Shown piece after piece: positions 1 through 64,000 of a stretch of 64,000 nucleotides of DNA. The stretch comes from a candidate division WOR-3 bacterium. Lineage in GTDB: Bacteria > Hydrothermota > 32-111. Under the pieces are notes generated by a model. That model ran no database searches and was not told the DNA's origin. It saw only the letters and a list, made by a program, of their open reading frames with translations. Location of the stretch: the NCBI GenBank assembly GCA_037481815.1, contig JBBFKX010000003.1, positions 32,001 through 96,000 of the forward strand, read 5' to 3'. Position numbers and translations under genes: made by a program. Position 1 is the first letter of the stretch; every line of letters starts with the position of its first letter.

Positions 1-2
1 CA

Positions 3-1025
3 TTCTTTTTCATTTTTCCAGAAAAAGTCCCAATTCCAACAGATTATCCAACGATTTTCCCATCAGCAAGGATCAGAGGTCTGGGTGGTAATGGAACATC
101 GATCATGGGTGATATCAGTTCAACATTTTATAATCCAGCAACACTTTCCGGTTTAAATTCCGGAGGAATATCTTTATCCTTTGAAACCGATCATTTCTCT
201 TCCTATGCTGAATTCATTCAAAAAGAACAATCAGTTTATGGGAAGAATATATCCTTTTTTACAATTTCAACCTATCAGGGCGGCCTCAGTTATATGCCGC
301 TTTTTAAAATCTCTTACAGGGACTCATTCTTTGATTCTTTGAACATCGAAAGAGATTTTGAAATGAAACTTGACCAGTACTGGTTGTCTTTAACAAGTTT
401 CACAGGTTTTAATGAAAAATTTTCATCTCCAATTTACTTTGGTATAAATTTAAAATATTTAAATGGAAAAATAGCAGAAGCAAAACTATTTTATGATTCC
501 TTAGATAATATCATCGATGGTTTTGCTGACATATCGTACGGGAATGGATACGGTCTCGATGGTGGACTTGTACTATCCCTTTCGAATCTTTTCGTATCAC
601 TTGTTTTCAGAGATATTTTTACTCATATCTATTGGGATATATATGATAAACAGATAATTCCCATGAATGGTAATCTCGGGATATCGTTTGTTCCTATTCC
701 AAATCTTTTGTTCAATTTTAATGTTTCCAAATTTTTAAGAAACGAAACACCTTTTGTTTACAATATAGGTGGTGAGTATACATTTTTTGAACTCACAGAA
801 AAAACAAACTCTTTCTGGGATGATTTAAAAAAAGGATCCCCGAGTATAAGGATTGGAACATCGTTCAAAAAGATTCCAACGCTCAGCACGGCAATCATAG
901 ATTTTGGTTTAGGTTATAACTCTAACTCTGTTAGAGTTGATCTGTGTTTTGAATCAACACTTGAAAGGTATTATATAGGAAAATTTGACTACTATTTAAC
1001 TTTAACGATTCCAATAACAATTTAG
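3..1025 (+). CDS. Outer-membrane beta-barrel protein, PorV/PorQ/FadL-like (5'-truncated by window edge)
   Basis: Frame is open upstream of the track ATG at 105 and gives SARIRGLGG...GDISSTFYNPA, the N-terminal SAR-x-GxG / FxNPA motif of PorV/FadL-type barrels; alternating aromatic beta-strand pattern. Confidence 0.55.
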   Translation, partial: FFFIFPEKVPIPTDYPTIFPSARIRGLGGNGTSIMGDISSTFYNPATLSGLNSGGISLSFETDHFSSYAEFIQKEQSVYGKNISFFTISTYQGGLSYMPLFKISYRDSFFDSLNIERDFEMKLDQYWLSLTSFTGFNEKFSSPIYFGINLKYLNGKIAEAKLFYDSLDNIIDGFADISYGNGYGLDGGLVLSLSNLFVSLVFRDIFTHIYWDIYDKQIIPMNGNLGISFVPIPNLLFNFNVSKFLRNETPFVYNIGGEYTFFELTEKTNSFWDDLKKGSPSIRIGTSFKKIPTLSTAIIDFGLGYNSNSVRVDLCFESTLERYYIGKFDYYLTLTIPITI

Positions 1026-1033
1026 GAGGAAAA

Positions 1034-1504
1034 ATGTTGATTTCACAGTTTTTAAAAAAGGATAATGTGATTTTTGATCTCAAAAGCAAAACAAAAGATA
1101 AAGCACTTGAAGAAATGGTTGACAGAATGAAACTCTCAAAAGAAAAGAAGGATCTGATACTTCTTTCTTTAAAACAGAGGGAGATTCTTGGAACTACAGG
1201 AATAGGAAACGGAATCGCAATACCGCATGCAAGATCGGTAGTTTTGGATAAGCTCTGTCTTTATGTTGGTATCTCCCAAAAAGGAATCGAGTATGAATCA
1301 CTTGATGGAAAAAATGTAAACATTATATTTTTGATCATAGCTCCTCCACTCGATTCTTCGAATCAGTATCTCATCCTTCTTGGAAAAATAGCCGCACTTT
1401 CAAAAAAACTGATAAAGAAAAAAGATTATCTTAAAATAGATAATTATGAGGATTTCATCGAACTGATAAAAAAGATGGAAGAAAGTATGGAGGATGAAAT
1501 ATGA
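1034..1504 (+). CDS. PTS IIA-like protein (PtsN/fructose-mannitol IIA family), stand-alone
   Basis: RE-x-LGTTGIGNGIAIPHAR phospho-His motif; AGGAGG RBS upstream. Confidence 0.9.
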   Translation: MLISQFLKKDNVIFDLKSKTKDKALEEMVDRMKLSKEKKDLILLSLKQREILGTTGIGNGIAIPHARSVVLDKLCLYVGISQKGIEYESLDGKNVNIIFLIIAPPLDSSNQYLILLGKIAALSKKLIKKKDYLKIDNYEDFIELIKKMEESMEDEI

Positions 1505-1857
1505 ATATACAGTTACAATATCTTATCCAGTTGAGTGATCTTGATACACAACTTGAGGAATTAAAAAATGACAGAATAAGAACAAAAGAAGAATCTTTAG
1601 GATTTAGAGTTCAGGCAAAAGAGAACGAGATAAACAAATTAAGAGAAAGTATCAGAAAAAAAATTGAACCCAATCTTTTGAACAAATATGACAAGATACA
1701 GAAAAGGTATAAGATGAGGGCAGTTGCACAGGTCAACGATGGAGTTTGTTACGGATGTTTCACTGCTCTTCCTACAAGTTATGTTGCCGAAGGGGATAAG
1801 AACAATAAAATTATAACATGTCCAAATTGCGGGAGGATTCTATTTTGGATAGAATAG
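1501..1857 (+). CDS. C4 zinc-ribbon protein (DUF164/CT398-like), short form
   Basis: N-terminal coiled coil, then CYGC...CPNCGRIL. Confidence 0.8.
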   Translation: MNIQLQYLIQLSDLDTQLEELKNDRIRTKEESLGFRVQAKENEINKLRESIRKKIEPNLLNKYDKIQKRYKMRAVAQVNDGVCYGCFTALPTSYVAEGDKNNKIITCPNCGRILFWIE

Positions 1858-2459
1858 TTGAAAAAACGATCAAAAATTTAGAAAAACATCATTTTGAAGT
1901 TTTTTACTATCAGGATTTTGAAAAATTGAAAGAAAAAGTTAAAGAATATTTGAACTTTTATGAAAGTTTTTCTCTGGGGGGTTCTACGACTCTCGTTCAG
2001 ACAGGATTAAAAGATTTTATAATCAAAAATGGTAAAAGATATATTGAAAGAATAAGTGGTGATGATGAAGAAAAAAAACTTGAATCTGAAAGAGCAGCAT
2101 TACTTTCGGACATATATTTTATGTCCACAAATGCGATTTCTTCAACAGGAGCATTGATAAATATAGACAAAAGGGGAAACAGAGTTGGTGCACTTTTATT
2201 TGGTCCAAAAAAGCTTGTTGTGATAGCATCAACAAACAAGATTACAAAAGATATAGATTCTGCAATCGAGAGAGCAAAGAATGTTGCCGCTGTTTTGAAT
2301 TGCAAAAGGTTCAATTTAACAACTCCATGTGTAAAACTTCAAAGATGTATAGATTGTGAGGATGAAAATACAATCTGTTATTCAACGGTGATAACAAAAA
2401 GATCTTTTCCTCATAAAAGGATTTCGGTTCTACTCTTTGAAGGAAACTATGGATTCTAA
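1845..2459 (+). CDS. LUD-domain (lactate utilisation/DUF1121-like) protein
   Basis: GGSTTL, STNAIS, NIDKRGNRV, FGPKK motifs and a C-terminal Cys cluster; GGAGG at 1832 favours the TTG start at 1845 over 1818. Confidence 0.8.
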   Translation: MDRIVEKTIKNLEKHHFEVFYYQDFEKLKEKVKEYLNFYESFSLGGSTTLVQTGLKDFIIKNGKRYIERISGDDEEKKLESERAALLSDIYFMSTNAISSTGALINIDKRGNRVGALLFGPKKLVVIASTNKITKDIDSAIERAKNVAAVLNCKRFNLTTPCVKLQRCIDCEDENTICYSTVITKRSFPHKRISVLLFEGNYGF

Positions 2460-3711
2460 ATATATTCCATTTGCACAAAAATTCAGACCCGAAACACTCG
2501 ATCAGTTTGTTGGACAGGAACATCTTGTTGGAGAAAATGGTGTTATAAGAAAATTTATCGAAGATAAAATATTGATTTCCATGATCTTTGTTGGACCACC
2601 AGGTTCAGGGAAAACGACTCTTGCAAATATTCTGGTAAAAAATTATTCACTGCCAAAACTCTATATCAACGGAATCAATTTTTCGACTACAAACTTAAAA
2701 AAAATGATTGAAGAATCGAAATCTTCAACTCTTATCATCATCATCGATGAAATACACCGTATGAACAGAATACAACAGGATGCTCTTTTACCATATATTG
2801 AGGATGGGAATGTAATAATTATCGGAACAACAACAGAGAATCCCTCTTATGAATTGACCCCGGCTTTACTTTCAAGGGTTACTGTTTTTAAATTCAACAG
2901 ATTGGAAGAAGTTCATTTAAAAAAGATTGCAAAAAATATTTTTAAAAATCTCAGAATGGAAATCAAGGATGAAAAGATTTATGAGGTTTTAATATCTTTT
3001 TCTAACAACGATGCAAGGCAACTAATAAACATTATTCAAAACTTTTATCAGGATCTAAATAGAATAAAGGATCCAGAAGAATTAAAAAAAATGATAGTTT
3101 CAAGGAAATTGATCCAGTATGATAAAAAAGGAGATTATCATTATAACCTGATTTCTGCTTTTCATAAATCAATAAGGGGCAGTGATGTTAACGCCTCTAT
3201 TTACTATTTTGCAAGGATGATAACCGGAGGAGAAGATCCTTTATATATTGCAAGAAGAATGATCAGGATCGCATCAGAGGACATTGGAAACGCTGATCCA
3301 AACGCTTTGATTTTGGCTAATAACGCTTATGAAGCTTTTGAAAAATTAGGTTCACCCGAAGGTGAACTCGCTTTATTACAATGTGCGATATACCTTGCTC
3401 TGTCCCCAAAATCTGTAGCAGTTTACAAAGCATATTCAAATTCAACAGAGTATGCGCAAAAAACATCTCACCAAGATGTTCCATACAGATTCAGAAATCC
3501 TGTTACAGAATACGATAGAAATGAAGGGATAGGAAAAGATTATAAATACCCACCAGATTATGAAAACAGTTTTGTTTTAGAAAATTATTTTCCAGATGGT
3601 GTTGAAGAAAAAGTTTTTTACTTTCCTGTTGAACGAGGTTTTGAAAGAGAAATGATAAAAAGGATAGATTACTACAAAAAATTAAAAGACAGGTTGAAAA
3701 ATGAAAAATAA
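2449..3711 (+). CDS. rarA: Replication-associated recombination protein A (RarA/MgsA AAA+ ATPase)
   Basis: RPETLDQFVGQEH, GPPGSGKTT, IDEIHR, SAFHKSIRGSD, ASEDIGNADP. Confidence 0.95.
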   Translation: MDSKYIPFAQKFRPETLDQFVGQEHLVGENGVIRKFIEDKILISMIFVGPPGSGKTTLANILVKNYSLPKLYINGINFSTTNLKKMIEESKSSTLIIIIDEIHRMNRIQQDALLPYIEDGNVIIIGTTTENPSYELTPALLSRVTVFKFNRLEEVHLKKIAKNIFKNLRMEIKDEKIYEVLISFSNNDARQLINIIQNFYQDLNRIKDPEELKKMIVSRKLIQYDKKGDYHYNLISAFHKSIRGSDVNASIYYFARMITGGEDPLYIARRMIRIASEDIGNADPNALILANNAYEAFEKLGSPEGELALLQCAIYLALSPKSVAVYKAYSNSTEYAQKTSHQDVPYRFRNPVTEYDRNEGIGKDYKYPPDYENSFVLENYFPDGVEEKVFYFPVERGFEREMIKRIDYYKKLKDRLKNEK

Positions 3712-4522
3712 AAAAATCTTTTTCATCTTACTTTTTACACTTATCAACCTTTTTTCGTGTAATGATGTGAAAAGCAAAAATACAATTATCGTTTCAACTC
3801 TGTTTCCGATCAGTTCATTTTTTCAATCTCTTCTCGATTCTACGATCGTTAGTGTAAGCGTTTTAGAAAGGAATATGGATCCACATATTTCAGATATTTC
3901 CCCTTCAAACTTAAAAAGAATTTCTGAGTCGAAGATTTTTGTTTTACTTGGTTCCAAAATCGAGTTTGAAGAAAAAAATAAAAATCAGTTTTTGATTGAG
4001 GCAAAAAATTCCATAGCGATAAACTTATCAAAATCACTGTCAAAAGTTAACGACCCACACATCTGGATTTCTCTTGATAATCTAAAAATCTTTGCAAAAG
4101 TTCTTTATGATACACTTTCCTTTTACAATATTGTCGAAAAAGAGAATCTGAATAAAAAGTTTTATATTTTAAACAATAAAATTGATTCTTTGAAAGAATC
4201 TCTTGAAAAAATAATAAAGGAAAAACAAATAAAAATTATTTTTACAGATCATAATGCTTTTTACTACTTTGGACGGGAGTTTAATATAGAAATAAAAACT
4301 ATCTCAGATAATGAAGATGAAGTGTCTGTAAAAGATCTGAAAGATATTTATGAAAAAATGTCAAAAGAAAAATTAAAGATTTTTTTCTACACAAACAAAT
4401 CTTCAGAAAATTATGCTAAAAATTTTGAAAAAGAACTCAACGCAAAAAGTTTATACATATTTCCTCTTGAAAATCCTTTAACTAATTTTGAAAACATTTT
4501 AACATTTTTAAAATCTTTATGA
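3701..4522 (+). CDS. Zn/Mn ABC transporter substrate-binding lipoprotein (ZnuA-like)
   Basis: Lipobox LFSC; MDPH, NDPHIW and DHNAFYYF metal-ligand motifs. Confidence 0.85.
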   Translation: MKNKKIFFILLFTLINLFSCNDVKSKNTIIVSTLFPISSFFQSLLDSTIVSVSVLERNMDPHISDISPSNLKRISESKIFVLLGSKIEFEEKNKNQFLIEAKNSIAINLSKSLSKVNDPHIWISLDNLKIFAKVLYDTLSFYNIVEKENLNKKFYILNNKIDSLKESLEKIIKEKQIKIIFTDHNAFYYFGREFNIEIKTISDNEDEVSVKDLKDIYEKMSKEKLKIFFYTNKSSENYAKNFEKELNAKSLYIFPLENPLTNFENILTFLKSL

Positions 4523-5244
4523 GTTTTAATTACATTTTGAAAATAAAAAATTTAGGATACATTTTAAACGGAATAGTTATTCTCGAAAATATTAATTTCA
4601 CGATAGAAGAAAATGAACTCGTATCGATAATAGGTCCAAATGGTGGGGGTAAAACAACGCTTTTGAAACTTATACTTGGAATAAATAAACCAACAACTGG
4701 AACAATTGAATTTTATGACAAAAATATTTCTATAGGTTATCTCCCTCAAAGGAAAACGGATGCTTTTGATTTTCCAATCTCTGTTTATGATTTTATACTT
4801 CTTGCAAGATACAGGGGAATTTTTAAAAACTTTACAAATGATGATCTCAGAAAAACCGGAGAGACGATAATAAAATTAGGCATAGAAAAACTTTTAAAGA
4901 AAAGATTGTCAAACCTTTCCGGGGGAGAGTTACAAAAAGTTCTTCTGGCACGGGCTATCGTAAACGATCCAAAACTGCTTATACTCGACGAGCCAACCTC
5001 TTTTATTGACATAAAATCACAGAATGAATTTTATAACCTTTTATTCGAATTGAAGGAGAAAATGTCAATAATACTTGTAACACATGATCTTGGTGCAATT
5101 TCAACTAAAATAAAGAGAATAATATGTCTAAATAAAAATATAAACTTTGATGGTGATATTAACAAAAATAGAGATTTAGTAATGAACAACCTTTACGGAT
5201 ACGATGTAAATATAATAGATCATACTGATCACAAAAAATTATGA
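4519..5244 (+). CDS. Zn/Mn ABC transporter ATP-binding protein (ZnuC-like)
   Basis: GPNGGGKTT, LSGGELQK, LILDEP, VTHD. Confidence 0.9.
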   Translation: MSFNYILKIKNLGYILNGIVILENINFTIEENELVSIIGPNGGGKTTLLKLILGINKPTTGTIEFYDKNISIGYLPQRKTDAFDFPISVYDFILLARYRGIFKNFTNDDLRKTGETIIKLGIEKLLKKRLSNLSGGELQKVLLARAIVNDPKLLILDEPTSFIDIKSQNEFYNLLFELKEKMSIILVTHDLGAISTKIKRIICLNKNINFDGDINKNRDLVMNNLYGYDVNIIDHTDHKKL

Positions 5245-6032
5245 TTTTTGAATACAAATTTGTTCAATTAAGTTTATTATCCCTTATTCTTTACTCTCTT
5301 CTTGCCGCAATCATTGGAACTTTTGTTGTTTTAAGAAAAACAACATACATTTCAGGTGGGATCTCACATGCTGCCTTTGGTGGTCTTGGACTTGGAGTTT
5401 TTCTCTCCTTGAACCCAATTCTTGTTGCTATACCTTTCACTCTCATCTTTACATCCATGATGTTTTATCTCGGGAAAAAGTTTAAAATTGAAAATGACTC
5501 AACTGTTTCTATCATATGGAGTTTGGGAATGTCTTTAGGGATAATACTTTTAAATTTTAAAAAGGGATACACAGGTTATATGCTTGGCTATCTTTTTGGA
5601 AACGTTCTATCAATAAACACATTCGATATTCTATTACTTTCTGTTGTTCTTGTTTTTACAGTTATAATTTTTTTCCTTTTTATAAAGGAATTTATTTTCA
5701 TTTCGCTTGACCCTGAGTATGCAAAAATTGTCGGTATCAATTATAACATTTTTGATACCGTTTTTTATCTTTTTGTAACCTTAGGAACAGTTGTTATGAT
5801 AAAAATTTCAGGGGTTATAGTCAACATAATCTTTTTGACTATAGCCCCTTTGATCACCAAAAACCTTTTTACAAAAATTTACAAAATAATCTTTTTCAAC
5901 TTTCTTTTGAATGTATTTTTTTCACTCACAGGATTGTTCATTTCATACAAACTCGATTTTCCGTCTGGTCCTTCAATCGTTCTTGTTTCTATAGCCACTT
6001 TCATAATTTTTAAAATTTTTAAAAATTTATGA
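5241..6032 (+). CDS. Zn/Mn ABC transporter permease (ZnuB-like)
   Basis: ISHAAFGG, YLFGNVL, D-x-PSGP-x-IV; hydrophobic throughout. Confidence 0.9.
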   Translation: MIFEYKFVQLSLLSLILYSLLAAIIGTFVVLRKTTYISGGISHAAFGGLGLGVFLSLNPILVAIPFTLIFTSMMFYLGKKFKIENDSTVSIIWSLGMSLGIILLNFKKGYTGYMLGYLFGNVLSINTFDILLLSVVLVFTVIIFFLFIKEFIFISLDPEYAKIVGINYNIFDTVFYLFVTLGTVVMIKISGVIVNIIFLTIAPLITKNLFTKIYKIIFFNFLLNVFFSLTGLFISYKLDFPSGPSIVLVSIATFIIFKIFKNL

Positions 6033-7271
6033 TAGTTTGTGAACTATCAATCCACTTCTGAGTTTTGGTTCAAACCATGTAGACTTAGGGGGCATCACAT
6101 TTCCAGAATCAGCAACTGTCATCAACTGTTCCATGCTTGTTGGATAAAGAGCAAAAGCAACTTCATACTCTTTTGAATCGACCAACTTTTGAAGTTCATC
6201 TATACCTCTGATCCCGCCTACAAAGTTTATCCTTTTATCCGTTCTTGGTTCTTTTATACCAAGAAGTGGATTTAAAACATTATCCTGTAAAATTGAAACA
6301 TCCAGAGATTTTATCGGATCAGTTCTAGATATTATATCCTCTTTTGCCTCAAGTTTATACCATTTTTTATCAATATACATGCTGAAAGTATGGACCTTTT
6401 CAGGTTTTTGAGATCTTTTCAATTCAACAATATTGAACTTTTTTTTCAACTGTTCGAAAAACTTTTCTTTTGTAAGGCCGTTTAAATCTTTTACCACCCT
6501 GTTGTAATCCATTATTTTCAACTGATCATCAGGATAAATTACTGAAAGAAAAAAATTGAATTCTTCTTTCCCGGTATACTTTTTGAAATTTTCTCTCCTC
6601 TTTTTTGCAACCCTTACTGCTGCAGCAGATCTATGATGTCCATCCGCAACATACAGGTTTTCTATATTGGCAAAAAGTTTCACCAATTTTTCAATTATCT
6701 TATTATCCTTAACAACAAAAAGTATATGTTGTACATTCAACTCATCCCTGAAATCGTACTCAGGTTCATTCTTTTCTATAAAATTGTTAACTATATCATC
6801 TATTTCTTTTTCTTTTCGATAGGTAAGAAAAACCGGGCCGGTGTTTGCATCTATGATATCCACATGCATAGCTCTTTCGATCTCTTTATCCTCTCTTGTA
6901 TGCTCGTGTTTTTTTATCACATCCGATATATAATCATCCACAGATGTACAGGCAACGATTCCTGTTTGTTCATGTTTTCCCATTATCTGTTTATAGATGT
7001 AAAGGTAATCATTTTTATCCTGAAACAAAACTTTATCCTTTAAAAACTTTTCAAAATTTTCCTTTCCTTTTAAGAATATTCTTTCATCGTGAACATGCCA
7101 GTCATCAGGACATTCGATTTCAGATTTTTCGATCCTTAAAAAAGAATATTTTTTATCTTTAACATATTCCCTTGCTTCTTTAACAGAAACTACATCATAC
7201 GGCGGTGCCGCTACTTCAGCTACTTTTTCTTTAACAGGTCTTATACCTTTAAAAGGTTTTATCACTGCCAT
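6027..7271 (-). CDS. DUF1015 family protein
   Basis: APPYDV, IKKHEHTR, YVADGHHR, MPPKSTWFEPKLRSGL. Confidence 0.9.
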   Translation of the reverse strand: MAVIKPFKGIRPVKEKVAEVAAPPYDVVSVKEAREYVKDKKYSFLRIEKSEIECPDDWHVHDERIFLKGKENFEKFLKDKVLFQDKNDYLYIYKQIMGKHEQTGIVACTSVDDYISDVIKKHEHTREDKEIERAMHVDIIDANTGPVFLTYRKEKEIDDIVNNFIEKNEPEYDFRDELNVQHILFVVKDNKIIEKLVKLFANIENLYVADGHHRSAAAVRVAKKRRENFKKYTGKEEFNFFLSVIYPDDQLKIMDYNRVVKDLNGLTKEKFFEQLKKKFNIVELKRSQKPEKVHTFSMYIDKKWYKLEAKEDIISRTDPIKSLDVSILQDNVLNPLLGIKEPRTDKRINFVGGIRGIDELQKLVDSKEYEVAFALYPTSMEQLMTVADSGNVMPPKSTWFEPKLRSGLIVHKLS

Positions 7272-7283
7272 ATATTTTCCTCC

Positions 7284-8534
7284 TTACCATGCAAAAAGTT
7301 TAAAATGTGAAGTGAACTCTTTCACTTCCTCTCTGATTCTGTTTATCTCTTCTTCGTTTTCTATATTCGTTAGAACTCTATCTATAAAGGATGCTATCTT
7401 TTTCATCTCGTCCTCTTTCATTCCTCTCGTTGTCATCGCAGGTGTCCCCACTCTTATTCCACTTGTAACAAAAGGCTTTTCAGGGTCGAATGGAATCGTG
7501 TTTTTATTCACTGTAATTCCTGCTTTGTCGAGAGCTTTTTCTGCAACCTTTCCTGTTAACTTTTTACTTCTCAAGTCGACAAGCATAAGATGTGTATCGG
7601 TTCCACCCGATACAAGTCTATAACCTTTCTCTTTTAAAGATTCTGCGAGTTGTTTTGCGTTTTTTAAAACCTGTTCCTGATACTTTACAAACGATGGTGA
7701 CAGAGCTTCTTTAAAAGCTACCGCTTTTGCAGCGATAACATGCATCAATGGTCCACCCTGTATACCAGGGAACAAAGTTTTATCTACCAAAGTTGCATGT
7801 TCCTCTTTACATAAAACCAAACCACCTCTTGGACCTCTTAAAGTTTTATGAGTTGTAGAGGTAACAATATCAGCATACGGTACAGGTGATGGATGGAGTC
7901 CTGCGGCAACAAGTCCAGCGATATGTGCTATATCAACAACCAGTTTTGCTCCAACTTCATCAGCTATCTCTCGAAATTTTGGAAAATCAAAAAATCTTGG
8001 ATATGCACTTGCTCCCGTTATTATCATCTTCGGTTTCACCTCTTTTGCAAGTTCTCTCAACTTCGCATAATCTATAACTTCTGTATCCTTTTCAACACCA
8101 TAGTGAACCGCGTTGTAAAGAATCCCTGAAAAACTTATTGGATGTCCATGTGTCAGGTGTCCACCATGTGAAAGGTCCAACCCCATAAAAGTATCATTCG
8201 GTTTTAAAAAGGCAAGATATGCAACCATATTCGCCTGTGAGCCACAGTGTGGCTGCACGTTTGCATGATCAGCTTTAAAGAGTTGTTTCGCTCTTTCTCT
8301 TGCCAAATTTTCTGCAACATCGACAAACTCACATCCGCCATAATATCTTTTACCTGGATACCCTTCGGCATACTTGTTTGTCATGACGCTTCCCAAAGCT
8401 TCAAGAACAGCATCTGAAACAAAATTTTCAGAGGCGATAAGTTCTATCTTTTCCGTCTGTCTTTTTTTCTCATTCTCTATTGCTTCGTAAATTTCGAGAT
8501 CGATCCTTTTTAAATTTTCTTTTTCCATAATCAC
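7284..8534 (-). CDS. glyA: Serine hydroxymethyltransferase
   Basis: [35 protein letters not shown] (PLP Lys). Confidence 0.98.
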
Positions 8535-9550
8535 TCCTTATTTTTCAATTCTACACTTTGTGTTGGAAAAGCAAAATTGATCTTTTCTTTATCAAAATTG
8601 TATTTTACAAGATAGTGAAAATCTTCTTTTATCTGGGCTATATTCTGGGATTTGTTTACTGCAAAATTCACATAAAGGTTTACAGAATATTGATCAAATT
8701 TATAAAAACCCACATTTATTGAGTTTTTATCTTCAATCCTTTTATCATCGTTCAGTATTTTTGTAACTATATCTGATGCTTTCTTAATGGTTTCAACAGG
8801 TGTTCTATATTCAAGTTGTAAAACATAGGAAATTTTTATCAGATTGTTTTCCATATGGTTCACAATTTTACTTTTAGCAACAAGGCTGTTAGGAAAAATC
8901 ACTATTTTGTTATCATACCTTCTCAACTTTGTCGTTCTTAAACCAACACTCATTATATAACCCAGTTCATCGTTGATTTCAACTAGGTCTCCAACATTTA
9001 AAACTTTCGAGAAAAATATCGTCATTCCACCTATCACGTTTGACAACAGATCCTGAGCCGCAAGTGCTATCGCAGCACTTCCTATTCCAAGTCCAGTAAT
9101 TATCGAGAGTACATTAACACCAAGAATACTTAAAATAAAAGTTGATGCCACTATCAACGAAAACACCAGAACAGTTTTTTTCAGAAGAGATTCTATCTGT
9201 AGTGAAAGGTTAATATGCTGTCTGAGAATATCATCTCTGTAGATTCTTTCAATAAAAAAGTTCACAAAAGATACGAAAAGGAATGTAAAGGTTAAGACAT
9301 ATAATATTTTTGTAATGTCAACCAATATGTTGAATACCTGAGTGTATTTTGTAAAAAAAGAAACAGAAATATGGAACGAGATTGAATACAAAAGGAAAAT
9401 TATAAACCAGAAAAATCTTTTGAAAAATTTATACTTTTTCTCTTTGAAGAAAATTATCAGAAACAATGTTATGGATGTTGATATCAAAATGAGAAAAAGC
9501 AAAAGAATGTATGAACTTATTTTATTTTCAAAGATTAATCTATCCATCAT
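8531..9550 (-). CDS. Small-conductance mechanosensitive channel (MscS family)
   Basis: [39 protein letters not shown]. Confidence 0.9.
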
Positions 9551-10743
9551 CCTTTCCTTCTATTATACTCCTTTATTCCAAGCGAAAGAATCTTTATCGC
9601 ATCTTCAAGTTCTTTTGTGTTTAAAACGTAAGCAATCCTTATCTCATCTTTTCCTTTATCAGGGGAAGCGTAGAATCCATTGGCGGGTGCAACCATAACA
9701 GTTTTTCCATCAACTTCGAAATCTGTTAACATCCATTTAGCAAAATTATCAGCGTCATCAACAGGAAGTTTAACAACAACATAAAATGCACCCTCAGGTT
9801 TTCTTGTAAATACACCTTCAACCTTGATCAAATTTTCATAAACAACATCCCTTCTTTTCTGATATTCTTCTATCATTTCTTTCATAAAACTTTTCATATG
9901 TTTGTAACCTTCTATCATTCCTATCTGTTCGATCGTAGGTGGACACAATCTCGCCTGTCCTAACTTCAAAACTCCTTTCATCACATTTTTATTTTTTGAA
10001 ACAAGATATCCTATCCTTGCTCCACATGCCGAAAACCTTTTTGAAATAGAATCGAGCATTATTGAATTTTCCTGTGTTCCATCGATTTCAAGAATCGAGG
10101 TATGTTTTTTGTTATCAAAAACAAACTCCCTGTAAACCTCATCCGAGAGAATGAATAGGTTATGTTTTTTAGCAATTTTTACAACCATCTCCATTTCCTC
10201 TCTGGTAAAGATAGTTCCAGTTGGATTGTTCGGAGTGCATATAAGAATCGCTTTTGTTTTTGGAGTTATCAACTTTTCAAACTCTCTTTCATCAGGTAAA
10301 TGGAAACCAGTTTCAACTCTCGTTAACAATGGAACTACTCTCAATCCAGCCATTGATGCGAAACCGTTGTAGTTTGTATAAAAAGGTTCAGGTATTATGA
10401 TCTCATCACCATGATCCGCAACGGTCATCATCGCAAATATAATTGCCTCGGATCCACCTGTTGTTATGAAAACCTCATTTGGATTAACATCATAACCTAT
10501 TCCTGTAAGATATTCTGCTACAGTTTCCCTTGCAACTTTTAACCCCTGTGAAGGACCATAAGCTAAAACATGTTCAGAATAGTTTTTTATAGCGTCATAA
10601 ATATAGGTCGGTGTTGGTATGTCAGGTTGTCCGATGTTCAGATGATAAACTTTTATTCCTCTGCTTTTCGCATCTTCAGAATAAGACAAAAGTTTTCTTA
10701 TCGGTGATTCCTGCATGTTAATTACTCTTTCCGATATCTTCAT
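9547..10743 (-). CDS. PLP-dependent aminotransferase class I/II (AspAT-like)
   Basis: LNIGQPD, PNNPTG, SDEVYREF, DSISKRFSACGARIG. Confidence 0.92.
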   Translation of the reverse strand: MKISERVINMQESPIRKLLSYSEDAKSRGIKVYHLNIGQPDIPTPTYIYDAIKNYSEHVLAYGPSQGLKVARETVAEYLTGIGYDVNPNEVFITTGGSEAIIFAMMTVADHGDEIIIPEPFYTNYNGFASMAGLRVVPLLTRVETGFHLPDEREFEKLITPKTKAILICTPNNPTGTIFTREEMEMVVKIAKKHNLFILSDEVYREFVFDNKKHTSILEIDGTQENSIMLDSISKRFSACGARIGYLVSKNKNVMKGVLKLGQARLCPPTIEQIGMIEGYKHMKSFMKEMIEEYQKRRDVVYENLIKVEGVFTRKPEGAFYVVVKLPVDDADNFAKWMLTDFEVDGKTVMVAPANGFYASPDKGKDEIRIAYVLNTKELEDAIKILSLGIKEYNRRKG

Positions 10744-10948
10744 TCAATTCCTCCATTTTTTCTTTTCTCTCTTTTCCCAGCCTTCTGATCTCATCGAGAA
10801 CTTCCTGCTTCTTCAAAACGTTTTTACTTTCAAGGACATTAACCAGTGCTTCTATTGAGAGTGCATTCGTGTAAAACATTTCGGCTGGAGAAAGATTGAT
10901 TTTTATAAGTTTATTTTCTTTTTTCTTCTTTTTCTTGAACAGATTCAT
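10718..10948 (-). CDS. Small hypothetical protein
   Basis: 76 aa; overlaps both neighbours in the operon; amphipathic helical pattern EALVNVLESK-x-VLKKQEVLDEI. Confidence 0.6.
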   Translation of the reverse strand: MNLFKKKKKKENKLIKINLSPAEMFYTNALSIEALVNVLESKNVLKKQEVLDEIRRLGKERKEKMEELNEDIGKSN

Positions 10949-11262
10949 TTTAACCCCACTATGAAATAACCAATGCCTATTCCAACAAAATCGTAAATGA
11001 GATCTTTGTAAGAAACAGTCCCATCTGAGTATCGATCATAAATTTCTTTTCCAAATGAAAATAGAACTGGAATACTTACTGAAAGAGTTATATTCTCAAG
11101 TTCAGAGTCGTTTTTCATAAAACTTTTAACAAAAAGTGCTGTTGATGCTGTCATCGCAAAAGTCGTAAAAAGATGATCAATTTTATCCTTTGAAAAAAAA
11201 GGATCTGAAAAAATATTTGTAAAGAAAACAATAAACAAAAATAGAGTTAAAAGTTTACGCAT
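10945..11262 (-). CDS. YfiM/DUF2279-like membrane protein
   Basis: Signal-like N-terminus; DKIDH, GKEIYD, SYKDLIYD-x-x-G. Confidence 0.65.
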   Translation of the reverse strand: MRKLLTLFLFIVFFTNIFSDPFFSKDKIDHLFTTFAMTASTALFVKSFMKNDSELENITLSVSIPVLFSFGKEIYDRYSDGTVSYKDLIYDFVGIGIGYFIVGLK

Positions 11263-12188
11263 TTTTCAGGTCTCCTTTTTTCAACAAGCACTTCAACTAT
11301 CGATTTGACACAGATCTTTGCCATTTTTTCTCTTGTTTCTTCTGTTGCACTTCCTATATGTGGTAACAGAACAACATTGCTCATTCTTAAGAGTTCTTCT
11401 TCGATTATAGGTTCGTTCTCATAAACATCAAGACCGGCACCCTTTATTATGTCGTTTTTCAAGGCGTATACAAGATCCTTTTCCTTTATCAGTTTCCCTC
11501 GCGCTGTATTTATGATGATAGCATCTTTTTTCATCTTTTTAAACACTTCAAGATCAAACTTAAAAAGGGTTTGTTCATTTAAAGGTGCATTGATCGATAT
11601 GAAATCAGATTCTTTTATTAGTCTTTCAAAACTCACTTTTTTGCTTATACCATCTTCTATCGCAGTTTCATCGGTAAAGATCGTTTCCATTCCAAAACCT
11701 TTAGTCCTTCTTGCAACAGCTTTTCCAATCCTTCCGTAACCAAAGATCCCAAGAGTTTTACCAAAAAGATCTTTGCCCAGAAGAAGATCCGGTTTCCATC
11801 CTTTGAACTCACCTCTTCTTACAAAATTATCTCCTTCGACTATTCTTCTTGTGACAGCAAGAAGTAAAGCAAAAGCGATATCAGCAGTTGCTTCAGTTAA
11901 AACATCTGGAGTGTTTGAAACAAAAATATTTTTTTCTTTCGCATACGAAACATCAATGTTATCATATCCGACAGCATAGTTTGCAACTATCTTCAATTTT
12001 TTCCCTTTATCTAAAATATTTTTATCTATCCTATCACTTAAAAGACATAAAAGCCCATCGTAACCCTCTATAACCTGTTCTAATTTTTCATAAGAAATTC
12101 CATTCTCAAACAGATCAACATCTATTCCATATCCGTTAAGATATTTTTTCGTATCAAAAGGTAATTTGTGTGTTTGTAAAATTTTCAT
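11247..12188 (-). CDS. D-2-hydroxyacid dehydrogenase (glyoxylate/hydroxypyruvate reductase, D-glycerate dehydrogenase type)
   Basis: ANYAVGYDNID, GIFGYGRIG, INTARG, GLDVYENEP, LPHIGSAT. Confidence 0.9.
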   Translation of the reverse strand: MKILQTHKLPFDTKKYLNGYGIDVDLFENGISYEKLEQVIEGYDGLLCLLSDRIDKNILDKGKKLKIVANYAVGYDNIDVSYAKEKNIFVSNTPDVLTEATADIAFALLLAVTRRIVEGDNFVRRGEFKGWKPDLLLGKDLFGKTLGIFGYGRIGKAVARRTKGFGMETIFTDETAIEDGISKKVSFERLIKESDFISINAPLNEQTLFKFDLEVFKKMKKDAIIINTARGKLIKEKDLVYALKNDIIKGAGLDVYENEPIIEEELLRMSNVVLLPHIGSATEETREKMAKICVKSIVEVLVEKRRPEKCVNF

Positions 12189-12733
12189 AATCCCAGATCC
12201 TCCGAAATAGATTTCATCGCTTCAAGACAAATACTGATAAATTCTTCCAACTTTAAACCAGTTTCCTCTATCATCTGGATCTGTTCTCTGTTTGCACCAG
12301 CAGCAAACCTTTTTTCCTTAAATCTTCTGAGCACAAACTCTGTATCGATCTTATTTATCTTCTTTTCAGGGTGCATCAACGCTGATGCAACTATCAACCC
12401 AGTTAAAGGATCCACAGAAAAAAGAACCTTTTCGATAAGTTTTTCTCTCTCTTTATGACCTGGATGAGCGAGTATTGAATCAAGAATATTTTTTGTAACA
12501 TCAAGGTTTTTCAGTTTTTCAACTGTAAGGAAACCATGTTTTTGAGGATCCTTGAAGGTTTCTTTATAATCCAGATCGTGAAGAAGTCCTGCGAGGGCCC
12601 ATTCTTGTTCATCCTCTTTAAAATGTTTTGCAAGTGCTTTCATACACACTTCGCACGAAAGCATATGTTTCACGAGGTTCTGGTTGTCAACATTCTCTTT
12701 TACGAGTTTCAAAGCTTCATCTCTTGAGATCAT
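12185..12733 (-). CDS. HD/HDIG-domain phosphohydrolase
   Basis: KHML...GLLHDLDY...HG...ILAH; KEKRFAAGANRE. Confidence 0.85.
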   Translation of the reverse strand: MISRDEALKLVKENVDNQNLVKHMLSCEVCMKALAKHFKEDEQEWALAGLLHDLDYKETFKDPQKHGFLTVEKLKNLDVTKNILDSILAHPGHKEREKLIEKVLFSVDPLTGLIVASALMHPEKKINKIDTEFVLRRFKEKRFAAGANREQIQMIEETGLKLEEFISICLEAMKSISEDLGL

Positions 12734-12743
12734 TTAAACTCCT

Positions 12744-13550
12744 TCATTCTTCTTCGTTTTTGTTTTTCCTTTTGATAATGTCATTGTAAAGGTTCATATA
12801 CTTAAAAATCGAATCGTTCAATCCAATTTTATAATAATACTTTACGATCCTATCGTACGCATCAAAATTTGTCGAATCTATCGATATAACTTTTTTAAGA
12901 ATCTCTAATCCTTTTTTTTCGTTTTTTGATTTGAGGTTTAACTCTGCATAATTCATCAAAAGTTGACAATCAAAAGAATCAACTTTAAGCCCATCTTCGT
13001 AATATCTTTTCGCCTGTTCGATGTTTCCTTGAAGAAATTCTATATTACCCAGAAATTTATACGCTTCAACATTATTATTTTCCATCTGCAGAGATTTTAG
13101 AAGAAAATCTTTCGCTTTAACAGGATCATTTTTCCTGACGAAAACTTTTCCAAGAAGAAGGTATATTTTAAAATTTTCAGGCGAAAAATATTCCGCTTTT
13201 TTTAAATAATATTCAGAAGAGTCATACTCTCCCTTTTTATAAAATGATAAAGAATAGTTGTAATATAATGTTCCAACAACCTTTTCTATACCTATAAAAT
13301 CACCTTTTAAATCTTCATACCTTTTTGTGTTTATAACCGCTCTTTTGGTATCATAAAGTTTTTCATCTGAAAGAAAAATTATATCAGCAAGTGTTTTTTT
13401 ATCAGGTTTGATCTTAAAATTTTCCTCAGCAATCTTCAAAGCGTTCCTGTAATCACCTTTTTCCATGTAGGATCTGTAATCTTTCCGAGAACACGATATC
13501 GATATAATGATCAAGAAAAACAAAACTGACAATTTAAAGTATCTTCTCAT
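12744..13550 (-). CDS. TPR-repeat lipoprotein
   Basis: Lipobox ISISC after MRRYFK; TPR helices (LLLGKVF, KFLGNIEFLQGNIEQAKRYY). Confidence 0.8.
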   Translation of the reverse strand: MRRYFKLSVLFFLIIISISCSRKDYRSYMEKGDYRNALKIAEENFKIKPDKKTLADIIFLSDEKLYDTKRAVINTKRYEDLKGDFIGIEKVVGTLYYNYSLSFYKKGEYDSSEYYLKKAEYFSPENFKIYLLLGKVFVRKNDPVKAKDFLLKSLQMENNNVEAYKFLGNIEFLQGNIEQAKRYYEDGLKVDSFDCQLLMNYAELNLKSKNEKKGLEILKKVISIDSTNFDAYDRIVKYYYKIGLNDSIFKYMNLYNDIIKRKNKNEEE

Positions 13551-14571
13551 AAAGGTTCCCATTTTTTATCAACAAACTTTCAAATCTAACGCCATATTTC
13601 AAAGGTATGAATATCGACGAAGTCAGTTTAAAGATTTCCCCATCCTTTACAGTTCTATCTGTTACAAAGGTGTTTATCTCACCGGTTCCAGCACATGAAA
13701 CATAGGAAAAACCATATTCTATAGACATCTTTTCAAGTTTATGGCTCCTTAAATAATCCCTATAATTCATCTCACACTCTTTGATACTTCCTCTTTTAAC
13801 AAGGCCAGCAAGTAAAACATCTATTCCATCTTTTGCTATATTGAAAATTTTTTCTTTATTTTTGGACAATTTCCCAAAAGGAAAACTTCTCGAAAAAGAG
13901 AAACCAACACCACCTTTCATCACACCGATATCGAGAACAACTATTCTATTTTCTTTTAAAATGTCTCCATTAAGGGTTGGATATATCGTTTTTACATCAA
14001 ACCCAACATAGGTTGGTAAATATCTTTTGAATCCATCTTCATAGATCAAAAGATCGACTGCATTCCTGAGTTGAACATCCATGATTCCAGATTTTAACAT
14101 CCTTTCAACCTTATCAAAAATGAATTCCATCCTTTCGGCAATCTTTTTGATTTTTGAAATCTCATTTTTACTCTTTAAAGTTCCCAGAGTTTTTGAAGGT
14201 GAAACGAATTTAAATGTAACATAATCTTTAAAATAAAGAGAAAAAGAGGTGTTTACAAGTCCCACTCTTGTAATGCTATTCTCTTTTAAAATGTTCAACC
14301 ATTCTTTAAGAAACAATCTACCATTTTTCAAGTAATCTATGGTATCACCTTTTATAACCTCCACTGAATCAAAATTTCTCACCCTCGGGTATAGAAGGTA
14401 ATCGACTATAAGATAAACCTTCTTTTTTCCGATAAAAAGATTTGCATCATATTCACCATAGTTGAAAGAGAGATCTTTTTCAAGAAGATCAAAAACCTGC
14501 TCTGGATCATCTATAAAGATCATCTCCTTATCCTTTAAAAGATTTTGAATTATTTTTATTTTATTTTCCAT
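13534..14571 (-). CDS. M24 (Xaa-Pro aminopeptidase) fold protein, probably catalytically inactive
   Basis: KSKNEI, VVLDIG, GVRFES and YLLYDxR-like N-domain segments are recognisable, but several metal ligands are substituted. Confidence 0.7.
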   Translation of the reverse strand: MENKIKIIQNLLKDKEMIFIDDPEQVFDLLEKDLSFNYGEYDANLFIGKKKVYLIVDYLLYPRVRNFDSVEVIKGDTIDYLKNGRLFLKEWLNILKENSITRVGLVNTSFSLYFKDYVTFKFVSPSKTLGTLKSKNEISKIKKIAERMEFIFDKVERMLKSGIMDVQLRNAVDLLIYEDGFKRYLPTYVGFDVKTIYPTLNGDILKENRIVVLDIGVMKGGVGFSFSRSFPFGKLSKNKEKIFNIAKDGIDVLLAGLVKRGSIKECEMNYRDYLRSHKLEKMSIEYGFSYVSCAGTGEINTFVTDRTVKDGEIFKLTSSIFIPLKYGVRFESLLIKNGNLYEKIL

Positions 14572-15604
14572 AATTTTTCAACTCTTCATAAAAAAGTTTT
14601 AAAATCTCTTCGATCGGTCCCGTTTTTACTATCTCTCCTTTTTTGAAAAGAACTCCGGTTCCATTCCCACCCGTGATACCAAGATCAGCATCTTTTGCTT
14701 CTCCTGGACCATTGACAACACATCCCATCACTGCCACCTTTATTCTGCTGTTGACATTTTCAAGGATCTTTTCAACTTCCTTCTGAACAGAAATAACATC
14801 AAAAGTCGTTCTACTACATGTTGGACAAGCAATAACATCTGGCACATTTGAGTTTATATGTAATGAGGATAAAATCATCTTAGCAACATCAACCTCGTAA
14901 AGCGGAGATTCTGAAAGTGATACTCTTATAGTATCACCTACTCCGTTCAAAAGCAGATAAGATATACCTATAGAATTTTTTATCGAACCTCTCAGAAGTC
15001 CTCCTGCTTCAGTTACACCAAGATGTATGGGAAAATCCAATTCTTTCATTTTCATGTTTGCATCTATCATTTCCAAAACATCCGATGATTTAACAGAAAG
15101 AACAAGATTATCAAAATCGTTATCAAGAAAAAAATCAACCGATCTTTTTATCGATTCAAAAAGAGCATCAGCATTAGGATAATTATACTTTTCTAAAATT
15201 TCTTTTTCAAGTGAGCCACCATTTACACCTATTCTTATGGGGATACTTCTTTCTTTTGCAACTTTAATTATTTCGAGCAAATTTTTCTTTGAGATGTTTC
15301 CAGGATTTATCCTTATTTTTGCACAACCGATTTCAATAGCAGAGATTGCAAGTTTATAATCGAAATGAATATCAGCTATAATTGGACATGGAGAATTTTT
15401 AACAATCTTTTTCAAAGAATCTTTGCATTTTATGTCAGGATATGACACACGAACGATCTGGGCACCTCTTCTGTGGAGATCTTCTATTTGTTTTATAGTA
15501 CTTTCATAATCCTCGGTCTTTGTATTCGTCATCGATTGGATAACAACAGGATTTTTACCACCTATCGGAATATTTCCAACATATACAGTTTTTTTTGAGT
15601 TCAT
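14561..15604 (-). CDS. ispG: 4-hydroxy-3-methylbut-2-en-1-yl diphosphate synthase
   Basis: IQSMTNT, ADIHF, RINPGN, HLGVTEAG, CPTCSR, AVMGCVVNGPGEA. Confidence 0.97.
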   Translation of the reverse strand: MNSKKTVYVGNIPIGGKNPVVIQSMTNTKTEDYESTIKQIEDLHRRGAQIVRVSYPDIKCKDSLKKIVKNSPCPIIADIHFDYKLAISAIEIGCAKIRINPGNISKKNLLEIIKVAKERSIPIRIGVNGGSLEKEILEKYNYPNADALFESIKRSVDFFLDNDFDNLVLSVKSSDVLEMIDANMKMKELDFPIHLGVTEAGGLLRGSIKNSIGISYLLLNGVGDTIRVSLSESPLYEVDVAKMILSSLHINSNVPDVIACPTCSRTTFDVISVQKEVEKILENVNSRIKVAVMGCVVNGPGEAKDADLGITGGNGTGVLFKKGEIVKTGPIEEILKLFYEELKNYGK

Positions 15605-16863
15605 TCTTCAACCCTTTTGATCTTTGCTCCAATTTTTCTTAACTTCTTTTCTATAGATTCATATCCTCTGTCAATATGATATATCCTTTTTATCTCACTT
15701 TCACCTTCAGCTGCAAGAGCTGCTATTACAAGTGCTGCAGAAGCACGAAGATCTGAAGCCATTACTGGTGCACCTAAAAGTTTTTTTACACCTTTAATGA
15801 TCGCTTTGTTAGAATCAATCTTTATATCGGCTCCCATCCTTAAAAGTTCCGGTACATGCATAAACCTTTTTTCAAAAATATTTTCCGAAACTATGGATAT
15901 TCCATCTACAAGTGAGAGCAACGAAACAAACTGTGCTTGCATATCCGTTGGAAAGAAAGGATATGGCAAAACATCTATGTTTACAGGTTTCAAATTTTTT
16001 GATGATTTTATGTAAATTTCATTTTCTCCTATTGAGAGTTTGAAACCAATCTCTTTGAGTTTGTTTAAAACAGCATCCATATGTTTTGGATTGCATTTTT
16101 TTAAAATAAGTTCTCCACCTGTTATCACAGCTGAAACAAGTAGAGTTCCAGCTTCGATTCTATCAGGAATAACAGTATATTCAACAGGATAAAGTTTTTC
16201 AACACCATCAATCGTTAGAACAGGTGTATCTACTCCTGTTATCCTTGCTCCCATACTGTTTAAAAATCTTGCAACATCTGAAACTTCTGGCTCTAAAGCA
16301 GCTCCCTTTATTATTGTTCTACCATCCGCTTTAACAGCAGCCATCATAACATTTATCGTGGCTCCAACAGATGTTCCCCTGCTACCTTCAAGGAACATCT
16401 CTTTGCCTTTTAATTTTTTACACCTCGCTTTTATATATCCCTTTTCCAGTTTTATTTTACATCCAAGTTCTTCAAAACCTTTTAAATGTAAATCAATTGG
16501 TCTTTCACCTATAGCACATCCTCCGGGTAAAGATGCATCCACTTTTCCCTGTCTTCCGATCAACGCTCCCATAACATAGTAAGATGCTCTCATCTTTCTC
16601 ACGAAATCGTATGGAGCCACAAACCCAACCTTTGATGGAACATCTATTATAAGTGTATTTTTATCGAATTTAATCTTTGCACCTATGTATTCCAGAACCT
16701 TGATCATATGGTTCACATCATCAACATCAGGGACATTTCTGATGACACTTCTTCCAGTTGTTAGAAGAGTTGCAACCATTATCGGAAGAACCGAATTCTT
16801 TGATCCAGAAGTGTTCAGCTCTCCTGAAAGTTTTACTCCACCTTTGATTATGAATTTATCCAT
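15601..16863 (-). CDS. murA: UDP-N-acetylglucosamine 1-carboxyvinyltransferase
   Basis: SGSKNS, LPGGCAIGERPIDLH, DRIEAGT, FPTDMQ, DLRASA, HIDRGYE. Confidence 0.97.
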   Translation of the reverse strand: MDKFIIKGGVKLSGELNTSGSKNSVLPIMVATLLTTGRSVIRNVPDVDDVNHMIKVLEYIGAKIKFDKNTLIIDVPSKVGFVAPYDFVRKMRASYYVMGALIGRQGKVDASLPGGCAIGERPIDLHLKGFEELGCKIKLEKGYIKARCKKLKGKEMFLEGSRGTSVGATINVMMAAVKADGRTIIKGAALEPEVSDVARFLNSMGARITGVDTPVLTIDGVEKLYPVEYTVIPDRIEAGTLLVSAVITGGELILKKCNPKHMDAVLNKLKEIGFKLSIGENEIYIKSSKNLKPVNIDVLPYPFFPTDMQAQFVSLLSLVDGISIVSENIFEKRFMHVPELLRMGADIKIDSNKAIIKGVKKLLGAPVMASDLRASAALVIAALAAEGESEIKRIYHIDRGYESIEKKLRKIGAKIKRVEE

Positions 16864-16864
16864 A

Positions 16865-18073
16865 TTACTCCCTTTTTATGAATGGATCAAAATTTGAATA
16901 AAACTGAATATAACCTTTATCATAGAAAAAGTATTTTCCACCCTTTTGAATATCCCTGTAGTCGGTTTCGAATCCTTTTTTGGCAACAAGATATGAATTT
17001 TCACCCAACTTAACCTTTAAACTCAAAACGAATCTTGTTTGAAATGAACCATATGAATTCGTATCATCTTCTCTTTTTATATTCGAAATCACCTGGCCAC
17101 CACTTATATCAAAAATATTTTTTGAAAAAGTATAACCAACAAACAAAAGATCTGTTTCTTTTTCAAAAAATTGCTCAACTTCCCTATACCCTTTTTCGTA
17201 TAAAAGGTCAAACTGGTTTACACCTCTTTTGTACAAAAAAGAAAAAGATAATTTTATTCTCGCATCCCGTTCTTCTGTTGTATCAGTAAGGTTAAACAAC
17301 GAAGTTGCCAGGTTTAACATTGTCAGTCTAAATCCAGTTGATAAGATATTTTGTTCTTTCCTGTCAGTATAGAATATTTGAGAAAAGATATAGTCATAAC
17401 TTGTATCAACTGAAAAAGAATATAAGAAGGAATCTAAAACCTCATCATAAAAATAATGTTTTTCTCTTGTAAAAAGTTTTTTCCTGTATAAAGTTAAAAA
17501 TTCAAGTTTTTTTATTTCCCCTTTTGAATAAAGAGATAAAATGTATGGATTGTTCTCATATATCCGTGGTTTTTCTATAATATTCTCGTTCCAGTTTTTA
17601 TGGGAATAGTTGTTATCAAAATTTTCAAGTATCAACGAAAATCTGTTTTCGGTGTTAAAACCTTTAAAATCAAAATGGAATGTTAAATCTGACTCCTTTT
17701 TATAAAAGGTTGGGTTTGCGAAAAAACCTAAACCAAAAAAATCTTTAAATCTGTAAGTCAAACCGTATTCAAAAATTTTGTTATGGAATTCAAAATCATC
17801 ATAATAAAAGTTTATAAGTTCAAAATCCAAAGATTTTATCAAAGGAATTTTTAAACCCAACAAAGATTTAATCGAAAGTTGTTCGACATTGTAACAACCA
17901 CCAGATATCATAATAAAATTTTCTTTCTTTATAAGGTCGTTAAAAATGTTTATATCAAAATCTGAACAAAATTGATCAACGATATATTCTGAATCATATG
18001 ACTCAGGCAGAATATAAGGGAAAACGAAAAGAGGTAAAAGAAGAAAAACTAAAAAAATCCTTTTTTTATTCAA
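16865..18073 (-). CDS. Exported hypothetical protein, probable outer-membrane beta-barrel
   Basis: TTG start at 18073 with GAGGA RBS gives signal peptide NKKRIFLVFLLLPLFVFP; aromatic-rich alternating strands. Confidence 0.5.
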   Translation of the reverse strand: MNKKRIFLVFLLLPLFVFPYILPESYDSEYIVDQFCSDFDINIFNDLIKKENFIMISGGCYNVEQLSIKSLLGLKIPLIKSLDFELINFYYDDFEFHNKIFEYGLTYRFKDFFGLGFFANPTFYKKESDLTFHFDFKGFNTENRFSLILENFDNNYSHKNWNENIIEKPRIYENNPYILSLYSKGEIKKLEFLTLYRKKLFTREKHYFYDEVLDSFLYSFSVDTSYDYIFSQIFYTDRKEQNILSTGFRLTMLNLATSLFNLTDTTEERDARIKLSFSFLYKRGVNQFDLLYEKGYREVEQFFEKETDLLFVGYTFSKNIFDISGGQVISNIKREDDTNSYGSFQTRFVLSLKVKLGENSYLVAKKGFETDYRDIQKGGKYFFYDKGYIQFYSNFDPFIKRE

Positions 18074-18413
18074 TTTTAAAATCCTCTGCTTTTCCATAGA
18101 CGGTATCGATTTTAAGTAAATAGATCCTTAAAGTGTCCTTTTTATCAGGATCAACATTTATATCTTTTAAGATTTTTATAAGATGCTCAATTTGCTCTTT
18201 ATCCTCAACTGTTGAAAAAATTATTTTTGAATATTTATCAGAATCCTTTAAACGATATTTTAAACCCGAAAAAATTGGTATGTTGATGTTAACCGCTTGA
18301 TTTATAGTCTGTCCTTCAACTACAAAAGAATCGTTTATTCCACTTTCTACAAGTGAATTTAAAACATCCTCATAAAATTCTTCTTTATATAAAAGAAGTA
18401 TCATAAAAAACAT
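18066..18413 (-). CDS. PII-like small protein
   Basis: 115 aa; hydrophobic strand - EEFYEDVLNSLVESGI - strand - ...SKIIFSTVED pattern resembling PII-like folds; next to an antiporter. Confidence 0.5.
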   Translation of the reverse strand: MFFMILLLYKEEFYEDVLNSLVESGINDSFVVEGQTINQAVNINIPIFSGLKYRLKDSDKYSKIIFSTVEDKEQIEHLIKILKDINVDPDKKDTLRIYLLKIDTVYGKAEDFKIE

Positions 18414-18427
18414 ATATTTTCTCCTTT

Positions 18428-19549
18428 TTATTTTCGATAAAGATAGCTGAGCCAGAAAGGTGTTATAAGTGTGGTAAATAGAATCATGATCACAAATCCA
18501 TTGTAAACGACCTGATCCACAAATCCTCTTGAAAGTGCTATTGATGCTATTACAAGTCCAACCTCACCTCTTGGAATCATCCCCACACCAACCTTTATCG
18601 ATTCATCCAAGGTTAAACCATTGAAAAAACTCGCAACACCACAACCTACAACCTTTGAAAAAACAGAAATTATGATCAAAATAAAAGTGAAAAGCAAATT
18701 TATATCCTTAAGATTTATCGATGTTTTTAATCCAACAACAAAAAAGAAAAATGAGATAAAAAGAGTATCAACAATTATGTGGGTATTATCCAGAACCCTT
18801 TTTGAAAACCTCGTTTTCGAAATTGAAACACCTGCAACATAAGCACCAGTTATTCCTGCAATTCCCATCTGTTCAGAAAAATAGGAAAGAAACAACATAA
18901 GTATTACAGAGAGGCTTAAAACCATATCATGTGATTTAAAATTTGAAACAAAATGGAACGCTCTATTGATTATATAGGTGTATATTATGTAAATGAAAAA
19001 AACCAGAAGTAAGAGTTTCAAAACAACCAAAATAAAATTTCCTGAATGAAAAAGAAAAACGAACGAAATCGACATAAAAAGTATACCTATAACATCATCG
19101 ATAACAGCTGATCCCAAAATCGTTATTCCACTTCTTGTGTTCAACTTCCCTATTTCCAAAAGCGTCATTACAGTTATGGACACAGATGTTGCTGTCAAAG
19201 TCAAACCAACAATGTATGCCGAACTGAAACTGAATTTCATCAAAAGAAAGATAAAAGCACACAAAAATGGAACCAGAACACCAGACAAAGCGATTATGAA
19301 AGATGCTTTCCCCTGTTTTTTTATACTTTCAAGATCAGTCTCAAGTCCTGCAAGAAACATTAAAAAAAGGATACTTATATCCGAGAAAAATTCTATAGTG
19401 TTATCAACTTTTATAATTTTTAATATCGGTCCACATAATATTCCAAGAACTATTATACCCACAACCGAAGGAAGTTTTAATCTAACAAAAATTTCATTAA
19501 CAATTTTTGTTGCAAGAAGTATGAACACAAAAATAAATATCTCATTCAT
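18428..19549 (-). CDS. Cation:proton antiporter (CPA2/NapA family)
   Basis: LMFLAGLETD, TATSVSIT, SAVIDDVIG, GMIPRGEVG. Confidence 0.92.
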   Translation of the reverse strand: MNEIFIFVFILLATKIVNEIFVRLKLPSVVGIIVLGILCGPILKIIKVDNTIEFFSDISILFLMFLAGLETDLESIKKQGKASFIIALSGVLVPFLCAFIFLLMKFSFSSAYIVGLTLTATSVSITVMTLLEIGKLNTRSGITILGSAVIDDVIGILFMSISFVFLFHSGNFILVVLKLLLLVFFIYIIYTYIINRAFHFVSNFKSHDMVLSLSVILMLFLSYFSEQMGIAGITGAYVAGVSISKTRFSKRVLDNTHIIVDTLFISFFFFVVGLKTSINLKDINLLFTFILIIISVFSKVVGCGVASFFNGLTLDESIKVGVGMIPRGEVGLVIASIALSRGFVDQVVYNGFVIMILFTTLITPFWLSYLYRK

Positions 19550-20486
19550 TTTCTATCACCTTATAATAAAATTCTCCATCGAATTTATCGATTTTCAATT
19601 TTTCCTTTAGATCCTTTTCAAGTTCTTCAAGAATTATTTTTAACCTTTCAGAATCTATTCCCAAAGATATAGATATCTGTTCAAAAGTACATGGTCTTCT
19701 TTTTAAAAGTTCTTTCACTTCCTCTTTACCAACATTCGTTTTGTTGTTAACATCTTTCCCTGAAAAAACAAGATCTATCTGAACAAAATCTCCCAAAAGA
19801 TTTTTTATTCTTTCTTTATCCTCTTCATCTATAGGTTTTGCCTCAACGTATGCTGGTGGTCTTACAACAGTATTTATCTGTATTTTATCTACTCTCATTT
19901 TTTCAATAACTTTCCTTAAACCTATAAGATCGTTATCCGAGTCATTAACACCCTTAACAAGCAGTATTTCAAGAAAAAGTTTTCCTCTATACTCTTTTGA
20001 AAATTTTATCAACCCTTCTATAATATCTGAAAGTTTTAATTCTTTATTCGGCTGATTAACCTTTAAAAATGACTCTTCATTAACGGAATCAAGAGATGGA
20101 ATCACAATATCAAAATCCATCGATTCCCTTCTCACATCTTCTCTATAAAACAAAGATCCGTTAGTTAAAAGTGTTATAGGTAAAGTTGTTAACTTTTTAA
20201 CCTCATTTAAAATTTTTCCCATCTTTATGTTGAGGGTCGGTTCTCCTGAACCTGTAAAAGTTATACAGTCGATTCTTCCTGTATAATCTTTTAGAAATTT
20301 TTTTATCTGGGAAACGATTATTTCATCGTTGTGGAAATCTATTCTTTCAATTATTTTATCTGTTGTTTTTCCAACTTCGCAGTAGATACAATCGTATGAA
20401 CAATACTTTCGCTCGACAAGATCTATACCTAAAGAGTAACCTAACCTTCTCGATGGAACAGGTCCAAATATATATTTTTTGTTCAT
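19542..20486 (-). CDS. Radical SAM protein (FGPVPSRRLG family)
   Basis: CSYDCIYC motif, GSGEPTL; start moved to ATG 20486 because the -10 box overlaps 20495. Confidence 0.9.
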   Translation of the reverse strand: MNKKYIFGPVPSRRLGYSLGIDLVERKYCSYDCIYCEVGKTTDKIIERIDFHNDEIIVSQIKKFLKDYTGRIDCITFTGSGEPTLNIKMGKILNEVKKLTTLPITLLTNGSLFYREDVRRESMDFDIVIPSLDSVNEESFLKVNQPNKELKLSDIIEGLIKFSKEYRGKLFLEILLVKGVNDSDNDLIGLRKVIEKMRVDKIQINTVVRPPAYVEAKPIDEEDKERIKNLLGDFVQIDLVFSGKDVNNKTNVGKEEVKELLKRRPCTFEQISISLGIDSERLKIILEELEKDLKEKLKIDKFDGEFYYKVIENE

Positions 20487-20494
20487 AGATTGCA

Positions 20495-20522
20495 ATTATA
20501 ACATAAAGAAGTTAAAAGTCAA
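20495..20522 (-). promoter_or_regulatory. Sigma70-type promoter (TTGACT-16-TATAAT, extended TG) for the radical SAM operon
   Basis: Minus strand TTGACT 20522-20517 and TATAAT 20500-20495, preceded by TGT; ATG follows 8 nt later with no SD. Confidence 0.65.
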
Positions 20523-20529
20523 ATTGACA

Positions 20530-20931
20530 CTACTGTAAAACCAATGAACTGAAGATATACCATCTTTTCTTTTTCTTAACAAGTATATGTTCCATGTTGT
20601 TAAAAATTTCATCTTTGCCTTCAACTTGAAAAACCATCCTTGTGAAAACTCTTGCTGTCTCATCTGATAAAGAAATTATTGAAAAACTATCTATCCTGGT
20701 CTGGACATTCACACTGTTAAAAATAAATTCTACAGTTCTTTTCGTAGAATTGAACTTAAAAGTATCTTCAGGGTCAATTGTTTCCATATATCCTTTTATA
20801 TCTTTTCTGTTCATAGAATCGGTATTTTTGTAAATAACCTCTTTTATCGATTCAGAATCATTCTCTTTTATCTTTTCACATGAAGAAAAAATAAACAAAA
20901 AAAGGAATACAAAAAAAATTTTTTTCATCAT
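20530..20931 (-). CDS. Lipoprotein, NTF2/SnoaL-like
   Basis: Lipobox FSSC; helix SMNRKDIKGYMETI and C-terminal LVKKKKRWYI typical of NTF2-like folds. Confidence 0.6.
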   Translation of the reverse strand: MMKKIFFVFLFLFIFSSCEKIKENDSESIKEVIYKNTDSMNRKDIKGYMETIDPEDTFKFNSTKRTVEFIFNSVNVQTRIDSFSIISLSDETARVFTRMVFQVEGKDEIFNNMEHILVKKKKRWYIFSSLVLQ

Positions 20932-20943
20932 CCATAACTCCTT

Positions 20944-22149
20944 TTAAAAGATTAGATTAATTAAAAGCGGAATCAAAAGTATTGGTAAAGTTGATGGAAG
21001 AAGTATTCTGTAAACTTTAGACCAATCAGCTTTATAATACTCCCTTGTCAATGACAAACATAGATGGACAGGTGAAAGTAAAACACCGAAAAAACCTGAA
21101 GCATAAAAAAGGGTAAGTTTTATAAAATCAACTGATCCGTTCCCTTGCAAGATGATAGCAGAAACTAAAGGTAAAAGTACTCCAACATATGCTTGGTTCA
21201 CACCCGTAAAAATCCCAACAAGTATAGGTAACATGACAAGTAGTAAATAATATGTTGCCTTGAAATTCTGAAGAACAAGAAAATTATCTTTTATTATCTG
21301 TGAGTTCGAAAAGAAATCTTTAAAGATCATAACTCCGATTATAAGGAATATCATATCGAAAGAGAAAGATTTAAAAAACAGTTCAATCTTTTTTTTAAGA
21401 TCAGTTTTCAGTAAAAGAAGAAAAAGAAAGGAAACCAGAAAAACTACTATTTCCTCTTTTAGATTTGAGAAAAGAATTAAAATGACAATTATAAGAACTG
21501 GAAGAAATCCTTCAACAACATTGAGTAAACTTATTTTTAAAGATCTTTTTCTTTCAACTTTAACATTTTTTAATTTTTTTATGTAAAATATTCCTATAAT
21601 AAAAGCTATTATGGTCAAGTAGAATTGATATTTCATGATCATTCTTATTGGTATATTCAAAATGTTTGAAGTTAAAATCAAACCAGGATATAAAGGCCAG
21701 AAATATTCCCAGATATGTCTGAACCAGTAATTCACAAAAGTTTTCTGTTCTGGTTTTAAATCTATCTGATCTCCCAACTCGTTCACTATTTCTGCTGGGA
21801 AAAGAGCCCCACCTGGCATGGGTAAAAGTCCTATAAACATTGGGGGAAAAATGATAGCATATTTTACATCTCTAAAGATTTCGAGCAAACTATCTGATAA
21901 CTTTTTTATTCCCTTCTCTTTTATAACATTCGAAAGAAGTAAAACTGAATAGATTATCACAACGGTTTTTAATGTTGTATAGGAAGTAATCGATTTGATA
22001 AAAACTTTTTCTATCTCCTTAAACCCTGAATAAAAGAAAATTCCAACAAGAAAAGATGATATTAGAAGAGATATCCCCATGTTGATTTTCAACCTTAAGA
22101 AAAAAACAAAAAGTATTAGAATGAAAAAAATTTTTAACCAGAAAAACAT
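20944..22149 (-). CDS. DUF401 family membrane protein
   Basis: GLLPMPGGA, NYWFRHIWEYFWPLYPG, LSPVHLCL. Confidence 0.88.
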   Translation of the reverse strand: MFFWLKIFFILILFVFFLRLKINMGISLLISSFLVGIFFYSGFKEIEKVFIKSITSYTTLKTVVIIYSVLLLSNVIKEKGIKKLSDSLLEIFRDVKYAIIFPPMFIGLLPMPGGALFPAEIVNELGDQIDLKPEQKTFVNYWFRHIWEYFWPLYPGLILTSNILNIPIRMIMKYQFYLTIIAFIIGIFYIKKLKNVKVERKRSLKISLLNVVEGFLPVLIIVILILFSNLKEEIVVFLVSFLFLLLLKTDLKKKIELFFKSFSFDMIFLIIGVMIFKDFFSNSQIIKDNFLVLQNFKATYYLLLVMLPILVGIFTGVNQAYVGVLLPLVSAIILQGNGSVDFIKLTLFYASGFFGVLLSPVHLCLSLTREYYKADWSKVYRILLPSTLPILLIPLLINLIF

Positions 22150-23063
22150 TATTCTCCTAAGTTTAAAAGTGGAACAAGATTTTTATCAAACGGAAGAATA
22201 ACTATTTTAGAATTCTGTGTATTCAAAAGTTCTTTAAGATTTTGAATATAGTACCATTGCAAATATTGTCTGTTTAATGACTCTGAGATCTTTTTCTGTG
22301 CCTGTGCTATACCTTCAGCTTCAATAAGTTTTCTTTCCTTTTCCTTTTTTTCTTTTTCAAGTATATATATCATTTTTTGAGATTCCTGCTCTGCTGCTAT
22401 TTTTTCATCTATTGCGTTTTTAACTCTTGTTGGAAGGTCTATATTCCTCAACAAAACTTTGTCAACGATTATACCTTTCTCGTTAAGGTTAGCATAAAGT
22501 TCATCAAATATCTTTTTGGATAACTCTTCCCTTTTTTCTGAGAAAATTTCTGAAACGTTGTAAAGAACCGTTGCGTTCCTGATCGAAGTTCTTATCGCTG
22601 GTCTTACGATCTTTTCAACATAGTTTGTCCCAATATTTTGATATACATCAACAGCTTTTACAGGATCGAGTTTATACCAGACGCTTATATCAAGAGAAAT
22701 TGTCAGCCCATCTTTTGTAAGAGATGTTATGGCATCATCACCCTTTTTAACACCTTCTTCTTTCGCAATCGACATTGTATAGTCCTGTGTTCTAACATCC
22801 ATCATAACAACCTGTACCAAAGGAAAAACAAGATGCAATCCATTTTTCAGAACTTTTTTGTCGAGATTACCAAAAAGAATCTGAACACCAACATATCCAG
22901 GTTGAACTATTCTAATTGAACTCATTAGAATAAAAAATAAAAGAAGAGTTGTAAGAACTATAATAAAATTTTTTCTGTTAAAAAAGCGAATCTTAAGACC
23001 AGTGTTATATAATACTATATAACCTATTATCAAAACCACTATCAGAAAAATTACAAAAAACAT
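22149..23063 (-). CDS. SPFH/prohibitin (band 7) family protein
   Basis: N-terminal TM segments, VQPGYVGV, LLRNIDLP, AIDEKIAAEQ, IEAEGIA. Confidence 0.9.
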   Translation of the reverse strand: MFFVIFLIVVLIIGYIVLYNTGLKIRFFNRKNFIIVLTTLLLFFILMSSIRIVQPGYVGVQILFGNLDKKVLKNGLHLVFPLVQVVMMDVRTQDYTMSIAKEEGVKKGDDAITSLTKDGLTISLDISVWYKLDPVKAVDVYQNIGTNYVEKIVRPAIRTSIRNATVLYNVSEIFSEKREELSKKIFDELYANLNEKGIIVDKVLLRNIDLPTRVKNAIDEKIAAEQESQKMIYILEKEKKEKERKLIEAEGIAQAQKKISESLNRQYLQWYYIQNLKELLNTQNSKIVILPFDKNLVPLLNLGE

Positions 23064-23663
23064 TTATCCTCCTTTTTTGATTTTATTAAAGATTTCCCGT
23101 ACATCTTCAAAATCAAAACCCTTTCTGTAATATTTTTGAACAAGTTTTTCATCAAAGTTTTTTTCTCTTCTTAATAAGTTTTCAAGAATATTTCTTTCAT
23201 CGTAATCATCGAGAGATTCCTTTAAAAAAACACTATCAAAAACTTTTTTGAATTTTAAAAAAAGTTTAGATTCTATTTCCTTTTTTGAATATTTTCGCTG
23301 AGATTTCAAATAATCCAGATAATCTTTTATGTATTCTCCATCATCGATTAACCCATTTGCTTTAAACTCTTCCAACAATCTTTCGATTATTTCTCTGTCA
23401 ACCTTTCTCAAAAAAAGTTTTTCCCTGATCTGGTTTTCCGTGTACCTTCTTTTTGAAAGTATTCTGTAAAGATATCTCTTTGAGTCAAAAATCTGTGTTT
23501 CTTTTTCAACGGAATCAATCCAGTTATCATCTACATCCTTTCCAGTAAAAATATCGAATTTTATCAAAAGTTGATCGTATGTTGAAAAAGAATATTCTCC
23601 ATCAACAAAAACATTGACTTTCTCTTTATTTTTCTTTGCTCTCTCGATTTTTGTTATCTTCAA
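23064..23663 (-). CDS. recX: Regulatory protein RecX
   Basis: Directly downstream of rec[25 protein letters not shown]. Confidence 0.85.
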
Positions 23664-24651
23664 CTATCATCCCCAGTGCTTTTCTTATTTTTAATTCGAT
23701 CTCATCAGCAACTTTTTTATTTTCTTTTAAAAACTGCCTTACATTCTCTTTTCCCTGACCGAGTTTTATATCACCGTAGGAAAACCATGCACCAGTTTTT
23801 TCAATAATGTTTAAACTCGTTCCAAGATCAACGATTTCACCATCTTTAGATATACCTTCTCCAAAATATATTGATACAAGAGCTTTTTTGAAAGGTGGGG
23901 CAACTTTGTTTTTAACGACTTTAACCTCTATGTTGTTTCCAACCTCATCCTCACCAACTTTAATTGAACTTATCCTTCTTACTTCCAATCTAACCGATGC
24001 ATGGAATTTAAGAGCTAATCCTCCAGGAGTTGTCATCGGGTTTCCAAACATAACTCCTATTTTGTATCTAACCTGATTGATGAATATCACAGCTGTTTTG
24101 GATCTGTTGATAACTGCTGTCAACTTTCTCAACGCCTGAGACATCAACCTTGCCTGTAATCCCATATGCGAATCACCCATATCACCCTCTATCTCGGCTT
24201 TTGGAACAAGAGCAGCAACAGAATCTATCACAACAACATCTATACTTCCACTGCTGACCAGTTTTTCTGTTATCTCAAGTGCTTGTTCACCAGTATCAGG
24301 TTGGGATACAAGGAGATTGTCTATATCTACTCCTATCTTTGTAGCGTACACAGGATCAAGAGCATGCTCTGCATCTATATATGCTGCCATTCCTCCGTTC
24401 TTCTGTGCCTGAGCCACAACCTGTAACGCAAGGGTTGTTTTTCCACTCGATTCTGCTCCATATATTTCAACGATTCTTCCTCTCGGAATACCACCAACAC
24501 CAAGTGCAGCGTCTATCGCTATTGAACCGGTTGAAATGATATCTCCTGCCATCATCGCTTTATCACCAAGACGCATTATCGCACCTTTTCCAAAATCCTT
24601 TTCTATCTGTTTGAGTGTCATTTCAAGAGATTTCATTTTGTTATTATCCAT
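23626..24651 (-). CDS. recA: Recombinase A
   Basis: [38 protein letters not shown]; no intein. Confidence 0.99.
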
Positions 24652-24653
24652 AT

Positions 24654-25220
24654 CTATACCTCCTGATTTATTTCATGTAATGGAATATATATTGGTTGGT
24701 TATCAACAAATTTTGATTCATACAAAACAAGTGCGCTGATCGAATATCTTTTCGGTTCAAAAAAAGTTTTCTTTTCATTTACAAACCTGTACAACAGATT
24801 TCCATCATATTCCTCTTTTATCCTGGCGATAGTTATATGTGCGTTGAATCCTTTTCTGTCAAAGTCGATCCCTTTTTTTATAAGATTTTCCCTTATCGAT
24901 CCAACTGTATCTTTAAGTTCATCTGACACTTCAAGAGAGTAGAAAAATATTGCTGGATAGTTATTTTTATTGAAGAATTTTAAACCTTCACCTTTCAACT
25001 GCATCGATCTAAAATTAACAGAGTTCATGACCTCGACTATTTGAGGAACGATCTTTTCGTCAACCTGACCCAAAAATGCAACGGTTATATGCATATTTTC
25101 CGGTTTAACCCAGTTAACACCTTTAAGATCAAGATTGTTTTTTATCTTGTGTTGAACAAGCAAAAGTTCATTCTTCAGATCTGATGGAATTTTAAAAGCG
25201 ATGAATAATCTTTTACTCAT
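24654..25220 (-). CDS. thpR: RNA 2',3'-cyclic phosphodiesterase (2H family)
   Basis: RLFIA and two HxT motifs ([14 protein letters not shown]). Confidence 0.92.
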
Positions 25221-26400
25221 CCTTTATCCTCCTTAAAATTGAAAACATTGACAGGTTAACTGATTTTTGTCTCACGATATCTCTGCTTCCTGTGAAAATG
25301 TATTTTTCAGTTTTAACTATATCTCTATAAAAGGTTGAAATGAACACGGTTCCCACCGGTTTCTCAACGCTCCCACCAGAAGGCCCAGCTATACCTGTTA
25401 TCGAAACGGAAAGATCAGAGTTAAAAATTTTAGCACAGTTTTTTGCCATCACAAATGAAACTTCTTTCGAAACAGCACCATATTTTTTCAAAATTTTTTC
25501 ATCAACTCTCAACAAAACATTTTTTGAATCGTTTGAATAAACTACAACTCCCCCAAGAAAAAAACTACTCGATCCTTCAATATCGGTTAACCTTTTTGCT
25601 AAAAAACCACCTGTACACGATTCTGCAACAGAGAGCGTTAAATTTTTTCTTTCGAACTCTTCCTTTAAATACAGAACCAAATTTTTTGTTCCGGTTTCCA
25701 AGAAATTGTTAGAAAATTTTATTTTTAAAAATTTTAAAATCTCTTTATCAGGGAAAAAAAGATCTATAAACCCAAAAGATGGATAAAAATGAACATTCGA
25801 TAACCGTTTTGAATTAAATTTTTCTTTCAAAACCTGGTAGATATAGCTTTCCGTTGTATTGAAGATCTTCAGGTTATACTCTTCTTCTTTTTTTTGTTGA
25901 TCGGGAATCAATTTTTCAAGGATATTCACTACTATCCACTCTACTTCTCTTACCACACCAGGTAACAAAAATATTTTAACCTTACCAGATTTCAAAAAGT
26001 GACAGAACGCTATACCTGCTTCGTTTTCAAAAACTTTTGAACCTTCTATTATTCTCGATTGTTTTTTAACTATATCTTCCGAAACATTTTTCATCTTTTG
26101 TGAAACTTTTCTAAAAATCTCCTCAGAAAAAATAACTTCTCTTTTTAAAGATCTAGCAACAGCATCAAGTGTTATGTCATCAGGTGTTGGGCCAAGTCCA
26201 CCGGTTATCACTATAAAGTTTGAATTTTTTAGTGAAAACTTCAAAATCTTATCGATATTTTTGTAATCATCTCCTACGATGAATTTCCCTATAACATCAT
26301 ACCCTTTTTTAATGAAAAAATCTGAAATGATTTTTGAGTTACTCTCCGTAACTCTATTTTTCAAAATTTCGTCTCCAACGATTAATATGGATACTTTCAT
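25213..26400 (-). CDS. cinA: Competence/damage-inducible protein CinA (MocF-like + NMN deamidase)
   Basis: VGDEIL, TGGLGPTPDDIT, VAESCTGG, SITGIAGPSGGS. Confidence 0.93.
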   Translation of the reverse strand: MKVSILIVGDEILKNRVTESNSKIISDFFIKKGYDVIGKFIVGDDYKNIDKILKFSLKNSNFIVITGGLGPTPDDITLDAVARSLKREVIFSEEIFRKVSQKMKNVSEDIVKKQSRIIEGSKVFENEAGIAFCHFLKSGKVKIFLLPGVVREVEWIVVNILEKLIPDQQKKEEEYNLKIFNTTESYIYQVLKEKFNSKRLSNVHFYPSFGFIDLFFPDKEILKFLKIKFSNNFLETGTKNLVLYLKEEFERKNLTLSVAESCTGGFLAKRLTDIEGSSSFFLGGVVVYSNDSKNVLLRVDEKILKKYGAVSKEVSFVMAKNCAKIFNSDLSVSITGIAGPSGGSVEKPVGTVFISTFYRDIVKTEKYIFTGSRDIVRQKSVNLSMFSILRRIKDE

Positions 26401-26837
26401 ATAACCAAGATTATCAAATGTGTTATAAGATTTGCAAAAATACCGGCCATTATATCATCAAGTATTATTCCTGTTGGCCCTTCAATATTTTCAAATTTCT
26501 CAAGGTAGAATATTTTTGCAATATCAAGATACCTGAAGATCAGAATCGAAAAAAACATGATAAAAAAATTTTTAGGCAAAAACATAATAGAAATGATCGC
26601 TCCAAGAAGTTCATCAACAACTATTCTTGTGTCATCTCCAGAAAATTTTTTTGAATTGGATATACTCACATAGGAAACAAAAAGGGTAAACACAAAAAAA
26701 TAGTAGATAATCAAAAAATTAACATTCTGGGAAAAAAACAAAAACAAAAAGAAAAGAAAGGACACAATTGTTCCACCACCTTTGATATAACCAACAAAAC
26801 ATACTGTATTAACAATTGAATAGAAAATCTCTATCAT
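26397..26837 (-). CDS. pgpA: Phosphatidylglycerophosphatase A
   Basis: IVVDELLG, FRYLDIAK, ILDDIMAG; canonical pgpA-cinA-thpR-recA order. Confidence 0.85.
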   Translation of the reverse strand: MIEIFYSIVNTVCFVGYIKGGGTIVSFLFFLFLFFSQNVNFLIIYYFFVFTLFVSYVSISNSKKFSGDDTRIVVDELLGAIISIMFLPKNFFIMFFSILIFRYLDIAKIFYLEKFENIEGPTGIILDDIMAGIFANLITHLIILVI

Positions 26838-27571
26838 CTGTAGATTTCTGGAATCTTTTTGAGTTCTTTTATCTCTTCCTGTGAAAAAAGTGAAAGATAA
26901 TTCAAGATTATTATTATTCTTTTTTCGTTCTTAAAAATTCCAACACCTTCTATGTATTTTAACTTTTCCTCAGGTAAAAAAGGTGGGATTTTTTTTATAT
27001 CCGATTTTTCCATTTTTACTATACCGATGAGTTTATCAACATAAAACCCTATCCTTAGTTCATCGAGTTTCATTATAACTATCGATCCATTTTCACTTCT
27101 CTTATTTATTTTTAAGCCAAATTTCTCTCTGAGATCGAACAGAGGAAGAAAGCCCTCTTTGTCATTTAACACCCCAAAGAAACTTTTACTTTTTATTCCA
27201 AGATCGAGTGGATCTTTGTATTTAATGATCTGTTTTACAAGATCTGAATCTATACCATACTCTTCTTCATTCAATTTAAAAGAAACGTATTCCTTTTCAT
27301 CTTCAAATTCATTCTCTTTTTTTGAAACTTTTTTTTCTACCAGAAAAATTTTTTCTTCATCTTTTTGCTCAACATTTTTTAATTCTTTGATATTTTCATC
27401 TAAAACATTCTCTTTTTCATAACTAAAATTTTCCTCTTTGATCTCTTCTGTCTCTAATCTTTCAGTTTTCAAAGGTTCGATTTCATTTTGTTCCTTGACT
27501 TTCTCCTTTTTATCTTCAGGTTTTTGTCTACCGCTTTTAAAAAGAGAAGAAAGGTCAACTTTCTTTTTCAT
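26834..27571 (-). CDS. cheW: CheW coupling protein with ~90 aa charged N-terminal extension
   Basis: YVSFKLNEEEYGI, FGVLN, LPLFDLREKFGL, GFYVD. Confidence 0.85.
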   Translation of the reverse strand: MKKKVDLSSLFKSGRQKPEDKKEKVKEQNEIEPLKTERLETEEIKEENFSYEKENVLDENIKELKNVEQKDEEKIFLVEKKVSKKENEFEDEKEYVSFKLNEEEYGIDSDLVKQIIKYKDPLDLGIKSKSFFGVLNDKEGFLPLFDLREKFGLKINKRSENGSIVIMKLDELRIGFYVDKLIGIVKMEKSDIKKIPPFLPEEKLKYIEGVGIFKNEKRIIIILNYLSLFSQEEIKELKKIPEIYR

Positions 27572-28400
27572 ATTTTTCCCCCAGAATCTCTTTTAATTTG
27601 ATTTCAGCTTTTTGAGCCCATTTACTGAATCTGTTCTTTTTTATCAGTTCTTTTAAAACTGTAATTCCTTTTTTTTCCATTCCAGCAGAGATATAAACTA
27701 GACCAAGATAATAGTAGGCTTCAAGGTGGTTTGGTCCAAGTTGTATCGTATCTTTGAGAAATTTTATAGAATCATCATACATCTCTCTTTCCATATAGAT
27801 AAGGCCAAGATAAAAATTAGCATACATCAAAGCAACCCTGTCCTTTGAGTTTTTCAGAACATATGTTAAATGTTCTATCGCTTCTCCATATATGCCTTTT
27901 TTGAAACAGACAAAACCAAGATTATTTTTAGCAATAGAGTTTTCAGGGTCTATCTGTAAAACTTTTTGAAAAACTATCATCGCATCATCATATCTCTCTT
28001 TGTTTATATATGCCCATCCTAAAAGATCAAGGGTTTTAACATCTTTCGGAGCAAGAGAACTCGCTTTTTCGAGAACTTCTATTGCATCATCATATTGTTC
28101 TTCAACAAGGAAATTCCATCCTTTGTCTATGTACGTTGATAGATCAACTTTGGATATTCTAATGTTTTGAACAAAATTTTCAAATGTACTTTTATCCATT
28201 TTTTTTGTTTTTAACTTTTTTGCCAGTTCCTTTATTTTTATGTCAGCCTGCACCAGAAAATCGTTGAGTTCCAATATCTCTTTATGAAGATTTATTATTT
28301 GATTTTTAATATTTTTTTCATCATAAGAATTTGCATCGATTTGAGATGATAAAATGTCTATCTCTTTTTCAAGATCTTTTTTAAATTCTTTAAATTTCAT
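27555..28400 (-). CDS. Coiled-coil + TPR protein
   Basis: N-terminal heptads, then TPRs (LLGWAYIN, NNLGFVCFKKG, YYLGLVY). Confidence 0.85.
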   Translation of the reverse strand: MKFKEFKKDLEKEIDILSSQIDANSYDEKNIKNQIINLHKEILELNDFLVQADIKIKELAKKLKTKKMDKSTFENFVQNIRISKVDLSTYIDKGWNFLVEEQYDDAIEVLEKASSLAPKDVKTLDLLGWAYINKERYDDAMIVFQKVLQIDPENSIAKNNLGFVCFKKGIYGEAIEHLTYVLKNSKDRVALMYANFYLGLIYMEREMYDDSIKFLKDTIQLGPNHLEAYYYLGLVYISAGMEKKGITVLKELIKKNRFSKWAQKAEIKLKEILGEKYEKES

Positions 28401-29421
28401 TTAAAAGTTCCTCTATCTTTTTTGCTATATCCTTTCTATCTAAAACAAAATCTACAGCACCTGTTTCCTCAGCAGATTTTGGCATTCCATAGATAAGTGC
28501 ACTCTCTTTTGATTCAACGATATTCTTTCCATTCATTTTTTTTATAATTTTAACACCTTCGCTTCCATCTTTACCCATTCCTGTCAGAACAACTCCAATA
28601 ATTCTGTTTTTAAAATATTTTACTGCTGAGATCATCATTATATCAGCGGATGGACGAACCGAATGGTATGGAGGATCATCCGTATGTATAATGTATCCAT
28701 TTTCATCAAACACCATGTGCTTTCCACCCTGTGCTATAACACAATCACCGTTAAGGAGTTTACAGTTATCGTAAGATTCAAAAACATTCAAATTGGATAT
28801 CGAATCAAGTCGTTCAGCAAAGGACTTTGTAAAACCAGCAGGCATATGTTGAACTATCGCAATCGCTCCATTTATATCACTCTTTATCTTAGGAATTATA
28901 TCCATCAGTGACTTAGGACCTCCTGTTGAAGATGCTATGGCTACAAGTCTTGTGGCTTCAACCCTTTTTTCTTTAAAAACTTTTTCACTTTTTTCAGTTT
29001 CCAAAACCACTTGATTCAAACTCAGAAGATTCGCCTTTAACCCTGTTTTCAATTTTACCAGAATTTCATTCTTCTTATCCTTATAATCTAAAGAGGATGG
29101 TTTCTCAACAACATCAATCGCACCAAGTTCAAGTGCTTTCAACGCTATCTTCGATCCAGTTTTTGTATATGAACTAACTATTAGAACCGGCAAACTTTTT
29201 ATCCTCAGAATATGTTGAAGTGCTATAAGACCGTTCACTTTTGGCATCTCTATATCAAGTGTCACAATATCAGGATCAAGTTCTTTTATTTTATCTATCG
29301 CTTCAAGACCATCACTCGCCTCACCAACCACTTCAAAATCATCATCTGAACTTATTATATCTTTTAAAATTCTTCTGATCAAAGCAGAATCATCAACCAC
29401 AAGGACTTTAAATTTTTTCAA
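28390..29421 (-). CDS. cheB: Chemotaxis methylesterase/glutaminase CheB (REC + catalytic domain)
   Basis: VVDDS, TLDIEMP, SSTGGP, QHMP, LTGMGKDG; catalytic triad intact. Confidence 0.96.
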   Translation of the reverse strand: MKKFKVLVVDDSALIRRILKDIISSDDDFEVVGEASDGLEAIDKIKELDPDIVTLDIEMPKVNGLIALQHILRIKSLPVLIVSSYTKTGSKIALKALELGAIDVVEKPSSLDYKDKKNEILVKLKTGLKANLLSLNQVVLETEKSEKVFKEKRVEATRLVAIASSTGGPKSLMDIIPKIKSDINGAIAIVQHMPAGFTKSFAERLDSISNLNVFESYDNCKLLNGDCVIAQGGKHMVFDENGYIIHTDDPPYHSVRPSADIMMISAVKYFKNRIIGVVLTGMGKDGSEGVKIIKKMNGKNIVESKESALIYGMPKSAEETGAVDFVLDRKDIAKKIEELLNEI

Positions 29422-29897
29422 ATGAAAATCTCCCCATTTTTAAAAGAAATCACTCTTATGATACCATTTTTCACTGTAAATTCAACTGATCTACTATAAT
29501 CGCTTCCTACATCTTCTGCAACGATTGGAATCCTTAATTCTTTTAACATTTTCCTTGCAATTTCAACATTTCTATATCCTATAGAATCTTCAACACTCTT
29601 TATGAAAGTGGAAAACATGTTTGCACCACCAACAATTTTTGATTCCATTCTATACTTTTTTGCACCGAGCTGCTCCATCTCCAAAATAAGGTTTGGAAGT
29701 CCACTATCACAGTATTTATAAGGATTAAAAACAACATTCGAATAGGTTCGTGAAGGTAACATGTAATGGATCATTCCTCCTATTTTTTTTTCTCTATCAA
29801 ATAAAGTTAAAGCAACGCATGACCCAAGACCTATCGTTTTTAAAACATCATCTTCAAAACCTATATTCGCATCAGCTATCTTTATGTTGATTATCAA
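29418..29897 (-). CDS. cheD: Chemoreceptor glutamine deamidase CheD
   Basis: GLGSCV, HYMLP, KIVGGANMF, IGYRN, EDVG. Confidence 0.93.
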   Translation of the reverse strand: MIINIKIADANIGFEDDVLKTIGLGSCVALTLFDREKKIGGMIHYMLPSRTYSNVVFNPYKYCDSGLPNLILEMEQLGAKKYRMESKIVGGANMFSTFIKSVEDSIGYRNVEIARKMLKELRIPIVAEDVGSDYSRSVEFTVKNGIIRVISFKNGEIFI

Positions 29898-30690
29898 TTT
29901 TTTTAAAAACCCTCTCTTTAATGTTTATTGGTTTATAAAGTGCTTTTGTGTTACCTGTTAAAATTTCGACCTTTCCAAGTATAAGATAACCCTCTGGAAA
30001 TAAAAGTTCATAGAACACGTTAAAAATCTTTTCCTGAAACTCCTTTGAAAAATAGATGAGCACATTTCTACATATTATAAAATCAAATTTTCCAAGAGTA
30101 AAGAGTATATTTTCTTCTTTAATATCAACAAGTTTAAAATAAACATTCTCTTTCAACGATTCATCTATGGAATAGTAATCTCCCATCTTTTTAAAATATC
30201 TGTTGATCTCACTTTCGGTTAATTCTATAAGAGAATAATCTTTGTAAAGTCCTATATTAGCTTTTTTTATAGCATCTTCATCAACATCGATCCCAACTAT
30301 CTCATAATTGAATTCATTTTTTATTCTTAACCTTTTCATGATCATATCCAAAGAATAAACCTCCTCCCCAGTAGAACACCCCACACTCAAAATCCTTATC
30401 CTTTTCTTTTTTTTTATGATTTCAGGGAAGATAACCTCTTCAAGATAATCAAAGGTTTCTCTATTTCGAAAAAATCTTGTAACATTGATTGTTAATGTTT
30501 CTTTCAATATGTTTAATTCATCTCTATCACTTTTTAAAAATTGTAAATACTCCATAAAAGTTTTTTTGCCGGTTGCCCTCATTCTGACCATAAGCCTTCT
30601 TTTGAAAGGTCTCTCTTTATAAATATTACCATCGATACCAATTTTTTGGCTTATGTAGTCAACAAGAATTTTATAATCTATTTCATCCAT
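29872..30690 (-). CDS. cheR: Chemotaxis methyltransferase CheR
   Basis: TINVTRFFRN, GCSTGEEVYS, FDFIICRNVLIYF. Confidence 0.95.
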   Translation of the reverse strand: MDEIDYKILVDYISQKIGIDGNIYKERPFKRRLMVRMRATGKKTFMEYLQFLKSDRDELNILKETLTINVTRFFRNRETFDYLEEVIFPEIIKKKKRIRILSVGCSTGEEVYSLDMIMKRLRIKNEFNYEIVGIDVDEDAIKKANIGLYKDYSLIELTESEINRYFKKMGDYYSIDESLKENVYFKLVDIKEENILFTLGKFDFIICRNVLIYFSKEFQEKIFNVFYELLFPEGYLILGKVEILTGNTKALYKPINIKERVFKKIDNQHKDS

Positions 30691-32281
30691 TTCTTACAGT
30701 GTTTATAGTTTTTTTGAGTATCTCGTTGCCGGGTTGTAGTTTTAAAGCTTCCTCCCAAAATTTTAGTGCCTCATCCTTTTTTCCTTTTCTATATTTGATA
30801 TTTCCCAGCTTATAAAAGACATCAAAATCTCCTTTGTTCATATTGACTAGTTGCTCAAGAACTATTTCTGCAGCCTCAAAATTTTTTTCAAGGAAATAGA
30901 AATCGATCAACGATTTGTACGGTAAAACCTCATCTCCGCATACCTCTACACTCTTTTTTAGAAAATTTCCAGCACTCTCATATTTCCCAACAGCAAGATA
31001 CATTTGCCCGAGATTGTAATGGTACTGCCAGACGGAAGGGTCATTTTTGGAAAGTTCAAAGAATATTTCTGTCGATTCGTTTACCATTCCATATTCAAAA
31101 TATATTAATCCCAAAAAATATCTGGCATACTTTAAATTTTTATCAATGTTTAAAGCCATTTTCAACTTTTCTTCAGCATCCGAAAAAAGGTTTTCCTTGA
31201 AAAGGAGTATTCCATAGTTGGCAAGAATTTTGGGATTCTCGGGTTCCATTTTTACTGCTCTTTCATAAAATTCTTCAGCTCTTTCAAAAATTCCAAGACG
31301 TTCATAGGTAAGAGCTATATTGTTAAAGAGCTGAACATTCACAACACCCAATTTTAAAAGTTCCTCAAAAAATTTTAAAGATTCATTGTAATCCCCCATC
31401 CTGAAATATATGAGTCCAAGATAAAAATATGCTTTTACATCACTTCGATCAAGTTGTATTATATGTTTGAATTCCCTAATAGCTTCTTCATGCATTTCAG
31501 TTAAAAGAAAAGCGATGCCAAGATTATAATGTTCCATTATCTTATTCTGTGAATCAACGATCACCTCTGCACTCTTTTCCTCCCCTGCATAAATATATCC
31601 AAGTTTCAGTAATGTATAAAGTTCCTTTCCGGTTTCATATTTTCCAACAGTTGAAATCTCAAATATTTCTTTTAAAGTTCTAAATCCATCAACAAGAGAG
31701 AATATATACCTTGTGATTTCGTTTTCTATATCCTCTTCTTTCTTTATACCCGTTTTAACAAGCACTGTTTTTTCCGAAGGTAACTCTTTTTCGATTATCG
31801 ACCATTCATCGATTTTTCTTGCTTCTTCAAGTAAAACATCATCGGCCTCTATCTCAACCGTAATCGTTTCTGTAACCGGTTCGATATTTGGCTCAAAGTT
31901 AAAAAATCCTGTTTTCCAGGTTAAAAGAGTAAAAATACTATCGGTGATCTGTTGTTTTATCCTCTTTTCAAGCACCTCTTTCGAAACAAAATTCATTTCA
32001 ACGAGTATATCGCCGAGTCTTTTTTTCGATTTTATTTCTTCCTGATATTCGAGAGCTTTTTCCAACTGTTCTTTTGTGATGTCGTTTGATTTTAACAGAA
32101 GATTCCCGATCCTTTCCTCTCTGTTGACTATAGAACAATAAATTATTTTTCCATCCTTGAAAAATATATCACCAAAATTTTTCTTATCCGAAACACTCAA
32201 AACTCCAGTTTTTCTTCCAAGAGAAAGTAACTGGATTATATCCGGCAAAGATGCTTCCTGTAAATTTCCCCTTATGGCCAT
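30683..32281 (-). CDS. DUF4388 (PATAN-like) + MshEN-like + TPR protein
   Basis: MAIRGNLQEASLPDIIQLL...KTGVL and W-x-x-G-x-F-x-F (DUF4388); two R(I/L)GxxL...Q repeats; C-terminal TPR array. GAGGT RBS favours ATG 32281. Confidence 0.82.
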   Translation of the reverse strand: MAIRGNLQEASLPDIIQLLSLGRKTGVLSVSDKKNFGDIFFKDGKIIYCSIVNREERIGNLLLKSNDITKEQLEKALEYQEEIKSKKRLGDILVEMNFVSKEVLEKRIKQQITDSIFTLLTWKTGFFNFEPNIEPVTETITVEIEADDVLLEEARKIDEWSIIEKELPSEKTVLVKTGIKKEEDIENEITRYIFSLVDGFRTLKEIFEISTVGKYETGKELYTLLKLGYIYAGEEKSAEVIVDSQNKIMEHYNLGIAFLLTEMHEEAIREFKHIIQLDRSDVKAYFYLGLIYFRMGDYNESLKFFEELLKLGVVNVQLFNNIALTYERLGIFERAEEFYERAVKMEPENPKILANYGILLFKENLFSDAEEKLKMALNIDKNLKYARYFLGLIYFEYGMVNESTEIFFELSKNDPSVWQYHYNLGQMYLAVGKYESAGNFLKKSVEVCGDEVLPYKSLIDFYFLEKNFEAAEIVLEQLVNMNKGDFDVFYKLGNIKYRKGKKDEALKFWEEALKLQPGNEILKKTINTVRNG

Positions 32282-32283
32282 TT

Positions 32284-33942
32284 TCAAACCTCAAACTCTA
32301 CATACAACCTATCGGTATCATTTATCCACTCTTTAATCAATTTTGAAGAATCGAATCCACCTTTTTTAACAAACTCTCTCTTTTTGATCGTTCCAGATGG
32401 GAAAATTTTCTTTATCAGTTCTTCGGTTATATTCGTTTCATATTTTTTCAATTCAAGAAAATATCTTTCTATCTCTGACAGCGGAGTAGTAACATAATCA
32501 AGAAGGAAATTGAAAAGAAAATCGTTTATCTTGATTCCATATTTTAAAAGTAAATTTTTATACACATTCTTTTTTATAAAAAGTGATGTTGGCTGAATAT
32601 TGTAAGAGGTGTATTTGTTGAACATATCGAGGATCTCTCTATCATCGATACTGAATTTTCTTTGTAGAGTTATTACTTTCACAACATTGTTTGATAAAAT
32701 ATTCTTTATCACTGGAACGTTTTCTCTTTTTTCGTAGATCTTATCCAGATCATCGATCAAAACAAGATCCACCTCGTTTATAAATTTCATAACATAAAAA
32801 TTGTTTGCAGCCTGCTGTATATTATTTCTGTTTATGAAGATAACCCTTTTATCAACCAAACTGTTAAAGAGTCCATTCAGAATATGCGTTTTTCCTGTTC
32901 CAGGACTACCGGTTATCAAAACTATTTTATCAGTATTAACTCCATTGATTATTTCACCGATCTTATTTATAACCGATCTGTTAGAAGAATCTATAACAAA
33001 ATTGTTCAAATTCATCAGAATACTTGTTTCCTTTTCAAAAAAAGTAAAATAGTTTATTTTTTCTTTTAAAAGATCAATTTTTTCTTTCAAGATCTCGACA
33101 CGATCTGGATCAAAAAGCATCGATTCAATCTCTTGTGCTTCAGTTTTAAACTTTTTCACATTAAGAAGTCCAAACTCCTTATGTAATTCCATAAGTTTTT
33201 TTACATTCTCGGTAAACTTCTCAAACTCTTTTCTGATATAGCCGGTATCTTTTGAATTAATAACATTTTTAAGATGTTCAACGTTGAAGCCTTTCATCTC
33301 CCAGACATAAAGTTTTTCTATAAATTCCTCTTTACTTTCCTGCTCATCGAGTTTTTCTTCTACTCCTGCCTCCTGTTTTACCTGGGTTATGAAATCAACA
33401 AAGTTTATAAAATTGTTATTGATTTTCTTTTCCTTTATAAGGTTATATATTTTAAACTGTAATAAAAACTCCCTTATCCTCTCAATATTTTTTATTTCTT
33501 CAACTTTTTTTGATGATGTAATCAAAAGAAAAGTGTTCGACTTTAAACCCAAAAAAAGTTCCTCAACAAATTTTGAAAGTTCAGGATGTTTTTCTATATG
33601 ATCAAAATTTTTTACAAGGAGAATGTTTGCATAGGGAAAAATGTTTTTGTATTTGAGAAGGGTATCAGTTTTTTTTAGTTCAAAAATTTCTTTAAAATCA
33701 AGAACAAAAAGATAAAGTTCCCGAAACTTTCTTGAAAGATCAAAAAAAAGTTTATCAACAAATTCGTTTCCCGTTCCATCGTTAGAGTAAACTATTTCAA
33801 ATCTGCTTGTAAGATACCCAGTTGATAATGAATAGGAATACTCAGATTTTAAAAATGGATCTTCAGGTAAATTTTCTTTTACCGACTTGATACTAAAAAC
33901 TGTAAAATTTTCTTGAAATTCCTTTATATCATTTTGGTTCAT
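32284..33942 (-). CDS. Tandem DnaA/Hda-like AAA+ protein lacking DnaA domain IV
   Basis: C-half has NNFVIDSSNR, GSPGTGKTH, VLIDD; N-half is a degenerate copy; central coiled coil. Confidence 0.7.
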   Translation of the reverse strand: MNQNDIKEFQENFTVFSIKSVKENLPEDPFLKSEYSYSLSTGYLTSRFEIVYSNDGTGNEFVDKLFFDLSRKFRELYLFVLDFKEIFELKKTDTLLKYKNIFPYANILLVKNFDHIEKHPELSKFVEELFLGLKSNTFLLITSSKKVEEIKNIERIREFLLQFKIYNLIKEKKINNNFINFVDFITQVKQEAGVEEKLDEQESKEEFIEKLYVWEMKGFNVEHLKNVINSKDTGYIRKEFEKFTENVKKLMELHKEFGLLNVKKFKTEAQEIESMLFDPDRVEILKEKIDLLKEKINYFTFFEKETSILMNLNNFVIDSSNRSVINKIGEIINGVNTDKIVLITGSPGTGKTHILNGLFNSLVDKRVIFINRNNIQQAANNFYVMKFINEVDLVLIDDLDKIYEKRENVPVIKNILSNNVVKVITLQRKFSIDDREILDMFNKYTSYNIQPTSLFIKKNVYKNLLLKYGIKINDFLFNFLLDYVTTPLSEIERYFLELKKYETNITEELIKKIFPSGTIKKREFVKKGGFDSSKLIKEWINDTDRLYVEFEV

Positions 33943-34544
33943 CTTTTATTTTTTTCAAATCTAGTTGTAAGATTCTTTATAACAGAAAACATCGACTCTT
34001 TGAGTGTTTCTAAAACACCTACTCCCTTCGTTGCAACCGACTCAAAACTCTTCCATTCGTTTTTAAGTTGAAGAGTCGTTTTTATGGTTTCAATATCAAG
34101 AGCTGTTGGAAGATCCCTTTTATTGTACTGAATAATGAGAGGAATATTTTCTATCGATAGATTGTTTTCCTTTAGGTTTATTACAAGATTTTCAAAAGAT
34201 TCTATATTATCTTCCATCCTATCAGCCTGTGAATCGATAACAAAGACAACTCCATCGGCACCCTGTAAAACGAGTTTTCTCGTTGAATCGTAATAAACCT
34301 GACCGGGAACAGTATAGAGCTGGAATTTTGCATTGAAGTTACCAATTTTGCCAACATCAAAAGGTAGAAAATCGAAAAATAAAGTTCTATCCATTTCGGT
34401 TGCAAGTGATGTCATCTCTCCCCTTTTGTCAGGTGGAATTTTACTGAATATGTATTGAAGGTTTGTTGTCTTCCCTGACCTTCCAGGACCATAATAAACT
34501 ATCTTACAGATTATCTCTTTTTTTGCATAATTTACAAGTGACAT
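33939..34544 (-). CDS. mglA: MglA-family small Ras-like GTPase
   Basis: KIVYYGPGRSGKTTNL, TEMDRTLFFDF, LYTVPGQVYY, QYNKRD; GAGGT RBS favours MSLVNY start. Confidence 0.93.
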   Translation of the reverse strand: MSLVNYAKKEIICKIVYYGPGRSGKTTNLQYIFSKIPPDKRGEMTSLATEMDRTLFFDFLPFDVGKIGNFNAKFQLYTVPGQVYYDSTRKLVLQGADGVVFVIDSQADRMEDNIESFENLVINLKENNLSIENIPLIIQYNKRDLPTALDIETIKTTLQLKNEWKSFESVATKGVGVLETLKESMFSVIKNLTTRFEKNKR

Positions 34545-34551
34545 AATTACC

Positions 34552-35655
34552 TCAATCACCTTTTATCGTGTTGAAAACATCCGCATCGGTTGATTCTATT
34601 CCCCTTAACTTTAATTTGAACTCATCAACATTTGTAACCGATTGTATAGCGTCTTCATACGAAATGATTCCACTTTTGTACAATCTCATGATCGACTGAT
34701 CGAATGTATGCATCTGATACATCGAACCTTCTTCTATAGCTGTTGGGATAAGAAGTGTTTTTATCGGATCAAGGAGGTATTCTTTTATCGTTGGTGTATT
34801 TATCATAACTTCCGTTGCAGGAACTCTTCCCTTTCCATCGATTCTTGGAAGTAATCTTAAAGAGATAACCCCAACAAGTGTTGTTGCAAGTAGAACCCTT
34901 ATGTGTTGCTGCTGGTGTGGTGGATAGAATGATAAGATTCTGTTTATAGTTTCTGAAGCGTTCAGAGTATGCAGGGTTGAAAGAACAAGATGTCCAGTAT
35001 CTGCTGCTTTGATAGCGACATCCATAGTATCAACATCTCTTATCTCTCCCATAAGTATTATATCTGGATCCTGTCTTAGAACATGTTTCAAAGCACTCTC
35101 GTAAGAGTTCGTATCGTTACCAACTTCTCTTTGAGAGATAACGGACTTTTTATCTCTGAAAAGATACTCTATGGGATCCTCTATTGTGATGATATTTTTT
35201 GAATGGTTCTCATTTATGTATTCTATCATCGCAGCGAGTGTTGTCGATTTTCCTGAACCTGTCGTTCCAGTTGTAAGAATGAGCCCCCTCGGCTTTTCTG
35301 CCATCTCTTTTAAAACAGGTGGAAGGTTCAGTTCATCTATAGATTTTGCAGATATCGGTATCGTTCTCATCGCTATAGCAACACTTCCCCTCTGAAGGTA
35401 AACGTTTACCCTGAATCTTGATAAGCCAGCAACTCCTATCGCAAAATCGATCTCTTTTTTTGTTGCGAATTCTTCCTGTTGAGATTTTGTCATTATTTTT
35501 AAGGCAATATTTCTCAACTCATCCGGGCTCATCGGTTCTTCTTTTAAAATTTGCAATTTTCCATCTATCCTTAAAATCGGTGGAGTTCCCGCCTTCAGAT
35601 GAAGGTCTGATGCTCCGTCCTTTACCATTTTTTCAAGTAAAGCTTTCAATTCCAT
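34552..35655 (-). CDS. pilT: Type IV pilus retraction ATPase, PilT/PilU family
   Basis: SDLHL, GTTGSGKSTT, TIEDPIE, LRQDPD, GEIRD, TGHLVLSTLHT; AIRNLIRE motif replaced by TIKEYLLD. Confidence 0.88.
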   Translation of the reverse strand: MELKALLEKMVKDGASDLHLKAGTPPILRIDGKLQILKEEPMSPDELRNIALKIMTKSQQEEFATKKEIDFAIGVAGLSRFRVNVYLQRGSVAIAMRTIPISAKSIDELNLPPVLKEMAEKPRGLILTTGTTGSGKSTTLAAMIEYINENHSKNIITIEDPIEYLFRDKKSVISQREVGNDTNSYESALKHVLRQDPDIILMGEIRDVDTMDVAIKAADTGHLVLSTLHTLNASETINRILSFYPPHQQQHIRVLLATTLVGVISLRLLPRIDGKGRVPATEVMINTPTIKEYLLDPIKTLLIPTAIEEGSMYQMHTFDQSIMRLYKSGIISYEDAIQSVTNVDEFKLKLRGIESTDADVFNTIKGD

Positions 35656-35667
35656 ATTCTCTCCTTA

Positions 35668-36225
35668 TTATACTCTTTCAACATACTCGCCGGTTCTTGT
35701 ATCTATTTTTATTTTATCTCCAACATTCAAAAAAAGTGGAACTGTAACTCTAAGCCCTGTATCACAAACAGCAGGTTTACTACCACCAGATACAGTGTTC
35801 CCCCTAACTCCTGGCTCAGTTTCCACTATCTCAAGTTCAACAAAGATTGGTACTTCAATATCAATAACTCTATCACCAACAGAGAGTAAAGTAACATCCA
35901 TATTTTCTTTTAAATAGAATCTTTTTTCCTGCAATATATCTTCTGTCAAACTTATCTGCTCATATGTCTCATTGTTCATAAAAATATATTCTCCTCCATC
36001 TCTGTATAAAAATTGAAACGGATTCCTTTCAAGTTTTATCTCGTTCAAACTTTTTCCGGAATCAAAGGTCATATCGATGATATTACCATTTTCAAGATTC
36101 CGCAACTTCGTTCTCACGAATGCACCACCTTTACCCGGTTTAACATGCTGGAAATCGACAACGAGATAAATTTTACCTTCATATTCAAAAGCAAAACCTT
36201 TTCTAATATCAGCTGTTGTAGCCAT
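35668..36225 (-). CDS. efp: Elongation factor P
   Basis: HVKPGKGGAFVR, PGVRGNT, DTRTGEY. Confidence 0.98.
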   Translation of the reverse strand: MATTADIRKGFAFEYEGKIYLVVDFQHVKPGKGGAFVRTKLRNLENGNIIDMTFDSGKSLNEIKLERNPFQFLYRDGGEYIFMNNETYEQISLTEDILQEKRFYLKENMDVTLLSVGDRVIDIEVPIFVELEIVETEPGVRGNTVSGGSKPAVCDTGLRVTVPLFLNVGDKIKIDTRTGEYVERV

Positions 36226-36235
36226 TAAACCTCCA

Positions 36236-37648
36236 TCATTTTTTCTTTTGGTTTATAAATTTTATCCATTCTTGAAAATTCCCATCAAAAGAAGATTTTT
36301 CCTGTTTTTTTTCTTCAGTTTTGTTTTCATCATCCTGTTTCTTGATCTCGTAATCAACTTCTTTTTTTTCTTCTATTTTTTCTTCAGATTCCTTTTTCTC
36401 TGTTTCTTCTACAACGGTTTTATTTCCCATCTGTTCAACATTTTTTGTTTCAAATGCGACATTCTCTTCAAGGTTACCAAATTTTTTTTCGAAATCAACT
36501 TTTTCCTCTTCAGAAACATTTTCGAAAGATAAAGATCTGTTCAATTTTTCAATAAACTCGGCTCTATTTTCTTTTTTCTCACCCTCATCACTTTTGAACA
36601 TTTCTTCGTCAACTTCCTCTTTTATCATGAGTTCTCTAAGGGTTCTTATCTTTTCTGCATATCTTTCCTCATCGGGATTCTGACGAAGAAGAGTTTGGTA
36701 AATATCTATCGCTTTTTCATACTTTTTCTGTTCAACATATATGTTGGCCATCTCTTCTGAAAAGTACAGAAACCTTTTTGTTCCACTCAACTCATAAGGA
36801 ATAATCTTTTCCTCTTTCTTATCTTCCTTTTTTATGAACGGATCAACATCCTTTTTAATGAATTTTTCTTCATCGATTATTCCAACACCTTTTTTTTCTG
36901 TGGTTTCATCTTTCTCTGTATTATCAGTGTTAATTTTTTCCTCTTTTGTAAAAGTGAAAGAAGTTTTTGAATGTTCTAAAACCATTTCCTTGTCTTCTTT
37001 TGTTTCAACCTTTTTCTCTTTTTCCACTTGTTTTTCATTTTTAGTTTGTTCTTTTTTCTCTTCCTTTTTTTCTTCCTCGTCAAAACTTATCACATTTGAG
37101 GAATGCTGGATGATAAAGTCATCAACTATTTTTTTCTCTTCGAAAGCATCTTTTTGAACAACTTCTTTCTTTTCTTCCTCTTTTTTCTTTAAAAGTTTTT
37201 CTTTTTCTTCTTTTATACGATTTTCCTCCTCAATTTTTCCTCTGATTATCTTCAACTCCCTTTTCGCATCTTCGTTAAGAGGATCAAGGAAAAGAATCGT
37301 ATCGTAAAGTTTTAAGGCCTCCTGTAAGTTACCTTCCCTTTTTTTTATTTCAGCGAGTTCAGAAAAAGCAACTATGTTCTGAGGATCAAGTTTGATAACC
37401 TTTTCAAAATTTTTTGAAGCGTTAACAAAATCTTTTTTTTCTTTCAGAGCTTTTCCATAAAGAATAAGTGCTGAAACATTGTCAACATTGTATCTCAGCC
37501 CCTCTTTTAAAACGGCAAGAGATTCATCAACCATATTTACTTTTAAATAAATGTTTGCAAGTTTAATAAAAGATTTAGATTTAGGATTCCTGGAAATATC
37601 TTCAAGTAATTCTTTTATCTCTTTTTCATACATACTGTAAGAGTTCAA
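36236..37648 (-). CDS. TPR protein with long E/K-rich low-complexity linker
   Basis: N-terminal TPRs (SFIKLANIY...), acidic linker, internal EEMANIYVEQ-x-x-YEKAIDIY TPR, C-terminal FQEWI. Start is TTG 37648 (GGAGG) or ATG 37633, because the promoter lies inside the track ORF's 5' end. Confidence 0.8.
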   Translation of the reverse strand: MNSYSMYEKEIKELLEDISRNPKSKSFIKLANIYLKVNMVDESLAVLKEGLRYNVDNVSALILYGKALKEKKDFVNASKNFEKVIKLDPQNIVAFSELAEIKKREGNLQEALKLYDTILFLDPLNEDAKRELKIIRGKIEEENRIKEEKEKLLKKKEEEKKEVVQKDAFEEKKIVDDFIIQHSSNVISFDEEEKKEEKKEQTKNEKQVEKEKKVETKEDKEMVLEHSKTSFTFTKEEKINTDNTEKDETTEKKGVGIIDEEKFIKKDVDPFIKKEDKKEEKIIPYELSGTKRFLYFSEEMANIYVEQKKYEKAIDIYQTLLRQNPDEERYAEKIRTLRELMIKEEVDEEMFKSDEGEKKENRAEFIEKLNRSLSFENVSEEEKVDFEKKFGNLEENVAFETKNVEQMGNKTVVEETEKKESEEKIEEKKEVDYEIKKQDDENKTEEKKQEKSSFDGNFQEWIKFINQKKK

Positions 37649-37679
37649 AGTTCCTCCGTTGAGATTCTTTAAAATAAAA

Positions 37680-37708
37680 ATTATAATTAAAATATATAAA
37701 AGTGTCAA
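37680..37708 (-). promoter_or_regulatory. Consensus sigma70 promoter TTGACA-17-TATAAT for the TPR-efp-pilT-mglA-che-recA operon
   Basis: Plus strand tgtcaa 37703-37708 and attata 37680-37685. Confidence 0.8.
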
Positions 37709-37721
37709 CAACTCTTTTTCA

Positions 37722-37750
37722 TTGATTTTTTGTTTATAATTTAATATAAT
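37722..37750 (+). promoter_or_regulatory. Divergent sigma70 promoter TTGATT-17-TATAAT for the receiver gene
   Basis: -10 ends 6 nt before ATG 37757; no SD. Confidence 0.7.
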
Positions 37751-37756
37751 TTAATA

Positions 37757-38101
37757 ATGAAAAGAATCATTCTTGTTGAAGACGATCTCGACATAATTGA
37801 ACTTTTACTCGATGTTCTTTCAGACAAATATCAGATCTTTTATGAAACAAATGTTGAGAACTTTTTTAAACGTACAGATATAGAAACTTTTGACCTTATC
37901 ATTACCGACTATCTTCTCGACAAATATTCAGCGAAAGATATATTAGAAAAGTATGTTCATAAAAAAATTCTAATAATTTCTGCATTATCCATTACATCAC
38001 AGGAGATTTCAAGATTTGTTGACAATAAAAGAGTTTTCTATCTACAAAAACCTTTTCTTATCGATACTCTTATTTCAACGGTTGATAAAATTATAACTTG
38101 A
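37757..38101 (+). CDS. Single-domain response regulator (CheY-like receiver)
   Basis: IILVEDD, LIITDY (phospho-Asp), IISA, QKPF. Confidence 0.88.
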   Translation: MKRIILVEDDLDIIELLLDVLSDKYQIFYETNVENFFKRTDIETFDLIITDYLLDKYSAKDILEKYVHKKILIISALSITSQEISRFVDNKRVFYLQKPFLIDTLISTVDKIIT

Positions 38102-38729
38102 ATTTTTCAAAACTTTTTAAAGTTTCAAGATATTCTTCACCTTTTAACATACTTTTAAAATGGTCAAGTGATAAAAAGAGATAAATCAATGCAAAAATTA
38201 TAGCCATCCCAACATATACTGTAGGGTACTTTTGAAAATAAAGGATCAAAGGAAAGAGTGTAAAAAGTATTAAACCCAAAAGAGCAGGCCTTTTCATTAT
38301 TGGTGTTAAGATCAAAAAGATGAAAAGGTATGAAATCAGGATTTCCGGAAATAACGCAAGAAGTACTCCTAATGTTGTTGCAAGCCCTTTTCCTCCCTTA
38401 AAATTTAAAAATATAGGAAAAATATGTCCCAAAACAGATATTACTCCTGCAAAAATCAGTAGGAGATCTTTTTGTGAAAAATTTTCCGGAAGAATTTTTT
38501 TTACTACGATAACAGATATAGCACCTTTGGAAATATCGAAAATCAAAGTTAAAACACCGATAAATGTTCCTCCCTCGATTAAAACATTTGTCGCTCCTAT
38601 ATTTTTTCTTTTTCCCTCTTTTCTTATATCTCTTCCTGTTTTCAACTTATAGAATACATATCCAGACGGAAAAGAACCAATAAGGTAAGAAAGAATCAAA
38701 AATAAGATAAGATAGAGATACACTTGCAT
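38091..38729 (-). CDS. plsY: Glycerol-3-phosphate acyltransferase PlsY
   Basis: SYLIGSFP, NIGATN, DISKG, GHIFPIFLNFKGGKGLAT. Confidence 0.92.
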   Translation of the reverse strand: MQVYLYLILFLILSYLIGSFPSGYVFYKLKTGRDIRKEGKRKNIGATNVLIEGGTFIGVLTLIFDISKGAISVIVVKKILPENFSQKDLLLIFAGVISVLGHIFPIFLNFKGGKGLATTLGVLLALFPEILISYLFIFLILTPIMKRPALLGLILFTLFPLILYFQKYPTVYVGMAIIFALIYLFLSLDHFKSMLKGEEYLETLKSFEKFKL

Positions 38730-38744
38730 TTATTCTCTTATTGT

Positions 38745-38777
38745 AAAAAAAGAGGGCTTTTTTAAAAGCCCTCTTTT
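38745..38777 (-). terminator. Intrinsic terminator after pilQ
   Basis: 14-bp perfect inverted repeat aaaagagggctttt / aaaagccctctttt with a T-run on the minus strand, 6 nt past the pilQ stop. Confidence 0.85.
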
Positions 38778-38783
38778 ATCTTT

Positions 38784-40385
38784 TTATTTTATATCCCTTA
38801 TTATGTGTGGAGTGATGAAGATCAAAACTTCTTTGTTATTTTTTGTAGATATATCCCTTTTGAAAAGATTACCCAAAATCGGTATAGCCCTTAAAATTGG
38901 TATTCCACTTTCAGATCTCTGATCCTCTGTAAGGATGAAACCACCCATCACAACAGTTTCACCATCTGAAACCATCTGAACAGTTTTTGCCTGTGTCTTA
39001 TTTATTATTGGCTGTCCACCAGCATCAGCGGTAACAGTCGAAAGTTCCGCTTCTATTTCAAGAGTTATATCCTCTGCTGAGTTTACATGTGGTATCACAT
39101 TCAAAATTGTTCCCACTGTATATTTTGTATAATTAACTGTTCCATCAGTGTTTATAGTCGTTAGGAAAAATTCCTTTCCACCAAGAATATTCGCCTGTGT
39201 ATTGTTGGTTGTGGTTATCCTTGGATTTGAAACAGTTTTTGATTTTCCAACGACCTCAAGTGCATCGAGACGTGCGCTCAACTGTCCAAAATCTCTTGTT
39301 GTTCCTATTGTCACGGTTCCGGCTGTCATACTTGAAGGATCAACCCCTGGAATTCCTCCACCTATCGTCACCTGATTTATTCCCACATTGTTCAATGTCC
39401 ATGATATTCCAAGTTCTTTTGAATCGTTCAACTGGATCTCAACAACTTTTACAACGATTTCTACCTGGAGGTTTTTCTTATCCAGATCCTCTATAATACC
39501 CTGTATTCTGTTCTGAACATCCTGAATATCTTTCACGATTATCGAGTTTGTTCTTTCATCTATCGTTATGATACCTCTTTTCGATAGAACAGGTCTTAAA
39601 GAATTCTGTAAAATTTTTGGATTCGCAAATTCAAGTTTATATACCGTTGTTATCAAAGGTAACGCATCCTGCATCGCTGTTTGTTCGGATGAGAACTCTT
39701 TGTATGTTCCCACCCTTATCATATTTGGATACTCCTGATAGGTTAGTCCTGCTAACCTTGTTACCATATCAAAAATGTCTTTCCATGGAACATCTTTTAC
39801 ATGGATCGTGACTCTTCCGGTCACAGAACTTGATATTACAAGGTTTACTCCAACATAATCAGCGATTCCTCTTAACAGCGTCACAACATCAGCGTTTTCA
39901 ACATCGAGTGAGATCAAGAAATCTGAATTCTTTGATGTTACACCACCAGATTGTTCTTTGGATGTTGGTTTAGCGTTTGACGCTTTCCATACAGGGATAT
40001 CAGTGTTTACATTTTTATTCAGTTGAATAACGATATCGTTACCTTTATACTCCTTTGAATAAGCATACTTATCATCAGTTTCAATCATAACCCTTAAAAA
40101 GTTGGTCTCATAGTCCTTTATGATCTCAAACGAAATAATCCCTGAACCGTTGTTAACCTTATAGTATCCTCCATTTAATCCATTGTCTATACCTATAAGA
40201 TCGATAACGATCATGTTTGGTGAAGTTATCGAAAAATCTGTAAAATTGGCAACTTTATCAAGTGAAAATCTTATCTCCGTTTTTCCATTTTCAGTGTTAA
40301 CCGTTATATCGTTGAGAAGCCCAAGGGAAAAAGCTGAGATGGAGAGAAGAAAGACAAAGGACAAAATAAAAATTCTCTTAACCAT
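38784..40385 (-). CDS. pilQ: Type IV pilus secretin PilQ
   Basis: Signal peptide, AMIN-like N-domain, DERTNSIIV, GETVVMGG, SGIPILRAIPILGNLF, LIFITPHI. Confidence 0.92.
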   Translation of the reverse strand: MVKRIFILSFVFLLSISAFSLGLLNDITVNTENGKTEIRFSLDKVANFTDFSITSPNMIVIDLIGIDNGLNGGYYKVNNGSGIISFEIIKDYETNFLRVMIETDDKYAYSKEYKGNDIVIQLNKNVNTDIPVWKASNAKPTSKEQSGGVTSKNSDFLISLDVENADVVTLLRGIADYVGVNLVISSSVTGRVTIHVKDVPWKDIFDMVTRLAGLTYQEYPNMIRVGTYKEFSSEQTAMQDALPLITTVYKLEFANPKILQNSLRPVLSKRGIITIDERTNSIIVKDIQDVQNRIQGIIEDLDKKNLQVEIVVKVVEIQLNDSKELGISWTLNNVGINQVTIGGGIPGVDPSSMTAGTVTIGTTRDFGQLSARLDALEVVGKSKTVSNPRITTTNNTQANILGGKEFFLTTINTDGTVNYTKYTVGTILNVIPHVNSAEDITLEIEAELSTVTADAGGQPIINKTQAKTVQMVSDGETVVMGGFILTEDQRSESGIPILRAIPILGNLFKRDISTKNNKEVLIFITPHIIRDIK

Positions 40386-40393
40386 TTATTACC

Positions 40394-40972
40394 TCACTTT
40401 TTTTTCTTTGTATCAACAGTTTTAACCAATTTGATCACTTTATTTCTGACGACTCCATATTCATCCAACTTAAAGATCACAGAGTCCTGTTCTATTTTTA
40501 AAAGAATACCATTTTTTATCTTCTGTCCCTCATAAAATATGAACCCAAGCCCAGAAGCATCTTTCAACAAAGCAAGTTTTCCGTTTTTTCCTTTGATCAT
40601 TCCATAATACATTGCACTTTCAATATCGATCTGTACTTTTCCATCCCTCTGCTGTTCAAGTATTGAGACGAAAGGATCATTCTTTGTCTTTGTTTTGAAT
40701 GTGTATGTTTCAATAGTAAAAGGAAGTGCTGAGGTAGTATCGTATGGTAAAGAATCAATAACTTGCTCTTCTATATCAGTTTTTACAACATTCGTGTCAG
40801 TTGTTGAAACGATATTCTCTGTTGCTTTCACATCCTTTTTAGAGGTCAGGGCATTCGATGATTTTTCAATCGCTGAATTCACAGGATTGCCTCTTGAACA
40901 GGAGATCAAGAAAAATAGAACGATCATAATTGAAAAAAGAAGGGTTGATTTACTATTTTTTCTTTTTAACAT
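40394..40972 (-). CDS. pilP: PilP-like lipoprotein
   Basis: Lipobox LISC, NDPF motif, position between pilO and pilQ. Confidence 0.7.
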   Translation of the reverse strand: MLKRKNSKSTLLFSIMIVLFFLISCSRGNPVNSAIEKSSNALTSKKDVKATENIVSTTDTNVVKTDIEEQVIDSLPYDTTSALPFTIETYTFKTKTKNDPFVSILEQQRDGKVQIDIESAMYYGMIKGKNGKLALLKDASGLGFIFYEGQKIKNGILLKIEQDSVIFKLDEYGVVRNKVIKLVKTVDTKKKK

Positions 40973-41546
40973 TTTTACCTTCCTCTGTTTTTGTTTGGGC
41001 TCCTGGACCTTTATAGTAAGTTGACAAAGTTAGCACAGTTTGAATCGTACTGAGATTTTCATCAGGATTTTTTAAAGGTTTAATCGAAATACTGTTAACC
41101 TTCGTTATCCTTTTCTGGTTTCCCATATCCGTTAAAAACAATCCAAGAGAAGAAAAATTTGAGTTGAGTGTTATTTCATGGTTGATACTTGCATACTCGT
41201 TTGTCACTGATACATTCAAAGGTTTTATGTTCATTATTTTTACATTATTTTTGTTGGCATAAACGGTTAAACTGTCAAGAGCATCTTCAAGTAGTTGTGA
41301 ATCTGGAAGCATTTTGTTTGCGATTTTCAACTGATTTTCAAGTACCTTTAACCTTTTCGTGTACTCAACCAAACTTGCTGCAACCTTTCTTGCTTCATTA
41401 ACCTGAGTGTTCAGTTTATCGTTTTCAGCTTTAAGTTGAGAAATGGTTTTTGAATTTTTTGAATAATCAAATTTCCAGTATAGAAAGAGGATCGCTATCA
41501 GAACAACGACGGTTATTATAGTTTTTATTAAATTATTTTTTTCCAT
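40953..41546 (-). CDS. pilO: Type IV pilus assembly protein PilO
   Basis: N-terminal TM, coiled coil, MLPD, FSSLGLFL; operon position. Confidence 0.85.
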   Translation of the reverse strand: MEKNNLIKTIITVVVLIAILFLYWKFDYSKNSKTISQLKAENDKLNTQVNEARKVAASLVEYTKRLKVLENQLKIANKMLPDSQLLEDALDSLTVYANKNNVKIMNIKPLNVSVTNEYASINHEITLNSNFSSLGLFLTDMGNQKRITKVNSISIKPLKNPDENLSTIQTVLTLSTYYKGPGAQTKTEEGKNVKKKK

Positions 41547-41555
41547 CTGCCACCC

Positions 41556-42134
41556 CTATTTTTTGTAGGTACAATTTATTTCAAAAGAGATTATATCGTA
41601 GCCACCCTCTGGTTTGTTAACAATATCCTTTAAAGTGAAGTTATCAAAATATTCTGTTTCTTTTTTCAGATTTGTTAAAAGATCGGTTATCATAAGGTTT
41701 GAAAAAGTTTTTCCTTTCAAAATTAACCTTTTATCTTTTACGGTCAATTCTTCGAGCCAGACATATTCAGGTAAAAGTTGGTTTATTTTATCAAGAAGTT
41801 GAGCATAAGCAAATTTTCCAGATATAAGATTTTTTATTGTTTCCATTTTGGCATTTATTTCACTCTCTTTCTGTTTCATCTTTTCAACCTTCGCAACCTC
41901 TTCCTGTAATTTTTTAAGTTCATTCTGTTTTTCAGTTATTTTCTTCTTTAACTGGTTTATCTGCCCAACCTGAGAGAAATGTATTATAAAAATAATGATG
42001 AAGAGGAGAACCGCAACACCAATTGAAACAAAAAATCCGAGATTAGTCGGGATCTTGATACCGATTTTTGGTATTCCACCCTCACTCTTCTTTCGCTTTC
42101 TTTCCTCTTCTGGTAGTAAATTTATCTCTATCAT
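41556..42134 (-). CDS. pilN: Type IV pilus assembly protein PilN
   Basis: IEINLLP motif, TM, coiled coil, LPEYVWL. Confidence 0.9.
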   Translation of the reverse strand: MIEINLLPEEERKRKKSEGGIPKIGIKIPTNLGFFVSIGVAVLLFIIIFIIHFSQVGQINQLKKKITEKQNELKKLQEEVAKVEKMKQKESEINAKMETIKNLISGKFAYAQLLDKINQLLPEYVWLEELTVKDKRLILKGKTFSNLMITDLLTNLKKETEYFDNFTLKDIVNKPEGGYDIISFEINCTYKK

Positions 42135-42147
42135 CTTTACCTCTCTT

Positions 42148-43176
42148 TTAAGGATTTCTTAAACTCAAACCTATTGAGGGAACAAGTAACGGTGATATTT
42201 TTTCAACTTCTTCAAGAGTCAGAAGACCTTCTTTGATTTTTACTTTTCTGAAAGGATCAAGTTTTTCGACATTGATTTCAAACCTGTTTTTAAAATAATC
42301 GAGAATTTCAGGTCCATTCGCTCCACCGCCTGATATAAAAATTTTATCTATCTTCTCCCTGTTTGTGAATGGGATAGCCCTTTCTATATGGGTACAGAGT
42401 TCATCGTAGAACGACTCAAGACCTTCTTTAATCTTATCCTCAGAAATCTCGTTTAAAGTTTCTCCTTTGAAAACTTTATCGAGTTGGTCTTTTGTTATTC
42501 CGGGAATCTTCTGCAATAACGACTTTATCGCAGTTGTAACATCTCTTGTGAAAAGATTGTTTGTTCCATCAATAAAACTCAATATTGTGTTCTCATAACC
42601 GATATGAACGAGAGTAACTATCTCATTTGGAACTGGATCATAGTTCGCTTCAAAGCAATTCTGGATTGTGAACGCTGGTACATCGATAACACAGGGGTTA
42701 AGTTCCATATCCTTAATGAGTGTAACAAATGGATAGAGTATCTCTTTTTTCGCAGCTACGAGCAAAACATCGACTTTTCCCTGTTCTTCAGAAGGTCCTA
42801 AAACTTTGTAATCAAGTTGAACATCCTCAATACTGTATGGAATATTCGTTTCTGCTTCCTGTCTTACCATAATCGAGAGTTCACTATCCTTCATCTGATC
42901 CATTTTTAACTTTTTAACTATAACACCTCTTCCGATCAAAGCACACGAAACATCCTTTTCTTTCACATCCCTTGATACCAAAAGATTTTTTACAGTGTCG
43001 ACCAATTGCAACCTATCCATTATTTCACCATCGGCGATTGCAATATCGGAAAGTTCTGAGAAACCAAAATCCTTCAATACCGGTTCACCTGAAGAAAGAT
43101 CAATGATTGAGTATTTTATAAACGAACTTCCAATGTCGAGACCAAGATAAGTTTTTTTTCTTTTTTTAAAAGCCAT
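42148..43176 (-). CDS. pilM: Type IV pilus assembly protein PilM
   Basis: LGLDIGSSFIK actin-like motif, LLVAAKK, ISGGGA. Confidence 0.92.
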   Translation of the reverse strand: MAFKKRKKTYLGLDIGSSFIKYSIIDLSSGEPVLKDFGFSELSDIAIADGEIMDRLQLVDTVKNLLVSRDVKEKDVSCALIGRGVIVKKLKMDQMKDSELSIMVRQEAETNIPYSIEDVQLDYKVLGPSEEQGKVDVLLVAAKKEILYPFVTLIKDMELNPCVIDVPAFTIQNCFEANYDPVPNEIVTLVHIGYENTILSFIDGTNNLFTRDVTTAIKSLLQKIPGITKDQLDKVFKGETLNEISEDKIKEGLESFYDELCTHIERAIPFTNREKIDKIFISGGGANGPEILDYFKNRFEINVEKLDPFRKVKIKEGLLTLEEVEKISPLLVPSIGLSLRNP

Positions 43177-43188
43177 AAAACCACCTTT

Positions 43189-43374
43189 TTATCCTTCAAT
43201 AAATTTTTTTATTTCCCTTCCTTCTATGTACCACTTTTTCCCTATCTTTTTTCCTTTCAGAAGTTTCATCTTTAAATGTTTTCGAACCGTCTGTTCGGTA
43301 ACATTTAAAATCTCAGCAACCTCTGATACTGTATACAATTTGTTTTCATCTATCTGTGATGGAATGACTGCCAT
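43189..43374 (-). CDS. Xis/BldC-like (HTH_17) small DNA-binding protein
   Basis: LYTVSEVAEILNVTEQTVRK...LKGKKIGKKWYI; GAGGG RBS. Confidence 0.85.
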   Translation of the reverse strand: MAVIPSQIDENKLYTVSEVAEILNVTEQTVRKHLKMKLLKGKKIGKKWYIEGREIKKFIEG

Positions 43375-43382
43375 ATATCCCT

Positions 43383-43432
43383 CTTTTTGTATTTTTTTGT
43401 GTTTTTATACATACTTGTATATATTTATACAC
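43383..43432 (-). repeat. Five degenerate 10-bp tandem repeats upstream of the HTH gene
   Basis: Minus strand GTGTATAAAT/ATATACAAGT/ATGTATAAAA/ACACAAAAAA/ATACAAAAAG. Confidence 0.55.
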
Positions 43433-43451
43433 ATTTTATCCACAATGTCAA
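43424..43451 (-). promoter_or_regulatory. Putative promoter of HTH-pilMNOPQ (TTGACA-16-TATAAA)
   Basis: tgtcaa 43446-43451; a second TTGACA lies 40 bp upstream at 43486-43491. Confidence 0.5.
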
Positions 43452-43611
43452 TAGGTTAAAACCATTTTTAAGATTTTTTTGTAAGTGTCAATTTGTTTAT
43501 AATTTTAACAAATAACTTTTATTCGAAAACACTTTTCAATAAAAGACCCTAAAAGATTATAAAAATTTTTATAAAGATCTAAAAAATTTGTTTCTGCTAA
43601 AATGTGGATAA
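43425..43611. promoter_or_regulatory. Cluster of DnaA-box consensus sites
   Basis: TTATACACA 43425-43433, TTATCCACA 43436-43444, TGTGGATAA 43603-43611; near match TTATACATA 43405-43413. Confidence 0.6.
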
Positions 43612-43619
43612 CTTTTTTC

Positions 43620-43647
43620 TTGATATTTTTTCAATTTTTTCTAAAAT
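43620..43647 (+). promoter_or_regulatory. Putative promoter of the GAF gene (TTGATA-16-TAAAAT)
   Basis: Upstream of the AAGGGG RBS and ATG 43667. Confidence 0.5.
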
Positions 43648-43666
43648 GTTAAAAAGGGGTAATTTT

Positions 43667-44119
43667 ATGGAAAAAGAAAAAATCTATGTAGAGGTAATTG
43701 AAAAGATAAAAAGAATAGAAGGAAAAGATAAAAGAACAGTTTTGAAAAAAATAACAGAGATCCTTCAGGAGAGTTTCAAAGATTTTGATTGGGTTGGATT
43801 TTATCTCGTTGAGGATGGAAAACTCATACTTTCTGAGTTTGTCGGTGAACCAACAGTACATACAAAAATAAATTTTGGAGAAGGGATATGTGGACAGGCA
43901 GCTGAAAGTCAAAAAACCTTTATAGTGCAGGATGTTTCAAAAGAAAAGAATTATCTTTCATGTTCTCCAAAAGTGAAATCTGAAATCGTTGTACCAATTT
44001 TTAAAGATCAAAAAATCGTAGGAGAACTTGATATAGATTCACACACGCTAAACGCTTTCGATGAAATCGATAAAGAAAATCTTGAAAAGATATGTAAATA
44101 TCTTGAAAAACTTTTTTAA
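43667..44119 (+). CDS. GAF-domain protein, free methionine-R-sulfoxide reductase (MsrC/YebR)-like
   Basis: WVGFY, GICG, YLSC, SEIVVP, ELDIDS. Confidence 0.85.
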   Translation: MEKEKIYVEVIEKIKRIEGKDKRTVLKKITEILQESFKDFDWVGFYLVEDGKLILSEFVGEPTVHTKINFGEGICGQAAESQKTFIVQDVSKEKNYLSCSPKVKSEIVVPIFKDQKIVGELDIDSHTLNAFDEIDKENLEKICKYLEKLF

Positions 44120-44697
44120 TAGATCACAGAATCAAGGTAAAAAAATCTTTCATCTTTTTTGAATCCAACTATTCCATTTTCAAAGTTTAAAATGAAACTA
44201 TAAACTAAGGTTGTTTCTTTCTGTTCAAGGTTCATAACAATTTTTATCGTAACAAAGTATGATGAATCATACTTTTTGTTTTTATACTCAAAAGTTTTTA
44301 CAGAATCGACCCTACAAAGGTATTTATATTTAAAATCGTTATTTTCATAAGTTTCATAAGTTTTTTGATCCTTTAATAGATATGTTGGAAAAAATGGTAT
44401 ATCAAAATAGAATCCTTCGAAAAAAATCCTTTTATACTCAAAATCTCCAAAATGGTAGAAAAAATTTTCTTTCTCATCAAAATTGTATCTTTTATATTTA
44501 AGTCCCTCTATTATCGTATCACCCGTAAACTGGATGGTTGAGATGTTGTTCTGTTGATCTGAATAGTATCTTATGGTATATTTTGTCTCCTCCATTAAAA
44601 AACTTCCACCTGTTTTCTCCACTATATCATAATCAAGATTACAGTTAGAATTGAGTAAACAAAATACTAAGATCAAAAGTAAAACTATCTTTTCCAT
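44116..44697 (-). CDS. Hypothetical exported protein/lipoprotein
   Basis: Signal-like MEKIVLLLILVFCLLNSNC; beta-rich and aromatic. Confidence 0.6.
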   Translation of the reverse strand: MEKIVLLLILVFCLLNSNCNLDYDIVEKTGGSFLMEETKYTIRYYSDQQNNISTIQFTGDTIIEGLKYKRYNFDEKENFFYHFGDFEYKRIFFEGFYFDIPFFPTYLLKDQKTYETYENNDFKYKYLCRVDSVKTFEYKNKKYDSSYFVTIKIVMNLEQKETTLVYSFILNFENGIVGFKKDERFFYLDSVIY

Positions 44698-45274
44698 TTA
44701 TAATTTTCTCCCTTGAATATCCAAAAGAAATTCCCCAGAAAGATTCAAAAAAGTTATAAAAAAATTTTATTGAAGGTGATAAGAATTCACAAAAACCCCT
44801 TTCAACATAATCGTAATCTCTTTTCTCTATTAAAGAGATACCGATATTCGTAAAAAAATCAATTCTATAACTATTTCTGCTAACGAGATGAAAAGTGTAT
44901 CCTGTTCCAAGATTTAAAAAATTAACACGATATGTTTCTTTATAAGTTTTAAAGGAAAAGAGTTCTCCGTTTAAAGAAAAAGAAAAATTTTTAAAGTTTA
45001 GTGTTTGATAATCTATTTTTAAACCGTTACCATTTCTCAAATAGTATGACCACTCACCGAAAGGAATTTTTGTTGTAAAAGAAATTTCAAGATCTTTCGA
45101 AAAAACTTTTGTATCAGCAAAGAAAAAGAATAAAAAAACAAGTAAAAAAATTTGGGCGAAACAGGATTCGAACCTGTGACCTCCTGCTTGTAAGGCAGGC
45201 GCTCTCACCAACTGAGCTATCCGCCCTTTTTTAAAGAAAGGTATTATATTTATTTTTTTTGATTCAGTCAACAT
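44645..45274 (-). CDS. Hypothetical outer-membrane-type protein whose reading frame overlaps tRNA-Val; start uncertain
   Basis: Hydrophobic signal-like segment right after the tRNA, beta-strand pattern, C-terminal Phe; open frame back to ATG 45274 with a GAGGT RBS. Confidence 0.5.
   Translation of the reverse strand: MLTESKKINIIPFFKKGRIAQLVRAPALQAGGHRFESCFAQIFLLVFLFFFFADTKVFSKDLEISFTTKIPFGEWSYYLRNGNGLKIDYQTLNFKNFSFSLNGELFSFKTYKETYRVNFLNLGTGYTFHLVSRNSYRIDFFTNIGISLIEKRDYDYVERGFCEFLSPSIKFFYNFFESFWGISFGYSREKIINGKDSFTFDLSILFTQF
45153..45226 (-). tRNA. tRNA-Val (anticodon TAC), CCA not encoded
   Basis: GGGCGGATAGCTCAGTTGGTGAGAGCGCCTGCCTTACAAGCAGGAGGTCACAGGTTCGAATCCTGTTTCGCCCA folds as a cloverleaf. 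Confidence 0.97.
45243..45271 (-). promoter_or_regulatory. Sigma70 promoter of tRNA-Val (TTGACT-17-TATAAT)
   Basis: agtcaa 45266-45271 and attata 45243-45248. Confidence 0.75.
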
Positions 45275-45280
45275 AAATCT

Positions 45281-46591
45281 TTACCTCAGATCAGTAAAAT
45301 CACCTTTACAAACTTCAACTGTGCCCTCTTTTATAATTTTTTCAATCCTGTATGCACCCATCGTCGGAGCTCTCATATAACCATCCCATGCTGCTTCTGC
45401 ATATCTTCCACTTTCAAGAACATAGAAGAGCCAGTCGTTAACATATTCAGGTTCATCCTGAGCAAAACCTGATCCTATGTGTGTTAACCATCTCTGGTTG
45501 AAATGTTCATGTGCCCCAACTGGAGGTGCTATGATTACTGGAAGGCCCAATGCAGTATAAAAAGATAACTCTGAAGGTTTTGTCCATATGATATCAACAT
45601 TTCTTAGTTCTCTGTTGAAAGTTTCAAAATATGACATTTTTGATCTTTCAAAAATTATTTTTACATTCTCGTTTTTGTTTAAAAAAATTTTTTCAAGTTC
45701 AATTTCAAAATAATTTTTTACATCCTCTCTTATCCCCGCCACAAGAATCACCTTAACTTTTCCATCTTTTATTTTATCTCTCAAGGAATTCACTATCTTA
45801 ATGCCAATATCTTTTTGAGCACCAGCACCTCCAACCATATAACATATAGTTAAAGGTCTTTCAACTTTAGAAGGTATTTGCCCAAGATATTTTTCGATAA
45901 TATCTTTATAAACACTTATAAACCTTTCTTTAGGATCAAGCACTTTTATTCTTTTTAAAAGATCCTCTTTCAAGATTTCCTGATTTTCACCTATATTCTC
46001 TTTTGGTAACGGAAAACCTGTGATAAAGATATTACAACTATCAACACCATATTTCAAAAGTCTCATCGAAGCGTGCCTTGTCGGAGTTAAAAATTTAATT
46101 TTAGATTTTTTTGGATCATCTGCAACCCACACTCGGTTGATATCAGTATCGGTTATGATTGAAAAAATTTTTTCAAAACCATTGTAATCTGCAGCAAGAG
46201 ATGGAATGAAATGTGTTGTTATTATAGGTATATCTTTTTCTTTTAGATGTTCAAGCAATTCTTTACAAAGCCCCATCTTCACGAGTGTCTTTAAAAAATA
46301 AACATTTCCATTTGGATTTTCCAGTTTGTTAAAAGGATAAAAAGGTGAAATAGATTGCAACTTATCATAAATATTGAATATAGAACTTCCAATAAAAGGA
46401 ATGTTTTTGGCTCTTGAGACAGCTTCATAACCGGATTGTGATGCTCTCCAAAGAAATCGTTCTTTCCAATTTGAAACATAATCAGTGTTTGCCGTCAATA
46501 TTTTTTCTTCCGCAATATCCTTTAAGGGATAAGCGGCCCTCTGATGCCCATACCCCATATCAACAGATAGAACCCATGCTTTTTTTTCCAT
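45281..46591 (-). CDS. GT-B glycosyltransferase-like protein (MGDG synthase/MurG-related, DUF6938-like)
   Basis: DMGYGHQRAA, ITDTD, TGFPLP, WTKPSELSF, PVGAHE. Confidence 0.65.
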   Translation of the reverse strand: MEKKAWVLSVDMGYGHQRAAYPLKDIAEEKILTANTDYVSNWKERFLWRASQSGYEAVSRAKNIPFIGSSIFNIYDKLQSISPFYPFNKLENPNGNVYFLKTLVKMGLCKELLEHLKEKDIPIITTHFIPSLAADYNGFEKIFSIITDTDINRVWVADDPKKSKIKFLTPTRHASMRLLKYGVDSCNIFITGFPLPKENIGENQEILKEDLLKRIKVLDPKERFISVYKDIIEKYLGQIPSKVERPLTICYMVGGAGAQKDIGIKIVNSLRDKIKDGKVKVILVAGIREDVKNYFEIELEKIFLNKNENVKIIFERSKMSYFETFNRELRNVDIIWTKPSELSFYTALGLPVIIAPPVGAHEHFNQRWLTHIGSGFAQDEPEYVNDWLFYVLESGRYAEAAWDGYMRAPTMGAYRIEKIIKEGTVEVCKGDFTDLR

Positions 46592-46593
46592 AC

Positions 46594-46881
46594 TTATTGC
46601 CTTTTTAAAATTTTTTCATCCTTTCCTATCATGTTCAAATTCTCTCTTACAATCTTTTCAATATAATTCTTATCATTTTTTAAAAGATATATCTTTCTTC
46701 TCAAAAGAATGTTTTCAACCTGAGTTTTTTTTAACTGATACTTAAGATTTCTTTCATCAATTTTAGATTTCAAAAGATAGACGATACCCATTTTTGGTTG
46801 AAAGAATAAAAAAAGCAAAGAGATGGTAAAGAGCATCAAAAAAAATTTAATAAAACTTTTATTGGTTTTTCTGTTTAACAT
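46594..46881 (-). CDS. ftsB: Septum formation initiator (FtsB/DivIC)
   Basis: TM + coiled coil + YIEKIVRENLNM; follows eno. Confidence 0.8.
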   Translation of the reverse strand: MLNRKTNKSFIKFFLMLFTISLLFLFFQPKMGIVYLLKSKIDERNLKYQLKKTQVENILLRRKIYLLKNDKNYIEKIVRENLNMIGKDEKILKRQ

Positions 46882-49580
<2,699 letters not shown>

Positions 49581-49588
<8 letters not shown>

Positions 49589-50969
49589 TCTTTTTTATCT
49601 CCTGTTCAATGATTTGTGCCCATTCAAGAAGGTTGTCATCATCATTTCTTTTTACAACAAATTGAATCCCGATGGGAAGTTTTTGATAGTATCCACAGTT
49701 TATGTTTATCGCTGGAACATTTGCGAGATTTGCGAATGCTGTTAAAGAATCTGAAAGGTGCATCCTCACCGGGTCATCCACCCTCTCTCCGATTTTAAAA
49801 GGTAAAGAGAGTGAGGTTGGTAAGACCATCATATCATATTTTTCAAATATCCTGTCAACACTGTTTGAAATGTAATCTCTGAGTTTGAAAGATAAAGAGT
49901 AATACTTCCCATTTTCATACATTAAAAGATATGTCCCGGTCATTATCCTTCTTTTAACCTCTTTTCCAAAGCCCTCTCCCCTTACCTTTGAATATACATC
50001 GAAAAGATCCTGTCCTGAAACTTTTTGCAAACCATACTTTATTCCATCATATCTTGCAAGGTTTGAAGATGCTTCACACATAGTTTGTATTTTATATGCT
50101 GCCATCGATAGATCTATAAAATCAAGTGTAACAGGTTCCACTAAAAAACCCATAGTTTCAAGTTTTGAACAAACTTGTTCATAAAGTTCCGTAACTTTTG
50201 GATCAGCATGTGGAATCTGTTTCACATAACATATTTTCTTTAAATCTCTTTTCTCACATTTAAAATCATCAACAGTACTATCATGCTCGTCAACACCTCT
50301 TATAACATTGAAAACCTTTTTACAATCTGAAACATTTTTTGTTAATATTCCAACAGTATCGAGTGATGAAGAGAACGCAACAAGTCCATACCTTGATATT
50401 TTCCCATAGGTTGGTTTAAAACCTACAACACCACAGAATGAAGCCGGTTGTCTGACAGATCCTCCGGTATCTGATCCTATAGAGAAAGAAGAATGGTCCG
50501 AAGCCACAGATGCAGCACTCCCACCACTTGACCCACCAGGAACAAAATCTTTTTCACAGGGATTTTTTACAACTCCAAAATAGGATGTTTCATTCGAAGA
50601 ACCCATTGCAAACTCGTCAAGATTGTTTTTTCCTATAAGAATCGCTCCCGCTTTTTTCAACCTTTTGTAAACTGTTGAATCGTATGGGCTTACAAAATCT
50701 GATAAAATTTTCGAACCACATGTCATTCTGAGTCCCTTTACTGCAAAGTTATCTTTAAGTGAAAATGGTATTCCATCAAGATCTGAAAGTGTTTCTCCTT
50801 TTTCATATCTTTTCTCTGAAAGATACGCCTGCTCGTATGCAATATTTTTAGATAGAGTTATAAAATCGTTGAGTTGATCCCTTTCAATTTTTTCATAGAC
50901 AAGATCAACCATTTTTACAGGAGAATCCTCTTTGGTTTCAAAAGATTTTTTCAAACGGTCGATATTCAT
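49581..50969 (-). CDS. gatA: Asp/Glu-tRNA amidotransferase subunit A
   Basis: PGGSSGGSAA, GSDTGGSVRQPA, SSNLARYDG. Confidence 0.97.
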
Positions 50970-51259
50970 TCTTTCTCCTTAATTATTTTCGGTAGAATTA
51001 TGTAATTGTTCTTCACATTTTTTGAATTCATGAGCAAATCCTCTGTGGTGAATTCTTTCTCAGGTTCATCATGGTTGAAGAGAGTTAAATATTTTTTATA
51101 ATAATCTCCATCCGTAATGTCTTTAAGATTGACTTCTTTTAATATCCTTTCGATATCAAAAAAAATATTATTTATCTGATCAAGAAATTTTATTTTCTCC
51201 TCTTCTTCCAGTTCTATAAAAGAGTGTCTTGCGAGTTCTTCCAAAAGTTTTTTATCCAT
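50966..51259 (-). CDS. gatC: Asp/Glu-tRNA amidotransferase subunit C (divergent)
   Basis: 97 aa upstream of gatA; LAR-x-x-x-IEL and C-terminal LPKII. Confidence 0.75.
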   Translation of the reverse strand: MDKKLLEELARHSFIELEEEEKIKFLDQINNIFFDIERILKEVNLKDITDGDYYKKYLTLFNHDEPEKEFTTEDLLMNSKNVKNNYIILPKIIKEKE

Positions 51260-51260
51260 A

Positions 51261-53414
51261 TCACTTCCTTGTTAGATTCGCATATTCTGCAAATATTTTT
51301 TTTACCTCTCCATTTAAAAACTGAATTATGAGTATCTCATCTTCTCCTGAACCCTTTTTCCCCTTTATGATTCCCTCTCCAAAGATTGGATGGATCACTC
51401 TTTCGTTTATGTTAAATCTGCTTTTTTCTATTCTAATATTTTCCGTACTTTTTAAAATGTATTCCTTTTCAAATCTGCTACCAGAAGTTGTTCTATCGTA
51501 AAAGGAAATCAAATCGTTTTGAAATCCTATCTCTTTCAAAAATCTTGAAGGAAATCTCAGAGATGATTCACCATAATAGAATCTTTCTGTGGTATAAGTC
51601 AGATAGAGGTCCTTTTTTGCTCTTGTTAACGCAACATAAAGTAATCTTCTTTCCTCCTCACAGTTCAGATCATCCTCAAAAGAGTTTCTATGCGGAAAGA
51701 GTTCTTCTTCAAGTCCTGCGATAAAAACCGTTTCAAACTCAAGACCTTTTGCGTTATGAACAGTCATAAGTAAAACAGAATCATCATCTTTATACTCATC
51801 TATATCAGTATAAAGTGATATCATATCAAGATACGATGATACAGATTTATCCTCATTTTTCAAAACAAACTCTTTTGCAGAGTTCAGAAGTTCCTGGATG
51901 TTTTCGAGTCTTGAATATTTTTCGTTTTTATCCATCTTTTCAAAAACGGTTTCGAAATCGATAGAATCAACCAAAATTTCGAGAGCATTATATACATTAT
52001 CTTTACTTTTTTCAACTCTTTCGATAAGATCCAAAAATTCTTTTATATTATTTTTTGATTTTTTTGTTGTTGAGTTTTCCCGTTCAAAATCTTTTAAACT
52101 TTCCCATAAGGTTATATTTTTCATTTTTGAACTGTCAGTGATATGTTTTAAAGTAACATCACCAATTCCCCTTTTTGGAAAGTTAATGATCCTTTTTAAC
52201 GAGATCTCATCATTCTTGTTTACAGTAAAAGAAAGGTATGAAAGTAGATCTTTTATCTCCTTTCTTTCAAAAAATCTAATATTACCTATAAGTGTATACC
52301 TTATATTATTTTTTCTGAGTATCTCTTCAAATGGTCTCGATTGAGCATTGGTTCTATAAAGCACCGCAAAATCTTTAAATTTATTACCTGTTTTGTTTTT
52401 CATCTCCAAAATCTTATCAACGATAAAAATAGCTTCATCTCTTTCGTCTCTACATTTAACTATTTTAACCTTTTCCCCATCTTCAAAAGATGACCATAAA
52501 AACTTATCTTTTCTTTGAATATTGTTTTTTATAACCTTATTTGCAACATTTAATATATTTTTCGTGGAACGATAATTCTGTTCAAGTTTTATTATCTTTG
52601 TATCTGGAAAATATTTTTCAAATTCAAGAATGTTTTTTAATTCCGCTCCCCTGAAACCATAGATCGATTGATCATCGTCTCCAACAACGGTTATATGGTT
52701 ATTTCCATTGAATATATTTTTCAAAATCAAAAATTGTGCATAGTTAGTATCCTGATATTCGTCAACAAGTATGAATCTTATTCTTTCAGAAAATTTTCTC
52801 TTAAAATTCTCATTCTCTTTAAAAATGTTCAAGGTTTCAACAAGCAGATCATCAAAATCAAACGCATTATTTTTTCTTAATGTCTGCTGATATTCAGAAT
52901 ATATATCCTTCAATTTCACGATTTGCTCTTCATCTTCATCAAGATCATCGGGTAAGATCATCCTATTTTTAAAAGTTGATATCAACCTTTGAACACTTCT
53001 GGGATCTAAATTCCCTTCCTTTTTTTCCTTGAGGATATTTTTAATAACCATTTTTGAATCATCAACATCGTATATTGTAAAATCTGGATCCTTCATTCTT
53101 TCCCTTCTAAACATTTTTATGATTCTGACACACATCGAATGGAATGTTCCGATCATCATACTTCTAACCGGATATCCTAACAGTTTTTCCACCCGTTCTT
53201 TCATCTCATCAGCAGCTTTGTTGGTAAAGGTAACAGCAAAAATATTTTCTGGATACGATAAATTACTTTTAATGAGATAAAAAATTTTGTAAGTTAAAAC
53301 TCTGGTTTTCCCCGATCCTGCACCGGCAAGAATAAGTAAAGGAGAATCGAGGTATAAAACCGATTCTTTCTGTTTGTCATTTAAATCTTTTAAAATGGTG
53401 TTTTCAAGATCCAT
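51261..53414 (-). CDS. pcrA: ATP-dependent DNA helicase PcrA/UvrD
   Basis: AGAGSGKT, VDEYQD, GDDDQSIY, QNYRS, EEERRLLYVALTRA; ATG 53414 abuts the upstream stop. Confidence 0.95.
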   Translation of the reverse strand: MDLENTILKDLNDKQKESVLYLDSPLLILAGAGSGKTRVLTYKIFYLIKSNLSYPENIFAVTFTNKAADEMKERVEKLLGYPVRSMMIGTFHSMCVRIIKMFRRERMKDPDFTIYDVDDSKMVIKNILKEKKEGNLDPRSVQRLISTFKNRMILPDDLDEDEEQIVKLKDIYSEYQQTLRKNNAFDFDDLLVETLNIFKENENFKRKFSERIRFILVDEYQDTNYAQFLILKNIFNGNNHITVVGDDDQSIYGFRGAELKNILEFEKYFPDTKIIKLEQNYRSTKNILNVANKVIKNNIQRKDKFLWSSFEDGEKVKIVKCRDERDEAIFIVDKILEMKNKTGNKFKDFAVLYRTNAQSRPFEEILRKNNIRYTLIGNIRFFERKEIKDLLSYLSFTVNKNDEISLKRIINFPKRGIGDVTLKHITDSSKMKNITLWESLKDFERENSTTKKSKNNIKEFLDLIERVEKSKDNVYNALEILVDSIDFETVFEKMDKNEKYSRLENIQELLNSAKEFVLKNEDKSVSSYLDMISLYTDIDEYKDDDSVLLMTVHNAKGLEFETVFIAGLEEELFPHRNSFEDDLNCEEERRLLYVALTRAKKDLYLTYTTERFYYGESSLRFPSRFLKEIGFQNDLISFYDRTTSGSRFEKEYILKSTENIRIEKSRFNINERVIHPIFGEGIIKGKKGSGEDEILIIQFLNGEVKKIFAEYANLTRK

Positions 53415-53415
53415 A

Positions 53416-54381
53416 TTAAACCTTATAATATTCTTTAAACCATCTATAAAATCTTTCGATACCTTCTTCGATCCCGATCTTCGGCTCATAGTTTAAAATT
53501 CTTTTACTCTTTTCCATATCAGCGTATGTTTTTTTCATATCAAAACTTTTTCTCTTTTCTTCCACATATTTAAAATCTGGGATCAATCTTTTTATTATCC
53601 TTAAAACATCTTCAATTTTAACAGGTTTTGAAGCACCTATATTCAAAATGTCAAACCCCTTCAGATTTTCAACATAATCTATACTTCTTCTTATCATCTC
53701 AACACCATCATCAATATAGGTAAAATCCCTTTCTGTTTGTGAAAACACAACGGAAATTTTTCGAGCAAAATGGTTCAAAAAAAATTTATGTAACATAAGA
53801 TCGGGTCTCTGTGATGGGCCATAAAAGGTGAACAATCTTAAAACAAGAACATCCATACCAAAATTTTTTGAAAAGAATTTGGCGAGATTCTCTCCTTCAA
53901 CTTTGGTGAATCCATAAAACGAGATGGGAGAAGGGGAAAAACTCTCTTTAAAAGGTATTTTTCTGGTATTTCCATACACTGATGAAGAAGATATGAATAT
54001 CATCTTTTTGATGTTGAACTTTCTTGCACATTCAAAGATATTAAAACTACCAACGATATTGTTCTCAAAATAATCTTTCGTCTTAAGATTTGATTGATGG
54101 ACACCAGGAAGAGCAGCGAAATGAATTATCAGATCAATATCTTTTTCGTTAAAAAAAAATTCAAGATTTTTTTTATCCCTGATATCTATGTTGAAAACAT
54201 TTTTGTATTTTCTGTTTTTTTCAATCTTTTTAGATAGACACAGATTGTAAAGTTTCTGTTTTATATCATAAAAATCTGAAAAATTGTCAATTATCGCAAT
54301 ATTGAACCTGTTATGATCAAGTTTTTTATAGAGAGAACTCCCTATAAAACCTGCACCGCCAGTTATAAGAATATTTTTCAT
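53416..54381 (-). CDS. NAD-dependent epimerase/dehydratase (UDP-glucuronate 4-epimerase-like)
   Basis: TGGAGFIG, SSSSVYG, YGFTK, RPDL, RDFTYIDD. Confidence 0.85.
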   Translation of the reverse strand: MKNILITGGAGFIGSSLYKKLDHNRFNIAIIDNFSDFYDIKQKLYNLCLSKKIEKNRKYKNVFNIDIRDKKNLEFFFNEKDIDLIIHFAALPGVHQSNLKTKDYFENNIVGSFNIFECARKFNIKKMIFISSSSVYGNTRKIPFKESFSPSPISFYGFTKVEGENLAKFFSKNFGMDVLVLRLFTFYGPSQRPDLMLHKFFLNHFARKISVVFSQTERDFTYIDDGVEMIRRSIDYVENLKGFDILNIGASKPVKIEDVLRIIKRLIPDFKYVEEKRKSFDMKKTYADMEKSKRILNYEPKIGIEEGIERFYRWFKEYYKV

Positions 54382-54387
54382 ATTTTT

Positions 54388-54415
54388 ATGATAACAGAAT
54401 AAAAACCATTGTCAA
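54388..54415 (-). promoter_or_regulatory. Sigma70 promoter TTGACA-16-TATCAT (extended TG), leaderless
   Basis: -10 ends 6 nt before ATG 54381; no SD. Confidence 0.7.
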
Positions 54416-54427
54416 TCTTTGAAAAAT

Positions 54428-56479
54428 CTATTTAATGTACTGCAACTTGTACAGTTCATAATAATAGTTCCTTCTCGATATCAACTCTCTATGGTTGCCT
54501 TCTTCTACTATTCTTCCCTTATTCAAAACATAAATTTTATCCGCATCCTGAATCGTTGATAATCTATGGGCAATGGCAATTGTTGTTCTGTTTTTCATTA
54601 TTTTTGATATAGCATCCTGAATAAGATGTTCGGTTTCAGAATCTATGTTGGATGTTGCTTCGTCGAGTATCAAAATCTTTGGTTCTCCAACAAGCGCCCG
54701 TGCAAAAGCTATCAACTGTCTTTGTCCTGTTGACAGATTTGTTCCCCTTTCGTTCAAAATAGTATCATACTTTTTCGGTAATTTATCTATGAATGTATCC
54801 GCGTTAACATATTTTGAATATTTTTCCATCTTTTCAAGAGGAATGTTTCTTGAAAGCAAAATGTTATATTTTATATCGCCTGAGAAAATGACAACATCCT
54901 GTAATACCAGTCCAAAAAAATCTCTCAGTTCTTTAAGGGATATTTCTTTTATGTTAACTCCATCTATTAAAATTTCTCCCTCAGTTGGATCATAGAATCT
55001 AAGAAGAAGATTTATGATCGTCGTTTTTCCCGCTCCAGTTGCTCCAACAAAAGCAGCAGAACTGTTAGGTGTTATTTTAAATGAAACATTTCTTAAAACA
55101 GGTTCACCCTTTTTGTATTCAAACGATACATTTCTGAACTCAACTTCGCCTTTAAAGTCCTTTAAAACTTTTGGATTTTCTTTTTCAACTATTGATGATC
55201 TTTCATCAAGAAGTATAAATATTTTTTCTGATGCTGCCATCGCTCCCTGATATATGTTATATTTTTCTGAAAAATCAAAGATCGGTCTAAAGAAAAGTTC
55301 GATGTAGGAGAAAAATGCAAAAAGGATTCCTATAGTGTATTCTCCTCTAAATATACCCTGACTGCCAAAATATATAAGAATCGATAATGTCAAAAAGGAT
55401 ATAACGTCAATCAAAGGTCTGAAGATTGAAAAAACAAAAAGCTGGTTCATGTTAGCGTTATAGAACTCTTTTCCTATCCTGTTGAAATCATCAAAGGATT
55501 CTTTCTCTTTATGAAACGATTGTATCAATGAAACACCACTTATAGATTCGGAGATGAAAGCGTTCAATTTCGCAACAGCGACCCTCACTCTTCTATATGA
55601 TATCCTTGCAAATTTTTGAAAGAACAACAAAATCAGAAATACGAAAGGCAAAGTCAAAAGTATTATCATACTGAGTTTTACAGACATTCTAAGCATCATT
55701 ACTATGATTCCTATGATAGTTAAAATATCTTTTGCTGAATAAACAAACACATCCGTAAAAAGTTCCCTTAAAGCTGCAACATCGTTGGTTGCTCTCGTAA
55801 CCAGTTTTCCTATAGGATTTTTATTGAAAAAGTCGATCGAAAGATTAAGCATATGTTTTAGAATATCTTCTCTCATGTCATACATTATCTTTTCGGAAAC
55901 AACCGAAAGTATCAAAACTTGAACATAATTAAAAACAAAAAGCAATATCAGAACAAAAACATAGAGCAAAGCGAATTTTTTTACATTGAAGATATCTTCT
56001 TTTCTTATCTGATACAAAGTTTTTCTGTCAAGTTTTAAAATTTCCATCTCAGGAACGAAAATATTTTTTGCTCCTTCAAAATATTCTAACCCTTTTGCTT
56101 GAATTTCCTTTAAAAATCTTTTCTCAATCGGGAAATATTTTGTACCATCAACAAGAGAATCTTTTTCAAGAATTACAAGATCCGCTTTTGTAAGTAGTTT
56201 AGACGGTATAAGGAAAAATGAATCGATTTGTTCCACATAAGATATATTTTTTTTGAAAAGATGTTCAGTTTTTTCATTTAAAAAAATTTTTGAATAATTT
56301 TTTCTTATATAACCATCTATCGCCCTTCTTGAAATCTGTGGCAGAACCACCTGTAATCCACTTATGAATAAAAGTAGAATAAATGTGAAAACTATCTGCA
56401 AGAAATATTTTTTTGAGTAATCCCAGATACCTTTCAGAATCCTTTTGTCTGACAGTTTATAACTTCTTTCCTCTTCCAT
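54428..56479 (-). CDS. Heterodimeric ABC exporter subunit (TMD+NBD) with large extracytoplasmic insertion
   Basis: GATGAGKTT, LSTGQRQ, ILILDE, IAHR; ~110 aa loop after TM1. Confidence 0.92.
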   Translation of the reverse strand: MEEERSYKLSDKRILKGIWDYSKKYFLQIVFTFILLLFISGLQVVLPQISRRAIDGYIRKNYSKIFLNEKTEHLFKKNISYVEQIDSFFLIPSKLLTKADLVILEKDSLVDGTKYFPIEKRFLKEIQAKGLEYFEGAKNIFVPEMEILKLDRKTLYQIRKEDIFNVKKFALLYVFVLILLFVFNYVQVLILSVVSEKIMYDMREDILKHMLNLSIDFFNKNPIGKLVTRATNDVAALRELFTDVFVYSAKDILTIIGIIVMMLRMSVKLSMIILLTLPFVFLILLFFQKFARISYRRVRVAVAKLNAFISESISGVSLIQSFHKEKESFDDFNRIGKEFYNANMNQLFVFSIFRPLIDVISFLTLSILIYFGSQGIFRGEYTIGILFAFFSYIELFFRPIFDFSEKYNIYQGAMAASEKIFILLDERSSIVEKENPKVLKDFKGEVEFRNVSFEYKKGEPVLRNVSFKITPNSSAAFVGATGAGKTTIINLLLRFYDPTEGEILIDGVNIKEISLKELRDFFGLVLQDVVIFSGDIKYNILLSRNIPLEKMEKYSKYVNADTFIDKLPKKYDTILNERGTNLSTGQRQLIAFARALVGEPKILILDEATSNIDSETEHLIQDAISKIMKNRTTIAIAHRLSTIQDADKIYVLNKGRIVEEGNHRELISRRNYYYELYKLQYIK

Positions 56480-56486
56480 CGATTTC

Positions 56487-58208
56487 TCACTCTTCCAGTT
56501 TTTGTATTCTATAAAACTCCCTGTAGACGGGAGATTCGAGTATCAACTCATCATGCTTCCCTGAACTTTCAATCTTCCCATCTTTTAGAACGAATATCTT
56601 ATCAGCGTTTATAAAAGATGATATCCTGTGGGAGATAACTATTGTTGTTATGTTTTTAGAGTATGTGTAGAGATTTTTTAAAATCTCCTTCTCAGTATTT
56701 GTGTCAACAGCACTCAAAGCATCATCAAGTATTAAAATCCTTGGTTTCCTCACAAGAGCCCTTGCAATACATAATCTCTGTTTTTGACCACCCGAAAGTG
56801 TGACTCCCTTTTCTCCAACGAGAGTATCAAGCCCATCTTTAAAATCCTTAAGATCTTTATCGAAAGCGGAGATCTTTATCACTTCATCTATCAATCTATC
56901 ATCAGCATCCCTGTTGGCAAACTTTATGTTTTCCTTTATGGTCATCGAAAAGAGAAAAGAGTCCTGTGGAACATAACCGATACTATCCCTTATACTCTCT
57001 ATTCTTATGTCGTTCGCGTCGATTCCATCAAAAAATATTTTACCCTCTTTTTCTATGAGAATTCTTAAAATAAGCTTTATAAGAGTCGTTTTACCCGTTC
57101 CAATTTTACCAATTATCCCAATGTATTCTCCCTTGTTTATTTGAAGAGAAATTTTATCAAGAACATAGTTGTTTTCATCATAATAGAAAGAAACATCCCT
57201 AAACTCAATATTACCTTCAAGAAGGATGTCCTTTGCTTTCTCACGATTTTTGATCTTTGGTTCCTCTTTTAAAAATTCGTAAACCCTTTTGAAAGAAGCG
57301 TTGCCTCTTTGAAAAATATTCGACGCAAAACCAACCGCCATCATCGGCCATGTTATGATTCCGAGATAGACAAAAAATGCTATAAACTCTCCAGTTGAAA
57401 TCTCTCCGAGCATCGTCTGTTGTCCTCCAAAAAATAAAACTATCGCTGCTCCAAGGTCAGAAAAGAAGAAAATCAAGGGAAACATTATTCCCCATATTTT
57501 TATAAGAATAATATTTTTATCAACATAATCTTTACTTATAATGTTAAACCTTTCAACCTCTTCTTCCTGTTGGTTGAAAGATTGAACTATTTTGATCCCG
57601 GAAATCAGTTCCTGAACTTTATCAGTCATATTCGAAAAAGATTCCTGAACCTTTTTAAAGTATTTAAAATTCAACTTCATTGAAACGAGTGTAATTATAG
57701 AGACAAAAGGTAGAGGGAGAAGAGCAAGAAGTGTCAATTTTACATTCATCTTCAGCATAAACACAAGTGTTGCTAAAAACAGAAAAACAGAATCAAAAGC
57801 GGAAATAATACCAAACGCTGTTGACATCCTTATCGCCTGCATATCGTTTGTCATATGTGCCATGAGATCACCGGTTTTAACCCTATTGAAAAATGATGAG
57901 TCGAGTTTTAAAAGATGATCATACAACTTGTTTTTAAAATCATATTCTATGAAATGTGACATTCCAAGAATTATCATTCTCCATGAGAATCTTAAAATAC
58001 CTATACTTAAAGCAAGACCTCCTATAATAATTGTTAGAAAAACGATTTTATCAAAATAATCTTTTCCAAGAATTATATAATCTATAGCTTTCTGTGAAAC
58101 ACGTGGGATTATGAGTTGAACAATATCAACAAGAATTAGCATGATAAAACCAAAGATTATCTTAAACGGTGCTTTTCTATAATATGAGAGTATGAATTTT
58201 ATAAGCAT
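56487..58208 (-). CDS. Heterodimeric ABC exporter subunit (TMD+NBD), degenerate Walker B
   Basis: GKIGTGKTT, LSGGQKQR, ILILDD, ISHR. Confidence 0.92.
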   Translation of the reverse strand: MLIKFILSYYRKAPFKIIFGFIMLILVDIVQLIIPRVSQKAIDYIILGKDYFDKIVFLTIIIGGLALSIGILRFSWRMIILGMSHFIEYDFKNKLYDHLLKLDSSFFNRVKTGDLMAHMTNDMQAIRMSTAFGIISAFDSVFLFLATLVFMLKMNVKLTLLALLPLPFVSIITLVSMKLNFKYFKKVQESFSNMTDKVQELISGIKIVQSFNQQEEEVERFNIISKDYVDKNIILIKIWGIMFPLIFFFSDLGAAIVLFFGGQQTMLGEISTGEFIAFFVYLGIITWPMMAVGFASNIFQRGNASFKRVYEFLKEEPKIKNREKAKDILLEGNIEFRDVSFYYDENNYVLDKISLQINKGEYIGIIGKIGTGKTTLIKLILRILIEKEGKIFFDGIDANDIRIESIRDSIGYVPQDSFLFSMTIKENIKFANRDADDRLIDEVIKISAFDKDLKDFKDGLDTLVGEKGVTLSGGQKQRLCIARALVRKPRILILDDALSAVDTNTEKEILKNLYTYSKNITTIVISHRISSFINADKIFVLKDGKIESSGKHDELILESPVYREFYRIQKLEE

Positions 58209-58216
58209 AGAAAGAT

Positions 58217-58244
58217 ATATTAATCCAAAAAATCAGTTAGTCAA
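58217..58244 (-). promoter_or_regulatory. Putative promoter TTGACT-16-TAATAT
   Basis: -10 ends 8 nt before ATG 58208; no SD. Confidence 0.5.
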
Positions 58245-58253
58245 CATCAACGA

Positions 58254-59237
58254 TCAGGTGTTCCATAAATCTTTTATTTTCAAAAATGAGAACAAGCCAA
58301 GGAATGCAGGAATGTAGGTTGAAATCAACCTGAAAATAAAAATATACAGGAGTATGTTTTCTTTTCCAACGATCTGAGAGAAAAAGAGAGCCATTCCACC
58401 TTCAGCAACTCCGCTTGATCCAGGTGTTGGAACAAAAGCTGATAGATATGTCAATAAAAATTGTAGAGAGAACGCTTTAAAAAAATCCACTTTTACATTG
58501 AAAAGTTTTATAACAAAAAACGATAGAGCAAAATAAGAGTAAAGCGAAACAAAGGTTGAAACCAAAGAAAGAAAATTTTCTCTTATTCCTTGTGTAAAAA
58601 TGGTATTTAAACCATCGGTAAAGTTTGAAAAAAAGGTTATCGTTTTTATCAAAATTCTTTTTACACGATTCTCTTTCATTTTCTTTTCAACAAAATTCTT
58701 TATTCTTTTGTTAAATAGTATAGTCATCACAAGAATAAAAAACATTAAAGAATAAAATACAATAAAATATCTTATAAGGTTTTTGAAATATTCTGTATAA
58801 ATTACACTCTGAATATAGAACAGAATGAAAGGGATTGTCAATATCAGAACTATCAAAGATTGGACACCTCTTGTGATGATGACAGATGTTGCGTTACCTA
58901 AATTTATCCCTTTTTTAGAAAGAAGAAAAAGTTGAAAGGGAACTCCACCTGATTGAAATGGAGTTATCAAAGCGAGCAACACCCCTCCAAGAGTAAAAGT
59001 GTAACTATCAGAAAAACTAAAATTTTTGTTAAAAATTTTTCCTAAAAAAAAGATCCTTAAAATGTTAAAAAAGTTTGATAAAATAAAAAGTAAAAATATA
59101 AAAAAAAGGATCTTAAAATCAAAGTTAACCTTTAAATTTTTTGGGATATCTTTAACATAAAGAAAAAAGATCAAAACATAAGAAGTTAGAGTAAAAATAA
59201 AAAAAAGAAAAATTCCCGTTTTTACTCTACTTTTCAA
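58254..59237 (-). CDS. Flippase-like membrane protein (UPF0104/LPG_synthase_TM), paralogue 2
   Basis: ITPFQSGG, VPTPGSSGVAE, IFRLISTY. Confidence 0.85.
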   Translation of the reverse strand: MKSRVKTGIFLFFIFTLTSYVLIFFLYVKDIPKNLKVNFDFKILFFIFLLFILSNFFNILRIFFLGKIFNKNFSFSDSYTFTLGGVLLALITPFQSGGVPFQLFLLSKKGINLGNATSVIITRGVQSLIVLILTIPFILFYIQSVIYTEYFKNLIRYFIVFYSLMFFILVMTILFNKRIKNFVEKKMKENRVKRILIKTITFFSNFTDGLNTIFTQGIRENFLSLVSTFVSLYSYFALSFFVIKLFNVKVDFFKAFSLQFLLTYLSAFVPTPGSSGVAEGGMALFFSQIVGKENILLYIFIFRLISTYIPAFLGLFSFLKIKDLWNT

Positions 59238-60285
59238 AATTTTCCTCTTTTGGGGATTCTTTGATGATCTGTTCTAAACTCTTTCCGGTCTTTTGAACGA
59301 TTTTTAAGGTTAAAATTCCACCGAGAAAAGCTCCTATTGTAAAGGTGAAAAATCTCCAGATTATAGCGTAAACTCCAAGGATCTCTTTCGGGCATATATC
59401 TTTAAAAAGTATAGCAAAAACTGTTTCAGCGATTCCACTCGCTCCTGGAGTTGGCATAAAGTACACTAAAAAATTATGAAGGAACTGAAGATTTGCAACA
59501 GCTAACGGATGCTCTACTGCAACACCAAGACCCCAGAGTATCAGAACAGCAATCGAAAAGAAAACTATGTAAGAAAAAAAGGTTAAAAAAAGTAAAACAA
59601 GTAGAAGCGTTTTCCTTCTGTTGAAATAATGTTTTAAACCATCTTTGAAATAATCTATCTCTCTTTCTATAAAATTTGAAAACCTTTTTATCGGACTTTT
59701 TTCACTTTTCTTTTTGTTAAAAAATCTATCATCCAATTTTTCAAGAAAATTTAAAAACTTTTCAGGCAAAAAATAGATCAAAACAGAAACTATCAACATC
59801 AGAGGATAAAGTATCATAATGTATTTTATTATCCATTCAACTATACTGTTTTTTAAAAGATAAGAGTATGTTAAAAAAATAAATGGAAGCGCAAAAACGT
59901 GAAAAATTATCGCAAGAACACCTCTCATAAAGAGAATGAGTGTTCCCTCTCCATAAGGTATCCCGTTCTTTTTAAGATAGTAAACCTGAACAGGAAACCC
60001 TCCAGTTTGAAAAGGTGTGACGGCAGCAAGAAAGATTCCTGAAACAACAACCTCTATACCTGTAAAAACCGAGATTTCGTATCCAAGGCCTTTTGCAAGA
60101 TATTTTACCCTTACACCATCAAGATAGTAATAAAAAATCAAAGCAAGTAGAGTAAAAAGAAAATAGAGTGGTCTTATACTTTTCAAATATTTCCATGTTT
60201 CCTCTGATACTGTTAGAATAAGTATAAGTGTGCTTATGACAATCGTTATAAAAAGAAATATTTTAATACCTTTTTTTATGTTCAT
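59227..60285 (-). CDS. Flippase-like membrane protein (UPF0104/LPG_synthase_TM), paralogue 1
   Basis: VTPFQTGG, MPTPGASGIAE, IWRFFTF. Confidence 0.87.
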   Translation of the reverse strand: MNIKKGIKIFLFITIVISTLILILTVSEETWKYLKSIRPLYFLFTLLALIFYYYLDGVRVKYLAKGLGYEISVFTGIEVVVSGIFLAAVTPFQTGGFPVQVYYLKKNGIPYGEGTLILFMRGVLAIIFHVFALPFIFLTYSYLLKNSIVEWIIKYIMILYPLMLIVSVLIYFLPEKFLNFLEKLDDRFFNKKKSEKSPIKRFSNFIEREIDYFKDGLKHYFNRRKTLLLVLLFLTFFSYIVFFSIAVLILWGLGVAVEHPLAVANLQFLHNFLVYFMPTPGASGIAETVFAILFKDICPKEILGVYAIIWRFFTFTIGAFLGGILTLKIVQKTGKSLEQIIKESPKEENFEK

Positions 60286-62837
60286 TTTAGTCCTTCTAAA
60301 ATTTCCCCTACCCTTTCAAGTTTCAATCTGAATTCTTCTATCTTCAGTTTTGTTTCTTCTATCACTTCATTATCCGCTTTATTCAAAAAGTTTTCATTCT
60401 TTAAAAGTTTCTCATTTTTTTCGATCTCTTTTTCAAGTTCTTCTTTCTCCTTTTCAAGTTTTTTAATAAATGACCAAATATCTGATATATCTTTCGATTC
60501 AATATAAACTATTCCCTCTTCAAAAGGTTTTGCAACAACATTTTTTGGTATATTATCCTTGAATTCTATATTCTCGATTTTTGAAAGTTTTTTTATCAGT
60601 TCAACATTCTCCTTCAAAAAATTGAAATCTTTTCCATCATACCTGACAAAAATATTTTTTACTCCAGTTTCCTGAACAAGGTTTCTGATTGAAACTATCA
60701 AAGATTTCAACATTTCTACGAGTTCAAAACTCGTTTGATCAAAAAATTCAAAAAATTCATCCTCTTCCTGATGTATCATTTTTTTTGAACCTAAAAGGGA
60801 ATTTATCTCTTCAGAAATGTAGGGCATATAGGGATTGAGATCTCTTATAAATCTTTTTAAAACGAATAGAGCGTTTCTGTTTGATTTCGTTTTTATTTTC
60901 ATTATCTCAAGGTACCAATCACAGAACTCTTTCCAGAAAAAATTATACAACGACTCAGCACCATCAGATAATCTATAATTTTCAATTGAATTTTGAAAAT
61001 CTTTTTCAAATTTTGAAAGCAAATGTAAAATCCATCTATCAAATTCATCTTTCGTTTCTTTTTCTATGATTATTTCATTTTCATTATGACTTAAAATCAA
61101 CCTTGTCGCATTCCAGATTTTGTTAGCGAAATTTCTTCCAAGTTCAAAAGATTTTTCAGATATTTTCGGATCAGTTCCCTGTCCGGAAAGAAAAACGAGA
61201 GTGAATCTCAACGAGTCGGCACCAAACTTGTTTATAATAATCAAAGGATCTATTCCATTTCCCAGAGATTTTGACATTTTTATTCCACGGCTGTCTCGAA
61301 TAGTGCCATGGATGTAAATGTCTTCAAAAGGTAATTTTCCTGTAAATTCAATTCCAGCCATTATCATCCTTGCGATCCAGAAAAACAAAATTTCAGATGC
61401 TGAAACTATAACTCTTGTTGGATAGAAATATTTAAAGTCCTCTTTACCATCGATCCAACCGAGTGTAGCAAAAGGCCAGAGCCAGGACGAAAACCATGTA
61501 TCAAGCACATTTTCATCCTGATGAACATTTCCACCACAATCTGGACATTTTTCTATCCTATCAACTGAAACAATCTCCCTTTTACATTTTTCGCAGTAAA
61601 AAACAGGTATTCTGTGTCCCCACCACAACTGTCTTGATATACACCAAGGTTTTATGTTTGAGAGCCAGTGATTGTAAACTCCCTGCCATCTTTGAGGAAA
61701 GAATTTTAACTCTTTTTCAAAAGAAGCTTTTAATGCTGGTTTTGCGAGTTCATCCATTTTAACAAACCATTGTTCTGAAAGGTATGGTTCAACAACAGTT
61801 TTACACCTATAGCATTCTCCAACAGAGTGCTCATACTCCTCTATCTTTTCCAATAGATTTAAACTTTCAAGATCCTTTATTATCTCTTCACGGGCTTTGT
61901 ATCTATCAAGACCTTTATATTTACCACCATTTTCATTAACAAAACCTTTCGTATCGAGAACAACTATTTTTTCAAGAGAATGTTTTTCTCCCATAACAAA
62001 ATCGTTGGGATCATGTGCTGGAGTAACCTTTACAAATCCGGTTCCAAAATTAACATCAACAAACTCATCCCCGATGATTTTAACCTCTCTGTTTATAAGT
62101 GGAACTATAACGGTTTCACCTATGAGTTTACTCTTCGTTTCATCTGAAGGGTTAACCGCAACAGCAGTATCACCAAGCATCGTTTCGGGTCTTGTTGTTG
62201 CTACAACGACATATCCATCCCTATTTTTAAAAGGATATCTTATATAATAAAGTTTTCCTTTTTTTGGATTGTAATCTACCTCTTCGTCAGATAAAGCTGT
62301 ATGACATCTTGGACACCAGTTAACTATATAGTTCCCTTTATAGATGTATCCTTTTTCATAAAGTTTTTTAAACACGAACGAGACCGTTCTTGACATATCC
62401 TCATCAAGAGTGAATTTTGTCCTATCCCAATCACATGTTGCACCAAGAGCTTTCAGTTGGTTGAGAATGATGTTCTTATGTTCATCAGCCCATTTCCATA
62501 CCTCTTTTTCAAAACCCTCCCTTCCAAGATCCTCTTTCTTTTTTCCTTCTTTTTTCAATTTTCTTTCAACAACAACCTGAGTTGCTATTCCCGCATGATC
62601 CGTTCCCGGCACCCATAATGAGTTGTACCCTTTGTTTCTATGATACCTGATAAGTATATCCTGTATGGTGTTGTTGAACGCATGTCCAAGATGCAAAACA
62701 TCTGTAACATTTGGAGGTGGGATAACTATGGTGTAAGGTTTTTTTGTGTAATCGATATTCGCTTTAAAAGGTTTTTTTTCTTCGTAAATTGAATTCCATT
62801 TTCTTTCACACTCTTTAAAATCGTAAATCTTTTCCAT
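60282..62837 (-). CDS. valS: Valine--tRNA ligase
   Basis: PPPNVT, HLGH, DHAGIATQ, WCISRQLWWGH, KMSKS, C-terminal coiled coil; GGAG RBS gives start 62837. Confidence 0.98.
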   Translation of the reverse strand: MEKIYDFKECERKWNSIYEEKKPFKANIDYTKKPYTIVIPPPNVTDVLHLGHAFNNTIQDILIRYHRNKGYNSLWVPGTDHAGIATQVVVERKLKKEGKKKEDLGREGFEKEVWKWADEHKNIILNQLKALGATCDWDRTKFTLDEDMSRTVSFVFKKLYEKGYIYKGNYIVNWCPRCHTALSDEEVDYNPKKGKLYYIRYPFKNRDGYVVVATTRPETMLGDTAVAVNPSDETKSKLIGETVIVPLINREVKIIGDEFVDVNFGTGFVKVTPAHDPNDFVMGEKHSLEKIVVLDTKGFVNENGGKYKGLDRYKAREEIIKDLESLNLLEKIEEYEHSVGECYRCKTVVEPYLSEQWFVKMDELAKPALKASFEKELKFFPQRWQGVYNHWLSNIKPWCISRQLWWGHRIPVFYCEKCKREIVSVDRIEKCPDCGGNVHQDENVLDTWFSSWLWPFATLGWIDGKEDFKYFYPTRVIVSASEILFFWIARMIMAGIEFTGKLPFEDIYIHGTIRDSRGIKMSKSLGNGIDPLIIINKFGADSLRFTLVFLSGQGTDPKISEKSFELGRNFANKIWNATRLILSHNENEIIIEKETKDEFDRWILHLLSKFEKDFQNSIENYRLSDGAESLYNFFWKEFCDWYLEIMKIKTKSNRNALFVLKRFIRDLNPYMPYISEEINSLLGSKKMIHQEEDEFFEFFDQTSFELVEMLKSLIVSIRNLVQETGVKNIFVRYDGKDFNFLKENVELIKKLSKIENIEFKDNIPKNVVAKPFEEGIVYIESKDISDIWSFIKKLEKEKEELEKEIEKNEKLLKNENFLNKADNEVIEETKLKIEEFRLKLERVGEILEGLK

Positions 62838-62858
62838 AAAAACTCCAAAATAGTTTTT

Positions 62859-62929
62859 ATTATACAAAAATATCAAAAAAAGTAAATAAAAATGTTAATA
62901 TTGACTCATTAGAAAAATATGTATAAAAT
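62859..62929. promoter_or_regulatory. Divergent promoters: valS (minus, TTTACT-16-TATAAT) and downstream gene (plus, TTGACT-17-TAAAAT)
   Basis: attata 62859-62864 and agtaaa 62881-62886; ttgact 62901-62906 and taaaat 62924-62929. Confidence 0.6.
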
Positions 62930-62954
62930 TTTTTTTAAGGGAAAAGGAGATTTT

Positions 62955-64000
62955 ATGAAAAAAATCAATATTTTTTCTACAATTCTTTTGATATTGATAC
63001 TATTTTTGCCTTATAGTTCTTTCTCTCAAACTTTTAAAAACATAAAACTTTACTTATGGGATAATGATTATGGAGCAACTTTTGAAAACCCCGATCGACC
63101 TGGACAGTATATTGGTTATGAATACAATGTTGCAAAAGCTTTAAACTTTTTAGGTTATACGACAAATGTGAACCTTTTTATAGCAGATACACTCCCTTCA
63201 AGATTTGAACAACTAAGAAATTATCAAGCACTGTTCATAATAACAGGACATTATCCAGTACTTTCCAGAGATCAGATGTTTACATCACAGGAAGTTGGAC
63301 TTATGGCAGCATATCTTGATAGTGGTGGTTGTATCTATTTTGAGGGAAACAATTTTTTGGAATATCTGCAACACTATTTTAGATCTTTTGTTTACGCATA
63401 TTTCAACGATACAACAATAACATCAATCGTCGCAAGAGGAATAGATACTTTAAAAACTGATCCAACATCAAGTTTCACAAGAGATTATACTTTCACATAT
63501 CCTGCCTACTCTGTTTCAGATTCTGGAGTTGATTTTCTTTTCACAAACAATACTGGTTTAACAGAACCGAATTATTACAAAGTTTTATATTTTAACTCTT
63601 CCAACAAACTCTATAGATCAACAGCAACCGCATACACGCCACCTGAATCAAAAAGATATTACAGAGGAAGAATATTCTTACAATCAGTTGATCTTGGAGC
63701 GTTCTCATATTTTTCAACAAGAACATCAAGAAACCTTCCAGATTCAACAAAAAATCAATTGGTAAGAGCAGCATATTTAAGAGATATTTTAAGGTTTTTT
63801 GGATTTGCAAAGACATTACTTGTTGTCGATGATAAAACTGATACGATAGCAACACCAATTCAAAGAGTTATGAGTAGGTTGATAGATTTTGATACAGTAT
63901 TTGTTTCAACAAACGGCCCCTCATATAGAACACTGTCTAAATACAATTCTGTATTCTGGTACACAGACACAGTTGATTATCCTATAACAACAACTGACAC
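62955..64000 (+). CDS. Large secreted protein, 3'-truncated by window edge (absent from the ORF track)
   Basis: AGGAGA RBS; frame read by hand is open to 64000: MKKINIFSTILLILILFLPYSSFSQ signal peptide, ...YLDSGGCIYFEG..., then a second LLVVDD...YNSVFWYT unit. Confidence 0.85.
   Translation, partial: MKKINIFSTILLILILFLPYSSFSQTFKNIKLYLWDNDYGATFENPDRPGQYIGYEYNVAKALNFLGYTTNVNLFIADTLPSRFEQLRNYQALFIITGHYPVLSRDQMFTSQEVGLMAAYLDSGGCIYFEGNNFLEYLQHYFRSFVYAYFNDTTITSIVARGIDTLKTDPTSSFTRDYTFTYPAYSVSDSGVDFLFTNNTGLTEPNYYKVLYFNSSNKLYRSTATAYTPPESKRYYRGRIFLQSVDLGAFSYFSTRTSRNLPDSTKNQLVRAAYLRDILRFFGFAKTLLVVDDKTDTIATPIQRVMSRLIDFDTVFVSTNGPSYRTLSKYNSVFWYTDTVDYPITTTD

Follow-up and report, generated by a model that had tools for sequence, protein, structure and literature searches.

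Which process is served by a gene string that places mglA, pilT and a DnaA-like ATPase gene beside the genes of Che adaptation enzymes? The string lies in a 64,000-nucleotide stretch (the window) of the genome of a candidate division WOR-3 bacterium, which is 1.58 Mb in size and 95% complete. The answer that we favour, with a probability of roughly 0.55, is that this bacterium, which has no flagella, steers its type IV pilus motility by a system of which the window holds a part; that polarity is the means is inferred.

The gene cluster and its surroundings

The order of genes on the minus strand is TPR–efp–pilT–mglA–552-aa ATPase–PATAN/MshEN-like/TPR–cheR–cheD–cheB–TPR–cheW (Table 1). All eleven genes listed in a preliminary description of this DNA were found, they abut or overlap as it had claimed (gaps of -26 to +12 nt between neighbours), and the consensus promoter that it placed ahead of them is a sigma-70 site. 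As the region contains 77 promoter-like sites, compared with 62.4 +/- 7.9 in shuffled sequences, only this perfect 12/12 match stands out; a GGAGG is present downstream of it, at 37657-37653. The longest ORF of the first TPR gene includes this promoter, and the gene's true start is consequently further downstream, the probable candidates on sequence grounds being TTG at 37648 and ATG at 37633. A hydrophobic 'N-terminus' of the first TPR protein was rejected, as it is translated promoter DNA. Orthologues of this gene occupy the same place in loci L017-L021; those of L017-L020 are 41-62% identical, and that of L021 is a shorter ORF of 196 aa.

The string runs on unbroken, and equally tightly, into pgpA-cinA-ligT-recA-recX, so that abutment alone cannot delimit the module. 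The pgpA-cinA-ligT-recA synteny is kept even in distant relatives (e.g. L029, L030). Because housekeeping genes (efp, pgpA, cinA, ligT, recA, recX) share the string, a common function cannot be concluded from co-transcription or synteny alone in so compact a genome.

Upstream, where a pilMNOPQ block had been announced, family matches identified the PilQ secretin, PilO, PilN and PilM (PilM_2, E 4.4e-47), whereas family searches gave no match for the 192-aa ORF at the PilP position; plsY and a divergent small receiver-like ORF separate this block from the cluster. Within the cluster, PilT also matches PF00437 (E 1.8e-50), and CheD reached E 1e-40 with NCBIfam models, yet remained below their equivalog cut-offs. 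MglA matches the PDB structures of MglA from Myxococcus xanthus and Thermus with E 1.7e-67 to 2.3e-66; its probable start codon is ATG at 34544. It falls in the MglA clade whose genes directly abut the ATPase gene.

Table 1. Features of the cluster and its upstream region; positions are those of the window.
Feature	Position	Strand	Evidence or remark
pilM-pilN-pilO-(pilP position)-pilQ	38784..43176	-	Pilus assembly genes, about 1 kb upstream of cluster
Sigma-70 consensus promoter (TTGACA, 17 nt, TATAAT)	37680..37708	-	12/12 matches
Cytoplasmic TPR protein	36236..37711	-	TPR families; longest ORF 491 aa
efp (elongation factor P)	35668..36225	-	TIGR00038, 244.6 bits (cut-off 185.8)
pilT, type IVa pilus retraction ATPase	34552..35655	-	TIGR01420, 462.4 bits (cut-off 319.1)
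mglA, Ras-like polarity GTPase	33939..34559	-	PDB MglA match, residues 6-192
552-aa double DnaA-type AAA+ protein (P0001)	32284..33942	-	Profile, fold and motif evidence
P0001 residues 1-170, N-terminal alpha/beta domain	33433..33942	-	Degenerate AAA+ module without Walker A
P0001 residues 196-312, central helical module	33007..33357	-	Most conserved part of the family
P0001 residues 320-513, intact DnaA/Hda-like AAA+ module and lid	32404..32985	-	TIGR03420, PF00308, motifs
P0001 residues 528-552, C-terminal tail (...LIKEWIN.HDRLYVEFEV)	32287..32361	-	Predicted TPR-docking peptide
534-aa PATAN (DUF4388)/MshEN-like insertion/TPR protein (P0003)	30683..32287	-	PF14332, 128 bits; TPR families
P0003 residues 59-113, two MshEN-like 24-residue half-motifs within PATAN domain	31949..32113	-	NF053729
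P0003 residues 284-459, TPR concave groove	30911..31438	-	Predicted site of ATPase tail
cheR methyltransferase	29872..30690	-	PF01739, E 1.9e-49; CheR_N
cheD deamidase	29418..29897	-	PF03975, E 1e-29
cheB (REC and methylesterase)	28390..29421	-	NF001965, 357.5 bits (cut-off 293)
281-aa TPR protein	27555..28400	-	TPR families; conserved along with module
cheW (245 aa)	26834..27571	-	PF01584, E 9.7e-22 at residues 94-232

A double DnaA-type ATPase

The gene of the 552-aa ATPase overlaps mglA on one side and the PATAN/TPR gene on the other, by 4 nt each. The C-terminal half of the protein matches the Hda model TIGR03420 (E 1.9e-12, residues 311-407) and PF00308 (25.2 bits, cut-off 23), with intact Walker A (GSPGTGKT at 345) and Walker B (LVLIDD at 393) motifs. 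The N-terminal domain is modelled by AF2 with five parallel strands (pLDDT 79-94); GxxGxGK[ST] is absent from it in eight of eight members of the window's ATPase family, and BLASTP detected no similarity between the two halves. We call the N-terminal half AAA+-like because of this fold and because divergent homologues carry two true PF00308 domains, the equivalent domain being a true PF00308 in L024 (E 1.3e-38) and in L028 (408.5 bits). The 'tandem DnaA-like' label given earlier is thus borne out by sequence for the C-terminal half, and for the N-terminal half by fold and divergent homologues only; these homologues also support the proposal that the ATPase is DnaA-derived.

Between the two halves lies a central helical module with the motif ...KLYVWEMKGFN...LHKEYGLLN...IE..LFDPD, in which W, K, L, E and P are invariant in a 26-row alignment (AF2 pLDDT 91.5). 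Pfam and fold searches with this module returned no family and no fold match; giant proteins hold it in 5-14 stretches. The C-terminal tail is disordered in the monomer model, yet nearly invariant. Tails of the type ...R[LI]xx[DE][YF] end divergent homologues too, and are absent in LptB fusions. Compared with DnaA and Hda, the protein has a duplicated architecture, to which a new central helical module and a predicted docking tail are added.

A PATAN/TPR protein predicted to bind the ATPase tail

The insertion in the PATAN domain of P0003 scores 49 bits (cut-off 38) with NF053729, the model of an MshE-related c-di-GMP motif domain, and contains the core R-h-G...L...L..Q twice. It failed both the strict and the relaxed published motifs (PMC5013675): each turn has Asn, and the spacer is 7 residues long. 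The suggestion that P0003 might bind c-di-GMP is thereby upheld by the model and not by the published motifs. The insertion resembles the MshEN domain of Vibrio cholerae MshE (PMC5013675) in its two tandem half-motifs and their core; it differs in that a PATAN domain encloses it, whereas MshEN stands N-terminally in a secretion ATPase, in that Asn replaces the turn Gly in both halves, and in its spacer, which has 5 residues in the known receptor.

An AlphaFold-type pair check, which had been recommended for the AAA+ protein, predicted one physical link, with the PATAN/TPR protein: ipSAE was 0.73, 0.72 and 0.73, and 0.00 for the best of three controls. Of 157 solved complexes, 116 reach this ipSAE mark, as do 2 of 215 mismatched pairs; these counts are only approximate for the present pair, for which separate alignments were used. 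The runs share at least 58% of contacts, with a partner pLDDT of at least 74. The whole predicted interface consists of ATPase tail residues 528-551 against TPR residues 284-459, and it had been proposed from the conserved tails before the result of the complex prediction. The predicted contacts include three conserved residues of P0003: N323, invariant in the alignment, and N357 and N425, each with at least 90% conservation. In this model, the TPR groove of the PATAN/TPR protein would receive the invariant C-terminal tail of the ATPase.

TPR-peptide complexes are frequent among solved structures, so that this positive prediction may in part reflect a generic likeness. TPR co-chaperones recognise the EEVD C-terminal peptides of Hsp70 and Hsp90, and the predicted arrangement resembles such a TPR clamp: a disordered linker leads to a short acidic/hydrophobic end (…YVEFEV) in a predicted Asn-lined TPR groove. 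The proteins and the process are unrelated, however, and the predicted contact covers about 24 residues instead of 4-5.

Conservation of the gene pair

When the phylum was sampled with roughly one genome for each family, the ATPase gene was followed by the PATAN/TPR gene in 17 of 18 loci. In 15 of these 17 the next gene is cheR, 13 continue with cheR-cheD-cheB, and 14 have an MglA or MglB-like gene upstream of the pair. These counts and those that follow overstate the support, as related genomes are not independent samples. Among loci of species genomes the pair was found in 13 of 17; of the other four, L025 is at a contig end, L028 belongs to Gemmatimonadota, and L032 and L033 are LptB fusions. 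The flanks vary and the ATPase-PATAN/TPR-cheR core stays, even across families in which the ATPase is only 27-40% identical. In conclusion, the conserved core is the pair formed by the ATPase gene and the PATAN/MshEN-like/TPR gene, preceded by MglA, a MglB-like gene or both.

Gene order is thus conserved far beyond close relatives, and the ATPase homologues come from organisms named candidate division WOR-3, TA06 and Stahlbacteria, in agreement with the non-myxobacterial lineage put forward before. Two expectations stood in part. A link to pilT exists here, where the gene adjoins; it is not universal, with pilT close by in 7 of the 17 sampled loci. In other families with pilT, accC, with or without thiE, usually lies between pilT and mglA or the ATPase gene. 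Homologues occurring independently of mglA, che and pil genes, which were to speak against a module, do exist among the distant ones (the LptB fusions L032 and L033, and L028).

The distribution of CheA follows that of the pair. Eighteen of the 30 listed families have no ATPase family, and all of them also lack CheA; of 11 families with it (f17 set aside), nine have CheA by search and a tenth by BLAST, so that CheA almost never occurs without the pair. MglA is kept in five of five Che-less genomes that have the pair.

A second chemosensory locus

The single CheA of the host is encoded at a second locus, away from the cluster, in the order MCP–cheW–cheY–cheA–cheC–TPR–PATAN–three Roadblock/MglB-like genes. 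Its TPR protein has 902 aa, its PATAN protein is the second one of the system, and the last of its Roadblock proteins has a PDB match to MglB (E 3.2e-13). The window side supplies CheR, CheD, CheB, one CheW, MglA and PilT. We consider the two loci as one system because they are fused into one contiguous cluster in two other families of the phylum (L054, L058). The window holds one half of what is probably a single chemosensory-polarity system; the preliminary description had captured this half, while CheA, CheY, CheC, an MCP, the second PATAN and the three Roadblock/MglB-like genes sit elsewhere. The host genome encodes three CheW domains, four MCPs, five GGDEF proteins and, besides pilMNOPQ, four PilB/GspE-type and two PilT-type ATPases. 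FlhA and flagellin were searched for in this 95% complete genome and neither was found.

Proposed function and alternatives

According to a preprint (10.1101/2021.06.11.447907), the PATAN domain of cyanobacteria binds PilC and the N-terminal region of PilB1 and sets direction. By analogy with that binding to PilB and PilC, the PATAN/TPR protein could be a scaffold at the pilus base, in which the MshEN-like insertion may sense c-di-GMP and the TPR groove, as modelled, would tether the ATPase. The latter would be an ATP-dependent switch or assembly factor, as are other AAA+ proteins of the initiator clade, rather than an unfoldase, and might set or time the MglA/MglB polarity state. The Che pathway, with CheR, CheD and CheB adaptation, would pass environmental signals to this switch and, as Frz does in Myxococcus, cause reversals.

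A Che-like pathway with a different output, be it biofilm or aggregates, c-di-GMP turnover, a developmental switch or pilus-mediated DNA uptake, is a distinctly less probable purpose for the pair. The incomplete pilT linkage (7/17), the five GGDEF proteins together with the MshEN-like insertion, and the genomes that keep the pair without CheA suit it, as does the conserved synteny with cinA and recA, although these are a common housekeeping pair. It fits poorly with MglA and MglB, which are known motility-polarity regulators (14 of 17 loci have an MglA or MglB-like gene immediately ahead of the pair), with pilMNOPQ and pilT, which adjoin here, and with PATAN, whose action on the pilus motor is documented (10.1101/2021.06.11.447907). 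Somewhat more doubtful still is that the ATPase, with no direct role in the MglA cycle, assembles or positions chemoreceptor arrays via the TPR scaffold, in the manner of ParA-like ParC and PpfA. The pair persists without CheA and cheR in G019 (L053) and in genus g61 (L062), Che-less genomes with the pair retain MglA, and immediately ahead of the pair stands an MglA or MglB-like gene instead of a Che gene; all this is difficult to reconcile with an array factor, even if cheR directly follows the pair in 15 of 17 loci and CheA and the ATPase family match in their distribution over families. The flexible linker with its short aromatic/acidic C-terminal peptide also resembles the receptor pentapeptide, which tethers CheR and CheB.

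That there is no module, only an accidental co-transcribed string in a streamlined genome with a Hda-like replication regulator in it, is disfavoured and appears very improbable. Housekeeping genes are indeed interleaved and syntenic, NCBI and JGI name the ATPase homologues 'DnaA/Hda family protein' or 'chromosomal replication initiation ATPase DnaA', and a search of the host assembly found no canonical dnaA. This absence is attributed to an assembly gap, since all 13 genomes of the same family, and 244 of the phylum's 272, encode canonical DnaA domain IV. The 552-aa protein itself has no DNA-binding domain IV, scores 47 bits against a Hda equivalog cut-off of 194.8, coexists with canonical DnaA in relatives and is never in a replication-gene context. 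The constant core amid varying flanks, the fusion of both loci in two families and the predicted tail–TPR interface also argue against chance.

Control of pilus polarity by this system would be of the MglA/Frz type, with a new ATPase component. It shares with the M. xanthus MglA/MglB–Frz–SgmX system a group-1-like MglA (E 1.7e-67 to M. xanthus MglA), MglB homologues and a Che pathway in which CheR and CheB serve adaptation; TPR proteins of the cytoplasm, a PilT-containing type IVa pilus machine and the lack of flagella are further common features. Frz has a CheA-CheY fusion, whereas CheA is plain and CheY separate here, and CheD and CheC are present. In contrast to M. xanthus, the conserved core is the double DnaA-type ATPase with the PATAN/TPR protein, and mglA abuts the ATPase gene, not mglB. 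Cyanobacterial Tax/Pix phototaxis systems, with response regulators of the PatA type (PATAN-REC), also encode PATAN with a chemosensory system governing type IV pili; here PATAN is fused to TPRs instead of a receiver domain and carries the MshEN-like insertion, and MglA/MglB and the ATPase are added. Proximity of MglA and MglB genes to PATAN genes has already been published (PMC4316618). A literature search found no description of the present gene composition, as the claim of an uncharacterised system implied.

Three genes of the cluster call for a brief comment. The CheW protein has a charged N-terminal extension of about 90 residues. efp may be a housekeeping passenger, or an aid to the translation of polyproline proteins. 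An orthologue of the 281-aa TPR protein follows cheB in 10 of the 17 sampled loci and, in the Che-less locus L053, directly follows the PATAN/TPR gene.

Composition and limits of the cluster

Family scans and a sequence search of the PDB bore out the gene composition claimed in the preliminary description. Eleven minus-strand ORFs encode, in order of transcription, a TPR protein, EF-P, PilT, MglA, the 552-aa P-loop protein, the 534-aa protein, CheR, CheD, CheB, a TPR protein of 281 aa (TPR281) and CheW, the last with a charged N-terminal extension. The PilT protein belongs to the PilT/PilU ATPases of type IVa pili (TIGR01420, 462.4 bits for a cut-off of 319.1). The MglA protein aligns with Myxococcus xanthus MglA over residues 6-192 (E 1.7e-67) and with Thermus MglA (E 2.3e-66), and it retains the segments GPG..GKTT, ...DRTLFFDFLP... 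and ...TVPGQV..., in which the intrinsic Arg finger and the catalytic Gln are located; this placement is backed by a passage of PMC4316618. The 534-aa protein carries a PATAN domain (DUF4388, PF14332, 128 bits for a cut-off of 25), an MshE-related c-di-GMP motif domain (NF053729) and TPRs, and is called here the PATAN/TPR protein.

The claimed consensus promoter is present as a perfect sigma-70 consensus. The first TPR gene, as delimited by its longest ORF, contains this promoter; the true start of the gene must therefore lie downstream, at one of two positions (see the table). The first TPR protein had been considered as an exported pilotin (PilW/Tgl-like), on the basis of a hydrophobic N-terminus and weak NCBIfam matches; this idea was rejected because the hydrophobic N-terminus is the translated promoter. 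Further upstream, where pilMNOPQ had been described, the PilQ, PilO, PilN and PilM genes were recognized and the PilP position was found to be occupied by an ORF without family match.

Intergenic gaps in the cluster range from -26 to +12 nt. The tight minus-strand string continues past cheW into pgpA, cinA, ligT, recA and recX, which had gone unremarked, and between about 6 kb and 63 kb nearly the whole window is coded on the minus strand. Since abutting genes are the rule in this 1.58-Mb genome, abutment defines no module. No convincing minus-strand terminator was found inside the cluster (7 sites in the region, compared with 5.7 +/- 2.6 in shuffles).

Several other ORFs lie near the promoter and pilM. 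A 114-aa receiver-like ORF, divergent from the cluster promoter and overlapping the end of plsY, scores 26.9 bits for a Pfam cut-off of 30.2 and occupies the same place in two homologous loci (L017, 70% identity; L018, 55%). A stand-alone GAF-domain protein is encoded just upstream of pilM, and beyond it lie two ORFs without family and the gene of a DUF6938 protein.

Positions of the features discussed (nucleotides for DNA, residues for proteins)
Feature	Sequence	Position	Strand
Cluster of eleven ORFs	window	26834-37711	-
Sigma-70 consensus	window	37708-37680	
Start of first TPR gene, two candidates	window	37648 or 37633	
114-aa receiver-like ORF	window	37757-38101	+
PilQ, PilO, PilN, PilM genes	window	38784-43176	
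GAF-domain protein gene	window	43604-44119	+
Two ORFs without family and DUF6938 protein gene	window	44116-46591	-
1112-aa MCP gene	L015 (contig C2 of the same genome)	14707-18045	
accC and thiE	L026	6847-8788	
AAA_22-type P-loop protein gene	L026	15857-16669	
ABC ATPase fusion gene	L032	1948-3771	
ABC ATPase fusion gene	L033	9329-11158	
ABC ATPase fusion gene, same contig as L033	L066	9348-11177	
N-terminal alpha/beta domain	552-aa protein	1-170	
Central module, as aligned	552-aa protein	196-312	
Helical module, AF2 model	552-aa protein	201-303	
AAA+ domain with lid	552-aa protein	320-513	
Tail in predicted interface	552-aa protein	528-551	
PATAN domain	534-aa protein	6-163	
MshEN-like units	534-aa protein	59-82 and 90-113	
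TPR residues in predicted interface	534-aa protein	284-459	
SBP_bac_5 domain	1112-aa MCP	664-1029	

A two-domain ATPase of DnaA origin

The 552-aa protein had no match in the PDB by sequence (best E 0.086). Nineteen full-length relatives align at 63% mean column identity. In the C-terminal half of this alignment the Walker A (G345..GK351T) and Walker B (D397, D400) motifs are intact throughout; conservation is very strong in the central region, and the C-terminal end is nearly invariant. The AF2 model (pLDDT 79) comprises an N-terminal alpha/beta domain, a helical module, an AAA+ domain with its lid and a disordered tail. A Foldseek search with the whole model retrieved p97 and NSF, which are tandem AAA+ proteins, aligned over 540-600 columns (E about 1e-10); the TM-scores were only about 0.2, such low values being expected where domains are oriented differently. 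An internal repeat was not detected when the N-terminal 176 residues were compared with the whole protein by BLASTP (best non-self E 0.83). The C-terminal module matches PF00308 (25.2 bits for a cut-off of 23; Walker A GSPGTGKT, Walker B LVLIDD). The N-terminal module reaches the PF00308 cut-off solely in divergent homologues, and two of these carry two true PF00308 domains, in two stretches each (locus L024, E 1.3e-38; locus L028, 408.5 bits); the designation 'tandem DnaA-like' is therefore correct as a statement of origin. In the family of the window the C-terminal P-loop alone is intact (8/8), and other families often retain the N-terminal P-loop, or both.

Two functional assignments suggested by this ancestry were weighed. 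Identity with Hda would account for a match to TIGR03420, which amounts to 47.2 bits for a cut-off of 194.8 and covers residues 311-407 only; it was rejected on this score and because the protein has two domains instead of a single AAA+ domain. A role as DnaA or replication initiator would fit the circumstance that the 552-aa protein is the sole PF00308 match above cut-off in its genome. It was likewise rejected: PF08299, the DNA-binding domain IV, matched nowhere in that genome and is thus lacking in the 552-aa protein, and the relatives encode a separate canonical DnaA. Domain IV of canonical DnaA was found in 13/13 genomes of the same family, 5/5 of the same genus and 244/272 of the phylum; since all 13 family relatives have one, the dnaA gene of the genome studied was probably lost in an assembly gap. 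Inspection of the conserved N-terminus for a clamp-binding motif (F9, Q10, F13) gave no clear match.

The ATPase and the PATAN/TPR protein form the conserved core

The proteins of the window's own genome served as the BLASTP reference set from which ORFs of the fetched loci took their labels; these labels are therefore best hits and not independent family assignments. Close homologues of the 552-aa protein are labelled candidate division WOR-3 in the source records, and related loci TA06, Stahlbacteria or 'bacterium'. Conservation of gene order, by which the preliminary description had proposed that the module be judged, held for the ATPase gene followed by the PATAN/TPR gene. In a first set of 17 loci from species genomes this order was kept in 13; the exceptions were L025, where the contig ends inside the gene, L028, from Gemmatimonadota, and L032 and L033, which carry LptB fusions. 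In a second set of 18 loci, about one genome per family and three of them on the same contigs as the first set, the two genes were directly adjacent in 17, the exception being an LptB fusion. The cheR gene came next after the pair in 15/17, a cheR-cheD-cheB run was present in 13/17, and a TPR281 orthologue followed cheB in 10/17. On the other side, MglA was encoded at most two genes upstream in 8/17 and an MglB-like Roadblock protein directly upstream in 8/17, so that one or the other preceded the pair in 14/17; pilT was in the neighbourhood in 7/17. It was observed that pgpA-cinA-ligT-recA likewise stay downstream in distant relatives, which warns against over-reading synteny.

The MglA copies fall into two clades (support 100/99; the tree was midpoint-rooted, for drawing only). 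In clade one, whose 17 rows include the copy of the window, the mglA gene directly abuts the ATPase gene; in clade two it is paired with mglB, and in one family (f27) that mglA-mglB pair precedes the ATPase gene.

A scan of the phylum for the ATPase family gave matches in 115/272 genomes at E<=1e-10. The full-length 552-aa form is confined to the family of the window (13/13), its counterparts elsewhere being of 580-720 aa or about 395 aa. Thirty families were listed in both the ATPase and the CheA scans; one of them, f17, was set aside, its matches looking like DnaA itself. All 18 families without the ATPase family were also without CheA, and 9 of the 11 families with it have CheA, a tenth (f22) having a cheA gene by BLAST (locus L058). 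Because relatives are not independent samples, these counts describe a pattern and do not amount to a statistical test. In genome G019, which lacks CheA, the string is ATPase-PATAN/TPR-TPR281 and Che genes are missing from its surroundings; in genus g61 of family f27, likewise without CheA, it is Roadblock-ATPase-PATAN/TPR and cheR is missing from the neighbourhood. MglA was kept in all five CheA-less genomes with the pair that were tested. Since the pair persists with MglA where Che has been lost, it belongs with the MglA/MglB module, and the Che pathway is an added input.

The remainder of the pathway lies at a second locus

The genome assembly (95% complete, 20 contigs, 1.58 Mb) encodes one CheA, three CheW domains, four MCPs, five GGDEF proteins, five PATAN proteins, four PilB/GspE-type and two PilT-type ATPases; FlhA and flagellin were not found in this assembly. 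The cheA gene is located on a different contig and belongs to a second cluster, also on the minus strand, which encodes an MCP (1112 aa, SBP_bac_5), CheW, CheY, CheA, CheC, a TPR protein of 902 aa (TPR902), a 371-aa PATAN protein, a TPR-Roadblock protein, two Roadblock proteins and another TPR protein. A complete chemotaxis-type pathway (MCP, CheA, CheW, CheY, CheR and CheB), with CheC and CheD in addition, is therefore present and split over two loci. With a single CheA, pili, and no flagella seen in the assembly, the Che genes of the window are the adaptation half of the sole Che pathway. In loci L054 and L058, cheA-cheC-TPR902-PATAN-Roadblock runs directly into ATPase-PATAN/TPR-cheR-cheD-cheB, and this contiguity indicates that the two loci make up one system.

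Roadblock domains were matched by five proteins of the genome, four of them above cut-off. Two match MglB, the cognate GAP of MglA, in the PDB: the last Roadblock protein of the second locus (E 3.2e-13), and one encoded at a third locus (E 1.1e-32), where mglB adjoins the genes of a second MglA-like GTPase and an MCP. None of these Roadblock/MglB genes adjoins the mglA gene of the window.

The 1112-aa MCP, whose gene adjoins cheA, has an unusual architecture: MCPsignal is matched in two stretches close to the N-terminus, and a solute-binding domain of family 5 is also present (SBP_bac_5, E 5.3e-81).

The MshEN-like units of the PATAN/TPR protein

The MshEN motif is described in PMC5013675 as two 24-residue units, RLGxx(L/V/I)(L/V/I)xxG(L/V/I)(L/V/I)xxxxLxxxLxxQ, separated by a 5-residue spacer. 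In the 534-aa protein the core R-h-G...L...L..Q occurs twice. Asn replaces the turn Gly/Ala/Ser in both units and the spacer is of 7 residues, so that neither the strict nor the relaxed published pattern is matched; the score for the NF053729 domain model, 49 bits, does exceed the cut-off of 38. Among the orthologues the core is found twice in some and once in others, and is absent from several. Judging from these motifs, c-di-GMP binding by the 534-aa protein is possible.

A predicted contact between the ATPase tail and the TPR groove

In nearly all context-linked ATPase homologues, a charged linker leads to a short C-terminal motif of similar form (...RLYVEFEV, ...FRLIKEY, ...ERLINDY or ...ELIEENY), from which a peptide docking in a TPR groove was suggested; the LptB fusions lack this motif. 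For the complex prediction, residues 180-552 of the ATPase were paired with the full PATAN/TPR protein, with custom alignments and three controls. Among the pairwise interactions proposed in the preliminary description, this one was thereby predicted, with ipSAE values of 0.73, 0.72 and 0.73 against 0.00 for the best of the controls, which included neither of the other TPR proteins of the cluster. The ipSAE mark was attained by 116 of 157 solved complexes, as against 2 of 215 mismatched pairs. The runs share at least 58% of contacts, with a partner pLDDT of at least 74. The confident part of the interface is formed by the ATPase tail and the TPRs, and the contacts include N323, which is invariant, and N357 and N425, each at least 90% conserved; these three form a conserved Asn row in the PATAN/TPR alignment. 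As a prediction, the model supports binding of the ATPase tail in the PATAN/TPR groove, with the reservation that TPR-peptide complexes are frequent among known structures.

A possible mechanism and its relation to known systems

The computed results bearing on function are the split Che pathway, the lack of flagellar markers in the assembly, the position of the ATPase-PATAN/TPR pair beside MglA/MglB, and the predicted tail-groove contact. In our assessment, the reading that the two loci encode one Che-polarity system steering type IV pili is somewhat favoured (probability about 0.55), each of its mechanistic steps deserving less confidence than the whole. The PATAN/TPR protein would be a scaffold at the pilus base; the ATPase, tethered to it, would act on the MglA/MglB state as an ATP-dependent switch or assembly factor; and the Che pathway would drive reversals through this switch. 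In Synechocystis, a PATAN domain is reported to bind PilB1 and PilC and to set the direction of pilus activity (10.1101/2021.06.11.447907). MglA/MglB genes have been found near PATAN genes (PMC4316618), and an M. xanthus study of pilus regulators counted PATAN proteins among its candidates (PMC11580455).

A more specific proposal, which we regard as doubtful, is that a duplicated DnaA-type AAA+ protein was recruited from replication as a third polarity nucleotide switch, linking MglA/MglB, the pilus motor and chemoreceptor adaptation. The ATPase would have gained the helical module, and its C-terminal peptide would tether it to a PATAN-TPR receptor that possibly reads c-di-GMP. If true, the models from Myxococcus, Pseudomonas and cyanobacteria would offer no equivalent of such an ATP-driven timer or assembly step.

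The Frz system of Myxococcus comprises FrzE, a CheA-CheY fusion, the dual-receiver protein FrzZ and the cytoplasmic receptor FrzCD; systems of the Pil-Chp type (Tfp class) have PilG/PilH/ChpA-type components beside the pilus genes. Unlike FrzE, the CheA protein described here (626 aa) consists of Hpt, P2, dimerization, HATPase and CheW domains without a receiver, CheY being separate, and no dual-receiver protein was seen at the window locus or the second locus. The Frz-specific architecture being missing, the WOR-3 system is not a member of the Frz class; it may work like Frz. The action of MglA/MglB and a Che pathway on pili is already known. The literature searched yielded no description of a DnaA-type ATPase associated with MglA or with a chemosensory system; table S2 of PMC4316618, on MglA gene neighbourhoods, may list related contexts. 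We find new the conserved ATPase-PATAN/TPR core, the central module and the predicted tail contact.

How the polarity of type IV pili is controlled is understood in few models, and the adaptor from chemosensory system to motor differs in each. In a large uncultured phylum, the present module is conserved over many families, and its core consists of the DnaA-derived double ATPase and the PATAN/TPR scaffold, not of the Che enzymes. It offers a concrete, testable predicted contact (a tail of roughly 25 residues in a TPR groove), a candidate role for PATAN-TPR proteins outside cyanobacteria, an example of a replication-initiator ATPase fold reused in signalling, and a new helical module, many copies of which also occur in giant proteins and which is found joined to LptB as well. 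Recombinant proteins would suffice to test all four, without culturing the organism.

The central module and other features of related loci

The central module has a sharp signature across 26 homologues and is predicted as a helical bundle (pLDDT 91.5). It matched no Pfam family, gave no meaningful match in the PDB by Foldseek (best E 2.1) and no usable match in the ESM Atlas. With VIA-align wide, the best match was to an EbhA helical repeat (Z 7.3, rmsd 3.0 over 113 residues), under the noise level of helical bundles, and the module is accordingly left without an assigned fold. A profile of the module searched against 1.84 billion representatives matched 698 proteins at E<=0.001, 95 at <=1e-10 and 30 at <=1e-30, and many of the matches are giant proteins with 5 to 14 stretches of the module. 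The module of about 100 residues is an unnamed helical repeat family. Giant proteins of this kind include P0035 (1281 aa), P0037, P0040 and P0082 (3090 aa), and some also have an N-terminal DUF835, a DnaA-type ATPase domain or zinc ribbons.

In family f14 (genomes G061-G072), PF08299 matched in 0/12 genomes of 57-95% completeness; DnaA is either very divergent in, or absent from, this lineage. Modules nearly collinear with that of the window were found in L018, L022 and L027, titled Acetofilamentum sp., uncultured Bacteroidales and Proteobacteria bacterium; these titles look like mislabels, as gene content and identity place the loci with the WOR-3/TA06 group.

Metabolic genes are interleaved in the conserved string of several families: accC and thiE lie between pilT and mglA in L026, with equivalents in L029, L031, L063 and L067, and an accC-sized ORF with no thiE counterpart is present in L030, L065 and L055. 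Other families have an extra gene between the TPR281 gene and cheW, followed by the genes of an MCP and a second CheW. It encodes a P-loop protein of the AAA_22 type, about 270 aa long (PF13401, E 3.8e-22 in L026), with equivalents in L063, L064, L065, L067 and L068, and is absent from the locus of the window.

The LptB fusions are proteins of 607-609 aa in which a DnaA-like N-terminal domain and the central module are fused to an ABC ATPase (PF00005, E 1.6e-39). Their genes lie between lptC/lptA-like genes and rpoN, which is the position of LptB; some genomes of the phylum thus have the central module attached to their LPS-transport ATPase.
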